In this document: positions 1-64,000 of the stretch, piece after piece
How positions within the stretch are numbered: position 1 is the first letter of the stretch
Layout of the letters: each line of letters starts with the position of its first letter
Assembly (NCBI GenBank): GCA_900544135.1
Contig: UQTU01000001.1
Location: forward strand, 47,678-111,677
Length of the DNA stretch: 64,000 nucleotides
DNA from: an uncultured Collinsella sp.
Lineage (GTDB): Bacteria > Actinomycetota > Coriobacteriia > Coriobacteriales > Coriobacteriaceae
Direction: 5' to 3'
Notes under the pieces: model-generated
What the model was told of the DNA's origin: nothing
Database searches by the model: none
What the model saw: only the letters and a program-made list of their open reading frames with translations
Translations under genes and position numbers: made by a program

Positions 1-1
1 C

Positions 2-973
2 TTGTCGCACGGAGGCAATCCTTTTACCTCGGCACGAGTAGTCAACGAGCATCTGTATAAGAGCCCGTACATCAACCCCAGCGGCACCGAGGATACAAAG
101 TCAGATTACCTCAAGCACATTGGCATCATCGCATCCGACTTTGTTGATGCGGCGCTGGCCCGGAGCATCTACCAGCGCAATTACGATACGGAGCACAAGC
201 AGACGGCTTCGTACTATCTCCCGTACTATCTCCCGACCCGCATGCGCATGACGTACGGCGACTCGCTGAGCGATGCCTCATTCCAGGATGGCAAGACCGT
301 TGGCGAGGGTCATTTCCGCCTTGCCGACAGCAGCAACGCGCTCAACGCGACAGCTTCGGGCCATGCGTTTGCCATTGAATACGTGGATGTCGACGCCCTG
401 GGCAACGAGACCGTTACGGGGCTGCAGGGCTCTGTGCCCATCGATATCGATCCACGCGCGCTGACGCCCCATTTTGAGGGACTCGAAGGCCTTAAGGCCG
501 GCGAAGACGTGCGCGCCAAGATTGCGGCATCACTCGAGGGCAAGCTCGAAACCGATGCCTGCACGGCCCAGCTCGAGTTTGTGCACGACGCGAACGGCGC
601 TCCGGGCACGGCAATGGCCGAGGGCGAAACATTTGCCGCAGGAACGTACTGGGTGCGCGTGAACGGTCTCTTGGGCGACGCGGCGCAGAACTACACGCTC
701 GCCAGCGACGGAGCCGCAAGCTTTACCGTAGCGGCCTCGGGCAGTGCAGGCGGCACCGGCGCCGGCAACGGCAGCGGCACGGGTTCCAACGCAGACAGCG
801 CTGATAAGAATGGTAAGGGCAACAAGGGCAAGGGCTCGGGCGGAAAGCTCGCCAACACGGGCGACGGTTCCGGCATTGCCGCCGGGCTCGCCGCTGCCGC
901 CATGGCGACGACAGTCGCCGGCGCAGCAATGCTTGCCAGTGACCGCGACAATACCGAGGACGTTAACGAATAG
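2..973 (+). CDS. Cell-surface protein, C-terminal part (5' end outside the window), with an LAxTG-type sorting signal (LANTG), a hydrophobic segment and a short charged tail
   Basis: ORF open at the window start. C-terminus reads KLANTGDGSGIAAGLAAAAMATTVAGAAMLASDRDNTEDVNE. A Gly/Ser/Asn/Lys-rich low-complexity stalk precedes the motif. LAxTG is the class-E sortase motif of Actinobacteria (established knowledge). Confidence 0.55.
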   Translation: MSHGGNPFTSARVVNEHLYKSPYINPSGTEDTKSDYLKHIGIIASDFVDAALARSIYQRNYDTEHKQTASYYLPYYLPTRMRMTYGDSLSDASFQDGKTVGEGHFRLADSSNALNATASGHAFAIEYVDVDALGNETVTGLQGSVPIDIDPRALTPHFEGLEGLKAGEDVRAKIAASLEGKLETDACTAQLEFVHDANGAPGTAMAEGETFAAGTYWVRVNGLLGDAAQNYTLASDGAASFTVAASGSAGGTGAGNGSGTGSNADSADKNGKGNKGKGSGGKLANTGDGSGIAAGLAAAAMATTVAGAAMLASDRDNTEDVNE

Positions 974-1065
974 GCAAGCCAGTTTTTTGGGCGCATCAAC
1001 TCAATCGGGGCGCAGAATACCGTTCTGCGCCCCGATTTTTACCTTGGACCGAACGCCGTTATCGG

Positions 1066-1380
1066 CTACATCACCATGTTCAGCGCATTCACGAACTCCT
1101 GAGCTTGGGAGCGGCTGCTCAGGCTAAAGACACAAGCAGTCAACAGCCTGTTACGTAGGAAAACGTCGCGGCCCTTGATCCTGTTGACCCCCGTGATGTC
1201 CTTAAGATAGACAATCTCGGTGTGCTTGCCGCCGAAAGTACCCTTCCTGAGCACCTCGATACGATTGGGGTAGATCTTGACGTCTTTAAACCTACCCGAA
1301 CCTTTGTCCTGGAATAGCAGCGTGTTGTTGTCCATACGCGTCACTCCCGTGGGGTTCGCTAAAACTGTCTCTATTGCCAC
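1066..1380 (-). CDS. Small hypothetical protein, possibly a bacterial PH-domain-like fold
   Basis: 104-aa ORF with no recognisable catalytic motifs. The PH-like call is a weak pattern impression (KGTFGGKHTEIVYLKDITGV). Confidence 0.3.
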   Translation of the reverse strand: MAIETVLANPTGVTRMDNNTLLFQDKGSGRFKDVKIYPNRIEVLRKGTFGGKHTEIVYLKDITGVNRIKGRDVFLRNRLLTACVFSLSSRSQAQEFVNALNMVM

Positions 1381-1503
1381 ATTTTAGTCACCGCAAGGCT
1401 CCCATGCGAAGGTGCCAGACAGCAAAGCAATTCGTGTCCGCGCGAGGCTTTAAACTAAATGCAATCAAGATGCATTCCACAAGAGGAAAGTGGGGCGACA
1501 GTG

Positions 1504-2553
1504 ATGGGCGAACTGGTAAACCGTGGAGAATCGGCAATCGTGCCCGAAGGTTTTTACAAGCAGGTCTCCTCAATTCTCAACGCCGCTCGCGACAAGGCCT
1601 ATACCGCCGTTAACTTTGCGATGGTTGAGGCGTATTGGGAGATCGGCAAGAGCATTGTTGACGAGCAGGGCGGAGAGGAGCGCGCCAAGTATGGAGAGGC
1701 GCTGCTCAAGGCCCTCGCAATCAGACTTACTAAGGATTTTGGTAAAGGTTTTGAAGCAAGAGAGCTGCGCAAAATGCGTCAGTTCTATCTTGCGTTTCCA
1801 ATTCGGGACTCACTGCGTCCCGAATTGAGCTGGACACATTACCGCAGGTTAATACGCATTCCTGACCCCGAAGCTCGCAACTGGTACATGAACGAATGCG
1901 CCGACTCTCGCTGGAGCACGCGCCAGCTCGAACGCCAGATCAACACCATGTTCCGCGAGCGCCTACTTGCTAGCAAGGACAAGGAGGCCGTCACCCAGGA
2001 AATCCAAAAGAGCGCCCCGGCTCGTCGCCCCGAGGATATCATCCGCGACCCATATGTACTTGAGTTTTTAGGTTTCTCGGACGATACTGCGTTTCGCGAG
2101 AGCGATCTAGAGCAGGCGCTCATCACGCATCTTCAGAAGTTCCTGCTGGAGCTTGGTCGTGGTTTCGCTTTTGAGGCGCGCCAAAAGCGCATCACCTTTG
2201 ATGGGCGCCATTTCTATATTGACCTTGTGTTTTACAACTATCTGATGCGCTGCTTCGTGCTTATCGACCTTAAGACGGACGATCTTACGCACCAGGACTT
2301 GGGCCAGATGCAAATGTATGTGAACTACTACACGCGCGAGCTCATGAACGAAGGCGACAATCCGCCCATAGGCATCGTGCTCTGCGCGGACAAAAGCGAT
2401 TCGATTGTCGAGTACACGCTACCCGAAGACAACGACCAAGTGTTTGCCGCCAAATACCTGCCGTATCTTCCAAGCAAGGAAGAACTGGCGCGCGAGCTGA
2501 GTGCCGAGTACCGCGCCATCAACGAAGCGACTAATGGCGAAGCGCAAGGGTAG
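1504..2553 (+). CDS. DUF1016/YhcG-family PD-(D/E)XK nuclease
   Basis: N-terminal YhcG-like region (VNFAMVEAYWEIGKSIVDE). C-terminal PD-(D/E)XK-like core (FYIDLVFYN...CFVLIDLKTDDL). Start taken at the internal ATG at 1504, not the tracked 1459. Confidence 0.7.
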   Translation: MGELVNRGESAIVPEGFYKQVSSILNAARDKAYTAVNFAMVEAYWEIGKSIVDEQGGEERAKYGEALLKALAIRLTKDFGKGFEARELRKMRQFYLAFPIRDSLRPELSWTHYRRLIRIPDPEARNWYMNECADSRWSTRQLERQINTMFRERLLASKDKEAVTQEIQKSAPARRPEDIIRDPYVLEFLGFSDDTAFRESDLEQALITHLQKFLLELGRGFAFEARQKRITFDGRHFYIDLVFYNYLMRCFVLIDLKTDDLTHQDLGQMQMYVNYYTRELMNEGDNPPIGIVLCADKSDSIVEYTLPEDNDQVFAAKYLPYLPSKEELARELSAEYRAINEATNGEAQG

Positions 2554-2616
2554 CGGCACGTTGCGACCGATACCCCCGACGGCGCTCCACATCACCCGGG
2601 ATAAGAGGAGCTTTCC

Positions 2617-3405
2617 ATGACAGACAGACCGAAAACAACACTGCGCGACTGCATCTATGGGCTTGCCGTCGGTGACGTGCTGGGCGTTCCCTACGAGTTC
2701 AGGCCCCGCGGCACGTTCGAATGCACGGGCATGATCGGCTACGGCACGCATGGGCAACCCGCCGGCACCTGGAGCGACGACACATCTATGACGCTTGCTA
2801 CCTGCGACTCGATTAGGGAGCTCGGGCACATTGACACCGCGGACATGCGCGACAAGTTCGTAAGCTGGATTGCCCGTGGCGAGTATACGATCGACGGCGT
2901 TTTCGATTACGGCGGCACAACCGCCCGCGCCTTGCACACCGGCAAAGGAGGCTCCGGCGAGCGCGACAACGGCAACGGATCGCTCATGCGCATCGCGCCC
3001 CTGGCGTTCACCGATGCGACAGACGAAGAGGTCAGCGAGGTCTCCGCGATTACGCACGCCCACAGAACGTCAACCGATGCATGCGTCATATTTGTCGAGC
3101 TGATGAGGACCGTGATGAACGACGCGCTCCCCTCGTGGGCACTCCACCTGAAAGGCGTGCCTGAGCAGGAAATCAGGTCAGGTGGCTTCGTGCGCGACAC
3201 GCTTAAAGCCGCTACCTGGTGCTTTGTCAACACCAACAGTTACGAAGATTGCGTCCTTGCCGCCGTCAATCTGGGCGACGACACCGACACCACCGCAGCC
3301 GTCGCAGGTGCGCTCGCTGGCACGGTATACGGTATCGACGCGATTCCACGGGAATGGATCGACACCCTGCGCGGCAAAGAGTTGATTGAGGGCTGCTTGT
3401 TTTAG
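2617..3405 (+). CDS. ADP-ribosylglycohydrolase family protein (ARH/DraG-like)
   Basis: ARH motifs: GLAVGDVLGVPYEF, WSDDTSMTLAT, GNGSLMRIAPLA, and C-terminal LGDDTDTTAAVAGALAG. SD AGGAG lies upstream of the ATG. Confidence 0.8.
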   Translation: MTDRPKTTLRDCIYGLAVGDVLGVPYEFRPRGTFECTGMIGYGTHGQPAGTWSDDTSMTLATCDSIRELGHIDTADMRDKFVSWIARGEYTIDGVFDYGGTTARALHTGKGGSGERDNGNGSLMRIAPLAFTDATDEEVSEVSAITHAHRTSTDACVIFVELMRTVMNDALPSWALHLKGVPEQEIRSGGFVRDTLKAATWCFVNTNSYEDCVLAAVNLGDDTDTTAAVAGALAGTVYGIDAIPREWIDTLRGKELIEGCLF

Positions 3406-3437
3406 GGCGCCATTCAAGAAATAAGGTAGGAGGCATC

Positions 3438-3659
3438 ATGGAGAGGAAGATCGCGAATATCGATGAGTTCCAAATGGACGAAAACGAGACCCCGATACTC
3501 CCAGCGGGGCTGAGGGAGGAAGAATGCCTTTACGTCCTCCCCGACGGGCGTTACCTCCCCTGCGGGCTCTACAGGACCGCGGACGGCGGTTCGCTCATTT
3601 ATGAGCCATCCGAACTATGCTTCTTCGAACAGATGCTTGCTCAATTCAAAGAGTGCTAG
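3438..3659 (+). CDS. Small hypothetical protein (73 aa)
   Basis: Strong SD (AAGGTAGGAGG) 6 nt upstream of the ATG. No recognisable domain. Sits tightly downstream of the ARH gene. Confidence 0.45.
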   Translation: MERKIANIDEFQMDENETPILPAGLREEECLYVLPDGRYLPCGLYRTADGGSLIYEPSELCFFEQMLAQFKEC

Positions 3660-4522
3660 AGACTTGATTGCCCGTTAGATCGGCACTGTTCCAAACCATG
3701 GGGGTAGGATGTCTCCCACCGCGGCCTGTGAGGTGAAATCTTGACCGCCGCGGAATCCGCCTACGGGCAACGCTCCATCTCTGGTTGGGGTGAAGCCTAT
3801 GAACTTGTTTCTCGAAATCCGGCGCCTCTCGATGTATGTGACCGGCATTGCCCGGAACCTCTACTCGATCTGGCGGGAATATAAGCAGTAACGGATAGCG
3901 AAGAGAGTCATGGAAAAGGGTCAGTTGCAGCCGACCCTTTAAGACGATAGAACCTGCGTTGCCCGCGCTTCCAAAGTTGACCGACTGAGGAGCGGGTTCC
4001 GCGGCACAACCTGATTTTATCCAGCGAGGCGGCTCTTTTCCAGCCGCTCCGCCGTTTATTTACACCTACCGCCACAAGTGGATTCCGCGCGAACGAGAGC
4101 AAAGAAACAACGCCGGCGCGGCCAACAGAACAGACAATCCATGCGATCAAAGAAATATAAAAGCTCCCGCGGCCTCGGTTCCTCGCCCAGGTCTAGGCAC
4201 TTTTCTTGGCACCATCGCACCACGTCCGCCATCGCCTCCGGCTCGACACTCATTAAAATGCAAGCGGGAAACGATCTCAAGATCACCAACAACAGCTTCA
4301 AGCAAGCGCTTGAGCAACTGTCACAACACGAGCGCCTGTAAATAGGAGCCAGTTTAATAAGTAAGAGAGCCTTGCCACCAATTGTCATTCTGGCGCGGTC
4401 AACCGATAAGTCAAATGGCAACTAACGGGTGTCAGATATACCAATATATGCAAGATTAACTGCTAGAATGCAATGGTGGACAGGCTCACCAACGTCGAAG
4501 AAGCATAAGGTAAGGAGTGCGC

Positions 4523-7612
<3,090 letters not shown>

Positions 7613-7626
7613 GGAGTTAAAACAGC

Positions 7627-9150
7627 ATGGCTAAAAGCAAGGCTAAGGACACCAAGAAGAACACGGCCGACGTTGGCTTTGAGGACCAATTGTGGAACGC
7701 CGCAGACGTGCTGCGCGGCAACCTGGACGCTGCCGAGTACAAAAACGTCGTATTAGGCCTTATTTTCCTGAAGTACCTCTCGGACCGTTTTGACGAACGT
7801 TACCTAGAACTCGTCGCAGAAGGTTACGGCGACGAAGAAGATCGCGACTGTTACATGGAGCAGAATGTCTTCTTCGTTCCCGAAGAGGCACGTTGGGCGA
7901 ATATCGCACAGGCGGCACATACGCCCGAAGTTGGCCAGATCATCGACAATGCCATGCGCGCCATCGAACGCGAGAATGACAAGCTCAAGGACGTGCTGCC
8001 CAAGAACTTCGCTCGTCCCGAACTAGACAAGCGGCGTTTAGGCGACGTCGTCGACTAATTCACAAATGTACAAATGACCGACAACGAGAGCGAGAAAGAC
8101 CTGTTAGGGCGAGCATACGAATATTGCCTGCAGAAATTCGCATCAATGGAAGGCAAAAACGCCGGCGAGTTCTATACGCCGTCGTGCATCGTGCGCACGC
8201 TGGTTGAAATCCTCCAGCCTTTCCACGGTCGCGTGTACGACCCCTGCTGTGGTAGCGGAGGCATGTTCGTGCAGTCCGCCGCCTTCGTCGAGCACCATGG
8301 CGGCAACGTGGTACAGGACATCACCATCTTTGGCCAGGAGAGCAACCCTACCACGTGGAAGCTCGCAAAGATGAACCTCGGTATTCGCGGCATCGAGGCC
8401 GATTTGGGCAACTATGCTGACACCTTCAGCGCCGACCAGCACAAGAATGAAAAGTTTGACTATGTGTTGGCAAACCCACCCTTCAACCTCAAGAACTGGG
8501 GCGGCGAAGCGCTGCAGGAAGACGTACGTTGGAAGTACGGCATGCCGCCCACGGGCAATGCTAACTTCGCTTGGATGCAGCATATGATTTGGCATCTTAA
8601 CGGCACGGGCAAGATTGGCCTCGTATTGGCAAACGGGTCGCTCTCGAGCCAGACGAGCGGCGAGGGCGATATTCGACGCGCTATCTTAGAGGACGATTTG
8701 GTCGAGGGCATTGTAGCCATGCCGGGGCAGCTGTTCTACAGCACCCAAATTCCCGTGTGCCTGTGGATCCTGAACAAGAAGAAGGCTCAGTCCGGCAAGA
8801 CGCTATTCATCGATGCCCGCGAAATGGGCACCATGGTCTCTCGCAAACTACGCGAGTTTACCGAAGAGGACATCAATAAAGTTGCATCCGCATTCGACTC
8901 CTTCCGCAAGGGCGAGTTCGAGCCCGTGAAGGGGTTGAGCGCCATAGCAGATTTGGATGAAATCGCCAAGCAAGATTTCATCCTGACGCCCGGTCGCTAC
9001 GTAGGCATTGCCGAGGTCGAAGACGACGGTGAGCCGTTTGAGGAGAAGATGGCACGCCTAACCAGCGAAATATCAAAGTGCTTTGAAGAGTCCAACCGCC
9101 TGCAGGAGCAGATTAAGAAGAATCTGGAGGCGATTGGATATGAACTTTAG
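7627..9150 (+). pseudogene. hsdM: Type I RM methyltransferase subunit (HsdM) interrupted by an in-frame TAA at 8056-8058
   Basis: ORFs 7627..8058 (HsdM N-terminal domain) and 8074..9150 (N6-adenine methyltransferase domain with the NPPF motif in VLANPPFNLK and the AdoMet motif DPCCGSGGMF) are in the same reading frame. They are separated only by a TAA codon: ...GDVVD*FTNVQMTDNESEKDLLGRAYEY. Confidence 0.8.
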
Positions 9151-9661
9151 CGTTGCGACTCTTGGAGAACTCAGTCTCGGCGACGGAAAATACGGTATCG
9201 CCGCTTCGGCAGTTGATTATGATGCGGAATTACCTGCATATCTTCGTATTACGGATATCAACGACGACGGCACCCTGAATTGGAACGACCGCAAATCTGT
9301 AGACGACCCCGCCGCTTACAAATACATGCTGAGAGATGGCGATATCGTTTTCGCCAGAACGGGCAACAGTACCGGAAGGAATTATTACTACGATTCTCGC
9401 GACGGCGAGTTTGCCTTCGCGGGCTTCTTAATTCGCTTCTCGCTGGACGATAAGAAAGTTAATCCTCGCTATGTCAAATACTATGCCCAGTCGAAAGCTT
9501 ATTGGGACTGGGTGGCCTCTTTTAACACCGGCAGCACCAGAGGCAATATCAATGCTAAAACTTACGCACAGATGCCAATCCCCCCTGCCCGATCGCCCGA
9601 CGCAAGACTCAATCGTTACACTATGCGACTCTATCTCGAATAAAATCCGACTCAACACTAC

Positions 9662-9678
9662 GCTAAATGGCTATTTAG
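9662..9678. repeat. Crossover-site copy A (gctaaatGGCTatttag), inside the hsdS central conserved region where it encodes LNGYL
   Basis: Imperfect palindrome with an asymmetric 4-bp core GGCT. One of four copies (with B, C and D). Confidence 0.6.
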
Positions 9679-10278
9679 AAGAGCTGGCGGACGGCATGTT
9701 CCGACGGCACTTCGGGGGGCTAACAGACAACGCTACTCTGGCCGATTTTGCCAATGTCACAATGGGTCAATCCCCGGCAGGCAGCTCCTATAACGAAACG
9801 GGGATTGGAACCATCTTTTATCAAGGTCGCGCCGAATTTGGCTGGCGTTACCCCACTCAGAGACTAAGCACTACGGAGCCCAAGCGCATGGCAAAAGCGG
9901 GAGATGTCTTGATGAGCGTGCGCGCTCCCGTGGGCGACCTAAACTTGGCGTACGAAGACTGCTGCATTGGACGCGGGCTAGCTGCAATCCACTGCGACTA
10001 TCCATCGTATGGTCTCTACCTAATGCGCTCACTCCATAAGAAACTTGACGCCTATAACGGTGAGGGGACTGTATTTGGCTCGATAAACGGCAAAGCTCTA
10101 AATGGACTCCCCATTGCGTTACCCAACAATGCAGCGATACGCGCGTTTGAAAAAGAAGCCACGCCCATTGATACTCAGATCCGAAACAATGAAGTCGAAT
10201 CGCGGGCGCTTGTCACCCTTCGCGACACATTGCTTCCTAAGCTTATGTCGGGCGAGATTGACGTCTCGAAGGTTGACC

Positions 10279-10848
10279 TCACACAGCTAAATAGCCATTT
10301 AGCTTTGAGTTATTCTTGATTTTCTTTTGGATGGTATCAATCACCTGAACGATTTTTGCTTGCTTCTCAAAAGTGGGCAATGGCATTGACAGCTTGCGAA
10401 AAGTACTCGTTGGACGCCCCAACGCCGGAACGCCAGTTTGCGTTTTATTCGAAAGTAACCGCCATTGCCCCTCTCGAGTATGAAAATAGTAGACAAAAAA
10501 TTTCGGTAGCACCTTGTCATTACAGCGAATGCGAAATTGGCTTTGCGAAATGACGTAGCGAGGATACTTGGAGTCATAGGGGACCATCGCGACTTGGCCC
10601 AACGTTCCACGGTGTGTTATTACGATATCGCCACGCGAGGCCAATGCGTTGCCCAGGGAATTTGCTTTTTCAGGAGTGACATAGCGCAGCGCAGTGTCGT
10701 TCGTCTCAAAGCCAGTTAGATTCGATCCATTAAATACCGGAATACCGGAGTTGACAAAGCAATCAGTCTTAATATTTGAGCCGAAGGGTCCCATGGCAAT
10801 CTCATCAATAAGATCCTCAACGCATACTTCTTCACTTTCGGCAATCAT
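10279..10848 (-). CDS. Half-size HsdS cassette (TRD1b plus central conserved region), translationally coupled to the upstream recombinase
   Basis: TRD-like body ending in a CCR-type helix (MPLPTFEKQAKIVQVIDTIQKKIKNNSKLNGYLAV*). Its ATG (10848-10846) overlaps the recombinase TGA (10847-10845) as ATGA. Confidence 0.6.
   Translation of the reverse strand: MIAESEEVCVEDLIDEIAMGPFGSNIKTDCFVNSGIPVFNGSNLTGFETNDTALRYVTPEKANSLGNALASRGDIVITHRGTLGQVAMVPYDSKYPRYVISQSQFRIRCNDKVLPKFFVYYFHTREGQWRLLSNKTQTGVPALGRPTSTFRKLSMPLPTFEKQAKIVQVIDTIQKKIKNNSKLNGYLAV
10285..10304. repeat. Crossover-site copy B (agctaaatAGCCatttagct), shared by the 3' end of + strand hsdS (encodes TQLNSHLA) and the 3' end of the minus-strand half-hsdS (encodes KLNGYLAV)
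   Basis: Same palindrome as A but with the core inverted (AGCC). The two convergent ORFs overlap through it. Confidence 0.6.
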
Positions 10849-11801
10849 TCCAAATACTTCCTATGCGAAGCCTTTACATTGTTCTGGTTTACCATGGCGT
10901 AATGCATGGTGGTGTCTATTTTCGCATGGCCTAGCAGCTTTTGCACCTGCTCTATGGGCATTCCTTTGTCAATAGCATGGGTAGCAAGCGTACGGCGAAA
11001 CTTATGCGGATGAACGCGATTGACGCCAGCGCTTCTGCCTAGGTCACGCAAGCGGAGCTCTATGTTCCCAACCGTAATACGTCGAGCTGAGGAATCGAGT
11101 GCGACAAAAAGCGCAGGGCTCTTGTCGGCACGGCTCGCAAGATATTCCGTGAGATGCAACTTGGCACGCGCGTCGAAGTAAACAGGGCGCTGTTTATTTC
11201 CCTTTCCCATTACAAGGCATTCGCGCTCATGCAAATTGACGTCCTTCCTGTCGAGTCGTACAAGCTCGCCAATGCGCATGCCGGTCGAAGAGAGAAGATC
11301 AACGATGGCAAGGTCCCGCTTGGATTCGCATGCATCTCGCAAGATCTCCAGCTCCTCGTCACTTAACACCTCTTTGGTTATTTGAGCAGTTTTGACGCGG
11401 CGAATACGCCTTACAGGGCTTTTAACAATATAGTCTTCATCCTCAAGCCACGAAAAGAAGCTCGACATAATGCGACGTATATTATCGATTGTGACTTTAC
11501 TGGAACCGCGAGCCGTCTCGTAATCATTGAGATAGCGCCGCAGGTCATCACTTTCGACCTGCGTATAGGACTTAGCAAGTGCCGCGTTCATATGCCGCAA
11601 AGTTGCCTCATAGTATGCAATAGTTTTAGGTGAGCATCCCTCAACTTCTTTAGCGGTGAGAAATAGCGAGAGCAGGTCTTGCCCTGGCTCTGCCTGTTTT
11701 GGTCCAAGCGTTTGCCTAAGTGTAATGGCTAGATGCTTGAGCTGGTGTGGGTCGAGAAGGCCCTGCATTTCCGAAAGCACGGTATTGATAACGGTTTCCA
11801 C
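10845..11801 (-). CDS. Tyrosine site-specific recombinase (phage-integrase/Xer family) embedded in the hsdS locus
   Basis: C-terminal catalytic-domain motifs (HKFRRTLATHAIDKGMPIEQVQKLLGHAKIDTTMHYAMV, catalytic Tyr in HY) and an N-terminal core-binding-like domain. Start taken at the GTG at 11801, which has SD GAAAGGAG 5 nt upstream. The tracked ORF extends to 11909 through site C. Confidence 0.8.
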   Translation of the reverse strand: METVINTVLSEMQGLLDPHQLKHLAITLRQTLGPKQAEPGQDLLSLFLTAKEVEGCSPKTIAYYEATLRHMNAALAKSYTQVESDDLRRYLNDYETARGSSKVTIDNIRRIMSSFFSWLEDEDYIVKSPVRRIRRVKTAQITKEVLSDEELEILRDACESKRDLAIVDLLSSTGMRIGELVRLDRKDVNLHERECLVMGKGNKQRPVYFDARAKLHLTEYLASRADKSPALFVALDSSARRITVGNIELRLRDLGRSAGVNRVHPHKFRRTLATHAIDKGMPIEQVQKLLGHAKIDTTMHYAMVNQNNVKASHRKYLE

Positions 11802-11860
11802 GCTGCTCCTTTCGTCGAGTACGATAGCCACAGTGTGGACGGCGCGTTGTACATAGTGAA

Positions 11861-11878
11861 GTAAATGGCTATTTAGCT
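11861..11878. repeat. Crossover-site copy C (gtaaatGGCTatttagct), just upstream of the silent TRD2b cassette and within the 5' extension of the recombinase ORF
   Basis: Core GGCT in the same orientation as A. On the minus strand it encodes TAQLNSHLL in the recombinase reading frame. Confidence 0.55.
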
Positions 11879-12628
11879 GTGCAGTGTGAGGCAATTGCTG
11901 AACGCGCAACAGGTGAAAATACCGTCCTGGAGTCGCTGTGCGACTTAGTGACCGAGAAAGCCGATTGCAGCGAAGCGGACTTCGATACCTATGTTTCTAC
12001 CGAGTCCCTCCTCCCTAACAAAATGGGCAGGCAGATAGCGTCGTCCCTACCTCAAACAGGGAAAGTGACGGTTTATCAAGCTGGGGATATTCTGATCTCC
12101 AATATCCGCCCCTATTTCAAGAAAATTTGGTACGCGGACCAAGCTGGAACGTGTTCCGGCGATGTTCTCGTATTTAGGGCAAAGCAACCAGAATGGGCGG
12201 GCTACCTTTATTCTTGCCTGCGCAATGATTCCTTTTTCGACTTCGTCATGAAGGGGGCTAAAGGCACCAAGATGCCGCGAGGCGACAAGAAGCAGATGCT
12301 TACCTACGTAGTCAGCGCCAGCCCAAACCAATTGGTAATCGGTTTCATGGCATCGGCGCTCAAGCACATATCAACCGCAAACAAAGAGAGTGAACATCTT
12401 GCTGCTCTTCGTGACGCCCTTCTCCCCAAGCTCATGTCCGGAGAGGTTGACGTCTCAAAGGTCAATCTCACGCAGCTAAATAGCCATTTAGCTGAGATCC
12501 TACGGCCATTCGGATGCCATATCCCCGCAATACAAAAACGGGGCAGCCCGCACTCCTGCGAACCGCCCCGTACCCCTGGCTATCGCGTCATAAGACCAAC
12601 CAGCACCACTCCCCTACTTCCCAAATAG
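11879..12628 (+). other. Silent hsdS cassette (TRD2b plus C-terminal conserved helix); no own start codon or SD
   Basis: TRD-like body ending LAALRDALLPKLMSGEVDVSKVNLTQLNSHLAEIL..., which parallels the end of the active hsdS (LVTLRDTLLPKLMSGEIDVSKVDLTQLNSHLA). It is preceded by site C (read as NGYLAV) and followed by site D. Confidence 0.55.
12474..12493. repeat. Crossover-site copy D (agctaaatAGCCatttagct), at the C-terminal helix of the TRD2b cassette
   Basis: Identical 20-mer to copy B; core AGCC. Confidence 0.55.
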
Positions 12629-13951
12629 CGCACCCAGCAGACCGCGGCGTTTGGGCTTTTCCTCTCGGTAGCAACCCTCGGCTGCTGCTGCCACCTGCCG
12701 CGGCTGCTCGCCACCTCCGCGGCGTACGATCTGGTATAGGAACGGCGACTTAACGTATTTGACCTCGATGGGCGTGGCGTGCACGGTGCTCTCGCCGGAC
12801 AGATGAAGGCTCAGGTTGAGCGGCGCCACGATATGCGTCTCGCGCTTGTCGCTAAACACCACCGCGGCCGCGCGGCCCGTCTGGCCGTTCACGGCGATGC
12901 GCACCTGCTCGCCGTCGCGGCTGTCCGTTGCCGGACGGTCGACAAAGTAAACCGGCACCATCACCAGACCGTCCTTATGCTTGCGAGCCTTGCGCGCCCA
13001 GGTGCGGATGCTCTTTTTATTGAGCCCCAGTACAACCTCGGCGTCGTTGCCCGCAACGTCGAGCGCCAGCTTATCAATGACCACCTGGTCCTTGGCAGAC
13101 GCATCGACGGAGACGACGCGAAAGTCACCTTCCTGCATGGCAGGGTCAAACGGCCCAACCTTGGCATAGTCCCACGGCTCCAAAATGCCCATGAGACGAA
13201 CGTCCAGGTAGTTTGCCCTGGGGTATGCCCAGTCGAGCACCTCGTAGTACACCAGGGTCTCCTTGCTCAGGCCCTTGCCCGGGAAGCTCGCCATCATACG
13301 CAGGTCCGCCAGCGCCATGGGGAAATAGAAGAGCATCATGTCGTTTTGGATCGCGTCTTCCACGTCGTGCCCGGCAAAGGCATCCGGGTACTGGCGCACC
13401 AGCTGCAGCGCGTTGGCACGTGCCTGCTGCGGCGAGATTTCGCAGGGAATACCCTGCTCCGGCACATACTCCGCACCCACACCCATGGTCAGACGTTTGC
13501 TAAACGTACCGGGCTTGAGCAGGTCGGCAATGCCGATCTTGTTGCCGCAGGACGGGCACTCAAACACACGCTGCGTTGACTCGCCCTCAAAGGACGCTCC
13601 GCAGAAGGGGCAAGGAATGCTCACATACGTGGCCTCTTGGAACTCCTGCGCCGTGCCGCGATCCTCCCACAGCAGATGTTCCAGGACCGACTGATTGCGC
13701 CAGTGCGAATTGAAGAAATACCAGTCCGGGTCCTCCGGGCGCTCGAGTTGCGACACATGCGTGAGCTTGAGCAGTCCATCCACCACCGTCAACGGCGTAT
13801 GGCGAATGCCCAAAGCGCTCTTGGGCTCTCCGGCGTCCGCCTGCCACGGAATGACCGCGCCGCAATAGGCGCACTCAAAGCTGCGCTTAGCCTGGTGCGA
13901 GTACATAGGGCCGCCGCAGTTTTGACATTTAATGGCAAACATCTCGTCCAT
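12614..13951 (-). CDS. Hypothetical protein with two zinc-ribbon motifs
   Basis: CQNCGG...CAYCG and CPFCG...CPSCG pairs. Start taken at the ATG at 13951, which has SD AAGGAGG 7 nt upstream. No other recognisable domain. Confidence 0.5.
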   Translation of the reverse strand: MDEMFAIKCQNCGGPMYSHQAKRSFECAYCGAVIPWQADAGEPKSALGIRHTPLTVVDGLLKLTHVSQLERPEDPDWYFFNSHWRNQSVLEHLLWEDRGTAQEFQEATYVSIPCPFCGASFEGESTQRVFECPSCGNKIGIADLLKPGTFSKRLTMGVGAEYVPEQGIPCEISPQQARANALQLVRQYPDAFAGHDVEDAIQNDMMLFYFPMALADLRMMASFPGKGLSKETLVYYEVLDWAYPRANYLDVRLMGILEPWDYAKVGPFDPAMQEGDFRVVSVDASAKDQVVIDKLALDVAGNDAEVVLGLNKKSIRTWARKARKHKDGLVMVPVYFVDRPATDSRDGEQVRIAVNGQTGRAAAVVFSDKRETHIVAPLNLSLHLSGESTVHATPIEVKYVKSPFLYQIVRRGGGEQPRQVAAAAEGCYREEKPKRRGLLGALFGK

Positions 13952-14169
13952 GGAAACGTCCTCCTTTGCACAGGGGCTATCGACGTTAAGTATGTCGAGC
14001 AAACAGGCACATGCCCATACCCATGTGGCCCAAAATGGACCACCCAGGCAGACGAGAAGGCTCGCTCGTTAGCACCGGCAGACCATTACTGCATTTTCTG
14101 AGCATCGGTGCACAGCGCCTCCGCGCGAGCTACACTATCCCCTTAAACATGATTGTGAGGACGACCGCT

Positions 14170-15351
14170 ATGCTATTTGTAAATCGGCTGGTACATACGC
14201 TTGTTCCCGGCAGCGAGGGCGAGCCGGTCGATACCTCCTGCCGCACCAACGCGGGCTTCGCCGCAAGCCTCATCTGCATTGGCCTCAACATCACTCTGTG
14301 CCTGGCCAAGGGCATCGCGGGCCTGCTCGCCGGCTCTGTCTCGCTCATCGCCGACGCCTTCAACAACCTCTCCGACGCCTCGAGCAACATCGTGAGCCTG
14401 CTCGGGTTCCGCCTTGCCAGCCGCCCGGCAGACGAAGGCCACCCCTATGGCCACGGTCGCTACGAGTACCTAGCCGGTCTGTTCGTCGCCGTCCTGGTTT
14501 GCGCCGTCGGCATCAACCTGATCCTCGAGTCGGTCACTAAGATCATCAAGCCTTCCCCCACTGCATATTCGGTGCTCTCCTTAGCCGCCCTCGTCTTGTC
14601 CATGCTCGTTAAGCTCTGGATGGCCGCGTTCAACCGCACGTTGGGCGACCGCATCGACTCGGAGACGCTCATCGCCACAGCACAGGACTCCAAAAACGAC
14701 GTCATCACCTCGGGATCGGTCCTGGCCGCAGCGCTTATTTCGCAGACGACCGGCTTTGACCTCGACGGCTGGGCGGGCCTGGGCGTGGGCGTCTTCATCT
14801 GCATCAGTGGCATGGGCCTGGTGCGCGACGCCATCAGCCCGTTGCTGGGGCAAGCGCCCGATCCCAAGCTCGTCCAGGCAATCCGCGACAAGATCATGTC
14901 CTATCCGCAGGTCTTGGGCACACACGACCTGATGGTGCACGACTACGGCCCCGGTCGTCAGTTTGCCAGCGCCCACGTGGAGATGCCCGGCGAGGGCGAC
15001 GCGTTTGAACATCACGAGATCCTGGACACCATCGAGCACGACATCAAGCGCCAGATGGGCATTGACATCACGCTGCACTGCGACCCCATCGCGACAACCG
15101 GCGATGATTTGCGCGGCTGGGTCAAGCGCGGCATCATGCAGATCGACCCCGCACTCTCCATCCACGACCTGCACGAGCACGACGGGTTCGTTTCGTTTGA
15201 CCTGGTGCGTCCCGACGGCTTTAATACATCCGACGAGGAGCTGCTGGAGCTCGTCACGCGCATCGTGCACGAGCGCCGGCCCAACGTCTCGTGCGTCGTC
15301 ACATTTGATTCGGGCTTCAGCTCGCCCGAGCGTCCGGCCGAGCAGCTGTAG
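14170..15351 (+). CDS. Cation diffusion facilitator (CDF) family metal efflux transporter
   Basis: TM region with the CDF signature (SLIADAFNNLSDASSNIVSLLGFRLASRPADEGHPYGHGRYEYLAGL) and a C-terminal cytoplasmic domain. Start is uncertain (14149 or 14170). The tracked 14011 start gives an implausibly long leader. Confidence 0.75.
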   Translation: MLFVNRLVHTLVPGSEGEPVDTSCRTNAGFAASLICIGLNITLCLAKGIAGLLAGSVSLIADAFNNLSDASSNIVSLLGFRLASRPADEGHPYGHGRYEYLAGLFVAVLVCAVGINLILESVTKIIKPSPTAYSVLSLAALVLSMLVKLWMAAFNRTLGDRIDSETLIATAQDSKNDVITSGSVLAAALISQTTGFDLDGWAGLGVGVFICISGMGLVRDAISPLLGQAPDPKLVQAIRDKIMSYPQVLGTHDLMVHDYGPGRQFASAHVEMPGEGDAFEHHEILDTIEHDIKRQMGIDITLHCDPIATTGDDLRGWVKRGIMQIDPALSIHDLHEHDGFVSFDLVRPDGFNTSDEELLELVTRIVHERRPNVSCVVTFDSGFSSPERPAEQL

Positions 15352-15363
15352 CCCGCTTAACAG

Positions 15364-16353
15364 CTAGTTTCCCTGCGCGCCCGAGATGCCGTTTTGTAGG
15401 GCGTTCCAGGCATCCGTCGCCATGTCGCCCAAGTTCTGAGCGGTGTCGCCCAGGTTCTGAGCCGTATCACCCAGCTCTTGGGCCTTATCCCCAAGCTCCT
15501 GTGCCTTGTTGCTCAAGTCCTCCAGCGTATTGGAGCTCGAGCTGTCGGTACCGCTTTGGCCGTCGGACGAGTTGCCCGAGCTGTTCTTGTGCGTGAGCTG
15601 AATTTCGAGGTTGCCGCTGTCGTTATAGTAAGCAGAAGTAACGACCCAGTTGGCATCGACGACGGGCGTTGAGCCATCATCAGTCAGGACCACGGCATTC
15701 GAAAGATCGGCGCCGCGCGACTTGAGGAGCTTCTTGGCGTTGGACCAGTACTGCCCCGGGATATCGCTCAGATCGACGGTGCTAGACGAGGCGGACTCGG
15801 TTTGCTCGGCAGTAGTATCGGCCGTTGAACTCCCTCGCTTGTTGAGCATGCCCGACACAATGGCAAACACAACCGACAGCGCAAAGAAGATCGCCAGCAC
15901 GATGAGAATCTTCTTGATCACGCTCGACGAACGCGACAGCTTCTTCTCCTCGTCCTCGCCATATTGCGGAATCGACTTGGGGTACTCGCGATACGGCTCG
16001 CGTGACTCGTAGCGAGGCTGCGCCGTGCGAGGCATATACGTCGTCTGCTGAGGCTGCGGAATGGGATTCTGCGGCAGGTCATCATAGGGATTCGGTGTCG
16101 AGACGACATAAGAATCCTGCGGCGCGTAATCAAACGGGTCCGGAGTTGCGTTGCCATAGGGGCCTTGCGAAGATGCAGCGTAAGAATCCCGCGCTGTGTC
16201 GCCATAGCCCATAACCCGGGTTGGCTCGGCAGAAGGCTGCGTCGCGGCGGGGTCGGTATAACCGGGGTTGGGAACAACGCGGGTCGCATCGGCGCTATCG
16301 CCAGCCTGCGCGGAGCCGTAGCCGCCCATCACGGTTGTCTTGTCCTGATCCAT
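15364..16353 (-). CDS. Membrane-anchored protein with a Pro/Gln/Tyr-rich N-terminal region, one TM helix and a C-terminal heptad-repeat tail
   Basis: TM segment ILIVLAIFFALSVVFAIVSGML. C-terminus KAQELGDKAQELGDTAQNLGDTAQNLGD encoded by tandem 21-bp DNA repeats. Confidence 0.5.
   Translation of the reverse strand: MDQDKTTVMGGYGSAQAGDSADATRVVPNPGYTDPAATQPSAEPTRVMGYGDTARDSYAASSQGPYGNATPDPFDYAPQDSYVVSTPNPYDDLPQNPIPQPQQTTYMPRTAQPRYESREPYREYPKSIPQYGEDEEKKLSRSSSVIKKILIVLAIFFALSVVFAIVSGMLNKRGSSTADTTAEQTESASSSTVDLSDIPGQYWSNAKKLLKSRGADLSNAVVLTDDGSTPVVDANWVVTSAYYNDSGNLEIQLTHKNSSGNSSDGQSGTDSSSSNTLEDLSNKAQELGDKAQELGDTAQNLGDTAQNLGDMATDAWNALQNGISGAQGN
15424..15528. repeat. Five tandem 21-bp repeats that encode the heptad tail (AQELGDK/AQNLGDT)
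   Basis: Units gtcgcccaagttctgagcggt, gtcgcccaggttctgagccgt, atcacccagctcttgggcctt, atccccaagctcctgtgcctt, gttgctcaagtcctccagcgt. Confidence 0.7.
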
Positions 16354-16470
16354 GCAACGATTCCTTTCCGTCGCGCGTGAGCATCAAGTTATCCATGCAT
16401 TCTACCCGCGCAAAAGCCTATGATGGGCAGAGCCCGTCGGTATCTACAAGACATGCGCGGGCCTAAGGAT

Positions 16471-16507
16471 AAAAAAGCCCCGCCGGGCCTTGTGGGCACG
16501 GCGGGGC
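16471..16507 (-). terminator. Rho-independent terminator downstream of fhs
   Basis: On the minus strand: GCCCCGCCG, loop, CGGCGGGGC, followed by UUUUUUAUCC. Confidence 0.65.
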
Positions 16508-16532
16508 GGACAAGCAGCTATGGGCAGCAGGC

Positions 16533-18200
16533 TTAGAACAGGCCGGTGATGTTGCCGTCGTTGTCGACGTCGATGTTCTCGGCCGCAGGGACCTTGGGCA
16601 GGCCCGGCATGGTCAGAACACTGCCAGTCAGTGCGACCACAAAGTGGGCACCGGCGGAAACCTTGAGCTCGCGCACCGTGATGCGGAAGTTCTCGGGAGC
16701 GCCCAGGGCCTTGGCGTTGTCGCTAAAGCTGTACTGCGTCTTGGCCACGCACACCGGCAGGTTGCCAAAGCCGTTCTCGCGCAGCTCGGCGAGCTGGCGC
16801 TTGGCGGCCGGCGTAAAGTCAACACCGTCGGCGCGGTAGACCTTGGTGGCAATGGCCTCAAGAGCGTCGGCCACATCGGCGCCGTCCTCATAGGCAAACT
16901 TGAGCTCGCTCGGCTGCTCAATCAGACGCATGACCTCATCGGCAAGCTCGAGCGCGCCCTCGCCGCCCTTGGCCCAGACCTCGGAAAGCTTAACGTTGAC
17001 GCCGAGCTTCTGACACTCGGACTCGATGAGCGCAAGCTCGGCCTCGGTGTCCGTCGGGAAGCGGTTGATGGCGACTAGGCAGGGCAGACCATAAACGTTC
17101 TGGATGTTGTCGACGTGACGCAGCAGGTTGGGCATGCCGGCCTTGAGTGCCTCGAGGTTCTCCTCGTTGAGGTCGGCCTTGGCGACGCCACCGTTGTACT
17201 TCAGCGCACGAGCGGTCGCGACGACCACGACGGCGCTGGGGCGAACGCCCGTCATACGGCACTTGATGTCGAGGAACTTCTCGGCACCCAGATCGGCACC
17301 GAAGCCGGCCTCGGTAATGGCGACATCGCCAAAGCGCATCGCCATACGCGTGGCCATGATAGAGTTGCAGCCGTGGGCAATGTTGGCGAAGGGACCGCCG
17401 TGGACAAACGCGGGCGTGCCCTCAAGCGTTTGCACCAGGTTGGGCTTGAGCGCGTCCTTAAGCAACGCGGCCATGGCACCCTGGGCCTTAAGGTCGCGGG
17501 CACGGACGGGCTCGCCGGCAAAGCTGTAGCCGACGACGATCTCGCCCAGGCGCTCCTTGAGGTCGTTAATGCTCGTAGACAGGCACAGGATTGCCATGAC
17601 CTCGGAGGCGACGGTGATATCGAAGCCGTCCTCGCGCGGCACGCCCTGGGCCTTACCGCCAATACCGTCGATGACGTGGCGCAGCTGACGGTCGTTCATA
17701 TCGACGACGCGCTTCCAAGTGATGCGCTTAACGTCGATGCCAAGCTGATTGCCCTGCTGAATATGGTTGTCGAGCATGGCGGCCAGCAGGTTGTTGGCAG
17801 CACCGATGGCATGGAAGTCGCCGGTAAAGTGCAGGTTGATATCCTCCATGGGGATAACCTGAGCCCAGCCGCCGCCGGCAGCACCGCCCTTAACACCAAA
17901 GACGGGGCCGAGCGAAGGCTCGCGCAGGGCCACGGCACTCTTGACGCCGCGACGACGCAGGCCATCGGCCAGACCGATGGTCGTGGTGGTCTTGCCCTCG
18001 CCCGCAGGCGTTGGGTTGATAGCGGTCACGAGGACGAGCTTGGCCTGGTGATCGGTCGGCTCGTTGAGCAGCGAATAGTCGACCTTAGCCTTGTCGAAGC
18101 CGTACGGAATAAGGTGCTTAACGTCGACGCCGGCGTTCTTGGCCACCTCGGTAATAGGCAGCGGCGTGACAGAACGTGCGATTTCGATGTCAGTAGGCAT
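16533..18200 (-). CDS. fhs: Formate--tetrahydrofolate ligase
   Basis: Full-length match to the FTHFS family ([21 protein letters not shown]..., P-loop [17 protein letters not shown]). Start at the ATG at 18200, which has SD AAAGGA upstream. Confidence 0.9.
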
Positions 18201-18344
18201 GGGCGGTCCTTTCGTTACCGAATGAGAAAAAGACCAATTCAGCATAGCACGGGCGCGCAATAGTAAAACACCCGTAACCGATGAATGGCGATATGTTTAC
18301 CCGATGCCCGGCGATAGCCCAACAGCCCGCCAAAACAAAGCGCC

Positions 18345-19415
18345 CTAAACGGTAGGTTCAATCCCCAGGTGCTCAAAGGTGCGAAGGGTTGCCTGACGGC
18401 CCTGCGGCGTACGAATCATCAACCCGCACTGCAGCAAATAGGGCTCATAGACATCCTCGAGCGTGCCCGGGTCCTCGCCCACCGCGCTGGCAAGGGTCGT
18501 AAGTCCTACGGCACGACCGGAGAACGTCTTAGCGAGTGTCTCCAAAATGCGAATATCCATCCAGTCCAGACCAAGCTCATCGATCTCGAAGAACTCGAGC
18601 GCCTGGCGGCAGATATCGAGCTCGATAGGGCCGTTGCCGCGCACCTGTGCGTAATCGCGCACGCGCTTGAGCAGGCGGTTGGCAAGACGTGGCGTGCCGC
18701 GCGAACGCGAGCCGATCTCGAGCGCACTGGGGTGGTCGATCGTCACGCCCAGGATGGACGCCGAGCGCGTCACAATCTGCGCGAGTTCTTCGACCGTGTA
18801 GTAATCCAGGCGATATGAAATGCCAAAGCGGTCGCGCAGCGGGCCAGTCAACATACCCGAGCGGGTCGTTGCCGCCACCAGCGTAAACTTGGGGATATCC
18901 AGGCGAATCGAGCGCGCCGCCGGACCCTTGCCAATCACGATATCGAGGGCAAAGTCCTCCATCGCGGGGTACAGGACTTCCTCGACCGAACGGTTGAGGC
19001 GGTGGATCTCGTCGATAAACAGCACATCACCCGGCTGCAGATTGGTAAGGATGGCCGCCAGGTCGCCCGTGCGCGCGATGGCGGGGCCACTCGTGGTCTT
19101 GATCTGAGCGCCCAGCTCGTTGGCGATAACGGTGGCCAGCGTGGTCTTGCCCAGGCCCGGAGGACCCGAGAAAATCACGTGGTCGAGCGTCTCCCCACGG
19201 CTCTGCGCCGCTTCGATCAACACGCGCAGGCTCTGCTTGATGTGCTCCTGGCCGCAGTAATCGTCCAAGCGCTGGGGGCGCAAAGTGCGGTCGACATCGA
19301 GGTCCTCGGCCGTCAGCTCCGAGCCCACCATGCGCTCGCCGTGCGCCATGGATGCCGCCGGCGAGTTGCCGGGCGTCGCCCACAGGTCCTGAGAGTCATC
19401 GGCTTCCCACATCAC
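18345..19415 (-). CDS. ruvB: Holliday junction branch-migration helicase RuvB
   Basis: AAA+ motifs ([20 protein letters not shown]) and RuvB C-terminal domains. Overlaps the ruvA stop. Confidence 0.9.
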
Positions 19416-20032
19416 GCATCCATTCCGAGTCGCTTAAGCGCCGCGCCGAGCAGATCCTCGACACGCATATCCTGCCCATCATACCCGCTCAGAGCGACAT
19501 CGGTCTCCTGCGGGCTAAAGCCCATGGAAAGGAGTGCCGCACGGGCGTCATCGATCGCCGAAGGAGCGGCGGCGGGCACGGGCATCGCAACCTGACCGGG
19601 GATGGCATCGACCGGCACAAAGCCCTTGTCCTTGGCAAAGGTGCTCTTGAGCTCCAAGATGAGGCGCTGGGCGGTCTTTTTGCCCACGCCGGGCACCTTG
19701 GCCATGCCCTTGTCGTCCTCGGCCATCACCAGGGAATACAGCTGTCCCACGGTATAGGTGGAAAGTACGGCGAGCGCCAAGCGCGGGCCAACGCCCGAGA
19801 CGGACACGAGCCGGTCGAACATCGTGCGCTCATCCTTTGAAGAAAAACCGAAAAGTGTCATGGCGTCCTCGCGCACCTGCATACGCGTGTAGAGGCGGAC
19901 CTCGCCGCCGGGCGTCGGCAACGTGGCCGCAGTGCTGCCCGAGATGCCGAGTTCAAAGCCAACGCCCGACACGTCGACGACGGCCGAGCTCATCGTGGCC
20001 TCGACAAGCGTTCCATGGAGCTGGGAAATCAT
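19412..20032 (-). CDS. ruvA: Holliday junction DNA-binding protein RuvA
   Basis: [11 protein letters not shown]..., HhH region ([31 protein letters not shown]). Its ATG overlaps the ruvC stop (ATGA). Confidence 0.85.
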
Positions 20033-20553
20033 CAGTATCCGGTTCCTCTCTGTTGATAGAACTCGCCACCGGTAAGGGCACGGGTGCGGCTGAGGTTTAC
20101 GTGGCAGATGGCGCAAGCCAGGGCATCGGCGGCATGGTCGGGATGCGGGTCGTGGTCGAGCTGCGTGAGCGTACGAACCATATACGCGACCTGCCGTTTG
20201 TCCGCGGCTCCGGTGCCCACAACAGCCTGCTTAATCTGCATAGGCGTGTACTCGCCAATCTCGAGCGCGCATTCCGAAAGCGCCACGAGCGCGGCACCGC
20301 GGGCATGCGCCGTAGGGATGGCCGAGCGAACGTTGGCGCCAAAGTAAATGCTCTCGATGGCAGCGGTATCGGGTCGATAACGCTCCACGACGCCCTTGAG
20401 GTCGCGGGCGATATGCGACAGGCGCACCGCGAGCGGACTACCCGCGCTGGTCTCGATGCAGCCATAGGCACGGCAGCGAACCTCGCCACGCCGCTCCTCG
20501 ATAATCCCCCAACCCGTATGAGCCAAACCGGGGTCAATGCCCAAGATAACCAA
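20032..20553 (-). CDS. ruvC: Crossover junction endodeoxyribonuclease RuvC
   Basis: ILGIDPGLAHTGWGI N-terminus and C-terminal HDPHPDHAADALACAICH. Start taken at the TTG (20553-20551), which has SD GGAGG upstream. The tracked ORF begins slightly further upstream. Confidence 0.8.
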   Translation of the reverse strand: MVILGIDPGLAHTGWGIIEERRGEVRCRAYGCIETSAGSPLAVRLSHIARDLKGVVERYRPDTAAIESIYFGANVRSAIPTAHARGAALVALSECALEIGEYTPMQIKQAVVGTGAADKRQVAYMVRTLTQLDHDPHPDHAADALACAICHVNLSRTRALTGGEFYQQRGTGY

Positions 20554-20800
20554 GCCAACCTCCCCTCGCCACAAGCGCAGCGCAAGACAAGGCCCCGCGC
20601 ATCATTCACGAACGTCTGTTCTAGAATAACACAACGCTAGCCCTATAAGTCAGCCGAGATCGAATTGTAGGTTGAGCATACGCAAGCGAGCGCCCGCCAG
20701 AGCGAGCAAGGTGCCTTGAAAGAGGAGGGCATTGACCTGGTGGTCATGCCCGACGATTGAAAGGCAGATTGCCGCTCTGGCGGGCGCGCAGCGTCGACTC

Positions 20801-20836
20801 GTTACGCGGTTTGGCAAAACCGCGTAACCTTTTTAG
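20801..20836 (+). terminator. 11-bp-stem hairpin (ttacgcggttt/aaaccgcgtaa) followed by CTTTTT on the + strand, directly abutting the stop of the NadE-like gene
   Basis: Perfect inverted repeat 20801-20829 with T-run 20831-20835. Which transcript it terminates is unclear: no + strand gene lies upstream and the minus strand lacks a U-run after the stem. Confidence 0.3.
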
Positions 20837-22818
20837 TTCTGGCTAAAGAACGGGAACTGCCTCGGATCCACCGGCGGATGCGGCATCGGCGTGCCCTGGG
20901 GTCCACCCTGCGGGCCACCCTGGCCGCCCATCATCTTATCGATGGCGTCCTGAACCTCGCCCTCGAACTTTTTCATTCCCTCGTGCAAACGACGTTGACC
21001 GTCCTCAGAGCGCAGCTCCTCCATCTGCTCGGGCGAAATACCCAGCAGCTCGCCCAGCACGCCCATCATCTCGTTTCGCATGCGCTCGCTCGTATCCTCG
21101 TCAGCAAAACGGCGCACCTCGGCGCGCGCCAGCGAATCGACCGTCATACGCTCCTTGCCGTTAAGCCCCAGGCCGGACCACGCGAGCATGTACGGCCAGG
21201 CGCGCTCGACAAACGAACGGGACGAAACGATCGACGCCGTCGGCAGCATGCGGCGGGCGGCCTCGCCCTGACGCACGAGCATCAGCAGCAGCGAGCAGGC
21301 CTCTGGCTTGCCAGCGGCCATCGGGATGTCGTCGAAAGATCGATTGCGGTCCACGTGCGCCTCGAGCGCGCCATCGACCTCACCCGGCTCAAGCCCGCCG
21401 AGCAGCTGTGCCGCGCGGTCGAGCATATCGACCGGACCGTCGAGCGTCGAGAGCGCCTGCGCCAGCACTCGCTCCATACAATCTTCCACCGCGTTGAGCG
21501 TCACGAGCTCTTGGGGCACCACGGCAGACGTGCGGTTGCGCACGCGCGCCACAAACTCAAGCGTCGACAGGTACACATCGCCAAAGGGCGCGTAATCACC
21601 CTGGTAGCCGCCGCAAAGCGCCGGCGCCGCCAGCGCGTACTCGGTTTTGGACAGCGGACTCAACGCCATCGCACCCAGCTCGAGCGCCGTGTCCTCCAGC
21701 ATGAGGCCCAGCGTGCGAGAGCGCAGGCGCTCGGCGTCGCCCGCCGACACATCGCGGTCGAGCACGCGCGCGGCATCCGGCGCATCGCGCTCAACCGTGC
21801 GAATATGCAGGCGCTCGGCAATGGCGCGAACGGCGGCACAGCGAGCAGCCTCGGCCTCCTCCTGCGCCGGCGTAAAGATGCGGTTGCGCCCCAGCACCAG
21901 GCCAATCACATTACGTGGGCCCAGAGCGTCGACGGCCAGCGCCGCCAGCAGGGACGACGGCAAGTCGCCCTCGAGTGCCACCACGGCGCGCGACGCACCG
22001 TGGGCCCGGGCGTTGTCGCGCACGGCGAGCACCAGCGCCTGCCACAGCCACTCCTCGGAACGGAACTCGGGCAGTTCGTGATCTTCCAGGGCATCGAGCA
22101 TCACGCCGCGCTGAATCTCCTGAACCAGCAGGCTCTCCTCAAAACACGGCGCTTGGGCCACCACGCGACCGCAGTCGTCGAGCACAAACGAACCGCCGGT
22201 ATACACCGACTCGTCATAGGCACCGACCGGCGCCATACAGGCAAACCACACGCTGCGCTTGGATGCGATCTTGCGGTAGGCGCCGCTGCGAACGGCGGCA
22301 ATGGCGGCAGTCTCGCGGTCGGTCATGTCAAACGCATTGAATTGGAAATACGCAATGAGGTCAACACCGGTCGGCAACATCTCGAGTTCGCGGTCCAAGT
22401 CAAAAAACACGGCGATGCGCACGCCGTCCACGTCGAACACCGGCGGCGCCCAACGCGTGTCGTTGTTCTCGCCACGCTGCAGGGCAATGCTCGAACGCGC
22501 CGGCACCACATGACCGTCCTTGAGCATCATGTAGTCGAGCAGCGGCTGACCCTCAAACGAAACCGCCGCGGGCACGATGCAGATCATGTCAAGCTCCTGG
22601 ATGCGCTCGGCGACACCAGTCAAGCCGGCAAGCATGTCGTGCTCAAAGTCGGCAGCGCCCACCAGGCCACCGGGCATGGCGCCCATAAAGAGCGGAGCCG
22701 GAACGCACAGCACGCGCGCCCCGCGCTCGTGGGCCAGACGAGCCTGGTCCTCGATGCGGCCGCAAATGCCCTCAATATCACCCAGGCGCATATCGATCTG
22801 TGCAAGCGCGAGCTTCAT
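20833..22818 (-). CDS. NAD+ synthetase-like protein (N-terminal CN-hydrolase-like domain plus NadE-like domain) with degenerate catalytic motifs and a Gly/Gln/Pro-rich tail
   Basis: The overall architecture is that of glutamine-dependent NadE. The nitrilase Glu-Lys-Cys triad positions are not conserved (VPAPLF, no Cys in FFDLDRE) and the ATP-pyrophosphatase SGGxDS loop reads EGDLPS. C-terminal tail GGQGGPQGGPQGTPMPHPP. Confidence 0.55.
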   Translation of the reverse strand: MKLALAQIDMRLGDIEGICGRIEDQARLAHERGARVLCVPAPLFMGAMPGGLVGAADFEHDMLAGLTGVAERIQELDMICIVPAAVSFEGQPLLDYMMLKDGHVVPARSSIALQRGENNDTRWAPPVFDVDGVRIAVFFDLDRELEMLPTGVDLIAYFQFNAFDMTDRETAAIAAVRSGAYRKIASKRSVWFACMAPVGAYDESVYTGGSFVLDDCGRVVAQAPCFEESLLVQEIQRGVMLDALEDHELPEFRSEEWLWQALVLAVRDNARAHGASRAVVALEGDLPSSLLAALAVDALGPRNVIGLVLGRNRIFTPAQEEAEAARCAAVRAIAERLHIRTVERDAPDAARVLDRDVSAGDAERLRSRTLGLMLEDTALELGAMALSPLSKTEYALAAPALCGGYQGDYAPFGDVYLSTLEFVARVRNRTSAVVPQELVTLNAVEDCMERVLAQALSTLDGPVDMLDRAAQLLGGLEPGEVDGALEAHVDRNRSFDDIPMAAGKPEACSLLLMLVRQGEAARRMLPTASIVSSRSFVERAWPYMLAWSGLGLNGKERMTVDSLARAEVRRFADEDTSERMRNEMMGVLGELLGISPEQMEELRSEDGQRRLHEGMKKFEGEVQDAIDKMMGGQGGPQGGPQGTPMPHPPVDPRQFPFFSQN

Positions 22819-22935
22819 GGCTCAGCCCTTTCCGTCGTAAACCATCGAAATCGTAGTAAAAGCGCCGGCCGCATGATGCAGTCGGCGCTCGCATGTGCAT
22901 ATGCTAGCTATGATACCCCGAGCGGGGGCGCGCTC

Positions 22936-23298
22936 CTAGAACGTCGCGGACCACAGCCCGTGCAGGTTGCAGTAGGCATAGACGGTACCGGTCTTGGAAC
23001 CGCCGGCAAAAAACGTCGCGGGCTTCATGCCGGGCTCAAGGTAATGGACCTCTAAGCGGCCCTCGGCCTCAAGGGCGATCCACTCAATATAGTGCTCGGG
23101 CAGGCTGGGGTGCTCGACCGAGCCAACGCGTGCGCGAATCACGTGACCGTCGCGCTCGGTCTCGACAACAGGCACGTGCTTCTCGTGCGCCGCGTCCTCA
23201 GTGTTTGCGGTCAGTTCCGTGCAACCGGCAGGGGTTGCAACGTCGTTGCCAAGGGCGGCAATGAGCTTACCGTCGGGGTCCTTAAAGAATTTCGCCAT
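22936..23298 (-). CDS. Superoxide reductase (desulfoferrodoxin/neelaredoxin-type, 1Fe class)
   Basis: Motifs EKHVPV and CNLHGLW. SD AAAGGAG sits upstream of the ATG at 23298. The tracked ORF start at 23439 is an upstream extension. Confidence 0.8.
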   Translation of the reverse strand: MAKFFKDPDGKLIAALGNDVATPAGCTELTANTEDAAHEKHVPVVETERDGHVIRARVGSVEHPSLPEHYIEWIALEAEGRLEVHYLEPGMKPATFFAGGSKTGTVYAYCNLHGLWSATF

Positions 23299-23448
23299 GA
23301 TGTTCTCCTTTGCTGACGTGCCAATGTTCTTGATGGTTCTTATGCCCAAAGGCAGACAAACCATCCACGGCATTGCAAATGAACACATAACGGGCGGGGA
23401 CGATGGGGCAGCGTGCGCTATCCGCCCTGGCGGCCCCACCCGAGCGGG

Positions 23449-26400
23449 TTAGCGCCCGTCGCCGCCCAGCAGCGCCAGAACATCTTCGCGGGTAAACAGC
23501 GCCGACGAGATGCCGTCGCCGCCGAGCACGCTGTTGACCAGGTCGCGCTTGGACTCCTGCATCTGCATAATGCGCTCCTCGATCGTGTCCTTGGCGATGA
23601 GCTTGTACACGGTCACGGTATGTTGCTGGCCAATACGGTGCGCGCGGTCGGTCGCCTGGTCCTGCGCCGCCACGTTCCACCACGGGTCGTAGTGGATGAC
23701 CACGTCGGCAGCCGTCAAATTAAGGCCCACGCCGCCCGCCTTGAGCGAAATCAAGAACACCGGCACCTCGCCCGCCTGGAACTGCGCAACCATCTTGGCG
23801 CGACTCTCCTTAGACGATGCGCCCGTAAGCTTAAGAAAGGCGATATCCTCCTTGACCAGGCGCTTGCCAATGATATCGAGCATGCCCGTAAACTGGCTGA
23901 ACAGCAAGATGCGGTGACCGCCGTCAAGCGCGCCGTGAACGAGCTCCATGCACGTATCGAGCTTGGCGCTTCCCGCCTTGTAGTCCGCATAGTGCAGATG
24001 CGGGTCGCAGCAGATCTGACGCAGCTTGGTGAGCTCGGCAAGTACCTTGAGCTTGTCTTTCTTAAACTCCCCGGCCTCGCGGTGCTGCACTTGCTGGGCA
24101 ATGCGGTCCTGGTTGGCCAGGTAGAGCTTGCGCTGCTCGCCGGTAAGCTGCGCCATCACCGTATCCTCGATCTTCTCGGGCAGATCGGCCACCACCTCTT
24201 CCTTGACGCGACGCAGCACAAACGGCGATACGAGCGCCTGCAGACGAGCGGCACTATCGCCCTCAGCATGCTCGACGGGACTTTCAAAGCGCTTGGCAAA
24301 TGAGTCGCGCGTGCCCAGAAGGCCCGGCATCAAAAAGTCGAAGATGCTCCAGAGCTCGGACAGGCGGTTTTCGATGGGCGTGCCCGTCAGGGCAAAGCGC
24401 ACGCCGGCCGGCAGGCGCTTGGCGGCGCGGGCCACCTGGGTGAGCGGGTTTTTAATGTACTGGGCCTCGTCGAGTACCACGCGGGTAAAGTCCTGCTCGA
24501 CGTATTCGTCGATGTCGCGGCGCATGAGGTCATACGACGTCACGACCACGTTGTGCTCGGCTGCGCCGGCAATTTGCACGCGACGCTGGGCTTTGGCGCC
24601 CACGATGGCGCACACATCAAGCGAGGGGGCAAAGCGCTCTAGCTCGGCGGTCCAGTTGTACACAAGCGACGCGGGGCACACTACGAGCGTGGGCTTGGTA
24701 TCCCCCGCTTCCACGCGCGCCAGAATGTGCGCGATCATCTGCAGTGTTTTGCCCAGGCCCATATCGTCGGCCAAGATGCCGCCAAGGCCCAGATGCTCAA
24801 GCGAGCCGAGCCACTGGTAGCCGTCGACCTGGTAGCCACGCAGCGTAGCCTTGAGCGAGGCGGGCACCGTAAAGTCCATCTTGCCGAGCGTGTCCAGACG
24901 CTCGACGGTGCGGCGGAACGCGGCGTCGCGATCGGCCTCGAGCGCCGGCGTGCGCGCGAGCATGCTGTCGACAAAAAGGGTGCTCGAGGCGGGAAGCGAC
25001 ACGCCGTCGAGCAGGTCGACGGCATCGACGCCCAGGTCCTCGGCAAGACCAAACGCGGCACGAGCGCCCTCGTCCAGGCGAACGATGTCGCCGGATGTAA
25101 GGCGAGCGAACGTCTGGTGGCGCTTGTAGGAATCGAGGTAGATGGCAAGGTCGGCCGCTGAAAGCCCGCTCGCACCCAGCTCGACGTCGAGCAAGTTGCT
25201 CTTGACGGTCGCACGCACCGAAAGCTTGGGCGCAGGACGGACCGAGATCTGGCGCAGGCGGTCGCTGAGCATGACCTCGCCCAGCTCGGACAGGGCAGAC
25301 AGGCCCTCGGTCAGCAAGTGGAACAGGCGGGCGTCGTCGCGCTCCTCAAACGCCAGGCCGCCCTCGTAGAAATCGAAGTACAGGGCCGCCGTGTCCATAA
25401 CGCGAAACTCCGCCACCGTATCGCGGGGCGGAACGCCGGGGCGTTGCTCTTCGAAAGGACTGCCCGGAGCACCAAGACTAAAGAGATCTGCCGACCAATC
25501 GCCGTAGGTCACCGTAATCTTGCAGGTCACAAGACCATCGTCGACGCCAATCGCCATGGCAAAGCTCGGCTCGGGCGCCACAGCTTCGAGCGCGTCGGGC
25601 GCGGTGAGGTCGGTGTAGTCGCGCAAAATGGGCAGTGCCATACGACAGAACTCCCCCACCTGGTCGGCAGCGATATGGACTGGCGTGCGACAGGGCAGCA
25701 AGTGCGATAGGAACGGCGCCGCATGCTGGGCAAACGCTACATCGGTGCGGCGCGCACGGCGGGTGTCGACCAGATAAGCTACGTCGCCCGAAGCAAAGCA
25801 GTATGCATCGGCCGGCAGGCGCAGATCGTAGCTGCCACCAGCCGCCGGCGCGATTTTGGCGGCAAGAAGCGGCGGTTGTTTTGCTGAGGCCTCGTCCTCC
25901 CCTTCCGAAGGCATCTCAACCGCCACGCCATAGGTGCGATGCGTCGTCATCCCCCGCGACCAGGCGGGCTCAAAGGAGATGGTCTGGCCACGCAGCAGGT
26001 CCAGCACATATACGATGCTATGCTCGGACAGCGGCAACTGACGCTCGGCGACAAAGCCGCTGCGGGCAAAGTCATACGATGCCGAGCGCGAGCTCGTAAT
26101 ATCGCCTAGGTAGGCGACCGTCATTGCGATAAAGTCGAGCAGCTTTGTCGACACGTCATCGAAAGCTTCGGGCACATGGGCAAACGTAAGCTTCTTGCCA
26201 TAGGAGAACGTACCGCCGCGCACATAGGCATCGACCATGCCGTCGATATCCTTAACCACGTAGGACACCGAACCGCAGCGAATGCGAAACTCGAGCGCCC
26301 AGTTAAAGCGATCGGCAAACAGCGGATTGTAGTACGGCACCAGCGAGGGCTCCAGCACCGCTTTGGGCGCATCGGGGTCAATGGTGCCGGCGAGCTTGCG

Positions 26401-26922
26401 ACGCATGGCCACGAGCTCGTCCATGCGCGCGTCCGAAAGATCGGAAAGCGCCGCCACAAGGCTCGGGCTCGTGGGGACGGGTGCCGGGAAGGGAAAGATG
26501 GGGTTGACCGCAGATGCGGTGGGCGCGGGGCGTGTGGGCTGCTTGGATTGTGCGGGCTCCGCCGTAAACGTACGAACCGGCGTGCACAGCCCCTCAACAG
26601 GCTCAATGCCGCTTGCGTCCAGGTACGCCAACGCCGTGGCGATGGCATGCTTGCACATGCCGGGGTAGCGATAGGCGGCGGGGCAATCGCAGTCGTAGTC
26701 GATCACCTCGTGCTCGTCCATGTCGAGTTCCACATGCGTCTTGTACAGGTCGCCGCGCGAGCCACGCACCGAGCCCTCGATGTTCACGTTTTTGGAGAAG
26801 CGCGAGCCGGAGTCCTCAAACGACAGCACGGCGCCGTTGAGCATGAGCGAGCGCCCCTTCATAAAGGTACTGCTGAGCGCCGCCTCCTTACGAAGCGCCT
26901 GCGCAAACGTCCCCTGCGCCAT
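23449..26922 (-). CDS. SNF2-family DEAD/DEAH-box helicase with an N-terminal SWIM zinc finger
   Basis: SWIM motif (DYDCDCPAAYRYPGMCKHAIA). SNF2 ATPase motifs (LRGYQVDGYQWL, DDMGLGKTLQ, DEAQYIKN, helicase C domain). Start probably the ATG at 26922 with SD GGAGGA. Confidence 0.85.
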   Translation of the reverse strand: MAQGTFAQALRKEAALSSTFMKGRSLMLNGAVLSFEDSGSRFSKNVNIEGSVRGSRGDLYKTHVELDMDEHEVIDYDCDCPAAYRYPGMCKHAIATALAYLDASGIEPVEGLCTPVRTFTAEPAQSKQPTRPAPTASAVNPIFPFPAPVPTSPSLVAALSDLSDARMDELVAMRRKLAGTIDPDAPKAVLEPSLVPYYNPLFADRFNWALEFRIRCGSVSYVVKDIDGMVDAYVRGGTFSYGKKLTFAHVPEAFDDVSTKLLDFIAMTVAYLGDITSSRSASYDFARSGFVAERQLPLSEHSIVYVLDLLRGQTISFEPAWSRGMTTHRTYGVAVEMPSEGEDEASAKQPPLLAAKIAPAAGGSYDLRLPADAYCFASGDVAYLVDTRRARRTDVAFAQHAAPFLSHLLPCRTPVHIAADQVGEFCRMALPILRDYTDLTAPDALEAVAPEPSFAMAIGVDDGLVTCKITVTYGDWSADLFSLGAPGSPFEEQRPGVPPRDTVAEFRVMDTAALYFDFYEGGLAFEERDDARLFHLLTEGLSALSELGEVMLSDRLRQISVRPAPKLSVRATVKSNLLDVELGASGLSAADLAIYLDSYKRHQTFARLTSGDIVRLDEGARAAFGLAEDLGVDAVDLLDGVSLPASSTLFVDSMLARTPALEADRDAAFRRTVERLDTLGKMDFTVPASLKATLRGYQVDGYQWLGSLEHLGLGGILADDMGLGKTLQMIAHILARVEAGDTKPTLVVCPASLVYNWTAELERFAPSLDVCAIVGAKAQRRVQIAGAAEHNVVVTSYDLMRRDIDEYVEQDFTRVVLDEAQYIKNPLTQVARAAKRLPAGVRFALTGTPIENRLSELWSIFDFLMPGLLGTRDSFAKRFESPVEHAEGDSAARLQALVSPFVLRRVKEEVVADLPEKIEDTVMAQLTGEQRKLYLANQDRIAQQVQHREAGEFKKDKLKVLAELTKLRQICCDPHLHYADYKAGSAKLDTCMELVHGALDGGHRILLFSQFTGMLDIIGKRLVKEDIAFLKLTGASSKESRAKMVAQFQAGEVPVFLISLKAGGVGLNLTAADVVIHYDPWWNVAAQDQATDRAHRIGQQHTVTVYKLIAKDTIEERIMQMQESKRDLVNSVLGGDGISSALFTREDVLALLGGDGR

Positions 26923-26946
26923 CACTTCCTCCAATCCACCCACCGG

Positions 26947-27056
26947 ATGATTTTTCTGGGACGGGGATTAAAAAATCATTCCCGTCCCAGAAAGACTGGT
27001 CTTCCGCCACACGTCACCCAAAATGATTTTTTAATCCCCGTCCCAGAAAAATCATT
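26947..27056. repeat. Intergenic block of interlocking inverted repeats between dnaE and the SNF2 gene
   Basis: tctgggacgggg (26955-26966) pairs with cccgtcccaga at 26981-26991 or, alternatively, at 27037-27048. AT-rich arms aaaatgattttt/aaaaatcatttt flank them. Confidence 0.4.
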
Positions 27057-30000
27057 TTAGATAACCGTCACGCGACCTTGGTTGCCCACGATGGCCTTTG
27101 CCTCTGCCAACAGCGGAATCGAGCGTGCGTTGACCTTGGCCGGTACCTCGGCACGCAGTACGCGCCCGTCCACCTGCTCGATAAAGATCTCCACGCGGTC
27201 GCCACCCGGGTTGGCGGTAAGCACCGTGGCAAGACGCGCCATATTGCCCTGGCTAAAGCGGCTGTTGGGCACCATGACCTCAAACACCTTGGGCTTGTTG
27301 TTCTCCTCGCTAAGCTCCAGCGGCACAATCTCCTGCGCGATGATCTGGTCGCCGCGGTCCGAGCGCTCGAGCTTGCCCTTAATGCGCACAAACGCGTCGG
27401 ACAGCTGCGCGCCGGTCTCGGGATCGACCTCGCCGTACAGGTACCCCTCGGCCTCCTTGTAGGTCTTGGGGAACACCACGACCGTGGCCTCGCCTTCCAT
27501 GTCCTCGAGCTGCACGATGCCCATGGGGTCGCCGTTTTTGGTCACGCGCTTGGACACGCTCGAGACCATGCCGGCCCACCACAGCGCCTTGCCCTCGGGA
27601 ATCTCCTGGTTGATGGTGCCGCCCGTAGGATTCTGAACTTCGTAGCCGGTGTCGATCTGCGAGAACGAGAAGTCGCGCGCTTTGCTAAGTGCATACTCAA
27701 ACGGGCGCAGCGGGTGGTCCGAGACATAGATGCCCAGAACTTCCTTCTCCTGGCTCAGCTTAAGGTGGCGGTCCCACTCCTGGCCATCCGGATCGGGCAC
27801 GCTCACCTCAAAGCCCGAGCCCTCAACGTCGCCAAACATATCGAAGAACGACGTCTGGCCGCTCGCGCGATCTTTCTGGCGCTTTACCGCGGCATCGATG
27901 ATGTTCTCGGGGTTGTTCTTGTCCACAAAGTGCATCATCTGGCGACGCGGATACCCCGTGGAGTCGAAGGCGCCTGCCTTGATCAGCGATTCGATCACGC
28001 GGCGGTTGGCCTGGCTCGAGTCCACGCGCTCGACAAAGTCGTGCAGCGTCTTAAACGGACCGCCCGCCTCGCGCTCGGCGATAATCGCCTGCGCCACGCC
28101 AGTGCCCACGCCGCGGATGCCGGCCAGACCAAAGCGCACGCCCTCCTTGGTAGCCGTGAACTCGGTACCGGACTCGTTGACATCTGGCGAAAGCACGGGG
28201 ATGCCGTCGTGACGGCATGCCGAGACGTAGTGCACGATCTTATCGGTCTTGCCCGTATAGGACGTCAGAACGGCCGCCATGTACTCGTGCGGATAGTGCG
28301 CCTTGAGCCATGCCGTCTGCATAACCAGAATGGCGTAGCCGGCGGAGTGCGACTTGTTGAAGGCGTAGGACGCGAACTCGAGAACATCGTCCCAAATCTT
28401 CTGGGCGACCTCGCGCGTGTAGTTGTTCTTGATAGCGCCATTCATCCAGTGGTCGTAAGTGGTCTCGTCCGAGCCATCCTCCCAGTGGAGCACCGTCGAC
28501 GTGAGCAGCTTAATCTTTTTCTTAGCCACGGGCTTACGGATACGCGAGTCCGATTCGCCCTTGGAGAAGCCGCACATCTCGACGGAGATGAGCATAACCT
28601 GCTCCTGGTAGACCATGGTGCCGTAGGTTTCGCCCAGGATGTCGTCCAGACGGTCATCGTAGGAGACGGCCGGCTCCTTGCCGTTCATACGGTTGATGTA
28701 GGACGAAACCATGCCGGCGCCCAACGGGCCCGGGCGGTACAGAGCGATCAATGCCACGACGTGCTTGTACTCGGTGGGCTTCATGTTCTTGATCGTGGCC
28801 GTCATGCCGGCGGACTCGACCTGGAAGACGCCGGCGGTGTGACCGGAGCCCATGAGCTTAAAGATCTCGGGATCGTCAAAGGGAATCTCTTCCTCTTTGA
28901 TGTCGATGCCGAAGTTCTTCTTGATGTTTGCCTTGGCCTTGGAGATAACCGTCAGCGTGCGCAGGCCCAGGAAGTCCATCTTGAGCAGGCCCATGTCGGC
29001 GACGGTATGGCCCTCGTACTGGGTAATCTCGACGCCGCCCTTGGTGTCGAGCTTGGTGGGCACGTGCTCGTTGACGGGGTCGCGGCAGATCAGAACGGCG
29101 CACGCGTGCACACCCTCGCCACGGGTGAGACCCTCGATCGAGAGCGCCGTGTCGATGATGCGGCGGGCGTCGTCGTCCTTTTTATAGGCCTCGGCAAAGT
29201 CGGGGTTAAACAGATCCTCTTTGCCGGGTTGCTTTTCGAGCACCTGCTTGAGCTTGACCTTGGGGTCGCTCGAGACCATCTTGGACAGGCGCTGGCCCAT
29301 GTAGACCGGATAGTCCAGCACGCGCGCGGCGTCGTTGATGGCCTGCTTGGCCTTAATGGTCGAGTAGGTGATGACGTGGGTGACCTTCTCGGGGCCGTAG
29401 AGCTGGCGAACGTGCTCCACGACCTCGAGGCGCCGCTCATCGTCGAAGTCCATATCGATATCGGGCATCTCGGTGCGCTGCGGGGACAGGAACCTCTCGA
29501 ACATCAGGCCGTTCTCGAGCGGGTCGAACGCGGTGATGTTCATGGCGTAGGCGACGATAGCGCCGGCGGCCGAGCCACGGCCGGGGCCGACGCCGATGCC
29601 GTTGTCCTTGGCCCATTGCACGTACTCGGCAACGATCAAAAAGTAGGCGGCAAAGCCCTTGTCGCAGATGACCTTGTATTCGTACTCAAAGCGCTCTTTG
29701 ATGTTGACGCCACCGATCTCGCGCGTGGCCCAATCGTCGCCATAGTGCTGGCGCAGGCCCTTCTCGCACTCGCGGCGGAACTGGCTCTCGTGCGTCTCGC
29801 CGGGATCGAGCAGAGGGAAGCGCGGCAGGATGATGGAGTCCCAGTCCAGCTCAACGTAGCACTTGTCGGCGATCTCGAGCGTGTTGTCGCAGGCCTCGGG
29901 GCAATACGGGAACATCGCCCGCATCTCCTCCTCGGTCTTCATGTAAAACTCCGAGCCGGTCATGCGCATGCGGTTGGGGTCGTCGACCTTGGCGTTCATG

Positions 30001-30860
30001 CCGATGCACATGATGACGTCCTGCACGGGCGCGTCCTCGCGGCGCAGGTAGTGGAAGTCGTTGGTGGCGATGACCTTGACGCCCACCTGCTTGGCGATGT
30101 CGATGAGCGTGCGGTCCATCTGCTCGTCGGTCAGGCCGTTGTCGGTGGTGATGCCGTGTTCCTGGATCTCGATATAAAAGTCGCCGGGATCGAAGGTGTC
30201 GCGGAAGGTCTCAGCCCACTTGATGGCGCCCTCCATGTCACCGCGGTCGATGTATTTGGGGATGATGCCCGCGATGCAGGCGCTCGTGCAGATCATGCCC
30301 TTGGCATGGCGGCGCAGGTTGTCGAGCGTCACACGGGGCTTGTAGTAAAAGCCCTGCACGGCGGCCTCGGAGACCGTCTGCATCAGGTTGACGTAGCCTT
30401 CCTGGTCTTTGGCCAGGAGGATCATATGATAGAGCTCGGGCTTGTGGTCGCGGGCAAGGGTCTCGTCCGGCGTAAAGTAGACCTCGCAGCCGAAGATGGG
30501 CTTGATGACCAGGGGCGGCTTGAGCTCGTCGATGTTGCCCTTCTCGTCCCACATGGCCATGTCCTTCACATACTGGGCATGCTCGCGCGGGTTTTCCTCG
30601 GGATCGGGCTCCACCAGCTCGTCGCGGCGGTCCTTTTCCAAGAAGGCCTTGTCGTGGCTCCAGGTTTTGTACTCGGGCGTGTTGTGATTGACGGCGTCGC
30701 AGGCCAGCGCCAGGTCGGGTACGCCGTACATGTAACCGTGATCGGTAATGGCCACGGCGGGCATGCCAAGCTCAACGGCACGGTTGACCATATCCTGGAT
30801 ACGGGTTGCGCCGTCGAGCATGGAGAAAACAGTGTGATTGTGCAGATGGACGAATGCCAT
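27057..30860 (-). CDS. dnaE: DNA polymerase III alpha subunit
   Basis: PHP domain (MAFVHLHNHTVFSMLDG), polymerase core, OB and C-terminal domains; 1267 aa. Confidence 0.95.
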   Translation of the reverse strand: MAFVHLHNHTVFSMLDGATRIQDMVNRAVELGMPAVAITDHGYMYGVPDLALACDAVNHNTPEYKTWSHDKAFLEKDRRDELVEPDPEENPREHAQYVKDMAMWDEKGNIDELKPPLVIKPIFGCEVYFTPDETLARDHKPELYHMILLAKDQEGYVNLMQTVSEAAVQGFYYKPRVTLDNLRRHAKGMICTSACIAGIIPKYIDRGDMEGAIKWAETFRDTFDPGDFYIEIQEHGITTDNGLTDEQMDRTLIDIAKQVGVKVIATNDFHYLRREDAPVQDVIMCIGMNAKVDDPNRMRMTGSEFYMKTEEEMRAMFPYCPEACDNTLEIADKCYVELDWDSIILPRFPLLDPGETHESQFRRECEKGLRQHYGDDWATREIGGVNIKERFEYEYKVICDKGFAAYFLIVAEYVQWAKDNGIGVGPGRGSAAGAIVAYAMNITAFDPLENGLMFERFLSPQRTEMPDIDMDFDDERRLEVVEHVRQLYGPEKVTHVITYSTIKAKQAINDAARVLDYPVYMGQRLSKMVSSDPKVKLKQVLEKQPGKEDLFNPDFAEAYKKDDDARRIIDTALSIEGLTRGEGVHACAVLICRDPVNEHVPTKLDTKGGVEITQYEGHTVADMGLLKMDFLGLRTLTVISKAKANIKKNFGIDIKEEEIPFDDPEIFKLMGSGHTAGVFQVESAGMTATIKNMKPTEYKHVVALIALYRPGPLGAGMVSSYINRMNGKEPAVSYDDRLDDILGETYGTMVYQEQVMLISVEMCGFSKGESDSRIRKPVAKKKIKLLTSTVLHWEDGSDETTYDHWMNGAIKNNYTREVAQKIWDDVLEFASYAFNKSHSAGYAILVMQTAWLKAHYPHEYMAAVLTSYTGKTDKIVHYVSACRHDGIPVLSPDVNESGTEFTATKEGVRFGLAGIRGVGTGVAQAIIAEREAGGPFKTLHDFVERVDSSQANRRVIESLIKAGAFDSTGYPRRQMMHFVDKNNPENIIDAAVKRQKDRASGQTSFFDMFGDVEGSGFEVSVPDPDGQEWDRHLKLSQEKEVLGIYVSDHPLRPFEYALSKARDFSFSQIDTGYEVQNPTGGTINQEIPEGKALWWAGMVSSVSKRVTKNGDPMGIVQLEDMEGEATVVVFPKTYKEAEGYLYGEVDPETGAQLSDAFVRIKGKLERSDRGDQIIAQEIVPLELSEENNKPKVFEVMVPNSRFSQGNMARLATVLTANPGGDRVEIFIEQVDGRVLRAEVPAKVNARSIPLLAEAKAIVGNQGRVTVI

Positions 30861-30958
30861 ATGATGAGCTCCGATGCGGGTTCGTGTTCTGACTGAACGA
30901 TTTTACCCCACGGCATGGACAGCACCCGAACCTAGCCAAACCCACACGGCTCCTCTTG

Positions 30959-31027
30959 CAGTTGCGGTGAAATGCGGACTGTTTGGCGGCTTTTTTGGCC
31001 AAAACAGTCCGTATTCCACCGCAAGTT
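30959..31027. repeat. Palindromic element family member E1 (about 25-bp arms, U-rich loop) directly downstream of addA
   Basis: agttgcggtgaaatgcggactgttt, loop ggcggcttttttggcc, then aaaacagtccgtattccaccgcaagtt. Diverged copy of E2 and E3. Confidence 0.6.
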
Positions 31028-31036
31028 ATCTGAGGG

Positions 31037-34000
31037 CTAGAGGTTGTAGGTGACCACTTGAGGTTCGGCGGGTTCGACGAAGATGGTTGGATCCGGCTGC
31101 TCCACGCGGACGAACTTGACGGTCACGGCCTCAAAGCCCGCCTTGTGCAACACGTCGGCGTAAACGCGCGCCTGCAGGGCGTGCTTCTCGAGCAGCTGGT
31201 CCGGCGTCTCGTCCGGCGTGCCGCCCGTCTTGTAATCAATGACCAGGGCGCGCGACGGATCGGCCGGGTCGGTGGCCAGTGCATCGATGGCGCCCTCGGC
31301 ATAGGCACCGTAGCGAGCGATGTCCTCGTCCTCGCAGCCCAGCGAAAAGAACGGCACCTCGGCGCGAACGCACGGCCACGCGAGCAGGTCGGCACGAACA
31401 GCCGACTTGAGCCAGCGGTCCAGGGCAACGTCGAAGCGTTCGCGCTGCTCCGGCGTCAGGCGCCACAAGCGTGCCAGCGCATCGGCACGCGCGGCGGGCA
31501 ACGCGTCGGCACCCATCTCGATGAGCCACTGGCAGGCGGCGTGGAAGGCCGAGCCCAGCGCCATGGGATTGCCGGCGGGCTCGACAGCGGCCACGTCTGC
31601 ATCGGTTATTTCCGAGCCATCCGACTCTGCATCATCGCCGGACTCGTCCATGGGAACACGAGCCTCGGCGGCACGGTCTTCCGTCTCGGCATGGAGCGCC
31701 GCGGCGATTGACGAGTAGCTATACGAGTCACGCGCCGGGAACGGACAGGTGCCCATGCGCACGCCCACTGCCTGGGGATACACAAGCTCAAACGAATCGG
31801 GCTTGGGGTCGGCAGGACCGGGGACGATTGTGCTGGCCGAATCGTCGGCAGCATCTGCATCGGCATCGCCACGAACAAGCCTGCCCTCGGCATCCAGCGA
31901 AGCGTTGGCCTCAAACGCCTGCTCGCCAAAGGTAAAGTCCGAAAGCGAAATGAGCTCGTAGTCGCCCGGCTGGGAGTTGTCGAACACCAGGCGGTCGGCA
32001 TCGAGCTGCGGCATGTCCAGAGCGTCGGTCGGCAAAATACGGCGCAGCACATCGTAGGTCAGATCGGTCTCGACGTCGAAGGTCGGCGCCGTCACCTTGC
32101 CACGGCTCACGCCGGCATCCATCGCCAAGATCACCAGCTCGCGCGCACGCGTCATGGCAACGTAGAGCAAGCGGGCCCGCTCCTCGAGCGAAAGCTGCAG
32201 ATCATCGTTGCGCAGGCGAGCAAATGCCTCGGCAGGAGAACCCGTCGCGCAGACATCCTCCATGAGCTCCGGCGGCAACCACAGCGACGTGCCCTTGCCC
32301 TTAAACGCATGCTCAAACTGCTTTTTGACGTCATCGCCCTTCACAAAGGTCCCATCGGCGAGCTTAACGCCATCAAAACGAGCTGGCAGTGCCACGACCT
32401 GCGCTCCGCCCTCGACACGCCCCATATGAGCCGCACCGGACGGCTTGCGCACGCCAAAACACTCGGCAACCGCTACGACCGGATACTCCAGACCCTTGGA
32501 CGCATGCACGGTCATGATGCGCACCGCGCCGTCGCCCTCCTCGTTGAGGGCACCCGGGGCTTCCTTGCCCGCCAAGAAGCGGTCGAAGGCCAGCGCGATG
32601 GAACGCGGCGAGTTACCGAACTCGGCCTCCGCCTCGGCCACGGCGTCGAGCGCCTTGAGCACGTTGGCGGCAATGGCCTTGCCCTCGGGACCGCGCTGTG
32701 CCAGACGCACAAACCAGCCGGAGGCGTTGACCACGTCGCGCGCGATGGCGGCGAACGAATCGCGGCCCACGCGACGAAGCGCATACCGCAGCACCTCGCG
32801 GGCGCGCGTCACGAGCGGCAGATCTTGCAGACCCGGCACGTCGAAATCACTCATGATGCCCGCGTCGATATTCCGGCGCGAGGTCTCCCCCGTCTCGCTA
32901 TCGAGCTTGGTCGCCAGCGCCAGGAACTCCTGAGCGCCGAGCGCAAACATCGGCGAGGCGAGCAGCGGCATAAGGCCCTGCGCCGTATCGGCCGGATTGG
33001 CGAGCGCACATACCAGGGCGCGCACCGTCTGCACCTCGGCTGCCTGGGCAAAGACCGAACCACCCGCGATGACGCAGTCGAGCCCCTGGTCGCGGAAGGC
33101 CTGGGCGTAGACGTCGGCGTTGGTCATGCGGCCCAGCAGCAGCACCATGCCGCCCTGGGGCTGGCCGGCATCGGCAAGCGCGCGGAAGCGCTCGGCGATC
33201 GCACGGGCCTTGGCCTGCGTGCGCTCCTGCGTACTGCCGCCGGCAACAAAGAGGGCCTGGCGACGCGAGGCGTCTGTCACCAGCGTGTCCTTGCGGCCGT
33301 CGCTCGCTTCAAGATCCAAAAAGCCCTGCATCAGGCCGCCGTCATCGCCGTCGAAGACGCGTGCCACGTAACGCAGCACCTCGTCATGGCTGCGGAAGTT
33401 GCGCACGAGCTTGACGAGTTCGCCGGCAGGGGCGTCGGCCACGGCAGTCGCCTCGGGCGCGGCAGACGAGCCCACCTTGCGCTCCTGACGACGGAACACC
33501 TCGACCTCGGCGCCACGGAAGCGATAGATGGACTGCTGCGCATCGCCCACGGTGCACAGCGCGCGCTCCCCCGCACCCGTCAGGTAGCGTATCAGATCGA
33601 CCTGCATCTGGTCGGTATCCTGAAACTCATCGATCATGACCATCTTAAAGCGGCCCTCGTACGCAGCACGGATGGCCGGGTAATCGCGCAGGGCCTCGTA
33701 GGCCATACGCAGCAGGTCGTTATTATCGAGGGCGGACTGGGCAGCCTTCAGCGCGCGATACTCGGCCTCCACGGAACGGGCCAGGCCCACCAGCGCATCG
33801 AGCGCCGGGGCACCGCAGGCAAGCACGATATTGATAAACGCATCGGCGGCCTCGGCCTTGAGCAGCTCGACCTGCTCCTTAGGGAATGCCTGGCTCGCGC
33901 GCGGCATGGTGCATGACATCATGAGTCGCGCCGCATCGACCATGGTCTTGCCGCTCGCCTCGAACGCGTCGATGGCATCGAGCGCCGTCTGCGCCTTCTC

Positions 34001-34669
34001 GGTCGCGGCCTTGCTTGCGCCCAGCGCCGCGCGATAGGCATCGGCGAGTGCCGAGGTATCGGCCTGGCCGCGCGCCACGCGCACGTCGTCCATACCGCCC
34101 GGCAACTGGCTCGACAGCTCCAGCAGGTCGCGCACCAGACCCTTGATGGTCGTACCGCCGCCAAAGGAACCGCCCTCGCCCGCCATGGGATACCAGGCAT
34201 AGAGGGCCTTGAGCGATGCCGCGAGCTCGGGGGCGGCATCGGGTGCCGTCGCGCGACCCAGCACATGCTCAACAGCCTGGTCCATGAGCTCGTCGGTATC
34301 GGTGAGCACCGTGAACTCGGGGTCGATGCCCAGCTCCAGCGCGTGCGCGCGCAGGATACGCGAGCACATGCCGTGAATGGTCGAAATCCACGCGTCGTCG
34401 ACGGTCAGTGCTTCCTCGTCCATGCCCTCGTCGATAAGCGCACGGCGCACGCGGTCGCGAATCTCGGCCGCGGCATCTTTGGTAAAGGTAATGGCGAGCA
34501 CCTGGTCCAGATGCTCAACGAACGGACCGGATTCGGGCGAGAGCGCATAGACGATGCGGCGCGTGAGGGTAAAGGTCTTACCCGAACCGGCGCCCGCCGA
34601 GACAAACAGCGGGCGGTCGAGCGTTTTGACAATCTGCAGCTGTTGCGGCATCAAAGTCGAAAGATCCAT
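31037..34669 (-). CDS. addA: ATP-dependent helicase/nuclease subunit A (UvrD-family helicase with C-terminal PD-(D/E)XK nuclease; AddA/AdnB-like)
   Basis: UvrD motif I (AGAGSGKTFTLT), helicase domains, and a C-terminal nuclease motif (ALVIDYKTG). Confidence 0.8.
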   Translation of the reverse strand: MDLSTLMPQQLQIVKTLDRPLFVSAGAGSGKTFTLTRRIVYALSPESGPFVEHLDQVLAITFTKDAAAEIRDRVRRALIDEGMDEEALTVDDAWISTIHGMCSRILRAHALELGIDPEFTVLTDTDELMDQAVEHVLGRATAPDAAPELAASLKALYAWYPMAGEGGSFGGGTTIKGLVRDLLELSSQLPGGMDDVRVARGQADTSALADAYRAALGASKAATEKAQTALDAIDAFEASGKTMVDAARLMMSCTMPRASQAFPKEQVELLKAEAADAFINIVLACGAPALDALVGLARSVEAEYRALKAAQSALDNNDLLRMAYEALRDYPAIRAAYEGRFKMVMIDEFQDTDQMQVDLIRYLTGAGERALCTVGDAQQSIYRFRGAEVEVFRRQERKVGSSAAPEATAVADAPAGELVKLVRNFRSHDEVLRYVARVFDGDDGGLMQGFLDLEASDGRKDTLVTDASRRQALFVAGGSTQERTQAKARAIAERFRALADAGQPQGGMVLLLGRMTNADVYAQAFRDQGLDCVIAGGSVFAQAAEVQTVRALVCALANPADTAQGLMPLLASPMFALGAQEFLALATKLDSETGETSRRNIDAGIMSDFDVPGLQDLPLVTRAREVLRYALRRVGRDSFAAIARDVVNASGWFVRLAQRGPEGKAIAANVLKALDAVAEAEAEFGNSPRSIALAFDRFLAGKEAPGALNEEGDGAVRIMTVHASKGLEYPVVAVAECFGVRKPSGAAHMGRVEGGAQVVALPARFDGVKLADGTFVKGDDVKKQFEHAFKGKGTSLWLPPELMEDVCATGSPAEAFARLRNDDLQLSLEERARLLYVAMTRARELVILAMDAGVSRGKVTAPTFDVETDLTYDVLRRILPTDALDMPQLDADRLVFDNSQPGDYELISLSDFTFGEQAFEANASLDAEGRLVRGDADADAADDSASTIVPGPADPKPDSFELVYPQAVGVRMGTCPFPARDSYSYSSIAAALHAETEDRAAEARVPMDESGDDAESDGSEITDADVAAVEPAGNPMALGSAFHAACQWLIEMGADALPAARADALARLWRLTPEQRERFDVALDRWLKSAVRADLLAWPCVRAEVPFFSLGCEDEDIARYGAYAEGAIDALATDPADPSRALVIDYKTGGTPDETPDQLLEKHALQARVYADVLHKAGFEAVTVKFVRVEQPDPTIFVEPAEPQVVTYNL

Positions 34670-34672
34670 GGT

Positions 34673-37600
34673 CTACACGTCCCTCCTTACAAACGTTCCT
34701 TCGTGGTTATACGAGCAGCGCGCATGCGCGGCCTGAGCCGACGCCGGGTCGACGGCGGCAACGTTGCCCGCCTCGAGCTCGCGCAGGCGCTCGGCGATGC
34801 CGGCCTCCACGCGATCGAGCAGGGCATCGAAGTCCATGCTGCCGCCCTCGCCCGGGAAGCCCTTCTTGAGGCCCGGGATGCGACCGTCACCGCGCTCTTC
34901 CTCGAGCAACTCGGCGCTCGCCGCACCGCGCAGCGCGGGCTTGCCGCCCTTGGTCGAAAAATAGAGCGCTGCACGGGTATCCAAGCCCAGTGCCCGACGC
35001 ATGGCCTGCGCGTAGATGAGCGTTTGGGTATGGGGCGGCAGCCAGCGCGGGTCGTCGATGGGGGCCTCGCCCGTCTCCTCGTCACGCACCGTGGGGTCGG
35101 CAAGCTTAAACTCCTCGACACCCGAACGATGCTTGTAGTCGATTACCACGGCGCGATTCTCGGCATCCACATCTACGCGGTCGATGCGCCCGCCGAGCGG
35201 CCAACCGGCATACTCGACCTGGAGCTCGTTGAACGCAAACTCCAGGTAGCGCGGAGCGAAGGGGGTGAGCGCCTCGGACTCGTAGGCAAGCACGCCCTCC
35301 AACTGCGGCAGAATCTCGGCCACCTGACGCTCCTCCACTGGAGAGAGCGGCACCAGCGGGCCCTCGGTACCGCGCTTGCCGGCGTGCTCGGCCAGGGTCT
35401 CGGCAAAGACCTCGTGCAGCAGCTCCTTCGCGCGCGGCAGATTCATGGGCGTCACGCGCTCCATGCCCTCTTGGGGCAGACGGGCATGCAGATGTTCCAG
35501 CACGTCGTGGACGAAGTTGCCCTTCTCCATGTTGCCAAAGCCCGCGTCGATAGACTGGGGCTTGACGCGATACGAGACAAACCAGCACAGCGGGCAAGTG
35601 GAATAAGCCTCGATCTGCGAGGCGGACGTCAGACGCGGCACGAGCGGCGCGCCCTCGCCCTCGCCGTCACGACGGCGCAGGACCAAATACGGCACGGCCT
35701 CGGCACTCAGATGCTGAGGGGCTTCACAGGTCACGCGCTCGCGCTTGAGGCCTTCGCCTGCCGCGGGATCGAAGTCCCTTACGATATCGCCCTCACCCAC
35801 GCACTTCGCCTTGTCGGCGTCAGCGGCCTTGTCGGCGTCAGCTGCCTTGTCGGCGTCTGCGGCCTTAGCAGCTTCAGCAACCTCGGCATGCGCCCGCAAC
35901 TCGGTCCACACGGCAGCCGGATAGCACTCGCGCGCCTGGCGATCGTGCGTCACGCGCGCAAGCGAAACCGGGCCGCGTGCCACCTGCATCGCGTGGCCAA
36001 AGCGCACGCGCAGCAAGGCCGCGGGCTCAAGCGTCACGCCCTCGCGACCAAGGCTCGCCGTCAGCGTAGCCAGCGGTCCCTCCTCGTGCGAGAGCGGATA
36101 GCTGTCCAGATCGACATCGGCAAACAGCACAGCATCGTAGCTGCCGGGGCGCAGAGCCGCCGCATCGGCAAGCGAAGCAAAACGAACCTGAGCACGTGGC
36201 GCACGGTCAACCTCGTAGGTCTCGTAATCGTAGGCGGTACTACGCTTGTCCACCTTGGTGCGAATGCCATCGAGCACGGGCACGATCGCGGCCTGCGACA
36301 CGTCGAGCGCGCGGGCGCCATTCATAAGGATGCCGATGACGTGGCGCAGCAGGGCCACCTCCGCTTGGCGACGGGCTTGGCCATCCAAGCTGCCCAGCGA
36401 GCGATCGGGCAACGCCTCGGCAACGGCAAGCATGGCCTTGAGCGCCGTCACGGGCTTGTCACGCCACAGCGCCTGGAACACGTCCGAGACCACGCACGGC
36501 ACGTTCTTAAACCAGTTCTCGTCGCTCGCCGCCTTGCGCGCGCCCCTCACCTGGCCTTGGACGCTCTGCAGCAGGCTCTTAACGCCCGCGGTAGTCTTGC
36601 TGCGCGAGAGACGCATATTCTTATCGAAGGTACGGGCATTGACGGCATCAGCGCCCGAAAGCGGACTGTAAATCCAGTCGGTAAGCTCCGGCGCGGGCCA
36701 CCACTCAGTCTTAGAAGCTGCCCCTTCGTCGGCGGCCTTCATACGCTCGATCAGGTTGGCGAGCGCCGTGAACTGCCTGCCCGCAATGGATTGAGAAAAC
36801 GCCGTGAACTCAACTGTCTCGGCAGCGATATGACGAGCCGCCAGACGAGAGGCGAGCTCACCGAACAGCTGGGGTGCCCGGGCAGAAACAACGAGCACGC
36901 GTACGGGGTCGGCGGGCGTTGCAGCAGCCTTATCGTCCTTGGACTCCTTGTGCGTTTTCGCCAACTTATCGATGGCGTCCGCATAAGCATGGGCACGGGC
37001 ATGGGGGCCGGCGACCTCAATAAAGGCAGGCTGAGCGGCGGTCCCGCAAGCGGCATCAGACGCGACGGCGTCCTCCCTCAGCGGCGCGGCCTCGAACAGC
37101 ACACCGCGGGCATCAAATGCCGCGGCAAGCTCCTCGCGCATCGCCGCCTGCTCGCAGGCAAGCAGTACGACGACCTCTCCCCCATTGTTCGCCACGGCAG
37201 ACAGCAGCTCGAGCAGGCCGTGCGTAAACGACGTGATACCGCGCACGCATACGGCGCGGGTGCACGCCGGCAGGTTATCGGCCAGGGCATCGGCCATAAT
37301 GTCAGCCGCCTCGCAGGGCTCGACCATATCTCGACGGTCCAAACCGCGCGCATAGGCGCACAAAAGTTCAAACACGCGAGCCTCGGCGTCGCTTTTGGGC
37401 TTGGGCTTGCAAACGTTGTCGCAGCAACGCTCGGTGCCTGTCCCTGCCACACCCGGCAGCACATCGCGAGCCATACGCGCGAGCATACGCACCGTGCCCT
37501 GGCTGCGCGAAAGCGGCTGCAGGTCGGCGTCGTCGAGGCGCGCTACCATGTCCGAAAACAGCATCTGGCGCTGCAGGTTGTCGACGAAACCGCGCCCGTC

Positions 37601-37825
37601 GCCCAAAAGCTCCCAAAGCGAGCGAAGCCACGATGTAGGCGTCTTGTAGTCAATACCCAGCGAAACGCCGGCTTCCGCCGCATCATGACGGCACAGGTCG
37701 AGCTCAGCAAACGTTGGCGCCAGCAGCACGGCACGCCCGTGGCGGGCAATAAGGTCGGCAAGCAGCGCCGCCTCGGCATCGCTCAAATCCGCGCCGGCGT
37801 TGGTGGTATAGATTCGAACAGGCAT
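34673..37825 (-). CDS. addB: Helicase/nuclease subunit B (AddB/RexB/AdnA-like) with C-terminal PD-(D/E)XK nuclease
   Basis: Large protein immediately upstream of addA and overlapping it. Nuclease motif (VVIDYKHRSG). SD GGAGGA upstream of the ATG. Confidence 0.75.
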   Translation of the reverse strand: MPVRIYTTNAGADLSDAEAALLADLIARHGRAVLLAPTFAELDLCRHDAAEAGVSLGIDYKTPTSWLRSLWELLGDGRGFVDNLQRQMLFSDMVARLDDADLQPLSRSQGTVRMLARMARDVLPGVAGTGTERCCDNVCKPKPKSDAEARVFELLCAYARGLDRRDMVEPCEAADIMADALADNLPACTRAVCVRGITSFTHGLLELLSAVANNGGEVVVLLACEQAAMREELAAAFDARGVLFEAAPLREDAVASDAACGTAAQPAFIEVAGPHARAHAYADAIDKLAKTHKESKDDKAAATPADPVRVLVVSARAPQLFGELASRLAARHIAAETVEFTAFSQSIAGRQFTALANLIERMKAADEGAASKTEWWPAPELTDWIYSPLSGADAVNARTFDKNMRLSRSKTTAGVKSLLQSVQGQVRGARKAASDENWFKNVPCVVSDVFQALWRDKPVTALKAMLAVAEALPDRSLGSLDGQARRQAEVALLRHVIGILMNGARALDVSQAAIVPVLDGIRTKVDKRSTAYDYETYEVDRAPRAQVRFASLADAAALRPGSYDAVLFADVDLDSYPLSHEEGPLATLTASLGREGVTLEPAALLRVRFGHAMQVARGPVSLARVTHDRQARECYPAAVWTELRAHAEVAEAAKAADADKAADADKAADADKAKCVGEGDIVRDFDPAAGEGLKRERVTCEAPQHLSAEAVPYLVLRRRDGEGEGAPLVPRLTSASQIEAYSTCPLCWFVSYRVKPQSIDAGFGNMEKGNFVHDVLEHLHARLPQEGMERVTPMNLPRAKELLHEVFAETLAEHAGKRGTEGPLVPLSPVEERQVAEILPQLEGVLAYESEALTPFAPRYLEFAFNELQVEYAGWPLGGRIDRVDVDAENRAVVIDYKHRSGVEEFKLADPTVRDEETGEAPIDDPRWLPPHTQTLIYAQAMRRALGLDTRAALYFSTKGGKPALRGAASAELLEEERGDGRIPGLKKGFPGEGGSMDFDALLDRVEAGIAERLRELEAGNVAAVDPASAQAAHARCSYNHEGTFVRRDV

Positions 37826-37922
37826 GGTCCTCCACTCAAACCGTTCGCAATATTCAATGTTTCCATCCTACCCGCCCGCGCGGACAGATTTGCCCCACGC
37901 CAACAGATTTGACCCCTTGGAG

Positions 37923-37982
37923 ACGGAGGAAAATGGATCACCGAGGAGGTCAGTCTAACCCAGCGATCCGTTTTCCTCCGTC
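37923..37982. repeat. 18-bp inverted repeat (gacggaggaaaatggatc / gatccgttttcctccgtc) with a 24-nt loop, between the yerC-like gene and addB
   Basis: Near-perfect IR with one mismatch. Preceded by a direct repeat cagatttgMcccc (two copies). Confidence 0.4.
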
Positions 37983-38046
37983 CCCAAAGGATCAAAAAAC
38001 CGCCCCCGAAGGGACGGTTCTGCGCAATTCGTTTGTTGCCGCTGGC

Positions 38047-38346
38047 CTACTCGCCATCCTCCAGTTTGATGAGGATCTTGCGATAGCCGCCGTACTCGCC
38101 GTTGAGTGCCTTTGAAACGCGGCTCACCGTAGTGGACGAAGCGCCGGTGCGGGCCTGAACCTCAACATAAGGCTCGCCCTCATCCAGATAACGCGCAACC
38201 TGCAGACGCTGCGATAGATCGCAGATCTCGCGCGGCGTGCAGATATCGGTCAAAAACGCTTGGATATCCTTCTCGTCATCCAAAAGACTAAATGCGTGGA
38301 CCAGCTGCTTGACATCAGGCTTGTCAAACATGTTCTCGATATTCAT
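38047..38346 (-). CDS. YerC/YecD-family TrpR-like DNA-binding protein
   Basis: 99-aa protein with the TrpR-like HTH pattern (QRLQVARYLDEGEPYVEVQARTGASSTTVSRV). Confidence 0.65.
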   Translation of the reverse strand: MNIENMFDKPDVKQLVHAFSLLDDEKDIQAFLTDICTPREICDLSQRLQVARYLDEGEPYVEVQARTGASSTTVSRVSKALNGEYGGYRKILIKLEDGE

Positions 38347-38670
38347 CGATCACCGCCAAACCCGCCAAAAGGCATCGAAGTTGATACTGACATCGGGCAT
38401 CGTTCGCCCGTTCTATGCAATAGGGCAACGCGTGTGGCTTTTGCCCGTAGCAGTTTAGCACACCACCAAACTAAAGCGACAAAACTCTCTGCCAGCGGCG
38501 CATTTTCTAGGACGAACGCCGTTTTGAAACCGAATGCGCACGTAAGCTCCACGAATATCTGAGACAATGGGCGGCCGAACAAGGCGGCACACCCGAGCGG
38601 CCGTCCAAGCTGCCGCAGCAAACCGCTTCACGCGACACTGACGCACCCTGCGCAAGAAAGGATTCACACC

Positions 38671-39036
38671 ATGCGCTTTATGCTTAACTGGCTCTTTACC
38701 TCGATCGCCATCGCGATTGCCACGTTCCTCGTTCCCGGCATCCAGCCCTTCGGTTTTGCCGAGGCCTGGGTCTGTTTCGCCTTCGTGGGACTGTTCCTGA
38801 ACATCGTCGATTCGCTCGTCAAGCCGTTCCTGACGGTCATCTCGCTGCCGCTCACGATCATTACGCTGGGTATTTTTCAGCTCGTAGTCAACAGCTTTAT
38901 GCTCGAGCTGGCCAGCTATCTGTCGGTCAATCTGCTGGGCGCGGGTATCTCCATCGCCAGCTTTGGATCGGCCTTTATGGGCAGCATCCTGGTGTCCATC
39001 ATGCGCAGCATCCTCGACAGCATCGCCGAGGGCTAA
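38671..39036 (+). CDS. Small four-TM membrane protein (DUF360/YvlD-like, putative holin-like)
   Basis: 121 aa, highly hydrophobic with four predicted TM segments. The family call is by pattern only. Confidence 0.5.
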   Translation: MRFMLNWLFTSIAIAIATFLVPGIQPFGFAEAWVCFAFVGLFLNIVDSLVKPFLTVISLPLTIITLGIFQLVVNSFMLELASYLSVNLLGAGISIASFGSAFMGSILVSIMRSILDSIAEG

Positions 39037-39176
39037 AACGGCCATTCCGGCCGCGCCCGTCTCAACAGCCCAAAACGAAGGCCGCCCATCGCAAAAATGG
39101 GCGGCCTTCTTATTTGCCAAGTCTCAAAGGGCGAGAGAATCTGCCATTTCCACCCCGTCCCCAAATGGCAGGTGGG

Positions 39177-39605
39177 CTAGATCACGTAGTCGTAGCCTTC
39201 GTTGGGAGCGACAAGTTGATCGAGCGTCACACCGTCGAGGTAGTCGTTGATAAGCTTGTCCAGGTTCTTCCACACGTCGAGCGTGGGGCACTCGTCAGAG
39301 CGCGAACAACCCTTGCAGTCGCCATCCAGGCAGGCGACCGGCGCCAGGCTGCCCTCGGTCAGGCGCAAGATCTCGCCCACCGTGTACTGCTCGGGCGGGC
39401 GCGTGAGCACATAGCCGCCGCCCTTGCCGCGCATGCCCGAGAGCATGTTGGCGCGCACGAGCGTAGCCAGAATATTCTCGAGGTACTTCTCCGAAATACC
39501 CTGACGCGCCGCAATCTCTTTAAGCGGGATGCGGCCTGTCGCCTGGTGCTCGGCCAGGTCGACCATAACGCGCAGGGCATATCTGCCCTTTGTGGAAACC
39601 AACAT
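39177..39605 (-). CDS. Rrf2-family transcriptional regulator (CymR/IscR-like), divergent from cysK
   Basis: MLVSTKGRYALRVMVDLAE HTH region and conserved GxxGGY motif (RGKGGGYVLTRPPEQYTVGEILRLTEG). Confidence 0.8.
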   Translation of the reverse strand: MLVSTKGRYALRVMVDLAEHQATGRIPLKEIAARQGISEKYLENILATLVRANMLSGMRGKGGGYVLTRPPEQYTVGEILRLTEGSLAPVACLDGDCKGCSRSDECPTLDVWKNLDKLINDYLDGVTLDQLVAPNEGYDYVI

Positions 39606-39858
39606 ATATATAGCTGCCTTTCGGTCTTTTAATTCGTAGAAATTCTAGCCGAAAAATTGGTTTTGAAAATACCTATTCCCGTCAAGATTGTTAATCGACT
39701 CGTAATAATCTTCTATTTCCTATTGCGTTACTAGGCTTTACTGTCTACTATGCTTGCCAACAGCAAAACGAACAACCTATAAGGTTTGTGGGTTTCGCTG
39801 CTACACACACCGTAAAACCACACGGTATCCAGTCATTTGAACACTTTGGAGGTTCACC

Positions 39859-40797
39859 ATGAGCAATGTTTACACGTCCATCGATCAGCTTATCGGCCAC
39901 ACCCCGCTTCTGGAGCTCACCCACTTCGAGGCCGACGAGGACCTCAAGGCCCGTGTGCTCGTCAAACTGGAATACTTCAACCCCGCCGGGTCCGTCAAAG
40001 ACCGCGTCGCCAAGAACATGATTGACGAGGCCGAGAAGGCCGGCAAGCTCGTGCGCGGTGGCGACTACACCATCATCGAGCCCACGAGCGGCAACACCGG
40101 CGTCGGCATCGCTTCGGTGGCGGCGGCCCGCGGCTACAAGGTGATCATCACCATGCCCGAGACCATGTCCGTCGAGCGCCGCAAGCTGATGCAGGCATAC
40201 GGTGCGCAGCTCGTGCTCACCGACGGCTCCAAAGGCATGAAGGGCGCTATCGCCAAGGCCGAAGAGTTGCAGAAGGAGACCCCCAACAGCATCATCGCCG
40301 GCCAGTTTGTGAACCCCGCGAACCCGGCCATTCACAAGGCCACGACCGGCCCCGAGATCTGGGACGACACCGACGGCAAGGTCGACATCTTCGTCGCCGG
40401 CGTCGGCACCGGCGGCACCGTGACCGGCGTGGGCGAGTTCCTCAAGGAGCAAAACCCCGAGATTCAGGTCGTCGCCGTCGAGCCCGCCACCTCCCCGGTG
40501 CTCTCCAAGGGCCAGGCCGGCCCGCATAAGATCCAGGGTATCGGTGCCGGCTTTGTGCCCGACGTCCTCGACACCCAGGTCTACGACGAGATCATCCCCG
40601 TCGAGAACGACGACGCCTTTGCCACCGGCCGCGCCGTGGGCCACAAGGAGGGCGTGCTCGTGGGCATTTCGTCCGGCGCCGCCGTGTGGGCCGCCCTACA
40701 GCTGGCCAAGCGCCCCGAGAACGAGGGCAAGACCATCGTGGCGCTGCTCGCCGACACCGGCGAGCGCTACCTGTCCACGGCACTCTTCCAGGACTAG
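39859..40797 (+). CDS. cysK: Cysteine synthase A (O-acetylserine sulfhydrylase)
   Basis: PLP-lysine region ([11 protein letters not shown]), TSGNTGVG and GAGF motifs. SD GGAGG upstream of the ATG. Confidence 0.9.
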
Positions 40798-40910
40798 AGC
40801 TCTCGTTCTTAGAACGAGTCCAAGGCACGCCGGTCTCCCCTCTCTTCTGGCAGCCTGAGCTCATCCCAACAGGGTGTCCCACAGGACGCCCGAACTTGCT
40901 ACAATGTCTG

Positions 40911-40948
40911 CGGCGCGGAACCAGCCTCCCGCGCCGCTTTTCTTTTTT
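40911..40948 (+). terminator. Rho-independent terminator between cysK and mnmA
   Basis: gcggcgcgg, loop, cgcgccgc, followed by ttttctttttt. Confidence 0.55.
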
Positions 40949-40977
40949 GGCCACATGCCACCAAGGAGAACCTCCCC

Positions 40978-42078
40978 ATGCACAACAAGCGCGTGCTCGT
41001 CGCCATGAGCGGCGGCGTCGATTCCAGCGTGACCGCGTATCTGCTCAAGCGCCAAGGCTACGAATGCGTCGGCGCCACCATGCGCCTCGTCTGCCCCGCG
41101 CCCGATCCCGTCACGGACATGAGCAAAGTCGACCGCGACATCGCCGATGCAAAGGCCGTCGCCGAGCGCCTGGGGATGCCCCACCATGTGCTCGACCTGC
41201 AGCAGACCTTCGACCGCAACGTTATCGAGCGATTTGTGACTGCCTATCAGGAGGGGCTGACGCCCAACCCATGCATCATCTGCAACCGCCATATTAAGTT
41301 TGGCGCGCTGCTCGATGCGGCACTCGATATGGGCTGCGACTACATCGCCACAGGTCACTACGCCAAAACGAGCCAGGCGTCCGACGGAACCTGGCAGCTG
41401 CACCGCGGCGAGGACCCTAAGAAGGACCAGAGCTACTTTTTGTATTCGCTCACGCAGGAGCGACTGTCGCGCACGATCTTTCCGCTGGCTGGGCTGGACA
41501 AAGAGCGCGACGTGCGCCGCATTGCCGCCGAGCAGGGCTTCATAAACGCCAAGAAAGCCGAGAGCGAGGATATCTGCTTTATCGCGGACGGCGACTATGC
41601 GGGCTATATCGAGCGCCGCTGCGGACATGCCGCCGAGCCGGGCGATATTGTATGGCGCGACGGCAGCGTGGTCGGACGCCATAACGGCGCGCTGCGCTAT
41701 ACCATCGGCCAGCGCAAGGGCCTGGGCGTCGCGATGGCGCATCCTGTGTATGTGACGGGCGTCGACGCCGCTAACAACACCGTGCATCTGGGCGAGGCCG
41801 AGGACCTGACGGCCACGGCGCTCACGGCCAACGACTGGATTTGGAGCGCCCCTGCCGACCACATGGAAGCCGAGCTGGATGCCGGCGGCATCCGCGTGGG
41901 CGCCAAGTACCGCTACCGACAGAAAGAGCAGGCAGCGATCCTTACGCGCGGCGAAGACGGGCAAATGTTGCTGACCTTTGACGAGCCGCAGCGAGCCATC
42001 GCCCCCGGCCAGGCAGTCGTTATCTACCGCGGCGACATCGTCCTGGGCGGCGGTACCGTGACCGGCGCCATCAAGTAG
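40978..42078 (+). CDS. mnmA: tRNA-specific 2-thiouridylase MnmA
   Basis: PP-loop motif (VAMSGGVDSSV), catalytic cysteines, and a C-terminal beta-barrel. SD AAGGAG upstream. Confidence 0.9.
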   Translation: MHNKRVLVAMSGGVDSSVTAYLLKRQGYECVGATMRLVCPAPDPVTDMSKVDRDIADAKAVAERLGMPHHVLDLQQTFDRNVIERFVTAYQEGLTPNPCIICNRHIKFGALLDAALDMGCDYIATGHYAKTSQASDGTWQLHRGEDPKKDQSYFLYSLTQERLSRTIFPLAGLDKERDVRRIAAEQGFINAKKAESEDICFIADGDYAGYIERRCGHAAEPGDIVWRDGSVVGRHNGALRYTIGQRKGLGVAMAHPVYVTGVDAANNTVHLGEAEDLTATALTANDWIWSAPADHMEAELDAGGIRVGAKYRYRQKEQAAILTRGEDGQMLLTFDEPQRAIAPGQAVVIYRGDIVLGGGTVTGAIK

Positions 42079-42093
42079 CCCCATCCCCTTCAT

Positions 42094-42162
42094 AAGTTGC
42101 GGTGAAATAGGGACTGTTTAAGCGTTTCAAGCCGCTAAATAGTCCCTATTTCACCGCAACTT
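42094..42162. repeat. Palindromic element E2 (27-bp arms), immediately downstream of mnmA and upstream of the HipA-like gene
   Basis: aagttgcggtgaaatagggactgttta, loop agcgtttcaagccg, then ctaaatagtccctatttcaccgcaactt. Confidence 0.65.
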
Positions 42163-42207
42163 TGTTAAGTATTATGATGTTTGTGCTTGCTATATTTAAC
42201 GATTAGA

Positions 42208-43605
42208 ATGCTTAACGAGGTGATGCAGCAGATGAATACTTCCAACTATATAACCATGGGTGACGCCGCGCGCCTGCTGGGCGTTACGAAGGCCCGTATA
42301 TCGCAACTGGCTGCATCGGGAACGCTCGCGTGCGATATCGTCGGTGGGCGGAAAATGGTTCAGTACGATTCCGCGATTGGTTATCAAAAGGTCCGTAAGC
42401 GTGGGCGCCGTCCCGCAGCTGACGTAGGGCGCAAGTTCACGTTGATGTCAACCGACCACGAGGTCGCGCATGTCTCGTTTGATCCAACGCGCGAGTTTTC
42501 CTTTGAAATTGCCGACATACTCGATGCACGAAGGATGCCGTTTGGCACGTGCTCGAGTTCTTCTCCAACGGTGAATAAACGAGCACTCAACACGTGGTGG
42601 AGTCACCGGTCGGTGCCCGACGTCCGCCCCGGACTCATCTCGCGCTATCGCGAGCTGGGAATTGACAGCGGTATTGAAGTGCCCGTTCGTTGCCTGGGTT
42701 TTTCGCTTTCGGATTGCTATTGGCTAAGACCGGTCGACTGCGACGAGCTCAATTGGCAGCACCTCAATTACTTCGAAAACAATTTTGAACGGTCGGCACC
42801 CGAGCATCGTTCAGGCTGGCTTGAGGGCATCGGACTCAAAAATCCTGACAATACGTCCGAGGGCGAGCTCCCCAAATCCTGGATGATCCGCAATGGCGTT
42901 CGCATCCTGGTTAAAGGATGCGGAATGGACGATCAGCGACCGTTTAACGAGGCGGTTGCAACAGCTCTACATCGGCGTCTGCTATCCAAAGGTGAGTTTG
43001 TTCCCTATACGGTCGAGCGCATGTTCGACGGGCCCGTATGCCTATGCGATGACTTTCTTAATGGCCGTGAGGAATACGTGCCGGCCGCTTATATCAGGGA
43101 CGCACTCGGTGGCCAGCGAGGAAACTCAACATACGATCGATACTGTCGCTTTCTTGGCAGACACGGGGCTGACGAAGCCACGGTAAGAAAATCCATGTCG
43201 CAGATGATTGTCTGCGATGCCCTCCTGGCCAACAGCGACCGCCACTGGCGAAACTTCGGCATCATCCGCAATGTCGACACGCTGGAAATGCGGCCTGCAC
43301 CGCTGTTCGATAGTGGCAATTGCCTGTGGTACAACGTGCCAACCGCCGTGCTCGTTGCCGGGGAGTTTGGATTTGCCGCCAAACCGTTTGGTCCGGACCC
43401 TTCCACTCAGCTAGCATTTGCTGACTCGCTCGATTGGTTCGATGCGTCGCATCTCGATGGGTTCGTCGACGAGGCAGTCGAAATCCTCTCACAAAGCGCA
43501 TGGGCAACAGCAGGCAATCGCCTCAAGGCCATCCGCCGCGGTCTCGAGCGCCGCACGATAGAGGTAAGCGCCGCCGTTGAGGTGCTACGGCACGTGCAGA
43601 GATAA
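42208..43605 (+). CDS. HipA-like Ser/Thr kinase domain protein with an N-terminal helix-turn-helix (single-chain HipH/YjjJ-like architecture)
   Basis: N-terminal HTH (MGDAARLLGVTKARISQLAASGTL). C-terminal HipA_C-like catalytic motif (LANSDRHWRNFGIIRN; PLFDSGNCLW). Start is ambiguous (42181, 42208, 42224 or 42256). Confidence 0.6.
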   Translation: MLNEVMQQMNTSNYITMGDAARLLGVTKARISQLAASGTLACDIVGGRKMVQYDSAIGYQKVRKRGRRPAADVGRKFTLMSTDHEVAHVSFDPTREFSFEIADILDARRMPFGTCSSSSPTVNKRALNTWWSHRSVPDVRPGLISRYRELGIDSGIEVPVRCLGFSLSDCYWLRPVDCDELNWQHLNYFENNFERSAPEHRSGWLEGIGLKNPDNTSEGELPKSWMIRNGVRILVKGCGMDDQRPFNEAVATALHRRLLSKGEFVPYTVERMFDGPVCLCDDFLNGREEYVPAAYIRDALGGQRGNSTYDRYCRFLGRHGADEATVRKSMSQMIVCDALLANSDRHWRNFGIIRNVDTLEMRPAPLFDSGNCLWYNVPTAVLVAGEFGFAAKPFGPDPSTQLAFADSLDWFDASHLDGFVDEAVEILSQSAWATAGNRLKAIRRGLERRTIEVSAAVEVLRHVQR

Positions 43606-43619
43606 CAGCACTGCCCCCT

Positions 43620-43688
43620 AAGTTGCGGTGAAATAGGGACTGTTTGGCGGTTTTAAACGCTTAAACAGTCCCTATTTCACCGCAACTT
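43620..43688. repeat. Palindromic element E3, between the convergent HipA-like and M42 peptidase genes
   Basis: Arms identical to E2 (aagttgcggtgaaatagggactgttt / aaacagtccctatttcaccgcaactt); loop ggcggttttaaacgct. Confidence 0.65.
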
Positions 43689-43740
43689 ACAGTGGGCGGC
43701 CTCGGTCGGTACTGCTGTGCCAGCCGAGGCCGCTGCTCCC

Positions 43741-44760
43741 CTAGCGCTGCACGTAGGCGCGGACGAGCTCGTAGGTGTTGCGCACGCCGTCGATGTGGCT
43801 GCGCTCGTAGTTGTGGCTCGCGTACACGCCGGGGCCGATCAGACCGTGACGGATGTCGTAGCCGGCAGAAAGCGTGGCCTCAACGTCCGAGCCGTAATGC
43901 GGGTACACGTCGATGGCGTAATCAAGCTCGAGCTCGCGCGCGATGTTGGACAGCGTGGTCACCAGGTCGTAGTTGTAGGGGCCACCCGAATCCTTAGCGC
44001 AAATCGAAACCATGCGCTCGGTGCAGCCCAGGTCGTCGCCCACGCAGCCCATGTCCACGCTGATCATCTCGCGCGTGTCGGCCGGCACGAAAGCGCCGCC
44101 GTGGCCGACCTCCTCGTACACGGTGAAGAGCAGCGACACCTTGCGCGAAAGCGACACCTCGCCGTCAGCAACGGCGCGGGCCAGACCCAGCAGAATCGAC
44201 GCCGACAGCTTGTCATCCAGGAAGCGGCTCTTAATGTAGCCGCTCTCCGTCACCGTGGTACGCGGATCCATAGCGATGATGTCGCCCGTCTGAATGCCCA
44301 GCTCAAGCACGTCATCCTTGCTGTCGACATTCTCGTCGAGCAGGATTTCCATGTTCTTCTCGATGGTCTTGACCGGCTCGTCGGCCACGTGCGCCGAAGG
44401 CTCGGTATTGAGGACCACACCCGTGTACACATTGCCGTCACGCGTGTAGACGGTGCAGTTCTCGCCATCGGCCGTAGACCACTGGTGCCCACCAAGCGTC
44501 GTGGGACGCAGCCGACCATTGTCCTTAATGGAACGCACCATGGCGCCCAGGGTGTCGACATGGCTCGCCAGTACGAGCGGCTCACCCTCGCCGCCAAGCT
44601 CGACCAGCACGTTGCCCTTATTGGAACGCTCGGGGCCAAAGCCCATATCGCGCAACGTTTCCATCAGATAATCAGTCGCCGCACGGGTATAGCCCGTAGG
44701 CGAAGCAATCGAGGTAAGCGCCTTCAACTGGTCAGTAATATAGGAGAGCGTAGAATCCAT
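43741..44760 (-). CDS. M42-family metallo-aminopeptidase
   Basis: Full-length M42 pattern (ASHVDTLGAMV, EEVGHGGA, metal-binding His/Asp/Glu positions). Start at the internal ATG (MDSTLSYI). Confidence 0.8.
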   Translation of the reverse strand: MDSTLSYITDQLKALTSIASPTGYTRAATDYLMETLRDMGFGPERSNKGNVLVELGGEGEPLVLASHVDTLGAMVRSIKDNGRLRPTTLGGHQWSTADGENCTVYTRDGNVYTGVVLNTEPSAHVADEPVKTIEKNMEILLDENVDSKDDVLELGIQTGDIIAMDPRTTVTESGYIKSRFLDDKLSASILLGLARAVADGEVSLSRKVSLLFTVYEEVGHGGAFVPADTREMISVDMGCVGDDLGCTERMVSICAKDSGGPYNYDLVTTLSNIARELELDYAIDVYPHYGSDVEATLSAGYDIRHGLIGPGVYASHNYERSHIDGVRNTYELVRAYVQR

Positions 44761-44892
44761 CTTGGACACCAAAGTCACCCTTTCATATCGAATTAAACCC
44801 ACAGCAACAATACCACCGCGAGCCATCTTTTTACCTAGCGAGATGACCCATCGAGCTCGCCAGGACTGCGCCCGCCACGATAACGAGCCGGC

Positions 44893-45013
44893 GGCCCCCT
44901 GCCGTTAGCCCCACAATCTTTCCGCAGGACGGAGGAAGCCCCCGCCGCACGAAGTGCGCAGCGGGGGCTTCCGACATGTCCGAGGACGATTGTGGGGCTA
45001 ACGGGCAGGGGCC
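44893..45013. repeat. Nested palindrome directly downstream of the Fe-ADH gene: outer 26-bp near-perfect IR, inner 12-bp IR
   Basis: Outer arms ggccccctgccgttagccccacaatc / gattgtggggctaacgggcaggggcc. Inner arms ggaagcccccgc / gcgggggcttcc. Confidence 0.6.
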
Positions 45014-45025
45014 CGCCGAACCAAG

Positions 45026-46192
45026 TTAGGCAGCCGGGCAGATCTTCTTGAAGAGCTCGATGACGTCGTCGAGCGTCGCCTCGCGCGGGTTACCCGGGAA
45101 GCAGGCGTCAGCCATGGCGTCCTTGGCCAGGACCTCGATCTCGTCAGCCTTCATGGCCTCGCAGACGTGCGGGATGTTCACGTCGGCAGAGAGCTGCTTG
45201 ACGGCGGCGATGGCGGCGTCGGCGGCCTCGTCGGTGCTCATGCCCGTGGTGTCAACGCCCATGGCGACGGCAACCTTGGCCAGACGCTCGGCGCAAACCG
45301 GCTTGTTGAACTCCATGGCGATCGGCAGCAGCATGGCGCAAGCGACGCCGTGCGGAGTGTCGTAGTGGGCAGACAGGGTGTGAGCCATGGCATGGTCGAT
45401 GCCCAGGCCGACGTTGGAGAAGCCCATGCCGGCGACATACTGGCCAAGAGCCATGCCCTCGCGGCCGGAGCCGGGCTGACCGGACTTGGCCTCGGCAACG
45501 GAGTCGCGCAGATTCTCGCTGATCAGCTTAATGGCCTCAAAGTGGAACATGTCGGAGAGCTCCCAAGCACCCTTGGTGGTGTAGCCCTCGATGGCGTGGG
45601 TCAGAGCATCCATGCCGGTAGAAGCGGTCAGGCCGGCGGGCATGGAGGCCATCATGTCGGGGTCGACGACGGCGACCTCAGGGGCGTCGTTGGTGTCGAC
45701 GCACACGAACTTGCGGACCTTCTCGGGGTCGGTGATGACGTAGTTGATGGTCACCTCGGCGGCGGTACCGGCGGTCGTCGGCACGGCGATGGTGAACACG
45801 GCGTGGTTCTTGGTGGGAGCAACGCCCTCGAGGCTGCGGACATCGGCAAACTCGGGGTTGTTGATGATGATGCCAATGGCCTTTGCGGTGTCCATGGAGG
45901 AGCCACCACCGATGGTCACGATAGCGTCAGCCTCGGCGGCCTTGAAGGCCTCGACGCCGTCCTTGACGTTCTGGATAGTGGGGTTGGGCTTGATCTCGGA
46001 GTAGAGGCTCCAAGCGATGCCGGCGGCGTCGAGCTCGTCGGTCACCTTAGCGGTAACGCCAAACTTGACCAGATCGGGGTCGGAGCAGACGAAGATCTTC
46101 TTGTAGCCGCGACGCTGGAGCTCGCCGGGGATCTCCTTGATGGCGCCAGAACCATGATAAGAAATGGTGTTGAGAACGAAACGATTAGCCAT
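45026..46192 (-). CDS. Iron-containing alcohol dehydrogenase (lactaldehyde reductase/1,2-propanediol oxidoreductase-like)
   Basis: Fe-ADH motifs (GGGSSMDTAKAI, the His cluster GIDHAMAHTLSAHYDTPHGVACA). SD GGGAGG upstream of the ATG at 46192. Confidence 0.85.
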   Translation of the reverse strand: MANRFVLNTISYHGSGAIKEIPGELQRRGYKKIFVCSDPDLVKFGVTAKVTDELDAAGIAWSLYSEIKPNPTIQNVKDGVEAFKAAEADAIVTIGGGSSMDTAKAIGIIINNPEFADVRSLEGVAPTKNHAVFTIAVPTTAGTAAEVTINYVITDPEKVRKFVCVDTNDAPEVAVVDPDMMASMPAGLTASTGMDALTHAIEGYTTKGAWELSDMFHFEAIKLISENLRDSVAEAKSGQPGSGREGMALGQYVAGMGFSNVGLGIDHAMAHTLSAHYDTPHGVACAMLLPIAMEFNKPVCAERLAKVAVAMGVDTTGMSTDEAADAAIAAVKQLSADVNIPHVCEAMKADEIEVLAKDAMADACFPGNPREATLDDVIELFKKICPAA

Positions 46193-46358
46193 TGATAGCC
46201 TCCCATCGTGTGCGAGGCACCCATTACGCCCCACGCTATGAGTCCCATCCTAACGCTTTTGAAACAAAAAACACGTGAGAACATCAAAATTGTTAAAGCG
46301 TTTCAACAGAAGATGAAAATCTATTGCGGCAAAGGGGCTGTCCCTTTGCCGCATTCGG

Positions 46359-47075
46359 TTACTTTCGACAGCCCTCTTTCCAAGCCTCGGCCGCAACCTT
46401 CCAGCGAAAACGCAAGTCGCGCTCGCGGTCGATGAACATGATGGCAAACGCGACAAACAGCAGCGCGCTCGCCACGACGATAGCGTGCAGCCCCATGCGC
46501 TCAATGCACCAATTGCCCAGCACGGCGCCAAACACAAAGGTAAAGATCACACCAAAGTACAGCAGGCCGTTTTCCAAAAAGCCGCGCTTGTGGGTAATGA
46601 TGTAATCGTCCACGTTTTGCAAGGCATTACGGAGGTTGCCGATACACATGGTCGTGGCGATGCCGTGACCGTGGATCTTGCGGAAGCTCTCGACTTGCAT
46701 ACCGCAGGCAAACGAAGTGAGGCAGTTGGCGAGCAGGTTGAAATCGCCACCGGGAATAAAACTCACGCCCAGCAAGATGACGGCTTCAAAGAACACCGTC
46801 ACCTGACGCCAGTGGATCACGCTGCCAAAACGCTCGTGTACCAGGTCGGCAAGCATAATGCCCACAGCAAACGAAACCACAGGGAAGAAGTAACGCCCCG
46901 CAAGTGCCCAATTGCCCTCCGAAATGCTCACGCCCACCAGCAGGATGTTGCCCGTCTGCGCGTTGGCGAAAACATGGTCGCGCCCAATGTACGAATACAC
47001 ATCCATAAAACCACCGGCGAGCGCCAAGATGATGCCCAGCTCAATGGATTCCGATATCTGTTTGGCACGCTGCAT
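46359..47075 (-). CDS. YoaK-family (DUF1275) membrane protein
   Basis: Multi-TM protein with a YoaK-like N-terminus (GIILALAGGFMDVYSYIG). Start at the ATG at 47075 with SD AAGGAGG. The tracked 47306 start is an extension. Confidence 0.65.
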   Translation of the reverse strand: MQRAKQISESIELGIILALAGGFMDVYSYIGRDHVFANAQTGNILLVGVSISEGNWALAGRYFFPVVSFAVGIMLADLVHERFGSVIHWRQVTVFFEAVILLGVSFIPGGDFNLLANCLTSFACGMQVESFRKIHGHGIATTMCIGNLRNALQNVDDYIITHKRGFLENGLLYFGVIFTFVFGAVLGNWCIERMGLHAIVVASALLFVAFAIMFIDRERDLRFRWKVAAEAWKEGCRK

Positions 47076-47325
47076 CGTCGTGCATCCTCCTTGTTGACGA
47101 CCCTCTCGTGCGTTGGCGGAGACATAGCCGCCGTTCATACTGTAACCCATTGACAACATGGCGTGCGCGCGAGACGGGTTCTCCAACGCGCAGATACACA
47201 GTCTGGAAACAAACGGCGGGCGCGGCACCGACACCCGAGACCTCGTGTACTCCACCAGTCTTTTTAGCCCCGTCCTAAAAAGACTGGTTACAATTACGTG
47301 CAGCATACAAACACCGGGAGGGATC

Positions 47326-49461
47326 GTGGCAAAAAAGCCTCAGCACGCTCAGAACAACCAGCGCAGTCAGCAGGGCAAACAGGGCCAGCAGCAAAAGCGC
47401 GGCGGTAAGGCACAGGGCTCGCGTCCCACGCATGCCCCGACAGCTCCCGCCCGTCCCTGGCGTCCGGGCCGCGACAAGTTCCTCCCCGTCAGCCGCGCCG
47501 ATATGGACGCGCGCGGCTGGGACCAGTGCGACTTCGTCTATATCTGCGGCGACGCCTACGTGGATCACCCCAGCTTTGGCATGGCTATCATCAGCCGCGT
47601 ACTCGACGCGCACGGCTACAAAGTAGGCATTATCTGTCAGCCCGACTGGACCGACCCCGCCAGCATCACGGTGCTTGGCGAGCCGCGCTTGGGCTTTCTC
47701 GTCAGCGCCGGCAACATGGACTCCATGGTCAACCACTATTCGGTGACCAAGCACCGCCGCCACACCGACGCCTATACCCCTGGTGGCGAGGAGGGGCGCC
47801 GTCCCAATCGTGCCGTCACGGTCTACGGCAACCTCATCCGCCAGACGTTCAAGGACGCCCCCATCATTATCGGCGGCATCGAGGCGAGTCTGCGCCGCCT
47901 GGCCCACTATGACTACTGGCAGGACAAGCTCAAGCGCTCGGTACTGCTCGACTCGGGCGCCGACATCCTCATCTACGGCATGGGCGAGCACGCGATCGTC
48001 GAGATCGCCGACGCGCTCGACGCGGGACTGCCCGTCGATCAGATCACCTATATCAACGGCACCGTCTACCGCACGGGCTCGCTCGACGAGGTCTACGACT
48101 ACGACCTGCTGCCCAGCTGGGACGACCTTACCGCCGACAAGCTCAACTACGCGCGCAGCTTTAACGTGCAGCAGCAGAATATGGACCCCATCACCGGTCA
48201 TCGCCTGGTAGAGCCCTACCCCAACAGCGTCTATGTGGTGCAGAACCCGCCGTCGGCAACACTCACCACCGACGAGATGGACGAGGTTGCCGAACTCCCC
48301 TACGCACGCGATTGGCATCCCGACTACGACGCGGCGGGCGGCGTGCCGGCATTTGCCGAGATCAAGTTTTCCATTAGCTCCAACCGCGGGTGCTTTGGCG
48401 AGTGCTCGTTTTGCGCGCTCACCTTCCACCAGGGCCGCGTGTTGCAGATGCGTAGCCACGATTCGATCATGCGCGAGGCCGAGCTGCTCACGCACGATCC
48501 CGAGTTTAAGGGCTACATCAACGACGTGGGCGGACCGACGGCGAACTTTAGCCGCCCTGCCTGCGACAAGCAGCTCAAGCACGGCGTGTGCAAGAACAAG
48601 CGCTGCCTGTGGCCGAGCGTGTGCAAGAACATGGTGGTCGACGAGAGCGGCTACACGCAGTTGCTGCGCGACCTGCGCCAGCTGCCGGGCGTTAAGAAGG
48701 TCTTCGTCCGCAGCGGCATCCGCTTTGACTACACCATGGCCGACGCCTCGGACGAGTTTTTGCGCGAGCTGCTGGAGCATCACGTCTCGGGCCAGCTGCG
48801 TGTAGCACCCGAGCACGTGAGCGACGCGGTGCTCTCCGTGATGGGCAAGCCGAGCCGCGCCGTCTACGACGCGTTCTGCCGTAAATTTGAACGCCTGAAC
48901 CGCGAATACGGACTTAAACAGTATGTGGTACCGTACCTGATCTCGAGCCACCCCGGCTCAACGATGAAGGAAGCTGTGGACCTTGCCGAGGCCGTACGCG
49001 ACATGGGCTACATGCCCGAACAGGTGCAGGACTTCTACCCCACCCCGTCCACCATGTCGACCTGCATGTACTACACCGGCGTGGACCCACGCACCATGCA
49101 GCCGATCTACGTGGCACGCGACCCGCACGAGAAGGCCATGCAGCGTGCGCTCATCCAATACCGCAAGCCCGAGAACTACAAGCTCGTACGCGAGGCACTG
49201 GAAAAGGCCGGCCGCCGCGATCTGATTGGCTACACCAAGCATTGCCTGATTCGCCCCGTGCCCCCGCGCCCGGGCGAGACATCGGCCAGCGGCGGACACG
49301 GCACTGGCAAGAAGGGCGGCAAACCGCATGGTGACGGCGCTGGCAAGGGGCCCAAGGGCAGCAAGGGGCACGGCGGCATGTCGCGCGCACAGAACACTGC
49401 CGGGCGCAACCGTGCAGCTCAGGGACGTCAAGGCGCCAACGGAGGCGGACGCCGCAACTAG
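47326..49461 (+). CDS. YgiQ-family radical SAM protein (UPF0313) with a basic Gly/Lys-rich C-terminal tail
   Basis: YgiQ N-terminal domain (FLPVSRADMDARGWDQCDFVYICGDAYVDHPSFG). Radical-SAM-like Cys cluster (CFGECSFC). Start taken at the GTG at 47326 with SD GGGAGG. The tracked 47158 start overlaps the divergent gene. Confidence 0.8.
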   Translation: MAKKPQHAQNNQRSQQGKQGQQQKRGGKAQGSRPTHAPTAPARPWRPGRDKFLPVSRADMDARGWDQCDFVYICGDAYVDHPSFGMAIISRVLDAHGYKVGIICQPDWTDPASITVLGEPRLGFLVSAGNMDSMVNHYSVTKHRRHTDAYTPGGEEGRRPNRAVTVYGNLIRQTFKDAPIIIGGIEASLRRLAHYDYWQDKLKRSVLLDSGADILIYGMGEHAIVEIADALDAGLPVDQITYINGTVYRTGSLDEVYDYDLLPSWDDLTADKLNYARSFNVQQQNMDPITGHRLVEPYPNSVYVVQNPPSATLTTDEMDEVAELPYARDWHPDYDAAGGVPAFAEIKFSISSNRGCFGECSFCALTFHQGRVLQMRSHDSIMREAELLTHDPEFKGYINDVGGPTANFSRPACDKQLKHGVCKNKRCLWPSVCKNMVVDESGYTQLLRDLRQLPGVKKVFVRSGIRFDYTMADASDEFLRELLEHHVSGQLRVAPEHVSDAVLSVMGKPSRAVYDAFCRKFERLNREYGLKQYVVPYLISSHPGSTMKEAVDLAEAVRDMGYMPEQVQDFYPTPSTMSTCMYYTGVDPRTMQPIYVARDPHEKAMQRALIQYRKPENYKLVREALEKAGRRDLIGYTKHCLIRPVPPRPGETSASGGHGTGKKGGKPHGDGAGKGPKGSKGHGGMSRAQNTAGRNRAAQGRQGANGGGRRN

Positions 49462-50369
49462 GGCAGCGGTGCGCTCGCTGCATCCATCCCACACGCGCGG
49501 CGCAGCGACCGCATTGCCTCAACGAGGATGACGCCGGCGATGGCGACCGTAATTGCCACGTCGAACGGCGTGTTCACAAACCAAAGCAACGTCATGAGAT
49601 ACGACCCGGCATTAAAGGCGAAGTGCAGCAGGATCGTGTAGCGGAGCTTTCCGGTCGTCACGAGCACCCAACCAAAGATGAGGCCGGCGGCACCCGCGTA
49701 GCAACCTTGCACCCAATTCATGTGCATAAAACCGAAGATTGCCGCCTGCAGCACAATCGCCGCGGTGATACCCCACGTGCTCGGGGCCGCCCAGGGCACC
49801 ATGGCGCCGTCCTGCGCACCCGCACGACGCCGGCGCTTCCAAAGTGGGCGGCACTGCGGATTAAACGCTCGGAGCGAAAACTCAAAAATGATGCCGCGCA
49901 CCAGCAGCTCTTCACAAAATGGGGCGCCGAGCACCGTAGTCAGGACGGCGAGATAGCTGGTGTCGCCCATGCCTGTTTCCTCGACAAGCTCGCTGTAGTC
50001 GGCCGCAGCCTCGGGCAACAGCGACAGCACGGCGTCGGTCACGTAGCCAACGACCACCTGCAGGGCAAGGCCGATCACGATAACGCAGGCGATGCGCTTC
50101 CACGCCCCACGCGCTCCCCCGCCGAGCGGATGCGCGCTTTGCCGGCGTGCCATAAACGAACGCGGCCACAGATAACGCCACCACAGCAGCGCCATTAAAA
50201 ACGATGCCGTCTGCGCGACAGCCTGAAGCAATTGAATATCGAGGCCGTCAATCGAAAAGCCCATGAACACCGATGCGACGCCCAGAGCGGAGAACAAAAC
50301 CACGCTCAGGGCGTTATCGGCAGCGACGACGCCAAAACAGGCAAGCGCCCAAATCATCGCATTGAGCAT
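49458..50369 (-). CDS. CPBP-family intramembrane metalloprotease (CAAX protease/Abi-like)
   Basis: Conserved motifs EELLVRG (motif 1), FGFMH (motif 2) and HFAFN (motif 3). Multiple TM segments. Start at the ATG at 50369 with SD GAGGAGG. Confidence 0.75.
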   Translation of the reverse strand: MLNAMIWALACFGVVAADNALSVVLFSALGVASVFMGFSIDGLDIQLLQAVAQTASFLMALLWWRYLWPRSFMARRQSAHPLGGGARGAWKRIACVIVIGLALQVVVGYVTDAVLSLLPEAAADYSELVEETGMGDTSYLAVLTTVLGAPFCEELLVRGIIFEFSLRAFNPQCRPLWKRRRRAGAQDGAMVPWAAPSTWGITAAIVLQAAIFGFMHMNWVQGCYAGAAGLIFGWVLVTTGKLRYTILLHFAFNAGSYLMTLLWFVNTPFDVAITVAIAGVILVEAMRSLRRACGMDAASAPLP

Positions 50370-50384
50370 GCCAACCTCCTCAAA

Positions 50385-50460
50385 ACCCGGCACTTAGGGA
50401 CGTTCCTTAACTGCCGGCAGAAAAGGAACGTCCCCAAATGCCGGCAGTTTGGGACAGTCA
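50385..50460 (-). terminator. Long hairpin (12-bp stem gggacgttcctt/aaggaacgtccc around the palindromic ctgccggcag) plus U-run, between the relB-like gene and the CPBP gene
   Basis: On the minus strand the stem-loop is followed by UAAGUGCCGGGUUUU and then the CPBP SD. The 21-mer aaggaacgtccctaagtgccg recurs at 56465-56485. Confidence 0.4.
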
Positions 50461-50661
50461 TTATTGATGAGAATCGGGCGCAGTGCCAAAAGCCCCGTTC
50501 GGCGAGATGTCGAACGGGAAGGTGCCGCACCGATTGAACGCGGCGATAAACATGCGGATGGCGTTGGACGGCGTGGTGCCCACGAGCTGGGTTGCCGCCG
50601 CGAAGGCCGCCTTTTCCTCGGGCAAGACCTTCGCGACTACGGGGGTCATGTGTTCTGCCAT
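50461..50661 (-). CDS. RelB/DinJ-family antitoxin-like protein, with no cognate toxin gene adjacent
   Basis: 66 aa. Ribbon-helix-helix/DinJ-like pattern (KVLPEEKAAFAAATQLVGTTPSNAIRMFIAAFNRCGTFPFDISPN). SD AAAGGAAG upstream of the ATG at 50661. Confidence 0.5.
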   Translation of the reverse strand: MAEHMTPVVAKVLPEEKAAFAAATQLVGTTPSNAIRMFIAAFNRCGTFPFDISPNGAFGTAPDSHQ

Positions 50662-51221
50662 GGCGCTTCCTTTTTGAAACGACGGTAGTGCGGATAGATG
50701 CGGGCCACGCGGCTGGGCGACGGGCTGTGAAGGCAACCCGATTGGCCCGCATCTGGAGTTTGTTTCTGCGGCGTTGGTATTACTTGGTATTCTTAAGTAT
50801 TACCCCCAGATAGAATACCACACCCGACCCCATGGGGACGAAGGAAAACGGATCATTTTGTTGCTGAATTAGTATTTAGAGCGTGATGATGTCCGAGATA
50901 TCGAGGGCCTGAGCGTCGGCGGCATCGTGCGTGGCAAGCAACAGCATGCGACCGTCGAGCGCCGGCGCCCACGGCGCCCGGTCGACCACGGCAAGCGCAA
51001 GCTCCGCTGCAACCCCGCCGCCACAGGGCCGCCAGCACGCCCATAACCGCCCTCACCTTTTGATTCGCGTACGACGTGGAAGGGGCGCGACGAACGTCGG
51101 CACATGGCGCGTCCGATCTGGGTATCCGTCGCATGGTGTCCTATGTCCTGCATAATTTTACTTGCAACATGCATAAAAAGACGGGGGCGCCCCTCCCCGT
51201 CCCAACGTACCCCCGCTTGGA

Positions 51222-51458
51222 CCGTGCAAAAACCGGAGTTTTCAGCATCGCGGCCCCCGCCGGCGGCGCCGCGAATCGTGGATGCCGCGCGATCGGCGTC
51301 GTTTTGGGGCACGGCGCGACGCGAAACGCGCGCTATCGCAGCGGCGGACCCCGTCCGCCAGCCCAAGTTGCCCGTCGGGGGATCCCGCGAGACCGAATAG
51401 ACGCTTCCGGCGCGTATGCAGCCACCCCGGCTTGCTGAAAACTCCCGAAAATGCACGG
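51222..51458. repeat. Inverted-repeat-bounded 237-bp element, copy 1 (paralog at 57507-57744)
   Basis: Terminal 26-mers ccgtgcaaaaaccggagttttcagca / tgctgaaaactcccgaaaatgcacgg. Flank similarity to copy 2 extends about 25 bp upstream and about 50 bp downstream. Confidence 0.55.
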
Positions 51459-51761
51459 CGCGCCCCGGGGGACCCGTGCGTGCCGTTAAAAACACGCTCG
51501 CATCCAAAAGTATGCGAACGTGGGAGCCAGATGGCGGCAAGGACGCCAAGCACTGGGACGGAATCCCGGACGTGTCCACCCGGGCACTTCAGCCACCGCG
51601 CGTCAGCAGAAAACCTCATGCCCTGCGCCGATGTCGGATAGCCCATCCCCCATATCAACCCTTTGCGCAAAACGGCAATGCCCCGTCCACGCAAATACGC
51701 GAACGGGGCATTGTTCAAATTGTGCCGTCAGTGACTCTTTTGCGCCAGCGGCCTTCTAGCT

Positions 51762-53144
51762 CTAGCTAAGCTCGGGCCAGTAACCCTTGTTGGCCTCGAT
51801 CATGTCGTCGAGAACCTCCTTGGCGACCTTCATCGACGGCACGGTCTTGTTGAGCGTAAAGGCCTTGAGTGCCTTCTCGTACGAACCCTCGATCGTGGCC
51901 TCGACCACGAGCTTCTCGGAGTTCAGCTGCTGCATCATAAGACCCTGCTGGAACAGCGGAATGTTGTCGCGGCTGATGACCTCGGGGCCGTTCTTGCCAA
52001 TGTAGGCAGGCAGCTCGACCATGGCGTCGTAGGGCATGTTGGGGATAGCGCCCTTGTTCTCGCAAATGACCAGGAAGCGCTGCTTGGTGTCGTTCTTCAG
52101 AGCGATGGCCAGGTCGGCAATCCAGTCGCCGTGGCTGCCCGCATAGAACGTGCTCTCGTCGATCTCGCCCGTCTTCTCGTAGTGATCGATACCATCAAAG
52201 AGGTTCTTCTCGCGCGTCTCCTCAACCTCGTTAGCACGGGTGCGCTCGGGGTTGGAATGCTCGACGAACTCCTTCTGCTGCAGGTAGTAGTTCAGGTACG
52301 TGTTGGGCAGGTACTCCGGGAAGCACTCCATGATCTCGTACTCGCCCTTCCAGACGTAGTACCAGCTGCCCTTGGTGTGGCGGTTCTGCTCGGGGTGCTC
52401 GTCGGTGGCCTCCTCGGGCTTCTTGGACATCAGCGAGCTCATGCCCTTGAGGTACGAATCGGGCAGCAGAATCTCATGCTCCTTGATGTACTCGCGCAGC
52501 TGCGGGAGCACCTCCTCGCCCTTGTGGCGGATCGAGGTGAACCAACCAAAGTGGTTGAGGCCAAAGTAATCGTACTCGACATCCTTCTTGTCGATATCGA
52601 GCGCGGCGCAAACCACGTCGATAATCGCGATCGGCATGTCGCAGATGTTGATGATGCGAGCGTTGGGGCGCAGGACGCGGCAGCCCTCGGAGACGATGGC
52701 GGCAGGGTTGGAGTAGTTGAGAATCCAGTAGTCCTTCTTGGCATACTTCTCAACGTCGTCAATCAGCTCGACCATGGGGAAGATGGTGCGCATGCCGTAG
52801 GCAAGGCCGCCGCAGCCGCAGGTCTCCTGGCCCACGCAGCCGTGACGCAGCGGAATCTTCTCGTCCTGCTCGCGCATGGCATAGCCGCCCACGCGCATCT
52901 GGGCAAACACGAAGCTCGCGTCCGTAAAGGCAGTCTCCTTGTCGGTGGTCACCGTGAGCTTGATGTCCAGGCCGAGGTCCTCGTGCAAAATCCAGTCCAC
53001 GAGCACGCCGATCTTGCGCTGGCGCTCCTCGTTGATGTCGTACAGACGAATCTCGTCAACGTCGAGCTCGTCCTTGCGAAGAGCGATGGACTTGACGATG
53101 CCGGGGGTAAAGGTGGATCCGCCACCACACAGAGTAATGATCAT
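51762..53144 (-). CDS. glvA: Glycoside hydrolase family 4 6-phospho-alpha-glucosidase (maltose-6'-phosphate glucosidase GlvA/MalH-like)
   Basis: Near full-length identity pattern with the GH4 phospho-alpha-glucosidases: NAD-binding N-terminus GGGSTFTPG, GVVGQETCG, NYSNPAAIV, ICDMP, C-terminal TVPNA/SMKVA region. SD GAAGGAG upstream of the ATG. Confidence 0.85.
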   Translation of the reverse strand: MIITLCGGGSTFTPGIVKSIALRKDELDVDEIRLYDINEERQRKIGVLVDWILHEDLGLDIKLTVTTDKETAFTDASFVFAQMRVGGYAMREQDEKIPLRHGCVGQETCGCGGLAYGMRTIFPMVELIDDVEKYAKKDYWILNYSNPAAIVSEGCRVLRPNARIINICDMPIAIIDVVCAALDIDKKDVEYDYFGLNHFGWFTSIRHKGEEVLPQLREYIKEHEILLPDSYLKGMSSLMSKKPEEATDEHPEQNRHTKGSWYYVWKGEYEIMECFPEYLPNTYLNYYLQQKEFVEHSNPERTRANEVEETREKNLFDGIDHYEKTGEIDESTFYAGSHGDWIADLAIALKNDTKQRFLVICENKGAIPNMPYDAMVELPAYIGKNGPEVISRDNIPLFQQGLMMQQLNSEKLVVEATIEGSYEKALKAFTLNKTVPSMKVAKEVLDDMIEANKGYWPELS

Positions 53145-53147
53145 TGT

Positions 53148-54764
53148 TTACTGCTCCTTCTCAATTGCGTTTTCGACCTTGTCGCGCATCTCGGCGACCT
53201 TCATGCCAAAGATGATCTGGATATTGTTGCCGTTGCGGTTGATGCCGCTGTTGGGCACGTGGTTGATGAGGTCCTCATTGATGAGGTCCGGGTTCTTAAC
53301 GTTCACGCGGAGACGCGTAAAGCAGTTCTCGAGCTCCTCGATGTTGTCCTTGCCGCCAAGACCTGCGACCAGGTCGGCAATGCCCGCATCGACGCCCTCT
53401 GCGGGAGCCGCGGCAACAGCGCCCTGCTTCACCGCGACAGACGCGGCGGCCTCGCCCTCGGCAACGGACTCGGCGAGCTCGGATTCCTCCTCGCGACCAG
53501 GCGTGTGGAGGTTGAGCTTCTTAATAAGGAAGGTGAAGAGGAAGAAGTACAGAGCGGCGTTGACGACTCCGAGCACCAGCATGACCGGCCAGTTGGTCTT
53601 GTCGACACCGAGGACCAGGTTGGAGACCACGATGTTGATGATGCCGCCTGCAGTCGAAGCGGGCACGGAGAGGACCTTGAGCAGGACCAGGAAGATGCCG
53701 GAAAGAACCGAGTGAACGACAAAGAGCACGGGAGCGGCAAAGACAAAGAGGAAGTCCATGGGCTCGGTCACGCAGGAAAGCACGGCGGTGATGATCAGCG
53801 GGATGATGACAGCCTTGGTCTTGTCCTTGTTCCCCTTGTAAGCGGTGAAGATAAAGGCGAGACCGATACCGATGTAGGGCCACAGGTTGTTGAAGGTGTA
53901 GCTGTTGAAGTAGGTGCTATCGGAGAAGGGCTGGCCCGTCATTGCCATCTCGGCGACACGGATGGGATAGGCGCCGGCGATAACCTGATCGCCCAGCGTC
54001 AGGGTGCCACCCACATCGGAGAACTGGAACGGGGTGTAGATGAGGTGGTGCAGACCGGTGGGAACGAGCAGCTTGTTGAGCATGCCGTAGATAAACAGAC
54101 CGATGTTGCCCGACTCCTTAATGATGCCGGCAACGGAGGAGATGGCACCCTGAACCGGAGGCCAAACGATGCAGAAGCCAGCGCCCATGATCCAGGAGAT
54201 GATGATCATGATCAGGAACGGGAAGCGAACGCCCGAGAACATCGAAAGAGCAATGGGGAACTGCTTGTTCGAGTACTTGTTGAACACGGCACCGGTGATG
54301 CAGCCCAGGATAATGCCGCCGAACACGCCGGTATCGAGCACCTGGATGCCCATAACGGTGGCCTGGCCGGTTCCGGTAAGGCCGAGCATGCCACTCGCCT
54401 CGGCAAGAGAACCGGTGGCGTTGAGCACGATGTTATTGGCCTGCAGGAACAGGAAGAACGACATCAGGGCGATCAGCGAAGCGTGGCCCTTGTTCTTCTT
54501 TGCCATGGCGCCGGCGATGCCCACGCAGAACAGAATCGAGAGGTTGTTGATGATAAACATCAGCGACTGATAGACAACGGCGCCCACAAGCTGGAACGGA
54601 CCGGAGCCCAGCACGGGAATCACGGCGCAGATGGTCTTGTTGGTCAGAATAATGCCCACGATGAGCAGGATGCCGGCAACCGAGAGATACATCATCGGCT
54701 GAACGATCGACTTCGCGAACACCTCCAACGGCGCTTTGAAATTGAACTTCTTTTTTGCGGTCAT
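53148..54764 (-). CDS. PTS glucose/alpha-glucoside family EIICB component
   Basis: EIIC membrane domain followed by an EIIB domain with the conserved Cys (LENCFTRLRVNVK). Its stop overlaps the glvA SD. Confidence 0.85.
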   Translation of the reverse strand: MTAKKKFNFKAPLEVFAKSIVQPMMYLSVAGILLIVGIILTNKTICAVIPVLGSGPFQLVGAVVYQSLMFIINNLSILFCVGIAGAMAKKNKGHASLIALMSFFLFLQANNIVLNATGSLAEASGMLGLTGTGQATVMGIQVLDTGVFGGIILGCITGAVFNKYSNKQFPIALSMFSGVRFPFLIMIIISWIMGAGFCIVWPPVQGAISSVAGIIKESGNIGLFIYGMLNKLLVPTGLHHLIYTPFQFSDVGGTLTLGDQVIAGAYPIRVAEMAMTGQPFSDSTYFNSYTFNNLWPYIGIGLAFIFTAYKGNKDKTKAVIIPLIITAVLSCVTEPMDFLFVFAAPVLFVVHSVLSGIFLVLLKVLSVPASTAGGIINIVVSNLVLGVDKTNWPVMLVLGVVNAALYFFLFTFLIKKLNLHTPGREEESELAESVAEGEAAASVAVKQGAVAAAPAEGVDAGIADLVAGLGGKDNIEELENCFTRLRVNVKNPDLINEDLINHVPNSGINRNGNNIQIIFGMKVAEMRDKVENAIEKEQ

Positions 54765-54863
54765 AGCGGTACTCCCCTTCCTTTTCCGCAAATTGAGATA
54801 GGTGTGCCCTGGACAAGACCGTGAGCCTTGCCTTATATCAATCGATGTGTGGGCACGTTATGC

Positions 54864-55730
54864 CTAGAGACCAGGTTCTCCAAGCAGGTTAACAATGTGA
54901 TATGCGAGATAACTCTTCTCGGCATTGGTAACGACAACGTTATAGGTAGACGCCAAGTGGGCGGCTATGGCGTCCGCGCACGAGAACGCGCACGGATACT
55001 TAGTTTCATCGATTCGGAACAGTGCATCGTCATTGATCTGCCCGGCCGCGGGGTCAAGCGCCCGCTGTGCGAAAAACTGCAGGTGGCGGACGAAACGCTC
55101 ATAGGGCAGCGAGGTGTCATCGAGGGTCGTAGCATAGCGCTCGGAAACAATCGCGAGCACGTCGCGAACAAGCTGGACCGAAATGATGAGGCGGTCGGAG
55201 CGTTGCGGCATGGTGGCGTTGACGATATGCAGCGTAATAAAACCCTGCTCTTCTTCGCTCATCTGGATGCCCATATACTCCTTGACAATCTGCAGCGCAC
55301 GGCCCGCAAGCGCATACTCCTTGCGATAGAACTGCTGGATCTCGAGCAGCAACGGATTCTCGCAGGGGACGCCCTTGCGCTCGCGCTCCAAAGCAAGGCT
55401 GATATGGTCTGCAAGAGCAATGAGAATCTTGTCGTTGACATCAACATTGAGCTCTCGACGGAGCATCTGAACAATGTCCTCGGAAATCACGAGGTTGACG
55501 GTGGGAATGGACTCCAAAAGATGTGCCAAGCGGTCAATCGTACGCGAATCCTGAGAAGTGCCCTCCTGCAGCGCATAGGTCTTTTCGACCGATGCTTCAT
55601 CGATAGCGTCGCCGGCATGACGGCCAAAGCAGAGGCCTCGACCGATGACAATGAGCTCGAAGCCATCGTCCGAAGTGACCATTGCGACGTTATTGTTGAA
55701 AACTCGCTTGATAACCACGGTACCCGCCAC
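54864..55730 (-). CDS. BglG/LicT/SacY-family PRD-containing transcription antiterminator
   Basis: CAT RNA-binding N-terminus (VIKRVFNNNVAMV) and two PRD regions with conserved His. Exact start uncertain (GTG at 55730 or 55719). Confidence 0.8.
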   Translation of the reverse strand: MAGTVVIKRVFNNNVAMVTSDDGFELIVIGRGLCFGRHAGDAIDEASVEKTYALQEGTSQDSRTIDRLAHLLESIPTVNLVISEDIVQMLRRELNVDVNDKILIALADHISLALERERKGVPCENPLLLEIQQFYRKEYALAGRALQIVKEYMGIQMSEEEQGFITLHIVNATMPQRSDRLIISVQLVRDVLAIVSERYATTLDDTSLPYERFVRHLQFFAQRALDPAAGQINDDALFRIDETKYPCAFSCADAIAAHLASTYNVVVTNAEKSYLAYHIVNLLGEPGL

Positions 55731-55736
55731 AAGAAT

Positions 55737-56250
55737 TTACTCGGAAAGCCAGACGACAGGCTCTTTAACAGTAACAGGGCCGGAAGCGTGCTCACGAAGA
55801 GTCGAGTTCTCCGAACGCTCGCATACAATAACGAAGACCGTGGGGTCGAAGCCAGCGGCGCGAACCGCGTCGAAATCGACCTCGACGAGGGGCTGGCCCG
55901 CGTCGACATGGTCACCCTGAGCAACAAGCGCATGGAAGCCCTTGCCCTCAAGTTTAACAGTGTCGATTCCGATATGCAGCATCACCTGAGCAGAGCTGTC
56001 TTCGGACATGATGCCCAGCGCGTGCTCAGTCGGAAACAACGCCGCGACGGTGCCGGAAACAGGAGCGCACACCGTTCCCTCTTGGGGAACCACGGCAACG
56101 CCATCGCCCACGGCACGGCTGCTAAAAGCGGGGTCATTGGTATTTTCTAGATGAACAAGCTCGCCAGAAACGGGAGCGAGGATTTCGAACTCGGAGGTCG
56201 CAGTCTTCTGCTCATCCGAACCGCCCATCAGGCGAGAAAAGAAACCCATG
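55737..56250 (-). CDS. PTS glucose-family EIIA component
   Basis: EIIA-Glc signature around the phosphorylatable His (VMLHIGIDTVKLEGKGFHALV). Start ambiguous (56250 or 56267). Confidence 0.8.
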
Positions 56251-56328
56251 GTGGCATGTCCCTTCATAAATATAGCCCAACCAAAATCAAGCGAATGCAT
56301 CCATAGAGACACACCCGTTCAAAGACTT

Positions 56329-56385
56329 TGGTTAGGCCCACGTCCGAGGGACTCGGTAACCTTCCGCATTTCTTTTTACGGGAGT
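56329..56385 (-). promoter_or_regulatory. Candidate RAT-like antiterminator target plus overlapping terminator in the leader of the PTS operon
   Basis: On the minus strand, GGTTACCGAGTCCCTCGGACGTGGGCC has the GTTAC-stem-loop-stem architecture of RAT elements. It is followed by gggcctaaccaaa...tttggttgggc plus TATATTT. The match is loose. Confidence 0.25.
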
Positions 56386-56529
56386 TATTGTAGACAAGCC
56401 CAAAGCCAGAACAATCATTATGACCGGTGAGCGGTATTTTTTCTTCGATAAACGGTATTTAGGCGGCACTTAGGGACGTTCCTTTCCCGCCGGCACCCAG
56501 GGACACTCCTTGCAGCAATTTCGCATGCG

Positions 56530-57291
56530 TTAGATGAAGAGCTCGCATTCCTTCCACACGACGCAAGCCTTGCTCAGCATCTGGGAAACAGCGGATAGCT
56601 TGTTGGGATCAAGCTTGCGAGCGCCTCGCGGGCATACGGCGATGCAGCGCATGCAGGAGATGCACGCCTCGCCAGCTGCTCGTTTGGGGTCACCCTTGTC
56701 GATAGCACAAACGGGGCACGCCGCGGCGCATGCACCGCAGGAGACGCAATCCTCTGTTGCCTCGGGTGCCATGCGGTGACCTCTGGCTTGTTTATAAGGA
56801 CGATTGCCGGGAATAGAGGGCTCAGATGTATCCTCAGCCAACAGCTTTTGCTGAATTTGCTGCGCAAACTCTGCGAGCTGCGCCGCATCCTGCGCATCCG
56901 GACGACCGGCAGCAAACTGTCGCGCAATGGAATGTTCTGCAATGGCTGCAACTGCCGCGATTACCCGGAATCCCGCATGCTTCGCAACGTCCTCCAGCTC
57001 TACGAGCGTGTCCTCAAACGCGCGGTTTCCGTAGACGCACACCAGAACGGCCCGCGCTCCGTTGCCGTGAACCATGTTCAGTCGGTCGACCGCCACGGCA
57101 GGAACTCTGCCGGCATACGCTGGCACGGAGATAACAGCCACGTCGTCCTTCGTCATCGAGACCTCGTGGAAATCCAACCCGCTATCGGTCAGATCGACGG
57201 TAACGGTATTCTTGTCCAGCGCTTCAGCCACAAGGCCAGACACCTTCCGCGTTCCACCCGTCGGACTAAACACAATTTCGAATACGCTCAT
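56530..57291 (-). CDS. Flavodoxin-like domain protein fused to a 2x[4Fe-4S] ferredoxin domain
   Basis: N-terminal flavodoxin fold (MSVFEIVFSPTGGTRKV). C-terminal CxxCxxCxxxCP motifs (CVSCGACAAACPV; CISCMRCIAVCPRG). SD GGAGGG upstream. Confidence 0.7.
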   Translation of the reverse strand: MSVFEIVFSPTGGTRKVSGLVAEALDKNTVTVDLTDSGLDFHEVSMTKDDVAVISVPAYAGRVPAVAVDRLNMVHGNGARAVLVCVYGNRAFEDTLVELEDVAKHAGFRVIAAVAAIAEHSIARQFAAGRPDAQDAAQLAEFAQQIQQKLLAEDTSEPSIPGNRPYKQARGHRMAPEATEDCVSCGACAAACPVCAIDKGDPKRAAGEACISCMRCIAVCPRGARKLDPNKLSAVSQMLSKACVVWKECELFI

Positions 57292-57506
57292 CGAGGCACC
57301 CTCCCCCTACGCCTAGCAACGCGTCAGGCCGTTTTCACATTCAGACAGAGTATACGGCGCATGGGGGGAGCTCCCCGTTTTGGTGCGCCAGGCACCCCAA
57401 TGCACCCACCCTACGCTGTCTGCCTCTTCGTTTTGTATAAATTACGGTACAGATTGTATATATTTACGGGATACCGCCGCGTTCTCCTGAGGTACCCCAT
57501 CCTGGC

Positions 57507-57744
57507 CCGTGCAAAAAACGGAGTATTCTGCAACGTGACCGCGCCAGCACCGCCGCGGGTGGGCAAAACTGTAGGGCGCCGTATCATTCTAAGTCCCGAC
57601 ATGGCGAGAATGACGCGCCCCCTGCTCCGGAAAACGGCGAAATCTGACTCGGAACGCTCGCTAGGGATATCCGAAGGCCACCGTTGGCGACGTCGAATCA
57701 TATGCAGACAACTCGAACTGCAGAATACTCCAAAAAATGCACGG
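57507..57744. repeat. Inverted-repeat-bounded 238-bp element, copy 2 (paralog of 51222-51458)
   Basis: Terminal 26-mers ccgtgcaaaaaacggagtattctgca / tgcagaatactccaaaaaatgcacgg. Same end structure and length as copy 1. Confidence 0.55.
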
Positions 57745-57917
57745 CGCACCCCATAGGACCCATTGCTGCATGGCAGGAAACAAGCCCACGGCATCCTCTA
57801 GATGCATTCCCGAGGAAATCACATTTGAACTAGCGATCGGATACGGCAAACAAAAGGGCCCCGAACGTAGTTGCTCGGGGCCCTTGGTTCACCTCGCTCT
57901 AGCGGGCGATGCGTATG

Positions 57918-60185
57918 TTATTTGCGCTTGCCGCCGCCGTCGCCGGGGCGACGGGAGCTGCCACCGCGCTTGCCGCCACGGCTGTTGCCATAGCTGCCAC
58001 GATTATCGCGACCGCCGGCACGGCCGCCGCGGGAGCCGGCCTGGTTGCCGCCACGCCCGCCACGATAGCCGCCACGACGCTCATCGCGGGTGTCGTCGTA
58101 GTTGCGCCAGTCATCGCGACGATCGCGGCTGGCACGCGGGTCGCGACGATCGCGCGACTCATTCGAACGACCGGCGCCGCTGCGGCCACCGTTGCCACGA
58201 GCGCCCTCGCGACGCTCACCACCGCGGCCGCCCTCGCGGCCTCCGCGCTCGTCAAAGCGCTTGCCGCCGCGGGACTCGCCGCCGCGGGTACCACGCTCGT
58301 CACGCGAACCACGGCCTTCGCCGCCGCGACGCCCATCACGGCCACCGCGCTCGTCATCACGACCGGAACGACGGCGGTCGCCCGCACCGCGCTTGCCACC
58401 GCGCGAACCGCGGCCCTCGTCCTCGCGCTCGACACGACGACGGCCACCGCGATCCTCATCCTCTCGACGGCGGCGATGCGCCTCGCCCTGGAACTGCTTG
58501 GCACGACGCTCGGCACGGTTACCGCGCGCAGGCTGCTCAGCGGCACCAGCACCAGCGCGCTCCTCGGCAGCCACCTCGCGGGCCACGCTCTCCACAGCCT
58601 CGTCCACGCGGGCCTGAACGCCCTCGCGCACGCGGGTCTTGCCGCCGCGCTTGGGACGGCTCGGGCGCTCGCCGTCGCCACGACGCTCGTCGCGACCGCG
58701 GTTGGAACGACCAGCCACGTCGCCGTAATCGTCGCCGTTACGCCTGCCGTCGCGACGCGCTTGCTCGAGTTTCTTCTTGCTCTTGGACTTGCCGCGCTTG
58801 GTCTTCTTCACCTTAAAGGCGGCAGGATCGCGCTCGGGGTCAACGGCGGGCGGGTTGGGACCCACGTGCAGGTCGCCCGCTTCGTAAATATCGGCCGTCT
58901 TGTCCATGAGCTTCTCAATCTCGTAGAACTCGTCGACGTCCTGCTCGGTCACAAACGTAATGGCCCAGCCCAGCTCGCCGGCGCGGCCCGTACGGCCAAT
59001 GCGGTGGATATAGTCGGTCGGCTCGGCCGGCACGTCGAAGTTCACGACGTAGCGCACGTCGCTAATGTCGATGCCGCGGGCGAGAACATCGGTTGCCACC
59101 AGCACGTCGACGGTGCCGTCGCGGAAGGCAGAAAGCGCGCGCTCGCGCTGGGCCTGGCTGCGGTTGCCGTGAATCGCGGCGGCCTTGATGCCCTTGCGCT
59201 CAAGGCGACGGCAGCAGCTGTCGGCGCGGTGCTTGGTGCGCATAAAGACGATCGTGCGCTCCGGGCCTTCCTTTTTGAGGAACTCGGGCAACAGGTTGTT
59301 CTTGGCCTCGATGGACACCGGGAACACAAACTGGTCGACGGTGTCGGCGGTCGACGTGGCGGGCGCGATCTCCACGCGAGCCGGATCGCTCACCAGGTCG
59401 GTGATCTCGCCCACGGCCTCCTCGTCGAGCGTCGCCGAGAACAGCAGCGTCTGGCGCTCGGCCGGCGTCTCACGCACAATGCGGCGGACGGCGGGCAAAA
59501 AGCCCATGTCGAGCATGCGGTCGGCTTCATCGAGCACCAGCACCTTGACCTCGTTCAGGTGGCAGGCGCCCTGCTCGATCAGATCGACCAGACGGCCCGG
59601 CGTGGCGACCAGAATGTCGCAGCCGTACTTGAGTGCCGCGGTCTGCGGCTTGTAGCTCACGCCGCCCACGACGGTCACGGCAACGTGGCCCGTGACGTCG
59701 GCGATCTTGCTCGCGACCTCGTCGATCTGCTGGGCGAGCTCGCGCGTGGGGGTGATGACGAGCATCACGGGGCCACGGCCGTTGCCCTCGGGCTTTTTAG
59801 CACCGCGACGGCGGTTGCGGCCGCCGCGCTCGCGCACGGGTTTGGGAGGAGCGATGTGCTCCAGATTGTTCATGGTCGGCAGCAAGAAGGCGGCCGTCTT
59901 GCCGGTGCCGGTCTGGGCGGCGGCAAGCAGGTCGCGGCCCTCGAGCACCACGGGGATGGAGCCGGCCTGGACAGGCGTGGGCGCCGTGTAGCCAAGGTTC
60001 TCGATGGCACGAAGCATCTCGTCCGAAAGTCCCAGCTCGTCAAAGGCGGGCAGGTTCTCGGTCGCGGACTCGACGGCCTGGGCAGCATTGGCCTCGTCGG
60101 CAGCATCGAAGGCAGCCTGGGTCATGGCCTCGCGGGTCTCGTCCAGAATCTCGGCGTCCGTGACGTCGGATGCAGAATTACGCAT
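57918..60185 (-). CDS. DEAD-box ATP-dependent RNA helicase with an approximately 350-aa Arg/Gly/Asp/Glu-rich low-complexity C-terminal tail
   Basis: Q motif, AQTGTGKT, DEAD and SAT motifs, and a helicase C domain. The tail is full of RGG/RDR repeats. Start at the ATG at 60185. Confidence 0.9.
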   Translation of the reverse strand: MRNSASDVTDAEILDETREAMTQAAFDAADEANAAQAVESATENLPAFDELGLSDEMLRAIENLGYTAPTPVQAGSIPVVLEGRDLLAAAQTGTGKTAAFLLPTMNNLEHIAPPKPVRERGGRNRRRGAKKPEGNGRGPVMLVITPTRELAQQIDEVASKIADVTGHVAVTVVGGVSYKPQTAALKYGCDILVATPGRLVDLIEQGACHLNEVKVLVLDEADRMLDMGFLPAVRRIVRETPAERQTLLFSATLDEEAVGEITDLVSDPARVEIAPATSTADTVDQFVFPVSIEAKNNLLPEFLKKEGPERTIVFMRTKHRADSCCRRLERKGIKAAAIHGNRSQAQRERALSAFRDGTVDVLVATDVLARGIDISDVRYVVNFDVPAEPTDYIHRIGRTGRAGELGWAITFVTEQDVDEFYEIEKLMDKTADIYEAGDLHVGPNPPAVDPERDPAAFKVKKTKRGKSKSKKKLEQARRDGRRNGDDYGDVAGRSNRGRDERRGDGERPSRPKRGGKTRVREGVQARVDEAVESVAREVAAEERAGAGAAEQPARGNRAERRAKQFQGEAHRRRREDEDRGGRRRVEREDEGRGSRGGKRGAGDRRRSGRDDERGGRDGRRGGEGRGSRDERGTRGGESRGGKRFDERGGREGGRGGERREGARGNGGRSGAGRSNESRDRRDPRASRDRRDDWRNYDDTRDERRGGYRGGRGGNQAGSRGGRAGGRDNRGSYGNSRGGKRGGSSRRPGDGGGKRK

Positions 60186-60456
60186 ATGTTGTTGTTCCTT
60201 ATCTGCACGCGCGATGGGCACGGCATGCGGCCGCGCGGGCGTGCTTGGTAGTGCGCTAATACATACAAAAACGGGTGCGCACAGAGAGGACGTTGCTCAG
60301 CACGCTGGCGATCGCTTTGGCAGCCCTATCACGCGCCGTCCAGACGCAGCAGCTCTAAGCGATGGAGCAGATTCGCCGCCGGTTAGTATACCCGTGCTTC
60401 GCATGCCCCCACGTAAACCACAGATGACGGTGCAGGAGGAGTGGGCCTGGGTCGAT

Positions 60457-60677
60457 TGTCTCAATCTGTAACAGTTACGGGGCAAAACCAGGTTCCTACT
60501 GTTACAGATCGAGACATTCAGTCAGCCCCTTGGCTAACATCTCGATCAGTAACATCTACAGGGCAAATCTTCCTCTACGTGTTACAGATCGAGACAAACG
60601 GTCGACACGGCCCACAAACGTCTCAATCTGTAACAGTTACGGAGCAAAACCGGCCCCAATTGTTACAGATCAAGACA
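60457..60677. repeat. Cluster of five copies (two direct, three inverted) of the 17-mer TGTCTCRATCTGTAACA in the DEAD-box/FHA intergenic region
   Basis: Direct copies at 60457-60473 and 60619-60635, each extending to a 33-bp direct repeat. Inverted copies (tgttacagatcgagaca) at 60500-60516, 60580-60596 and 60661-60677. Two of these form 17-bp-arm hairpins with roughly 26-nt loops. Confidence 0.65.
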
Positions 60678-60855
60678 GAGGGGAATTTCCGTCCAGTCCA
60701 AACCAAATCTCTCAGTCTTCCTGCAATTTCGAACATGTGGCCTATAATGTTGCTTTGGTTACGCTATATATTGCGCAGCCATTTAATACGTCGCCCACCG
60801 GGGGGCATTAATTCCTATCGCCATATTGGCTAGGAAGCAATCAAAGGAGGTATCC

Positions 60856-61818
60856 GTGGCAGCAGAGACGCCTTGCTCGGTCCTCTATAACGATATTCGC
60901 TCGTTCGGCGGTCTTAAACATCTCGAGATCGCCCGAATGCTCATCAATGGAAACTCTTATCTCGGCAGTACCCTGCTCGAGAAATGCTCTTCCAACCGCT
61001 CGTATCTCACCCGTTACATCGTCCATCGCAAGCCTGACCAGTGCGCGCCCTCCATCTACAGCGACTTTACCGTCACCACGCTCAACCTTTCCTCGGCAAT
61101 CTGCAGCAAGCTCGGCGGCGGCGAGTCCGCCTATCGGGCAATCGCCGAGCACTATCGCGGTCCGGCCGCCAACGAAATGATGTCGGCTCTCGCCAGCTAC
61201 AAACTGGACAGCCGCCTATATGCAAATGCCCTCAATCGCATCGACAACTTTGACGGCAATGCCGTGCGCGAAAAAAGCACGCTCTTCTTGATGCTCTTTG
61301 TGGCAACGGGAGCACTTGCCGATCCCGTTCAAGGCGTGGCCACCGTCGAGCGCTTTTGCGACAGCAAGACGGGCGGGCACTTTGGCACCACCGAAACTAC
61401 CGTCGGACGTGGCTTTATGGGCAGCCTGGAGCAGCCACGCACCGTCGCCCCCAACCTCGGTCTGCTCAGGACACATGCCGACAACTGCGTCGACATGCAA
61501 ATCCATCCCCTCACACGCGATCCGCGCGGCACCGTGATTGGTTCTTTGCCCAAAACCTCGCCCAGCATCACCGATGTGGGCGCCGACGCATCGCGCGAGC
61601 ATCTTCGCATTTGGCTTGAGGGTGAGCACTGGTACGCCCAGGGCCTTGGATCGACCAACGGCACAGTGCTCGAATCGGGCGCGGGCGACGGCGATATCGT
61701 AATCGAGCCGCCCCGCGACCAACGAGAGCCCGGCAAGATCTATCCCCCAGTGGAAATTGAAAACAGCGACAGGCTCCATCTGGGTCTCTACACGACATTC
61801 CTTGTCATTGTGGACTAG
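60856..61818 (+). CDS. FHA-domain-containing protein
   Basis: C-terminal FHA pattern (GRGFMGSLEQP...HLRIWLEGEHWYAQGLGSTNGTVLE...LHLGLYTTFLV). Start taken at the GTG at 60856 with SD AAAGGAGG 5 nt upstream. The tracked 60826 start has no SD. Confidence 0.65.
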   Translation: MAAETPCSVLYNDIRSFGGLKHLEIARMLINGNSYLGSTLLEKCSSNRSYLTRYIVHRKPDQCAPSIYSDFTVTTLNLSSAICSKLGGGESAYRAIAEHYRGPAANEMMSALASYKLDSRLYANALNRIDNFDGNAVREKSTLFLMLFVATGALADPVQGVATVERFCDSKTGGHFGTTETTVGRGFMGSLEQPRTVAPNLGLLRTHADNCVDMQIHPLTRDPRGTVIGSLPKTSPSITDVGADASREHLRIWLEGEHWYAQGLGSTNGTVLESGAGDGDIVIEPPRDQREPGKIYPPVEIENSDRLHLGLYTTFLVIVD

Positions 61819-61820
61819 CG

Positions 61821-61860
61821 CGGGCGGTGATCGAAAGACGGTCACCGCCCGTCTTTTGTC
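61821..61860 (+). terminator. Rho-independent terminator after the FHA gene
   Basis: cgggcggtga, loop tcgaaagacg, gtcaccgccc, followed by gtcttttgtcttc. Confidence 0.6.
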
Positions 61861-61897
61861 TTCTACCTTCTGCGTCGTAAACGACAATACCCAGCGG

Positions 61898-61956
61898 TAT
61901 ACGTGGGCAGTGCGGCTATCATAGTACTTTACCGATATCCGCACTGCCCACGTATA
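61898..61956. repeat. Perfect 18-bp inverted repeat (tatacgtgggcagtgcgg / ccgcactgcccacgtata) with a 23-nt loop, 33 bp upstream of the kinase start
   Basis: Seen directly in the sequence. Lies between the FHA terminator and the kinase ATG at 61990. Confidence 0.6.
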
Positions 61957-61989
61957 CGCGCGGCAACCCATGCCAGACAAAGGAACGCC

Positions 61990-64000
61990 ATGGATACTAC
62001 CGATAGCGCCTATGGCGACAAACTCATCCGTCTCGATACGTTCGATACCGCCGTGGCAGTCGACCCCAGTGCCGAGGACGACGCCAAGCGCCGGTTTATG
62101 ACGCTTATTCTTCAGACGGCATACCGCGACAACGGCAACATCGGGCACGTGCTGCGCGCGACCAACACGAGCGGCGAAGTCTTTGCCGTCAAGCTACTCA
62201 AGGACAACGCCATCCTTTCCGGCCAAGCCCCCGACCGCTCCGCCGAGCAATCGGCCGCGCACCTGGCCAACACCGCCGCGCTGTTCGAGGAGTACCGTCA
62301 TCTGTGTACCGTCTCGCACCTGCGCGGATTTCCGCGCGTCTATGGCTACGGATCGTGCGAGGATGACCCGCTCATCCTCATGGAGTGGGTCGAGGGCACC
62401 TCGCTCAAACAGGCGCTGCCCTTGCTTCCGCACGACACCTCGGGCGGGCTGACCACCCAGATGGTCGCCGCCGTCGGAAACGCCGTGCTTCGTGCGCTCT
62501 TGATGACCCAAGGCCTTGTGAATCCGGTCGTCCATCGCGACCTGTCGCCTGCCAATATCATGTTCCGCACCACCAGCCGAACGCTCGAGCAGCAGATTGC
62601 CGATTGCTCCTTTGACCCCTGCCTCATCGACATGGGCTCCGCGACCATGGCCCTCGGCGACGACACGATCACCCGGCGCGCCGACATCTGGCGCTTTGCC
62701 ACGCCCGCATACGCCGCGCCCGAAATGCTCACGCAGGATATCGAAGGCATTGCGGCCCTTCGCCGTTCGCCGGCAATCGACGTCTATGCGCTTTCGAGCA
62801 TTCTGTACCAGCTCTACAGCGGTCGCAAACCGTTTGACTTTGAGTCGACGGACGCCGCTGCAACCGGCTCGTTCTATCTCGTAAAGACCAAGACCAAGCC
62901 GGCACCGCTCGAGCCGCGCTGCGAGGGCGATGAAGCGCTCGTCCAGATCATCATGAAAGGCATCTCGGTCGAACAGGACAATCGTCCCACCGAGCAGCAG
63001 ATGCTCGAGGTGCTCTCGGCATACCTCACCGATGCCGAATCCGAGGGCCGCGAAGGCGCAGGAGACGAGGCCGCGATTGATATCGATTCTGGCACGCACC
63101 TTAAGGTCGACGTCGCCGGCGAGCGAGCGCGAGAGATCCTGGAGCAGGCCCGGCACGATGCCATGACCCGCCGCCGCTTTATTATCGGTGGCGTTGTCGC
63201 AGCCGTTGCGGGGCTCGGCGTTATCGGGGCCGCAACCCATGGCTTCGGCATCCCCGACTACCTGGACGGCATCCGCGGTACGCTTGACGACTACACCTGG
63301 GATCAGCTGCAGGAGATTTCGCTCAAGATTAAGGCGGCGAAGAGCAACGCCGAAGCTCGCAAGATCGCCAAGCGTTATCATCTGCTCGACGACGACGGCC
63401 GTATTCCCTACCCGAGCACCAAGCGCGTTACGCTCACCAACGGGCTGGAGGTCGGCGCTCAGCTTGTGGGCATCCGTCACGATGAGCTTCTGGACGGGAC
63501 GGGCAAGGCCGGGCTGACGTTTATGTTCGATGCGGGTATTGCCGAGCGCAACGCTGCGGCTGAACCGCCGAGCGCCGGCTGGGCAGATTGCGAGCTGCGG
63601 GAATGGCTCAACGGCGACGGCCTTAAGCTGCTGCCCAACGAGTTGCGCGCACTCATCAAATCCGTCAAAAAGGTCTCGAATAACGTTGGCGCCGCCAACA
63701 GTGCATCGTGTCTGAGCGAGTTGCCCGCAACCCTTTGGCTGCCCGCCATGGTCGAGCTGTGCGGTACGCAACCGCCCGATTCGTTTGCCGAGGACTATCA
63801 CTACCTAGCAGACATCTACAACGGCGAGGGCAAGGAGTATCAGCTCTTCCGCGAGCTCAAGGTGAGCCCGTATTCCACGAACGAGACGATGGTCCGCCAG
63901 TGGAAGGGCAAGGACACCTGCTGGTGGGAGCGCACGGTGAGCCCTGACACATCGGAGAGTGGAGGCACACTCTATTTGAATCGCGTGGGACACGACGGCG
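61990..64000 (+). CDS. Membrane Ser/Thr protein kinase-like protein (kinase domain, one TM helix, extracytoplasmic domain); 3' end outside the window
   Basis: This ORF is open to the window end and therefore absent from the supplied track; it was translated manually in frame 1. Kinase subdomains: FAVKLL (Lys), HRDLSPANIMF (catalytic loop), IDMG (DFG-like) and AYAAPE. The glycine loop is degenerate. TM segment FIIGGVVAAVAGLGVIGA. Confidence 0.7.
   Translation, partial: MDTTDSAYGDKLIRLDTFDTAVAVDPSAEDDAKRRFMTLILQTAYRDNGNIGHVLRATNTSGEVFAVKLLKDNAILSGQAPDRSAEQSAAHLANTAALFEEYRHLCTVSHLRGFPRVYGYGSCEDDPLILMEWVEGTSLKQALPLLPHDTSGGLTTQMVAAVGNAVLRALLMTQGLVNPVVHRDLSPANIMFRTTSRTLEQQIADCSFDPCLIDMGSATMALGDDTITRRADIWRFATPAYAAPEMLTQDIEGIAALRRSPAIDVYALSSILYQLYSGRKPFDFESTDAAATGSFYLVKTKTKPAPLEPRCEGDEALVQIIMKGISVEQDNRPTEQQMLEVLSAYLTDAESEGREGAGDEAAIDIDSGTHLKVDVAGERAREILEQARHDAMTRRRFIIGGVVAAVAGLGVIGAATHGFGIPDYLDGIRGTLDDYTWDQLQEISLKIKAAKSNAEARKIAKRYHLLDDDGRIPYPSTKRVTLTNGLEVGAQLVGIRHDELLDGTGKAGLTFMFDAGIAERNAAAEPPSAGWADCELREWLNGDGLKLLPNELRALIKSVKKVSNNVGAANSASCLSELPATLWLPAMVELCGTQPPDSFAEDYHYLADIYNGEGKEYQLFRELKVSPYSTNETMVRQWKGKDTCWWERTVSPDTSESGGTLYLNRVGHDG

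Follow-up and report, generated by a model that had tools for sequence, protein, structure and literature searches.

In the Type I restriction-modification system EcoKI, whether DNA is methylated or restricted is controlled by a domain of about 150 amino acids at the N-terminus of HsdM, and neither activity is possible without HsdM (PMC12707154). In the DNA-bound structure of the PacII M1M2S complex, the N-terminal and catalytic domains jointly form the interface between the two M subunits, and point mutations of the N-terminal domain at this interface reduce or abolish methylation (PMC9613975). Disrupted hsdM alleles restricted to single lineages have precedents, among them those of Salmonella Enteritidis lineage E1 (PMC7046640), and premature stops have been reported in the pneumococcal cassettes (PMC7557576). 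A literature search on Collinsella methylomes returned nothing specific. PacII M1M2S is the closest characterised structural relative of the Collinsella HsdM described here (PDB 7vru, E 2.5e-72), and a further match is to 3khk (E 5.6e-125). The resemblance to both includes the N-terminal domain, the catalytic domain and the C-terminal tail, but PacII and 3khk are uninterrupted single chains whereas the Collinsella gene is cut between its N-terminal and catalytic domains.

The window analysed is a 64,000-nucleotide stretch of DNA from an uncultured Collinsella sp. (assembly GCA_900544135.1, contig UQTU01000001.1, positions 47,678 to 111,677), and the gene order of its Type I locus is the usual one, with hsdR upstream of hsdM and hsdS overlapping the hsdM stop. 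The hsdR gene (4523..7612, + strand) is an open frame with Pfam matches to HSDR_N, SWI2_SNF2, ResIII, T1R_D3-like and T1RH-like_C; the mechanically called ORF begins at GTG 4517 and the ATG at 4523 is preceded by AAGGAG, such that the product is 1029–1031 amino acids long, with 1029 in the gene calls of related contigs. The hsdM gene (7627..9150, + strand) spans 507 codons on read-through with a single TAA at codon 144 (8056..8058), in frame with the ATG at 7627, and its translation around the stop reads ...RRLGDVVD*FTNVQMTDNESEKDLLGRAYEY.... The two ORFs listed for it, 7627..8058 (143 amino acids) and 8074..9150 (358 amino acids), share one frame, and the joined product is of normal length, intact homologues having 503–507 residues. 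In a tblastn alignment to the window, the intact orthologue P0001, of 507 residues, is matched over residues 1–507 in a single segment that crosses the stop, with 99.4% identity, and this is thus one interrupted gene and not two chance ORFs.

The position of the stop relative to the domains of HsdM is precise. The 5′ part (codons 1–143, 7627..8055, + strand) encodes the N-terminal domain, with Pfam HsdM_N (PF12161) matching residues 19–143 (E 4.5e-31), and the 3′ part (codons 145–507, 8059..9150, + strand) encodes the catalytic domain and C-terminal tail, with N6_Mtase (PF02384) beginning 12 residues past the stop (E 1.5e-104). The 3′ part retains both DPCCGSGG, corresponding to the AdoMet motif xPxxGxGG, and the catalytic NPPF, each invariant across the homologues, and together these domains and motifs identify the product as a HsdM of the gamma-class N6-adenine methyltransferases. 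The preliminary description of this DNA had noted an in-frame TAA between the N-terminal and methyltransferase domains of an otherwise normal-length hsdM, and each element of that account is borne out. An intact HsdM has one uninterrupted frame of about 500 codons, and in the window this frame is broken at codon 144; because intact orthologues are 503–507 residues long, the gene is best regarded as an hsdM pseudogene or null allele.

We searched protein collections with the joined hsdM product as query, and the top orthologue is P0001 (99% identity), which heads a cluster of 2280 member sequences at 90% identity; the cluster includes WP_373572711.1, named as a Collinsella aerofaciens Type I M subunit. 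The comparison of orthologues at the stop had been proposed earlier as a check: residue 144 is leucine in 12 of 12 aligned homologues (83–99% identity), and the same alignment shows no variation at the neighbouring D143 and F145 (13 sequences for F145). At the DNA level, the intact hsdM of a related contig, L010, is 99.8% identical and has TTA at codon 144; only three bases differ between it and the window, one of which is 8057 (TTA vs TAA). Genome and metagenome collections were also scanned with a pattern that leaves codon 144 free, GTCGTCGACNNNTNCACAAATGT, and all ten of the Collinsella loci recovered read TTA TTC, the one further match being an unrelated chance match in Prolixibacter. The lesion is thus a single T>A transversion at 8057 in an ancestral TTA codon, and of the six residues offered as possible ancestors in the preliminary description, leucine is retained and tyrosine, glutamine, lysine, glutamate and serine are dismissed by the homologues and related loci.

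Other assemblies carrying the same stop were found by exact look-up of both truncated products lying side by side, followed by inspection of the DNA, and GACTAA is present in all carrier contigs checked (L001–L005 and L007–L009). These derive from the NCBI genome GCA_008680765.1 (contig NAKP01000006.1; L001/L007), and from ERZ504728 (L003/L008), ERZ504665 (L004), ERZ504696 (L002), DRR042423 (L005) and DRR042421 (L009); several accessions of the ERZ and DRR series could come from the same runs or project, and the independent hosts comprise at least one NCBI genome, one metagenome series and the window. The carrier contigs differ from the window by only 0–2 substitutions over about 8 kb, and thus represent one clonal lineage of the Collinsella aerofaciens group that inherited the stop. 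A sequencing or assembly error, with TTA as the true codon, was one of the origins proposed earlier, and the stop does differ from the common allele by a single base. Errors are also present in this family of data, as L002 and L005 are full of 1-bp homopolymer deletions. However, these two contigs have no substitutions relative to the window, and position 8057 is a transversion outside any homopolymer on which the NCBI genome, several independently assembled metagenome contigs and the window all agree. Error is thus practically excluded, and we regard it as extremely improbable. The other two proposed origins were real inactivation and a population polymorphism; the stop itself is real, recurring in independent assemblies, and it is a polymorphism at the level of lineages, most Collinsella alleles having TTA (leucine).

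Two groups of contigs invited other readings. First, fragmented hsdR and hsdM genes in L002 and L005 might have been taken as further decay, but the homopolymer deletions responsible also break the flanking genes, and the fragmentation is an artefact. Secondly, L006, L032 and L033 were candidates for additional stop carriers and were rejected, since the contigs end inside the codon and carry an intact TT- allele. We note that all three are short contigs that carry the T allele and end exactly on the polymorphic base of codon 144 or 160; searching by exact product thus also picks up truncations at contig ends that look like stop alleles, a pitfall when carriers are counted.

Within the TAA lineage only three sites vary over 8 kb, and a ratio of nonsynonymous to synonymous change past the stop is consequently not meaningful. 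One of the three is position 8060, at which six sister contigs (L001, L003, L004 and L007–L009) have T>A, changing TTC to TAC (F145Y). This site is 3 nt from the nonsense base, a proximity with a chance of about 0.2% when calculated post hoc, and could reflect clustered mutation or relaxed constraint. Between position 8060, position 8686 and a C run in hsdS (see below), all four pairwise allele combinations are present within the lineage, indicating recombination or recurrent change inside the locus.

We have considered whether full-length HsdM could be restored by readthrough or suppression of the stop. Nothing specific favours this beyond the low-level readthrough that is possible in principle for any stop. 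The base following the hsdM TAA is T, and in E. coli UAAU terminates translation efficiently. TAA, TAG and TGA each terminate long ORFs in the window, consistent with the standard genetic code, and ARAGORN finds no tRNA gene, and thus no suppressor tRNA, in the window; an alternative code and a window-encoded suppressor were both rejected on these grounds. Programmed recoding or a coupled restart would be expected to show a conserved stop, but the stop is conserved in no orthologue, with leucine and TTA outside the one lineage. The invariant F145 immediately past the stop is itself mutated in the sister genomes, which argues that codon 145 is either untranslated or no longer important. Readthrough is thus very unlikely.

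Another reading is that of a functional split gene, in which translation terminates at the TAA and restarts at the ATG at 8074 (M150), with the two fragments reassembling or the second serving as a methylase lacking its N-terminal domain; such a locus could be r− m+. Several features make this worth weighing. HsdM_N and N6_Mtase are separated precisely at the stop, an in-frame ATG follows six codons (16 nt) further on, and all clean members of the lineage keep the 358-codon frame beyond the stop open, beside an intact hsdR. Some EcoKI mutants of the N-terminal domain lose restriction and keep methylation (PMC12707154). The open frame and intact hsdR are expected of a recent lesion, and they are equally compatible with a split gene. 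However, the signals for a restart are missing. Anti-Shine-Dalgarno pairing energies at the true starts of hsdR, hsdM and hsdS are −7.7, −7.4 and −9.3 kcal/mol respectively, and no Shine-Dalgarno pairing is seen at either in-frame ATG past the stop, with +0.9 kcal/mol at 8074 (M150), where the longest ORF within the 3′ part opens, and +0.2 kcal/mol at 8146 (M174). Restart at either position was rejected on this basis, and the ribosome-binding signal that recoding or restart would use is absent from ATG 8074. Only one lineage, a very young one, has the split, hsdM being fused in all deeper relatives, and because hsdS is frameshifted in the window a restarted methylase would have no specificity subunit. 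Methylation by PacII also depends on contacts made by the N-terminal domain (PMC9613975).

Other hsdM nonsense alleles in Collinsella bear on the same question. The fragment clusters around the two hsdM products of the window hold further truncated versions, and at least five further independent nonsense positions were found in other Collinsella lineages: R136* (CGA>TGA; L022–L025), L160* (TTA>TAA; L030 and L031), Y166* (TAT>TAG in L026, L027 and L029, and TAT>TAA in L028), Q271* (L034–L036) and K276* (L037–L039), the last two by tblastn only. The alleles verified in the DNA are clean single in-frame nonsense changes in diverged backgrounds (93–99% DNA identity to L010), and each further allele is present in more than one sample and adjoins a complete 1029-amino-acid hsdR. 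From protein P0136 alone we infer a K170* allele as well. R136*, L160* and Y166* are, like the stop at codon 144, located just ahead of an in-frame methionine, which would suit a split gene, and the crowding of alleles at the domain boundary might be taken as a sign of function. This argument is weakened in three ways. First, in Q271* and K276* the break falls within the catalytic domain itself, just upstream of NPPF, so that no active enzyme is possible, and clean nonsense alleles therefore need no special function to account for them. Secondly, the fragment clusters preferentially gather products of 130–250 amino acids, and retrieval thus favours the boundary region. Thirdly, codons 141–175 contain the highest count in the gene of single-step paths to a stop (20 of 181, a 1.6-fold local excess). 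The boundary crowding is largely attributable to this retrieval bias together with the local supply of codons, and we consider a split gene improbable.

A broader proposal is that loss of hsdM is recurrent and positively selected in gut Collinsella as a means of shutting off a shufflon-containing Type I system, and that the boundary alleles (R136*, L144*, L160* and Y166*) might also leave a methylase lacking the N-terminal domain, restarted at M150 or M174. In its support, the independent nonsense positions found across lineages number at least six, and the hsdR next to each of them is intact; if correct, the shortened methylase would leave an epigenetic switch free of restriction in place of a restriction system. 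The data do not favour adaptive recurrent knock-out, and we view the proposal as speculative and unlikely to hold. The codon 144 stop is best read as an ordinary loss-of-function allele, and the locus as an example of ordinary restriction-modification decay.

A second lesion is present in hsdS. The gene in the expression site (9140..10319, + strand) starts within the end of hsdM and, from three-frame translation against L001, L002 and L010, contains a +1 frameshift at a run of six C residues (9580..9585, + strand), the in-frame alleles in related contigs having five; removal of one C restores a 393-amino-acid HsdS, in agreement with the frameshift reported earlier. The C6 allele is present in the window, L003, L004, L008 and L009, and C5 in L001, L007 and L010. 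The run is too short to be called a contingency tract. We note that both C5 and C6 occur inside the TAA lineage, and that their combinations with the alleles at 8060 require either recurrent change or recombination.

The locus also contains a shufflon, with silent cassettes and a recombinase gene downstream of hsdS. It is built around a near-palindromic site of 15–16 nt, TAAATrGCyATTTAG, present in four copies and coding in both directions, for LNGYL in one orientation and for LNSHL in the other. The first copy (9664..9681, with the core TAAATGGCTATTTAG) supplies the LNGYL that closes the first conserved region of HsdS; it is a member of repeat family D2 and of the inverted pairs I1 and I6, and is the inversion breakpoint relative to L003. 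The second (TAAATAGCCATTTAG, 10288..10305, from repeats and translation) gives HsdS its C-terminal LNSHL, the third is at 11862..11879 (repeats D2, I2 and I5), and the fourth at 12477..12494 is the outer breakpoint relative to L003, as seen from repeats and alignment. Between them are a silent hsdS half-cassette with one target-recognition domain ending in LNGYL (10279..10848, − strand; Pfam Methylase_S, E 3.7e-10), a tyrosine recombinase gene located inside the invertible segment (10845..11909, − strand; Pfam Phage_integrase, E 1.4e-35, and Phage_int_SAM_4), and a second silent hsdS cassette (11879..12493, + strand; direct repeat D1), the translation of which ends in LLPKLMSGEVDVSKVNLTQLNSHLA and the C-terminal conserved region of which is 79% identical to 10209–10304. 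Both hsdR and the recombinase are open reading frames with full domain sets, as had been claimed. In L003 and L008 the whole 2.8-kb segment 9662..12492, containing the recombinase and two hsdS cassettes, is inverted with 99.96% identity to the window. The adjacent recombinase, the extra cassettes with inverted repeats and the alternative arrangements in near-identical genomes together identify a phase-variable hsdS shufflon. Both arrangements carry the TAA, and the recombinase has thus acted after hsdM was lost.

One contig departs from this organisation: L002 (ERZ504696) is without about 10305..12406, such that the recombinase and one cassette are gone and a fixed hsdS of 432 amino acids is called. 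The missing stretch apparently corresponds to a deletion from one 96-nt direct repeat (10209–10304) to the other (12398–12493), in a contig that is rich in homopolymer errors.

The presence of a shufflon raises the question of whether codon 144 might itself be a reversible ON/OFF switch, given the equipment for phase variation elsewhere in the locus, namely the hsdS shufflon, the recombinase and the C5/C6 run. However, position 8057 lies in GACTAATTC and not in a simple or inverted repeat, nor does it coincide with a recombination site, and a point transversion has no mechanism for fast reversal. Moreover, TAA is found in every sampled member of the lineage. A switch at this codon is scarcely credible.

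We therefore favour, with a probability of roughly 0.85, a genuine and heritable hsdM nonsense allele that arose recently in one clonal lineage and renders the locus null for both activities (r− m−). In this lineage of the Collinsella aerofaciens group, a T>A change at 8057 converted the TTA (leucine) at codon 144 of the hsdM of a shufflon-type Type I system to TAA, which all of the sampled members carry and which is restricted to this lineage. Translation would end after the 143-residue N-terminal domain, and the catalytic domain would be either unmade or made in trace amounts without its N-terminal domain, such that the M2S methyltransferase core could not assemble. As the HsdR proteins of Type I systems are expected to be active only when bound to this core, the locus would lose modification and restriction together, and the loss should be harmless to the cell. 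The +1 frameshift in the C6 run of hsdS is a second and later lesion, consistent with relaxed selection, and inversion of the segment within the lineage after the stop arose indicates that the recombinase still works. The preliminary description regarded the locus as genetically OFF, and this is supported as a prediction of lost methylation and restriction by the lack of restart and readthrough signals in hsdM, the hsdS lesion, and the published need of the N-terminal domain for methylation (PMC9613975, PMC12707154).

The restriction-modification island (window 4000–12000) has a G+C content of 49–55% compared to about 57–69% in the rest of the window (60–66% over most of it), and its upstream neighbours differ between Collinsella lineages; both features are consistent with a mobile defence cassette and horizontal acquisition. 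The many TTA and CTA leucine codons of hsdM are likewise consistent with horizontal acquisition. Beside the shufflon is an ORF of 462 amino acids (12614–14002, − strand), conserved at this position in related contigs, that has weak matches to zinc-ribbon and Cas12f1-like TNB domains (E about 1e-6 or weaker). For annotation purposes, hsdM should be labelled as a pseudogene or null allele and not as two genes. The strain is predicted to be without both its Type I methylation motif and the restriction barrier that goes with it, and may be easier to transform. More generally, the locus provides one more example of the known pattern in which restriction-modification systems are quickly gained and lost and Type I systems are safely lost through hsdM, and it illustrates a shufflon recombinase that still inverts DNA after loss of the enzyme that it served.

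Comparison with the described systems emphasizes both what is familiar at this locus and what is particular to it. Type I systems typically have the order hsdR-hsdM-hsdS and an hsdS that begins within the end of hsdM, as here. As in the r− m− hsdM null mutants of the EcoKI family, loss of HsdM is expected to remove modification and restriction alike; those are laboratory mutants, however, whereas this is a natural allele of a gut member of the Coriobacteriia with a predicted phenotype. A natural parallel is Salmonella Enteritidis lineage E1, in which, as here, hsdM is disrupted in one lineage and intact in its sisters, and several independent disruptive variants are present in the population, as they are across the Collinsella lineages; the Salmonella lesions are mostly frameshifts at a T run near codon 60, in contrast to the point nonsense changes at scattered codons in Collinsella (PMC7046640). 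The shufflon resembles the SpnD39III/ivr system of S. pneumoniae in having one expressed hsdS, silent cassettes, inverted repeats in conserved regions and an adjacent tyrosine recombinase (PMC7557576), and, as in systems of this type, alternative arrangements are found among near-identical strains. It differs from them in that inversion of the segment takes the recombinase gene with it, the recombination site is dual-coding (LNGYL/LNSHL), and the methyltransferase that it serves is predicted to be dead.

Follow-up and report, generated by a model that had tools for sequence, protein, structure and literature searches.

A one-base insertion in the hsdS gene of an inverting type I restriction-modification locus of Collinsella, probably an inherited mutation in a decaying system

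The window analysed here, a stretch of 64,000 nucleotides of Collinsella DNA to whose numbering all positions refer unless another contig is named, contains a type I restriction-modification (R-M) locus of the known inverting kind. Its genes, recombination sites and lesions are as follows.

4517-7612, plus strand: hsdR, an intact ORF of 1031 aa (1029 aa as called in relatives) with HSDR_N, SWI2_SNF2, T1R_D3-like and T1RH-like_C matches (Pfam).
7627-9150, plus strand: hsdM, interrupted by an in-frame TAA; HsdM_N and N6_Mtase are read through its 507 aa when Leu replaces the stop.
8056-8058, plus strand: TAA nonsense codon in hsdM, standing where relatives have TTA (Leu), in the linker that joins HsdM_N to the methyltransferase domain.
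9140-9643, plus strand: 5′ part of hsdS with TRD A, cut to 167 aa by a frameshift.
9580-9585, plus strand: C6 tract, the site of a +1 insertion; the ancestral C5 reads ATC CCC CTG (Ile-Pro-Leu).
9586-10319, plus strand: 3′ part of hsdS, in another frame, with the central conserved region, TRD B and the C-terminal conserved region.
9663-9678, plus strand: recombination core S1, CTAAATGGCTATTTAG, encoding LNGYL; a breakpoint of the inversion in contig L008.
10287-10302, minus strand: S2, the same core inverted, read as LNSHL on the plus strand and LNGYL on the minus strand.
10279-10848, minus strand: half hsdS of 189 aa with TRD C and the central region (Pfam Methylase_S), corresponding to the N-terminal half of protein P0025.
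10845-11909, minus strand: tyrosine recombinase, longest ORF 354 aa (328 aa as called in relatives), Phage_integrase (E-value 1.4e-35) and a SAM-like N-terminal domain.
11862-11876, plus strand: core S3, TAAATGGCTATTTAG, within the 5′ extension of the recombinase ORF.
11879-12628, plus strand: silent cassette with TRD D, the C-terminal conserved region and a 45-aa tail; joined to TRD A in contigs L033-L036.
12476-12491, minus strand: S4, the inverse core; both the L008 inversion and the deletion in contigs L001-L007 have a breakpoint here.

The four recombination sites are copies of a near-palindromic core of 15-16 bp that alternate in orientation, the inverted pairs being 90-100% complementary. 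Read one way the core encodes LNGYL of the central conserved region and read the other way LNSHL of the C-terminal conserved region, so that each TRD2-type cassette (B and D) carries its own flanking inverted pair. TRDs A, B, C and D all align as HsdS halves, and cassette B is placed between the two convergent TRD1 half-genes, A and C. On the minus strand the recombinase gene is followed by the TRD C half-gene, with an ORF overlap of 4 nt, and the Phage_integrase match to the recombinase is full-length. The overall organization, hsdR-hsdM-hsdS followed by cassettes in mixed orientation, resembles that of SpnD39III/ivr of Streptococcus pneumoniae and of the TvrR-type loci (PMC7672463, PMC7394358), and the location of S1-S4 in conserved regions of the hsdS copies, next to a locus-encoded tyrosine recombinase, is shared with the short inverted repeats of epigenetic invertons (PMC7672463; Atack et al. 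2020, PMC7394358). Similar behaviour is described by Huang et al. 2020 (PMC7672463) for loci with clade-2 (TvrR-type) invertases, the hits including Actinobacteria: there, HsdS is truncated by some inversions, and segments can be excised. Some arrangements of the present locus likewise have a truncated HsdS, and one derivative has lost a module by deletion between direct sites. It differs from known invertons in that B and D are each flanked by their own inverted near-palindromic 16-bp pair and in that B lies between convergent A and C. The 12 best-ranked of 134 papers matched to Collinsella hsdS inversion make no mention of Collinsella.

Comparison of near-identical strains shows at least four arrangements of the same cassettes. 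Contig L008 (ERZ504728 NODE_4) is 99.97% identical to the window with the segment 9662-12492 inverted (L008 6523-9353). In L033-L036, B and D are exchanged, with A joined to D and B in the distal position. In L038-L047, B is flipped, so that the minus strand carries a C-B gene and the plus strand an A half of 181 aa, and in L001-L007 the C-recombinase-D module is deleted between the direct S2/S4 repeats, which locks the gene as A-B. An inversion between S1 and S2 performed in silico on the window yields a C-B protein of 396 aa together with an A half of 181 aa whose last residues are LNGYLAV, and side by side these read the same as the natural proteins P0025 (22 contigs) and P0127 (93 contigs). 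The shufflon is therefore real and operates in the population, and the lineage that carries the hsdM stop codon continues to undergo inversions. The first-pass annotation had described an A-B inversion, after which the minus-strand hsdS would lack the C tract: the inversion is real and the tract is indeed absent from the C-B gene that it produces, but the locus comprises four cassettes and four sites rather than a simple pair.

The 181-aa half HsdS, which contains TRD A and the central region and stops after LNGYL, is the commonest form of the gene in public data. Three half-HsdS variants, including P0127 and P0123 (cluster 1), occur on 93, 30 and 16 contigs, and one of them is from Slackia. 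This half protein may itself be a working state, and by analogy with NgoAV of Neisseria gonorrhoeae it would be expected to have a palindromic specificity. Where cassette D lies on the recombinase strand (L038 5340-7004, L039-L045 and L047; compare window 11862-11909), an in-frame fusion runs through the LNSHL site and is called by gene callers as a 554-aa TRD-recombinase protein; the fusion is a prediction, and an internal recombinase start is possible. Further downstream, on the minus strand, positions 12614-14002 encode a 462-aa protein with weak zinc-ribbon-like matches (Cas12f1-like TNB, TFIIB and TiaS), convergent with the hsdS/D cassette ORF and overlapping its tail; in L001-L007 this region is only ~92-95% identical to the window. 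The G+C content of the R-M island (4001-12000) is 49-55%, as compared with ~57-69% in the rest of the window, which is consistent with horizontal acquisition.

The lesion in hsdS lies in a run of six C on the plus strand (9580-9585), between AAT and TGCC. The upstream ORF starts at ATG 9140, overlapping the end of hsdM, and proceeds in the frame congruent to 2 modulo 3 until it terminates as ...KTYAQMPIPPARSPDARLNRYTMRLYLE* at 9643, while the continuation of the gene, PLPDRPTQDSIV...LNGYLEELADGMF..., is found in the frame congruent to 0 modulo 3, up to 10319. Deletion of one C restores a single ORF of 392 aa (...MPIPLPDRPTQ...) with a Pfam Methylase_S match and 100% identity, across 99% of its length, to P0001 (E-value 4.6e-262), a protein present intact in gut metagenomes. 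This identity goes far beyond chance and makes the two halves of hsdS one gene, in agreement with the frameshift and the C5 repair proposed in the first-pass annotation. Alignments to the HsdS structures 5YBB/3OKG and among the four half-genes of the locus locate the tract in the IPLP motif, immediately ahead of the central conserved helix, so that its earlier assignment to the boundary between TRD1 and the central region was accurate. The tract lies 78 nt upstream of S1, and hence in the fixed part of the gene, outside the repeat itself. In the 167-aa product the last 19-20 residues are out of frame and the stop precedes the central helix. Separate translation of the 3′ part from ATG 9471 was considered and is unlikely, as it would add ~37 out-of-frame residues and no Shine-Dalgarno-like sequence is apparent there by eye.

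The C6 tract is the only plus-strand C run of at least six in the 64 kb. Runs of G or C of this length number 4 in the window as against 35.5 ± 7.6 in shuffled sequences, a ~9-fold depletion indicating that the genome does not keep up such tracts. Two of the four fall in hsdS; the second is a G6 at 9714-9719 (FGG codons), 130 nt downstream of the C6 and invariant in relatives that have that cassette.

The extra C is real and is not an artefact of the window's assembly. The 454, Ion Torrent and ONT platforms are prone to homopolymer errors, and a miscall by the platform or the assembler, as allowed for in the first-pass annotation, would mean that the gene is really intact. However, the exact 167-aa truncated product is found on five further contigs, which come from two or more assemblies besides that of the window. 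Two of the C6 sequences, ERZ504728 NODE_4 (L008/L012) and ERZ504665 NODE_64 (L009/L013), differ from the window by SNPs alone (two each, no indels, over ~6.5 to 7.2 kb), and L008 is 100% identical to it over a further 3 kb downstream. In L010, a close relative with C5, a single SNP and the one C are all that separates 7.2 kb from the window. Over ~7 kb upstream and ~3 kb (L008) or 1.8 kb (L010) downstream, SNPs and the tract indel are thus the only differences, and the A6, T6 and G6 runs in the compared stretch show no variation, which argues that homopolymer miscalling is not in play. Contigs with such errors do exist among the relatives: L011 and L014 (ERZ504696, DRR042423) are SNP-identical to the window and have 8-12 deletions of one base, almost all of them in short homopolymers, which artificially break hsdR and hsdM and look like the outcome of an error-prone read chemistry. 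Their errors are all under-calls, opposite in direction to an extra C. In the window, the long genes are free of interruptions. A miscall is consequently extremely unlikely. The C5 of L011 and L014 was also considered as evidence of the ancestral state and was rejected, these contigs being error-prone.

Tract length, read from consensus contigs, is C5 in 36 of 38 distinct related contigs and C6 in the other two; no C4, C7 or C8 is present among the 38, and the window and three undisplayed contigs with the 167-aa product stand outside this count. The contigs L001-L007 were fetched through the intact protein, so that their C5 is given by construction, and they were discounted as evidence for C5. 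Two further samples are blind to the frame, five contigs retrieved by a DNA pattern with a gap of free length and ten retrieved by way of the C-B protein P0025. All 15 have C5, and hsdM is intact in each of the 13 in which the stretch is visible. C5 is conserved in several Collinsella species representatives. Two alleles encode the motif as GTG CCT TTG CCG, with no run at all, and this breaking of the run by synonymous codons indicates that the run is a by-product of Pro-Leu coding. The C6 allele is limited to a near-clonal lineage that carries the hsdM TAA. It occurs in two arrangements, that of the window and that of L008, and has thus outlasted at least one inversion.

In hsdM, the context of the nonsense codon is GAC TAA TTC, and relatives encode an uninterrupted HsdM of 507 aa. 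The TAA allele was found on nine contigs from several samples, most of which have A in place of T at the adjoining position 8060. The stop is located exactly at the boundary between HsdM_N and N6_Mtase, and an in-frame ATG follows five codons downstream (8074). This placement makes a two-piece HsdM with residual activity conceivable; no ribosome-binding site was seen by eye near that ATG, and the split product is presumably inactive. An active type I R-M system needs an uninterrupted hsdM and an uninterrupted hsdS, and in the window the first is interrupted at 8056-8058 and the second at 9580-9585. All C6 contigs have the TAA, and the TAA with C5 exists (L010, GCA_008680765.1), but the intact TTA with C6 was never seen among the related contigs compared. 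The first-pass annotation suggested that the frameshift silences only one of two specificities. The C-containing alleles are indeed untouched by it; nevertheless, with the in-frame TAA in hsdM, which that annotation overlooked, silencing of a single specificity is probably moot in the window's strain.

Disruption of hsdM is not confined to this stop codon. In the 90% cluster to which the HsdM N-terminal fragment belongs (P0137-P0150), frameshifts near residues 126 and 176-186 make up five or more distinct alleles, and the hsdM of L003 (4489-6011) presents yet another split. The hsdM of this family is thus disrupted in many independent ways in metagenomes, which suggests recurrent loss of the system.

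The tract could also be a slippage contingency switch that toggles the A-containing hsdS alleles and is layered over the inversion switch, in line with the phase variation raised in the first-pass annotation. In the NgoAV system of N. gonorrhoeae, a tract of G6, G7, G8 or G9 lies between two TRDs of hsdS among 92 strains, and the truncated 208-aa product is active (PMC9577141), so that a length of six is not in itself disqualifying. C5 and C6 both occur among strains that are 2-3 SNPs apart in ~7 kb, a four-gamete conflict with site 8060 permits a second change of the tract, and two of the few long G/C runs of the window are in hsdS. The comparison with NgoAV nonetheless brings out marked differences. 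The gonococcal poly-G tract lies at the 3′ end of hsdS1 (of the pair hsdS1/hsdS2), and truncation to 208 of 410 aa leaves an active protein with its own specificity. Here the tract precedes the central region, and the 167-aa product retains a TRD and ends before the central helix; truncated HsdS is said to dimerise via its C-terminal coiled-coil region (PMC7383803). NgoAV tracts vary over several lengths; the present one shows two, C5 and C6, the latter in one lineage only, in which hsdM is itself broken by a nonsense mutation in every contig. The C6 of the window and the C5 of its other relatives are also short for a slippage switch, as had been remarked in the first-pass annotation: a REBASE screen for slippage-variable hsd genes set a minimum of 9 nt for mononucleotide tracts, and a G7 is the shortest switching example that it cites (PMC7383803). 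The ancestral C5 is conserved across species as ordinary Pro-Leu codons, and the neighbouring G6 does not vary wherever its cassette is found. Taken together, these observations make a slippage switch very improbable, and the tract would have no appreciable switching rate.

A variant of this scenario, in which a slow and reversible change between C5 and C6 silences the TRD-A alleles and leaves the recombinase-strand C-B and C-D genes untouched, thereby superimposing slippage on inversion, has only a slim chance of being correct; its sole hint is that the tract and site 8060 conflict in strains separated by a few SNPs. In a related scenario, occasional +1 ribosomal slippage of tRNA-Pro on CCC-C might restore a small amount of wild-type HsdS.

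In the lineage with the TAA, all four combinations of site 8060 and the tract occur: T goes with C6 in the window and with C5 in L002 and L005, and A goes with C6 in L008 and L009 and with C5 in L010. Such a pattern calls for recombination or a second change of the tract between strains that only a few SNPs separate. The pair 8060 and 8686 fails the four-gamete test as well, which favours recombination or mixed-strain consensus sequences, with recurrent slippage as a less likely cause. The cassettes of L010 downstream of S1 differ from those of the window (75-80% identity), so that its C5 was maybe re-acquired along with them. A SNP tree based on positions 5147, 8060 and 8686 was attempted as a means of ordering the events, and was abandoned in view of the four-gamete failure of 8060 and 8686. 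Taking into account the alleles observed, we infer that the simplest order places the hsdM TAA first, the frameshift in hsdS arising afterwards in a sub-lineage in which selection was relaxed.

The C6 is therefore best explained, with good probability, as an inherited mutation, part of the secondary decay of a system that was probably already without methylase and restriction activity, and not as a slippage switch. A genuine one-base insertion changed C5 to C6 in ATC CCC CTG, within the IPLP motif that ends TRD A. Since the insertion is upstream of S1, in the part of the expression site that stays fixed, all alleles that contain A (A-B, A-D and the A half of 181 aa) are truncated to 167 aa, and this product lacks the central helix needed for binding HsdM. 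The C-containing alleles on the other strand are unaffected. Against this reading stand hsdR and the recombinase, which are still intact, and the inversions that continue in the lineage.

It is also conceivable that the frameshift was selected rather than neutral, having removed the TRD-A specificities, for example as a way of avoiding self-restriction during shuffling, before or independently of the hsdM stop. The many ways in which hsdM is disrupted in the family (at least five frameshift alleles, and the split in L003) suggest a recurrent pressure to switch the system off. Yet with hsdM already null nothing would be left to select, the allelic combinations include TAA with C5 but not TTA with C6, and a single event cannot demonstrate selection; we accord this explanation little probability.

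Inherited decay places the finding in the category of ordinary R-M pseudogenisation, from which it differs in nothing material. Such pseudogenisation by nonsense and homopolymer indel mutations, of which variation among gonococcal systems (PMC6789123) is an example, shares with the present case a lineage-specific stop in one subunit gene and a one-base indel in another, the other genes being intact. More generally, where a frameshift falls in a short homopolymer of hsdS, the diversity of tract length among relatives and the intactness of the partner genes should be checked before phase variation is claimed. The surrounding four-cassette inverton, active across gut metagenomes and often inactivated at hsdM, is of greater interest, but its kind has already been surveyed. 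For this Collinsella, the C6 together with the hsdM TAA constitutes a lineage marker, and the strain has very probably lost its R-M system, a loss that would alter its susceptibility to phages and plasmids and its methylome.

Follow-up and report, generated by a model that had tools for sequence, protein, structure and literature searches.

Inverted 26-bp sites at fixed helical spacing in an intergenic module family of Collinsella: candidate sites for a curved DNA loop

Introduction

Collinsella is a prevalent genus of the human gut in which very little is known of gene regulation. A 64,000-nucleotide stretch of DNA from an uncultured Collinsella sp. (contig UQTU01000001.1, positions 47,678 to 111,677; hereafter the window) holds two non-coding elements of about 240 bp, each bounded by inverted termini, and the locus raises the question of whether such elements move, are transcribed into a structured RNA or act as DNA. 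A first-pass annotation had put forward a MITE-like element, a structured sRNA family and a cis-regulatory RNA as candidates; the data give none of these three mechanisms good support. The best reading is that the module acts as DNA, and neither as a folded RNA nor as a transposon. No description of such elements in Collinsella was found in the literature.

Two paralogous modules in the window

Copy 1 spans 51222-51458 and copy 2 spans 57507-57744, both on the + strand, and the paralogy, coordinates and 26-bp inverted termini originally reported were all reproduced, as was the A-run that stays on one strand, the + strand, in both arms of each copy (Table 1). The consensus given for the 5′ terminus, CCGTGCAAAAAMCGGAGTWTTCWGCA, has two exact matches in the window, one at each copy, against 0.00 expected. 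The corresponding 3′ consensus matches nothing because it was written one base too long; the true 3′ ends are the 26-mers tgctgaaaactcccgaaaatgcacgg and tgcagaatactccaaaaaatgcacgg, and the 3′ arm pattern CTCCNNAAAATGCACGGCGC has two exact matches in the window. Similarity in the flanks is real and reaches further than described, yielding a homologous block of 51149-51475 versus 57434-57761. The interiors, described as diverged, are indeed only 44% identical in register, but this divergence is incomplete when compared with the 28% identity found out of register.

Neither copy overlaps a credible CDS. The reported position upstream of minus-strand genes also held, each copy being placed between two minus-strand genes and just beyond the minus-strand terminator of the upstream gene. 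The two loci have in common only the module of about 330 bp and a separate hairpin repeat, and a segmental duplication of an element together with a gene was rejected on that ground. The ORFs neighbouring copy 1 were also considered as paralogs of the Fer4 gene, and this was rejected.

Table 1. Positions in the window of the parts of the two modules and of the adjacent terminators.
Feature	Position	Strand	Remarks
Copy 1 (type B) double TGYATA box	51149..51175	+	TGCATA at 51149 and 51170, starts 21 nt apart; -73 and -52 from arm
Copy 1 outer inverted motif, 5′ half	51207..51214	+	GTACCCCC
Copy 1 5′ arm	51222..51247	+	R box CCGTGCA, A-run spacer, L box CGGAGTTTTCAGCA
Copy 1 spacer/interior	51248..51432	.	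185 bp; non-coding, unstructured, ~10-bp A/T periodicity
Copy 1 inner TATGCA box	51415-51420		Inside spacer/interior
Copy 1 3′ arm	51433..51458	+	TGCTGAAAACTCC CGAAAA TGCACGG; 5′ arm inverted, A-run excepted
Copy 1 outer inverted motif, 3′ half	51467..51475	+	GGGGGACCC
GH4 gene intrinsic terminator, right of copy 1	51488..51522	-	Context, outside module
Copy 2 (type A) double TGYATA box	57434..57460	+	TGTATA at 57434 and 57455
Copy 2 outer inverted motif, 5′ half	57491..57498	+	GGTACCCC
Copy 2 5′ arm	57507..57532	+	CCGTGCA AAAAA(A) CGGAGTATTCTGCA
Copy 2 spacer/interior	57533..57718	.	186 bp
Copy 2 inner TATGCA box	57701-57706		Inside spacer/interior
Copy 2 3′ arm	57719..57744	+	TGCAGAATACTCC AAAAAA TGCACGG
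Copy 2 outer inverted motif, 3′ half	57756..57761	+	GGACCC
DEAD-box helicase gene intrinsic terminator, right of copy 2	57845..57885	-	Context, outside module

A module family almost confined to Collinsella

The expectation that the elements belong to a larger non-coding repeated family was borne out by more than 200 copies, nearly all in Collinsella, and 208 full copies were examined. They represent at least eight paralog types (A-H), each at a fixed locus, with 6 or more module loci per genome, and modules are present or absent between strains as whole units. The homologous unit of about 330 bp comprises two TGYATA boxes, an outer inverted pair (GTACCCC/GGGGACC), the two arms and an inner TATGCA. 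The positions do not vary: the TGYATA boxes are at -73 and -52 exactly, the inner TATGCA at -44 from the 3′ end; types C and G are without TGYATA boxes altogether. The double TGYATA pattern occurs in the window at the two modules only, and roughly 0.9 Mb of Collinsella DNA yielded no further occurrence. In all types the two halves of the outer pair are complementary, although their sequence differs from type to type.

Each arm is composed of an R box (CGTGCA), an A/T spacer of 5-6 bp and an L box (CGGAGTWTTCWGCA), and the two arms are inverted. In most types the A/T spacers do not follow this inversion. The first-pass annotation had deduced an A/A or U/U internal loop from the A-runs of copies 1 and 2; across the family the opposed spacers are A/A in types A, B, D, E and F, T/T in type H and base-paired in types C and G.

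Between types, interiors share 35-54% identity or are not detectably related, and those of types C and G do not cluster with any other type by BLAST. Each interior type corresponds to one orthologous locus across many species, and no recent interior is common to two loci. No further divergent copies were found in the window or in the roughly 0.9 Mb of loci. Downstream of the modules lie the 3′ ends of convergent genes (GH4, helicase, suf or ADH) or groES, and searches of the window ORFs and of the loci neighbouring modules did not find a family-linked gene adjoining them. Since these neighbours are without a common function there is no obvious regulon. A CIRCE-like operator was not found upstream of groES at the type F locus.

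Selection on the arms and on the length of the spacer

The arms are under strong purifying selection. In type A the diversity of the 5′ arm region is 0.019, compared with 0.128 in the interior and 0.171 at the 4-fold sites of the adjacent gene, which makes the arms about 9-fold more conserved than synonymous sites and leaves the interiors close to neutral. Variation in the arms is also below that of first and second codon positions in the neighbouring gene. The little variation found is almost only between A and T, at four positions and independent in each arm; T.T is fixed in type C (34 of 34 copies) and in 35 of the 46 copies of type D, and an A.A mismatch is present in 13 copies of the F/B cluster. 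Tolerance of A:T and T:A alike is characteristic of DNA readout and not of an RNA helix, and a spacer between the R and L boxes that is rich in A/T, whichever its polarity, fits DNA binding. Changes in the interiors are of another kind, 73% of them being transitions, unlike the A/T exchanges of the arms.

What is maintained in the interior is its length. Of 206 copies, 170 measure 236-239 bp, 35 measure 214-216 bp and one measures 258 bp; within types, length is kept at 237-238 bp, or at 215 bp in types C and G, and paralogs that have diverged to 35-54% identity have had their register shifts compensated. The arm centres are 189.5, 211.5 or 232 bp apart, corresponding to 18.0, 20.1 and 22.1 turns at 10.5 bp/turn, so that the fixed spacer length places them 20 helical turns from each other (18 in types C and G). 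The TGYATA boxes precede the 5′ arm by 6 and 8 turns.

The composition of the interior follows the same rhythm. Summed over five types, A/T periodicity peaks at 10.25 bp (z = 6.8) and other periods are flat; peaks lie at 10.0-10.75 bp, and the periodicity is significant (p < 0.05) in six of eight types, types C and G included. Control windows from the same sequence (n = 396) gave a mean z of 0.03, and eight controls would reach the mean z of 2.04 seen in the modules with a probability below 5e-5. In the six types with a best period of 10.5 bp the A/T maxima fall at 7.4-10.2 (mod 10.5), in phase with the terminal A/T runs, which are centred at 8-9.5 (mod 10.5). Phased A/T tracts of curved DNA account better for the same-strand A-runs than does a loop in a helix. 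A looping pair of sites would be expected to combine conserved sites a whole number of turns apart across a spacer of free sequence with a helical-repeat periodicity in phase with the sites, and both were found, the curvature being a prediction from sequence.

A DNA loop as the most plausible reading

The hypothesis that we favour, at a probability of roughly 0.45, is that the module is a DNA segment with helical phasing and intrinsic curvature, and that a putative protein bridges its two inverted sites. The inverted, bipartite 26-bp arms would be two candidate recognition sites for a sequence-specific protein, and the spacer, of almost free sequence and fixed length, would present A/T-rich patches every ~10.5 bp. 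Since these patches share the phase of the A/T runs in the two arms, a planar intrinsic bend is predicted that would leave the arms on the same side. A dimer or higher oligomer of the putative protein may bind both arms and thereby close or wrap a loop of about 210 bp, and one may speculate that such a loop would control events at the TGYATA region beside it or from one side of the intergenic gap to the other. Candidate outputs include promoter activity, recombination and the formation of an insulator or topological barrier.

Three observations that concern the interior and its surroundings count against this hypothesis. Interior polymorphisms that keep the A/T versus G/C class amount to 12%, against 19% at 4-fold sites, and as there is no excess, current selection on the periodic pattern is undetectable. 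Furthermore, the neighbouring genes do not share a function, and the search beside the modules gave no gene linked to the family. The complementarity of the module, which weighs on the same side, is discussed next.

An RNA gene family as the alternative

The second-ranked explanation, which we regard as rather doubtful, is a family of independently transcribed non-coding RNA genes. Here TGYATA-N15-TGYATA would serve as a dedicated promoter, and a transcript of about 290 nt would close via the outer pair and the helices P1 and P2 around an A-rich internal loop; the long irregular stem would be functional, e.g. as a platform for RNase III or another binding protein, or as a sponge for RNA polymerase or a protein. 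The AT-rich boxes are conserved, are found at a fixed distance and face the element, and they could be a promoter pointing into it, which must be counted against the DNA reading. That the module behaves as an independent intergenic unit, either wholly present or wholly absent, would also suit an RNA gene. On the other hand, the boxes are poor as a sigma-70 promoter, their spacing would be 18-20 nt, scans at the modules detected neither a sigma-70-type promoter nor a + strand terminator, and two types are without any boxes.

The end-to-end helix, part of the original case for a structured or cis-regulatory RNA, can indeed form, and on either strand. Whole-element folds beat shuffled sequence (z -2.7 to -4.9), and the helix is predicted in four of five type alignments. 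The outer pair, complementary in all types despite its differing sequence, is together with P1 and P2 what an RNA, or a hairpin of single-stranded DNA, would also need, so these features argue against the DNA reading as well. The z-scores stem from the terminal repeat; the interior alone scores near 0 (-1.8 to +1.8 on both strands), and no interior fold common to the paralogs was found, only the terminal helices being shared. An interior that is unstructured and nearly neutral, yet fixed in length, is not what this explanation would lead one to expect.

The pattern of substitution within the helix points the same way. Of the 4120 arm pairing cells (P1 and P2), 91% are Watson-Crick; the departures are 299 cells with fixed W.W, G.G or C.C mismatches, 48 with A.C and 14 with G.U. 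Covariation supporting an end-to-end helix was not evident in these cells, in that compensatory and wobble changes are not in excess of mismatches and G.U is not enriched over A.C. A few double changes do retain pairing: T-A to A-T in P2 at two loci (L089 and L117), and U-A to U.G to C-G in P3 of type A look compensatory and speak against the DNA reading, and RNAalifold found double changes in two of 52 predicted pairs in type D. Assignment of a strand from the wobble pairs was equivocal. Of the RNA proposals, the helix itself can form, whereas the A/T swaps, the fixed mismatches, the lack of a G.U excess and the unstructured interior do not agree with them. The internal loop that such a transcript would carry is A/A, U/U or paired depending on the type, and an A/T periodicity of ~10.5 bp in phase with the arms is without an RNA rationale.

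Rfam was searched with the window and five other types, both at the gathering threshold and at the relaxed limits of E<=10 and E<=0.5; no family, 6S and Collinsella-1 included, gave a relevant match to the modules. The interior had no significant matches elsewhere in the window that would suggest an antisense guide. The sole Rfam family in the window is Collinsella-1 at 3918-4117, of a sequence unrelated to the modules.

Mobility and inversion

The modules might instead descend from a MITE-like transposon, as relics or through domestication; the arms would then be terminal inverted repeats bound by a transposase or by a transposase-derived host protein, and length and curvature would have been selected because very short elements have to bend for end synapsis. 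This we consider improbable. Elements of 215-238 bp that are bounded by inverted repeats, multi-copy, intergenic and present or absent between strains resemble MITEs, some transposase binding sites are bipartite with an A/T spacer as the arms are, and one rearrangement breaks exactly at the arm end. Against this, no target-site duplication was seen between a filled (L001) and an empty (L003) site, where the difference is an indel of about 440 bp, far exceeding the inverted repeat, with microhomology of at most 1-2 bp, and no direct repeats abut the inverted repeats of copies 1 and 2; the duplications suggested as a check on mobility were not found. Nor are the inverted repeats the limit of conservation, which continues for about 75 bp on one side only, with the collinear boxes at -73 and -52. 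Recent transposition would leave whole-sequence copies at many unrelated loci, and these were not found; each type occupies a single orthologous locus, and there are no young copies. Arms far more conserved than neutral sites are unexpected for immobile relics, and a longer autonomous version or a linked transposase was not seen.

That the segment is phase-variable by inversion, or excisable as a minicircle, through a site-specific recombinase acting on the arms is very improbable. Known invertible promoters are inverted-repeat-bounded segments of such size near a promoter, and the module, with its ~200 bp next to promoter-like boxes, is of the same form; the predicted phased curvature and integral-turn spacing would moreover favour synapsis or circle closure. 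A flipped interior was nevertheless observed in 0 of 208 copies, the flipped junction of type A had 0 matches in metagenome contigs while the 47 full type A copies (from two collection scans and the window) all had the normal orientation, no excision scar was present in the loci examined, and a recombinase gene was not found among the window ORFs scanned.

Other readings were rejected: a protein-coding gene or type I toxin mRNA, as no frame is open across types, candidate ORFs are truncated in orthologs and variable sites are evenly spread over the three phases with no codon periodicity; a retron msr-msd, as no reverse transcriptase gene lies directly downstream; a plasmid origin, the sole 'plasmid' match being a 900-kb Collinsella replicon; and a phage, for which no match was found, the single viral-contig match being a chance match in a coding region.

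Relation to known elements

On the DNA-loop hypothesis one may tentatively propose that Collinsella possesses genus-specific, self-contained architectural DNA elements, in which a curved loop of about 20 turns would be closed by a dedicated protein at the 26-bp sites with the phased TGYATA boxes alongside, perhaps acting as switchable promoters or as insulators or topological barriers between transcription units. If true, these loops would be a kind of bacterial cis-element without a described counterpart. The family is among the most strongly conserved non-coding sequences of Collinsella, and it unites traits that rarely occur together: an inverted pair that is sequence-specific, a spacer that is nearly neutral yet fixed in length, and a phased helical-repeat A/T rhythm. 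Should a protein close the loops, the modules would point to a new regulator or architectural protein and would offer a natural multi-copy system for the study of short DNA loops and intrinsic curvature in vivo. They also caution that long terminal complementarity in intergenic DNA does not necessarily signify an RNA helix or a transposon.

Among known systems, repression loops offer one parallel. The sites araO2 and araI1 are about 210 bp apart, and in the ara, lac, gal and deo loops the sites occupy the same face of the helix across a spacer of free sequence whose length is confined to helical-turn steps; the modules likewise have two sites about 200 bp apart, with arm centres at 18.0, 20.1 or 22.1 turns. 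They differ in being a 26-bp inverted pair at six or more loci per genome, in their periodic spacer and extra phased TGYATA boxes, and in lacking a consistent regulated gene.

MITEs, Correia/NEMIS, ERIC and REP/BIME elements are likewise short, inverted-repeat-bounded, non-coding, multi-copy and intergenic, often past gene 3′ ends, and in BIMEs the inverted units occur together with sites for gyrase and for proteins that bend DNA. Unlike these, the modules are few, as against tens to hundreds, are without target duplications, have one copy type per locus and boxes outside the repeat, and couple diverged interiors to arms under strong purifying selection. fimS and the invertons of gut bacteria share about 200-300 bp between inverted repeats, adjoining promoter-like sequence and a gut bacterial host, but differ in that none of the 208 module copies is inverted, flipped junctions are absent from metagenome contigs and the A/T spacers of the arms are mostly not inverted. 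Multi-copy sRNA families and 6S-like rod RNAs have an AT-rich upstream region, a possible 5′-3′ helix and several paralogs per genome in common with the modules, which in contrast show no wobble or covariation signature, structured interior, terminator or Rfam family, and have a length constraint and a DNA-type periodicity that are unexpected for RNA.

In lambda attP and in cer/psi with their accessory sequences, several sites for proteins are spread over about 250-300 bp at a fixed helical phase, and the DNA is wrapped. For the modules neither a linked integrase nor a prophage or plasmid context was found, and they differ further in being a symmetric inverted pair with several chromosomal copies; the likeness is in their several candidate sites held in fixed helical phase over about 250-300 bp.

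A Collinsella-restricted family

Both elements are real, lie where the first-pass annotation had placed them (Table), and are members of an undescribed family restricted to Collinsella. The 5′ consensus proposed for them matches exactly twice in 64 kb, with 0.00 matches expected. The proposed 3′ consensus was one base too long and has zero matches; corrected to CTCCNNAAAATGCACGGCGC, it matches exactly twice in the window. The ends are inverted except for an A-run, as described, and this run of 5-6 nt is on the plus strand at both ends. The reported similarity of the flanks is real, but its extent was understated, as the homologous blocks in the Table show. The interiors, described as diverged, are 35-54% identical between paralogs at the best offset (0 or +1) versus 25-28% out of register, so they can still be aligned in register, with apparent compensating 1-nt shifts.

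A scan of the genome collection with CCGTGCAAAAANCGGAGT and a scan of metagenomes with CCGTGCAAAAANCGGAGTNTTC yielded at least 120 matches each. Collinsella or Coriobacteriaceae genomes account for 118 of the 120 genome-collection matches listed, and the elements on metagenome contigs, which carry no organism labels, cluster with the same types as the genome copies. Further copies, for which a search had been suggested, were found: 208 full copies among the matches listed were examined and assigned to types by interior and locus. Copy 2 is type A and copy 1 is type B, which is near type F. Type D adjoins sufS/iscU, type E has an M42 peptidase on one side and an iron alcohol dehydrogenase on the other, type F lies upstream of groES-groEL and type C 56 bp past the asparaginase stop codon; type G is represented by one compared locus (L110) and type H by two (L216 and L225). 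The single genome of Collinsella sp. 4_8_47FAA holds at least four types, and matches occur at five places on a 900-kb replicon of C. aerofaciens. Two other candidate loci (L050 and L059) and a single viral-contig match were chance matches, and no phage matches were obtained. We found no report of such elements in Collinsella in the literature.

Anatomy and constraint of the module

The module is collinear across ~330 bp in types A, B, D, E and F. Two TGYATA boxes stand at exactly -73 and -52 from the arm in 80/81 copies (the remaining copy has its first box at -74), and an outer motif, GTACCCC, lies ~15 nt ahead of the arm, with its inverted partner GGGGACC after the 3′ arm. Each 26-bp arm consists of an R box (CCGTGCA), an A/T spacer and an L box (CGGAGTWTTCWGCA), and an inner TATGCA is found at exactly -44 from the 3′ end. 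Neither the window nor ~0.9 Mb of Collinsella loci has the double TGYATA box outside these modules. Types C and G lack boxes; they measure 215-216 bp and have complementary spacers.

Nucleotide diversity of type A in 23 genomes was 0.171 at 4-fold sites of the adjacent gene and 0.044 at its codon positions 1 and 2, compared with 0.128 in the interior, 0.087 in the leader, 0.062 in the boxes and 0.019 in the 5′ outer motif plus arm. By these values, the arms and boxes hold the function and the interior is close to neutral. Despite this, module length is tightly held: elements measure 238 bp (98 copies), 237 bp (65), 236 bp (6), 239 bp (1), 215 bp (32) and 214 or 216 bp (3), and one reaches 258 bp by 3 x 7-nt slippage. 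The latter, a type A copy (L073) in which an interior CGGAAAA heptamer has grown from 2 to 5 copies (+21 bp), is the sole large length variant in 208 copies.

Duplex DNA or RNA

The elements had been described as non-coding, and indeed no reading frame stays open in all types and the substitutions are free of codon periodicity. The best-supported mechanism, as judged from sequence, would be a DNA-level, helically phased architecture, and its main rival is a family of sRNA genes whose closing stem would be sequence-specific. On both strands, full elements have better folds than shuffled sequence (z -2.7 to -4.9), and a few changes keep pairing, so that the elements may still act as an RNA or hairpin. 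The folding advantage comes from the terminal repeat; the interiors by themselves give z between -1.8 and +1.8, and only P1 and P2, the end-to-end helices possible between the arms, are common to the folds of the paralogs. Rfam gave no match for six types, also at relaxed thresholds.

Watson-Crick pairs make up 91% of the P1 and P2 cells of 206 copies, and the departures are mismatches rather than wobble (G.U 14 cells, A.C 48). T.T is fixed in every type C copy and in most of type D, A.A is seen in 13 F/B-cluster copies, and G.G and C.C mismatches are fixed throughout whole types. Variable arm positions exchange A and T in each arm independently; 73% of interior changes are transitions. Between the R and L boxes, types differ in having an A/A, a T/T or a paired spacer. 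These mismatch, A-T exchange and spacer patterns are more in keeping with an A/T-spaced site that is recognized sequence-specifically in duplex DNA than with a functional A/A loop in an RNA helix.

The distance between arm centres is 189.5, 211.5 or 232 bp; with 10.5 bp per turn, this corresponds to 18.0, 20.1 and 22.1 turns. Measured from the centre of the 5′ arm, the two box centres are 6 turns (63 bp) and 8 turns (84 bp) away. When interior A/T content was summed in register over five types, one peak spanning 10.0-10.75 bp emerged (at 10.25 bp, z = 6.8), and the rest of the 8-14 bp range stayed within noise. By type, the periodicity reached p < 0.05 in 6/8, including C and G, the interiors of which show no BLAST clustering with any other type. 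In the six types with a best period of 10.5 bp the A/T maxima fall at 7.4-10.2 (mod 10.5), in agreement with the terminal runs, which are centred at 8-9.5. The mean z over eight types was 2.04, a value never reached by eight controls in 20,000 draws from 396 control windows of the same sequence (mean z 0.03). A caveat is that current interior polymorphisms that preserve the A/T or G/C class were not in excess. The periodicity is probably a signature of intrinsically curved or protein-wrapped DNA, which would also account for the same-strand A-runs in both arms. We infer a protein, a loop and an output of the module: the protein would draw together two inverted recognition sites across a curved ~20-turn spacer, and the two phased TGYATA boxes would stand alongside the loop.

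Gain, loss and inversion

A domesticated transposon end ranks next after an sRNA family. One compared locus (L003) encodes an identical 4Fe-4S protein but is missing the boxes, the element and the tail, ~440 bp in all, and the target-site duplications that the first-pass annotation suggested looking for are absent on comparison of this empty site with the filled one. The window itself has no type E where other Collinsella carry it, between the orthologous genes for M42 peptidase (98% identical) and iron alcohol dehydrogenase; the entire intergenic segment and the first ~20 peptidase codons are replaced. Together, these two cases indicate that modules are gained and lost as blocks through recombination in the flanks. 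The modules are not a recently mobile element.

An invertible segment is unlikely, a flipped interior being found in 0/208 copies and a flipped type A junction being absent from the metagenome collection. A chimeric locus (L216 and L225) fuses the boxes, left flank, leader and 5′ arm of type D to an oppositely oriented type H, itself equipped with boxes at -73 and -52; the arm end is the exact point at which synteny with type D loci stops. The result is one inverted-repeat-bounded core with inward-facing double boxes at either side. Read in its own sense direction, type H has T-runs where the other types have A-runs.

Genomic setting

Features of the window and of compared loci
Feature	Position	Strand	Remark
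Copy 1	51222-51458		homologous block 51149-51475
Copy 2	57507-57744		homologous block 57434-57761
Site without type E	44827-45025		
PTS/LicT/GH4 cluster	51762-56312	-	differs between strains
Collinsella-1 RNA (RF01700)	3918-4117	-	full-length, 149 bits, E=1e-38; sequence unrelated to modules
Type I restriction-modification locus	4517-14002		
hsdR	4517-7612		
hsdM, apparently split in two ORFs	7627-8058; 8074-9150		
96-nt direct repeat, 79% identical	10209-10304; 12398-12493		lower-GC stretch; possibly duplicated hsdS halves
ORF	12614-14002	-	weak TNB-domain match, Cas12f/TnpB-like
70-nt near-perfect palindrome, TAAGTTGCGGTGAAATAGGGACTGTTT...AAACAGTCCCTATTTCACCGCAACTT	30958-31027; 42093-42162; 43619-43688		
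No high-GC3 gene called	42078-43741		
Three tandem 81-nt units	60458-60682		internal inverted repeat GTCTCRATCTGTAACA...TGTTACAGATCRAGAC in each
DEAD-box helicase gene start	60221	-	
32-nt hairpin-forming repeat, CGGCACTTAGGGACGTTCCTT...	50388-50446 (twice); 56464-56495		
TSDC17.2-1.1 locus (L131)	NZ_OY725717.1 392223-404496		
IS256-family element in type A module	L131 6275-7780		exactly at inner TATGCA; 8-bp duplication
Chimeric locus	L216 4850-5220		
Foldback element, ~190 bp	L062 ~2240-2470		37-bp perfect inverted arms, CTCCCGTGTGGCTCCGGAGGGGCGGGGCATAAGGTTT...

The Collinsella source of the window is supported by the Collinsella-1 RNA, and identical proteins are encoded on contigs of Collinsella assemblies. 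Each copy is flanked by minus-strand genes on both sides and lies just beyond the intrinsic terminator of the right-hand gene. Between the copies are minus-strand genes for a 4Fe-4S protein, PTS EIIA, a LicT/BglG antiterminator, PTS EIICB and a GH4 glycosidase. In C. aerofaciens TSDC17.2-1.1 the PTS/LicT/GH4 cluster is absent, the 4Fe-4S gene being followed directly by genes for an NAD(P)-binding protein and an [FeFe] hydrogenase; three other loci (L004-L006) have the cluster and lack copy 1.

Other repeats were also noted. The foldback element of a further compared locus (L062) is separate from the modules and lies between a type F module and groES, an interval in which no CIRCE-like operator was seen. 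The second and third palindromes bracket ~1.5 kb without a called high-GC3 gene, and the tandem units sit just upstream of the helicase gene start. The 32-nt repeat, found twice at its first site and once more past the 4Fe-4S gene, ~6.05 kb away, is a family distinct from the modules.

Follow-up and report, generated by a model that had tools for sequence, protein, structure and literature searches.

The closest described systems to the repeat array analysed here are the REP/BIME elements of Enterobacteria and Pseudomonas, the NIMEs of Neisseria, the mycobacterial MIRUs and the sopC site of the F plasmid. REP/BIME elements are extragenic, genus-restricted palindromes with conserved stems and variable loops. 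They often form clusters, differ in number from strain to strain, show enrichment between convergent genes and are targets of IS insertion. NIMEs consist of variable repeat units, each flanked by conserved inverted repeats of about 20 bp, termed dRS3. MIRUs are direct repeats with small ORFs, and their orientation follows that of the operon. The sopC site is composed of 12 repeats of 43 bp, each with an inverted-repeat binding site, and is found at one locus beside the partition genes. The genus Collinsella is abundant in the human gut and is heavily subdivided at the species level. In a literature search, no REP or MITE elements were found to be described in Collinsella, and the arm sequence reported below was absent from papers; within the searchable literature, the repeat family is previously undescribed.

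The array is located in the window, that is, the whole 64,000-nt stretch of DNA that was analysed, between the genes of a DEAD-box helicase and an FHA-domain protein. The features of this region are as follows.

57918–60221, minus strand: DEAD-box helicase gene (Pfam DEAD, 1.5e-46, and Helicase_C, 2e-34; RefSeq orthologue 'DEAD/DEAH box helicase')
60222–60440, minus strand: helicase upstream region, near-invariant in an alignment of six orthologous intergenic regions
60458–60676, no strand: whole array, three palindromic units in tandem with a period of 81 bp
60458–60515: unit 1, with left arm 60458–60473, centre 60474–60499 and right arm 60500–60515
60516–60538: inter-unit spacer 1, 23 nt, of variable sequence, read from the sequence
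60539–60595: unit 2, with left arm 60539–60554 (ATCTCGATCAGTAACA, degenerate), a 25-nt centre and right arm 60580–60595
60596–60619: inter-unit spacer 2, 24 nt, read from the sequence
60620–60676: unit 3, with left arm 60620–60635, a 25-nt centre and right arm 60661–60676
60743–60748, plus strand: TATAAT hexamer, 67 bp downstream of the array, inside a conserved block and kept in all orthologues
60856–61818, plus strand: FHA-domain protein gene (Pfam FHA, 5.6e-06; RefSeq orthologue an FHA domain-containing protein)

The helicase and FHA genes are the context of the array and lie outside the repeat element. The start of the FHA gene was placed at the GTG at 60856 by comparison with homologues, which are 320 aa long and extend over 97% of the 330-aa ORF. 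The helicase is encoded on the minus strand and the FHA protein on the plus strand, so that the array is located between divergent genes, as the earlier note had stated; it is 236 bp from the helicase start and 179 bp from the FHA start. The near-invariant region at 60222–60440 probably holds the leader and promoter of the helicase gene, with the array beyond it. The TATAAT hexamer is read by us as a candidate −10 element of the FHA/kinase operon; a promoter scan of the region called no site, this hexamer included. As judged from these positions, the array probably sits upstream of both the helicase and FHA promoters.

Each unit in the window consists of a 16-bp arm, GTCTCRATCTGTAACA, a centre of 25–26 bp and the inverted arm. 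A search of the 64-kb window for GTCTCRATCTGTAACA with up to 3 mismatches gave 6 matches, compared with 0.48 expected, and all of them, 3 forward and 3 reverse, are inside 60458–60676, with none elsewhere in the window. The arms have 0 and 0 mismatches in unit 1, 2 and 0 in unit 2, and 0 and 1 in unit 3; the corresponding inverted repeats, I1, I4 and I6, have arms of 22 nt with 91% complementarity, 23 nt with 83% and 19 nt with 84%, respectively. The centre of unit 1 is 26 nt long, 1 nt above the norm of the family. The three units start 81 and 81 bp apart, Tandem Repeats Finder reports a period of 81 with 2.7 copies and a score of 205, and the direct-repeat families D1–D3 in the array are spaced by 81/81 and 80/81.

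These results confirm in part the observation on the repeats made in the earlier note from the sequence. The two direct repeats of about 33 bp that it described are present (60458–60489 and 60620–60651, about 32–33 bp, 97% identical), and each of them pairs with an inverted copy downstream, as represented by I1 and I6. The array had been described as five copies of a 17-mer at irregular spacing. The arm copies are six, their spacing is regular, and the common element is a 16-mer, since the leading T is not shared by all copies. The inverted copy at 60580–60595, taken as solo, has a partner in the degenerate forward copy at 60539–60554, which carries 2 mismatches. The near-palindrome GTAACAGTTAC is indeed found in units 1 and 3; it is not a feature of the family, where the usual edge of the loop is NNTAG.

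The motif is widespread in Collinsella, and the 17-mer of the earlier note is not unique to this spot. A pattern scan with ATCTGTAACA-N16-32-TGTTACAGAT over one genome per GTDB species gave at least 120 loci, nearly all of them in Collinsella, with several loci in the same genome. The true members of the family among these have a gap of exactly 25 and occur as tandem copies at 80–81 bp. Relaxed arm searches on the listed loci extracted 385–389 units, and the sample contains at least 43 distinct intergenic sites, from which the Chao1 estimate is about 73. The best reading of the window array is that it represents, at this locus, a family of interspersed extragenic repeats specific to Collinsella.

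The distribution within one genome was examined on the whole of NZ_OY725717.1, an 899,693-bp C. aerofaciens record from PLSDB, which contains 13 arrays with 30 units and, in addition, half of a unit that an IS200/IS605 insertion has cut. All the arrays are within 402–877 kb, with none in the first 400 kb, and there are two local clusters, at 402.7–422.7 kb and 751–761 kb. A link to the origin or terminus was rejected, as the record has one sign of GC skew and the arrays are not at a skew switch. This record is labelled a plasmid, yet it encodes rpoBC, ribosomal protein operons, dnaE and recA.

The basic unit of the family is a 57-bp palindromic module, in which the 16-bp arm GTCTCGATCTGTAACA is followed by a 25-bp centre and then by the arm in inverted form. 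The length of 57 bp was found in 385 of 389 units, and 220 of the 232 intervals had a period of 80 bp (131 intervals) or 81 bp (89 intervals). The arrays hold 1–8 units, head to tail. The hairpin is taken as the unit because single units and the ends of arrays are always arm(+)...arm(−); a spacer-centred transposon with TG...CA ends was rejected on the same finding. The profile of 360 distinct stacked units is almost perfectly symmetric. Conservation in the arm is at least 95% at 13 of 16 positions (2–4 and 7–16), and only positions 1 (G/A), 5 (C/T/A) and 6 (G/A) are variable. The centre has TAG and CTA edges, an A/T run at positions 28–30 and G/C-rich shoulders, and immediately outside the arms come short runs of A/T, GTTT or AAAC in either orientation. 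The remaining positions of the centre and spacer carry almost no information, while their lengths are fixed at 25 and 23–24 bp, respectively. The centres are almost all unique among the units. When the units are oriented by the central A run, the core is weakly asymmetric; this orientation is random within arrays (107 neighbours in the same orientation vs 97 different), and the orientation of units is unrelated to the strand of the adjacent genes.

The family shares with REP/BIME elements the general properties described above, including the insertion of an IS, as an IS200/IS605 copy is found in one Collinsella array. The extragenic, imperfect palindromes occur many times in a genome, with 30 units in 0.9 Mb, although this copy number is lower than that of classical REP families. 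The Collinsella unit is also longer, with its 57 bp, 16-bp arms, fixed 25-bp centre and strict period of 80/81 bp, whereas the REP hairpin is about 20–40 nt long and is preceded by a GTAG-like tetranucleotide; the Collinsella unit has no GTAG and is flanked by A/T runs. Its arms show no covariation in pairing, unlike those of REP/BIME elements. The cognate RAYT gene of a REP family encodes a Y1/HUH transposase and is usually present once, with the repeats on both of its sides. No RAYT-type gene flanked by units was found in the 0.9-Mb record, and the sole Y1 transposase there is the tnpA of IS200/IS605, which is present in two identical copies with hairpins of its own (CCACCC). The family is not a classical REP.

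The other systems correspond in part. As in NIMEs, regular short inverted repeats separate variable segments in multi-unit intergenic arrays, and gene content is variable; there is no sequence similarity, the variable segments of Collinsella have fixed lengths, and its arms strictly alternate. No phage or IS110-type integration was seen at the Collinsella arms in this comparison. Similarly to MIRU-VNTR loci, the family has an actinobacterial host, consists of intergenic units that are tens of bp long and arranged in tandem, is found at a few dozen loci in each genome and differs between strains by whole units. In contrast to MIRUs, its units are palindromic, free in orientation and non-coding, and they also occur in divergent regions. 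Since periods of 80 and 81 bp are mixed, the units cannot be coding, and a coding repeat of 27 codons was rejected because the 80-bp period is the commoner one. An integron attC site was also rejected: CTGTAAC and GTTACAG do not fit R''(RYYYAAC)/R'(GTTRRRY) and are located at the inner ends of the arms, whereas these consensus sequences are at the outer ends in attC; the units are in tandem without cassettes, and the annotation shows no integron integrase next to the arrays. Like sopC, the family has units in a phased tandem order, with conservation limited to a short inverted-repeat site and no constraint on the linker, although it occupies dozens of chromosomal sites and has no adjacent cognate gene. 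The combination of a conserved site and a free linker in phased units is the pattern expected for cooperative protein binding.

The fixed length of the hypervariable segments between the repeats is also what an array that acquires spacers would give, CRISPR-like or other, with the 25-nt centres as acquired sequence. In this case, however, the repeats alternate in orientation, the centres share a consensus and are inherited at orthologous sites, and the array has no match in a phage collection. There are 13 arrays in 0.9 Mb with no cas genes annotated alongside. A spacer-acquiring array can be practically dismissed, which agrees with the earlier note in its statement that this is not a CRISPR array.

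The helicase-FHA site was compared between relatives. Those with 97–98% identity in the FHA protein have 1, 2 or 3 units at this site between near-identical flanks: 1 unit in L045 and L067, 2 units in L061, L099, L051 and L142, and 3 units in the window. Unit 1 of the window is missing from the alleles with 1 and 2 units. The window locus has an orthologue in C. aerofaciens record NZ_OY725717.1 as well, where one unit is present. No array was found within 4 kb of the FHA orthologues at 80–85% and 62% identity, and the upstream neighbours of these genes differ. In the sampled lineages at 85–90% identity (L145–L150), the region upstream of the FHA gene is without an array. A Zn-ribbon gene is located between the helicase and FHA genes in these lineages, and the left junction is an array: in L149 and L150, where the helicase is visible, the array is upstream of the helicase, behind the Zn-ribbon gene that separates it from the FHA gene. 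Another array is found downstream of the kinase gene in the 85–90% lineages. No empty allele of the helicase-FHA locus was present among the fetched loci, and a junction pattern gave 0 matches in JGI metagenomes.

The earlier note had proposed a multi-site operator or iteron set that is specific to this locus and serves the divergent promoters of the helicase and the FHA/kinase pair. The location of the array between divergent genes, 236 bp and 179 bp from their starts, and the several phased copies of a conserved site are in line with this proposal. The same arm sites are nevertheless found at 43 or more unrelated loci in every gene orientation, including the convergent ends of genes, and the number of units varies from 1 to 3 between close relatives while the flanking upstream regions are conserved. 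Because the more distant relatives sampled, at 62–90% FHA identity, have no array in the region upstream of the FHA gene, the array is not a conserved part of FHA/kinase regulation. An operator of this kind is very improbable, and the repeats should not be taken as a regulator of the FHA/kinase signalling pair. The part of the proposal that stands is an array of protein-binding sites acting at the level of DNA, which is still the best guess for a mechanism.

The arrays are always intergenic. Counted per array in the listed loci, 40 are divergent, 40 convergent and 30 tandem; counted per distinct site (n = 43), 19 are tail-tail, 12 head-head and 12 head-tail. According to our reading of the coordinates in the RefSeq annotation, several of the 13 arrays in NZ_OY725717.1 are convergent, several are tandem and at least two are divergent. 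Between convergent genes, hairpins of a second family, which resemble terminators and consist of CCACCACAAAGG...CCTTTGTGGTGG and then a T run, often bracket the arrays on both sides, and the arrays bracketed in this way would lie in untranscribed DNA. The genes beside the arrays are ordinary and diverse, and a clustering of the neighbour genes gave no protein family that recurs beside arrays in many contexts.

Arrays bracket individual genes or small modules, namely an Nramp gene, an AbiEi/DUF559-like gene, an AAA-ATPase cassette, lac/PTS paralogues and a metal-resistance block, and they coincide with junctions of gene presence and absence between lineages. The flanks of the AAA-ATPase cassette are the same whether or not it is there, and the cassette is bounded by a direct duplication of about 245 bp that includes a 2-unit array. 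The genes between paired arrays encode Nramp, the AAA ATPase, a membrane protein and a protein of 364–378 aa without a Pfam match, which by eye looks like a DUF559/AbiEi-type protein. A transposase between paired arrays was considered and rejected, as none is among the genes there.

Orthologous sites, compared by anchoring on their flanks, differ by whole units and measure 57, 138, 218, 298, 378 or 620 bp. The centres of orthologous arrays match directly in 394 pairs and inverted in none, and a centre that is inverted by recombination between the arms was rejected for this reason. Arrays are also related between distant sites. In one genome, a stretch of 215 bp, spacers included, is related between two arrays that lie 160 kb from each other, and each of three paralogous lac/PTS modules terminates in an array whose centres are related, which indicates that arrays also spread as blocks, sometimes with neighbour genes.

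Such a distribution could be explained by a purely selfish, non-autonomous element of the MITE or REP/REPIN type without host function, in which a transposase encoded elsewhere would use the 16-bp arms as terminal inverted repeats or as hairpin signals, and the arrays would grow by local insertion and unequal recombination. The dispersed intergenic location, with enrichment between convergent genes where insertion is least harmful, the difference in unit number between strains and the position of arrays at borders of gene presence and absence are consistent with this explanation. The patchy and clustered distribution in the 0.9-Mb record fits local spread, and the related arrays 160 kb apart suggest the duplication of a block. 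The terminal inverted repeats of a MITE are present as well, as the 16-bp arms are conserved in 385 units. However, no excess of direct repeats was obtained for target-site duplications of 3–8 bp at any boundary offset (at most 0.11 in excess identity). No parent IS with these termini was found in the 0.9-Mb record or the loci; the lone arm-like matches in the record number 6 compared with 6.8 expected by chance, and none of them is at an annotated IS. The only Y1 transposase seen belongs to the ordinary IS200/IS605 described above, which has other hairpins and is itself inserted into an array. The uniqueness of almost all centres gives no sign of recent copying between sites, and the arms are intact in old, diverged units, unlike those of decaying selfish copies. 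That the family is a MITE is not demonstrable from these results, and we consider a purely selfish element to be somewhat unlikely.

The conservation of the arms is evident from the divergence of orthologous units. The arms diverge by 0.045–0.053, nearly all of it at positions 1, 5 and 6, compared with 0.17–0.19 for the centres, 0.25 for the spacers and 0.058 for the flanks 60–210 bp away; the orthology of the units is positional and may be imperfect, which could inflate the values of the centres and spacers. The units were ascertained through the similarity of their arms, and the apparent conservation of the arms is inflated to that extent. The conservation is nevertheless probably real, as internal units, which were not individually ascertained, have rarely decayed: an internal interval of double length, corresponding to a unit with decayed arms, was found in only 3 of 232 cases. 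The centres and spacers are without indels despite their saturated sequence. This pattern points to a purifying constraint on the sequence of the arms and on the geometry of the unit, and not on pairing.

The pairing of the arms was analysed at the variable positions, where the frequency of Watson-Crick pairs is at the chance level (0.49 vs 0.53 and 0.53 vs 0.50 expected) and the mutual information is about 0. Over 342 oriented units, G.T is as frequent as A.C. In a covariation sample of 86 non-orthologous units with 500 shuffles, 72.5% of the cells pair, compared with 75.2 ± 0.6% in the shuffles, and the covariation score is 0.133, compared with 0.163 in the shuffles, all 500 of which scored at least as high. 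The 93.8% pairing of the arms is due solely to the single sequence that both of them keep. The pairing of the hairpin is not under selection. An apical stem within the centre was also rejected, since the complementarity of symmetric centre positions is below chance and the centre is asymmetric.

The arrays could still act at the level of RNA, as long hairpins transcribed with the neighbour genes that work as bidirectional terminators, stabilisers of 3' ends, substrates of RNase III or processed small RNAs with a sequence-specific RNA-binding protein. The hairpins of the window have a very stable predicted structure, with z-scores near −9.7 for either strand, and the array folds with −121.8 kcal/mol on the minus strand vs −111.8 kcal/mol on the plus strand. 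Four of the five arm mismatches in the window are G.U on the minus strand, which would also fit such a role. Because a perfect palindrome yields the same hairpin RNA in either direction, with identical arms, the independence of orientation is compatible with a function in RNA. Against these points, the arms pair no better than with shuffled partners, and the 13 near-invariant bases of each arm are not needed for the structure. As G.T and A.C are equally common in the whole family, a minus-strand RNA as a general rule was rejected, and the G.U bias of the window is attributed to local noise. Arrays are also found in divergent regions, where they probably precede both promoters, and in places enclosed by a pair of terminator-like hairpins. 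An Rfam search of the window gave no match for the array at the gathering threshold, and at E values up to 10 gave only sub-threshold look-alikes of microRNA hairpins. An RNA-level element is accordingly judged quite unlikely, and the pair of structured RNA motifs that the earlier note had offered as an alternative finds no support in the covariation, in Rfam or in the orientation relative to transcription. Many arrays are located 14–60 bp past stop codons and may be transcribed.

Constrained arms, the lack of covariation and the rigid spacing point to a sequence-specific DNA-protein system, which would be undescribed in Coriobacteriia. We consider it rather probable that this genus-specific family carries, in its arms, sequence-specific recognition sites, most likely for a DNA-binding protein. 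In such a mechanism, each arm would be read as a site on double-stranded DNA, and the candidates for the reader are an architectural or regulatory protein of the host and a domesticated recombinase or transposase. The centres of the arms are 41 and about 39.5 bp apart, which is about four helical turns, and the sites would face about the same side of the helix; this spacing would allow cooperative binding along the array. The length of an array would change through recombination or slippage between units.

A more specific and doubtful form of the recognition-site reading is that the arrays are phased landing platforms for a Collinsella-specific DNA-binding protein, which may act as a marker or insulator at the boundaries of gene modules, or recombine there. 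It would explain why the arms are intact amid drift, why the geometry is fixed, why modules are bracketed and why arrays are at junctions of gene content. For recombination at boundaries, pdif modules and NIMEs are comparable systems.

The family marks regions of variable gene content and offers VNTR-like loci for the typing of strains. In our view, it is a likely cause of breaks in assemblies and of spurious 'HGT breakpoints'. The consensus arm could be used as bait for the putative reader protein. Elsewhere in the window, the Rfam search located a Collinsella-1 RNA at 3918–4117, the sequence of which is unrelated to the array.

On the other side of the array from the FHA-domain gene, the region of approximately 220 bp 5' of the DEAD-box helicase start (window 60222-60440) is near-identical across six orthologous loci, whereas the adjoining array differs among them. 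This near-identity beside a variable array suggests that the region contains a long conserved leader and the promoter of the helicase gene.

Where FHA identity is 85-90%, the Collinsella lineages carry a zinc-ribbon protein gene (390-414 aa) directly 5' of the FHA gene, with a Ser/Thr kinase gene beyond it in some of them. Its region in the comparison loci is:
L149 1136-3000, zinc-ribbon gene region; likewise in L145-L148 and L150

In L149 the gene is placed between the helicase and FHA genes, whereas the window lineage has no zinc-ribbon gene there, and the array forms the left junction of this presence/absence difference. The approximately 170 bp 5' of FHA in the window have no counterpart in the 85-90% lineages (L145-L150).

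A presence/absence polymorphism between the same flanking sequences was also observed for a 368-aa AAA-ATPase gene, which matches the Pfam families AAA_16 and ATPase_2 and, weakly, BrxC/D. The cassette lies in the following regions, which were compared with L048 5423-6158, L070 and L078:
L043 2059-4217, AAA-ATPase cassette
L035 4375-6545, AAA-ATPase cassette

Where present, the gene is bounded by a direct duplication of approximately 245 bp, which consists of a terminator-like hairpin, a two-unit array and 62 bp of the 3' end of the adjacent gene.

The arrays of palindromic units are often bracketed, on one side or both, by hairpins of a second dispersed family. These have the form CCACCACAAAGG-N~9-CCTTTGTGGTGG with a trailing T run and resemble terminators. 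The window contains no copy, and 16 are found in the 0.9-Mb C. aerofaciens record NZ_OY725717.1 (L151-L168):
L014 7569-7601 and 7913-7945, hairpins
L120 5972-6000 and 6195-6227, hairpins
NZ_OY725717.1 510842, 511235, 670226 and 13 more, hairpins

PLSDB lists this record (899,693 bp) as 'plasmid 6'. Its genes include rpoBC, dnaE, recA, ftsK, rho and most of the operons for ribosomal proteins, and its GC skew has one sign only; it is a chromosome piece rather than a plasmid.

Five arrays and one truncated array are clustered in a 20-kb stretch of the record (400-423 kb; L151 1-23000) and divide it into small modules of genes: FHA and kinase, a copper/heavy-metal ATPase block, an AbiEi/DUF559-like gene, gltBD and Nramp. 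Around the cluster, the record is free of arrays for 100 kb in one direction and for over 77 kb in the opposite one. The array 3' of the Nramp gene is interrupted, with half a unit remaining, by an insertion element:
L151 22699-23480 (NZ_OY725717.1 422699-423480), IS200/IS605 tnpA element

The element carries hairpins of its own (CCACCC...GGGTGG), and a second, identical tnpA copy is located at 533435-533893 of the record. Since the element sits inside an array, the palindromic repeats serve as IS targets, in which they resemble REPs.

Elsewhere in the window, a complete-length Collinsella-1 RNA scores far above the gathering score of 35 bits, assigns the DNA to Collinsella and has no sequence relationship to the window's palindromic array:
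3918-4117, minus strand, Collinsella-1 RNA (Rfam RF01700, 149 bits)

The tandem repeat GCCTTGTCGGCGTCAGCG at window 35808-35878 (period 18/36 bp, 3.3 copies, 92% matches) may be a coding repeat.
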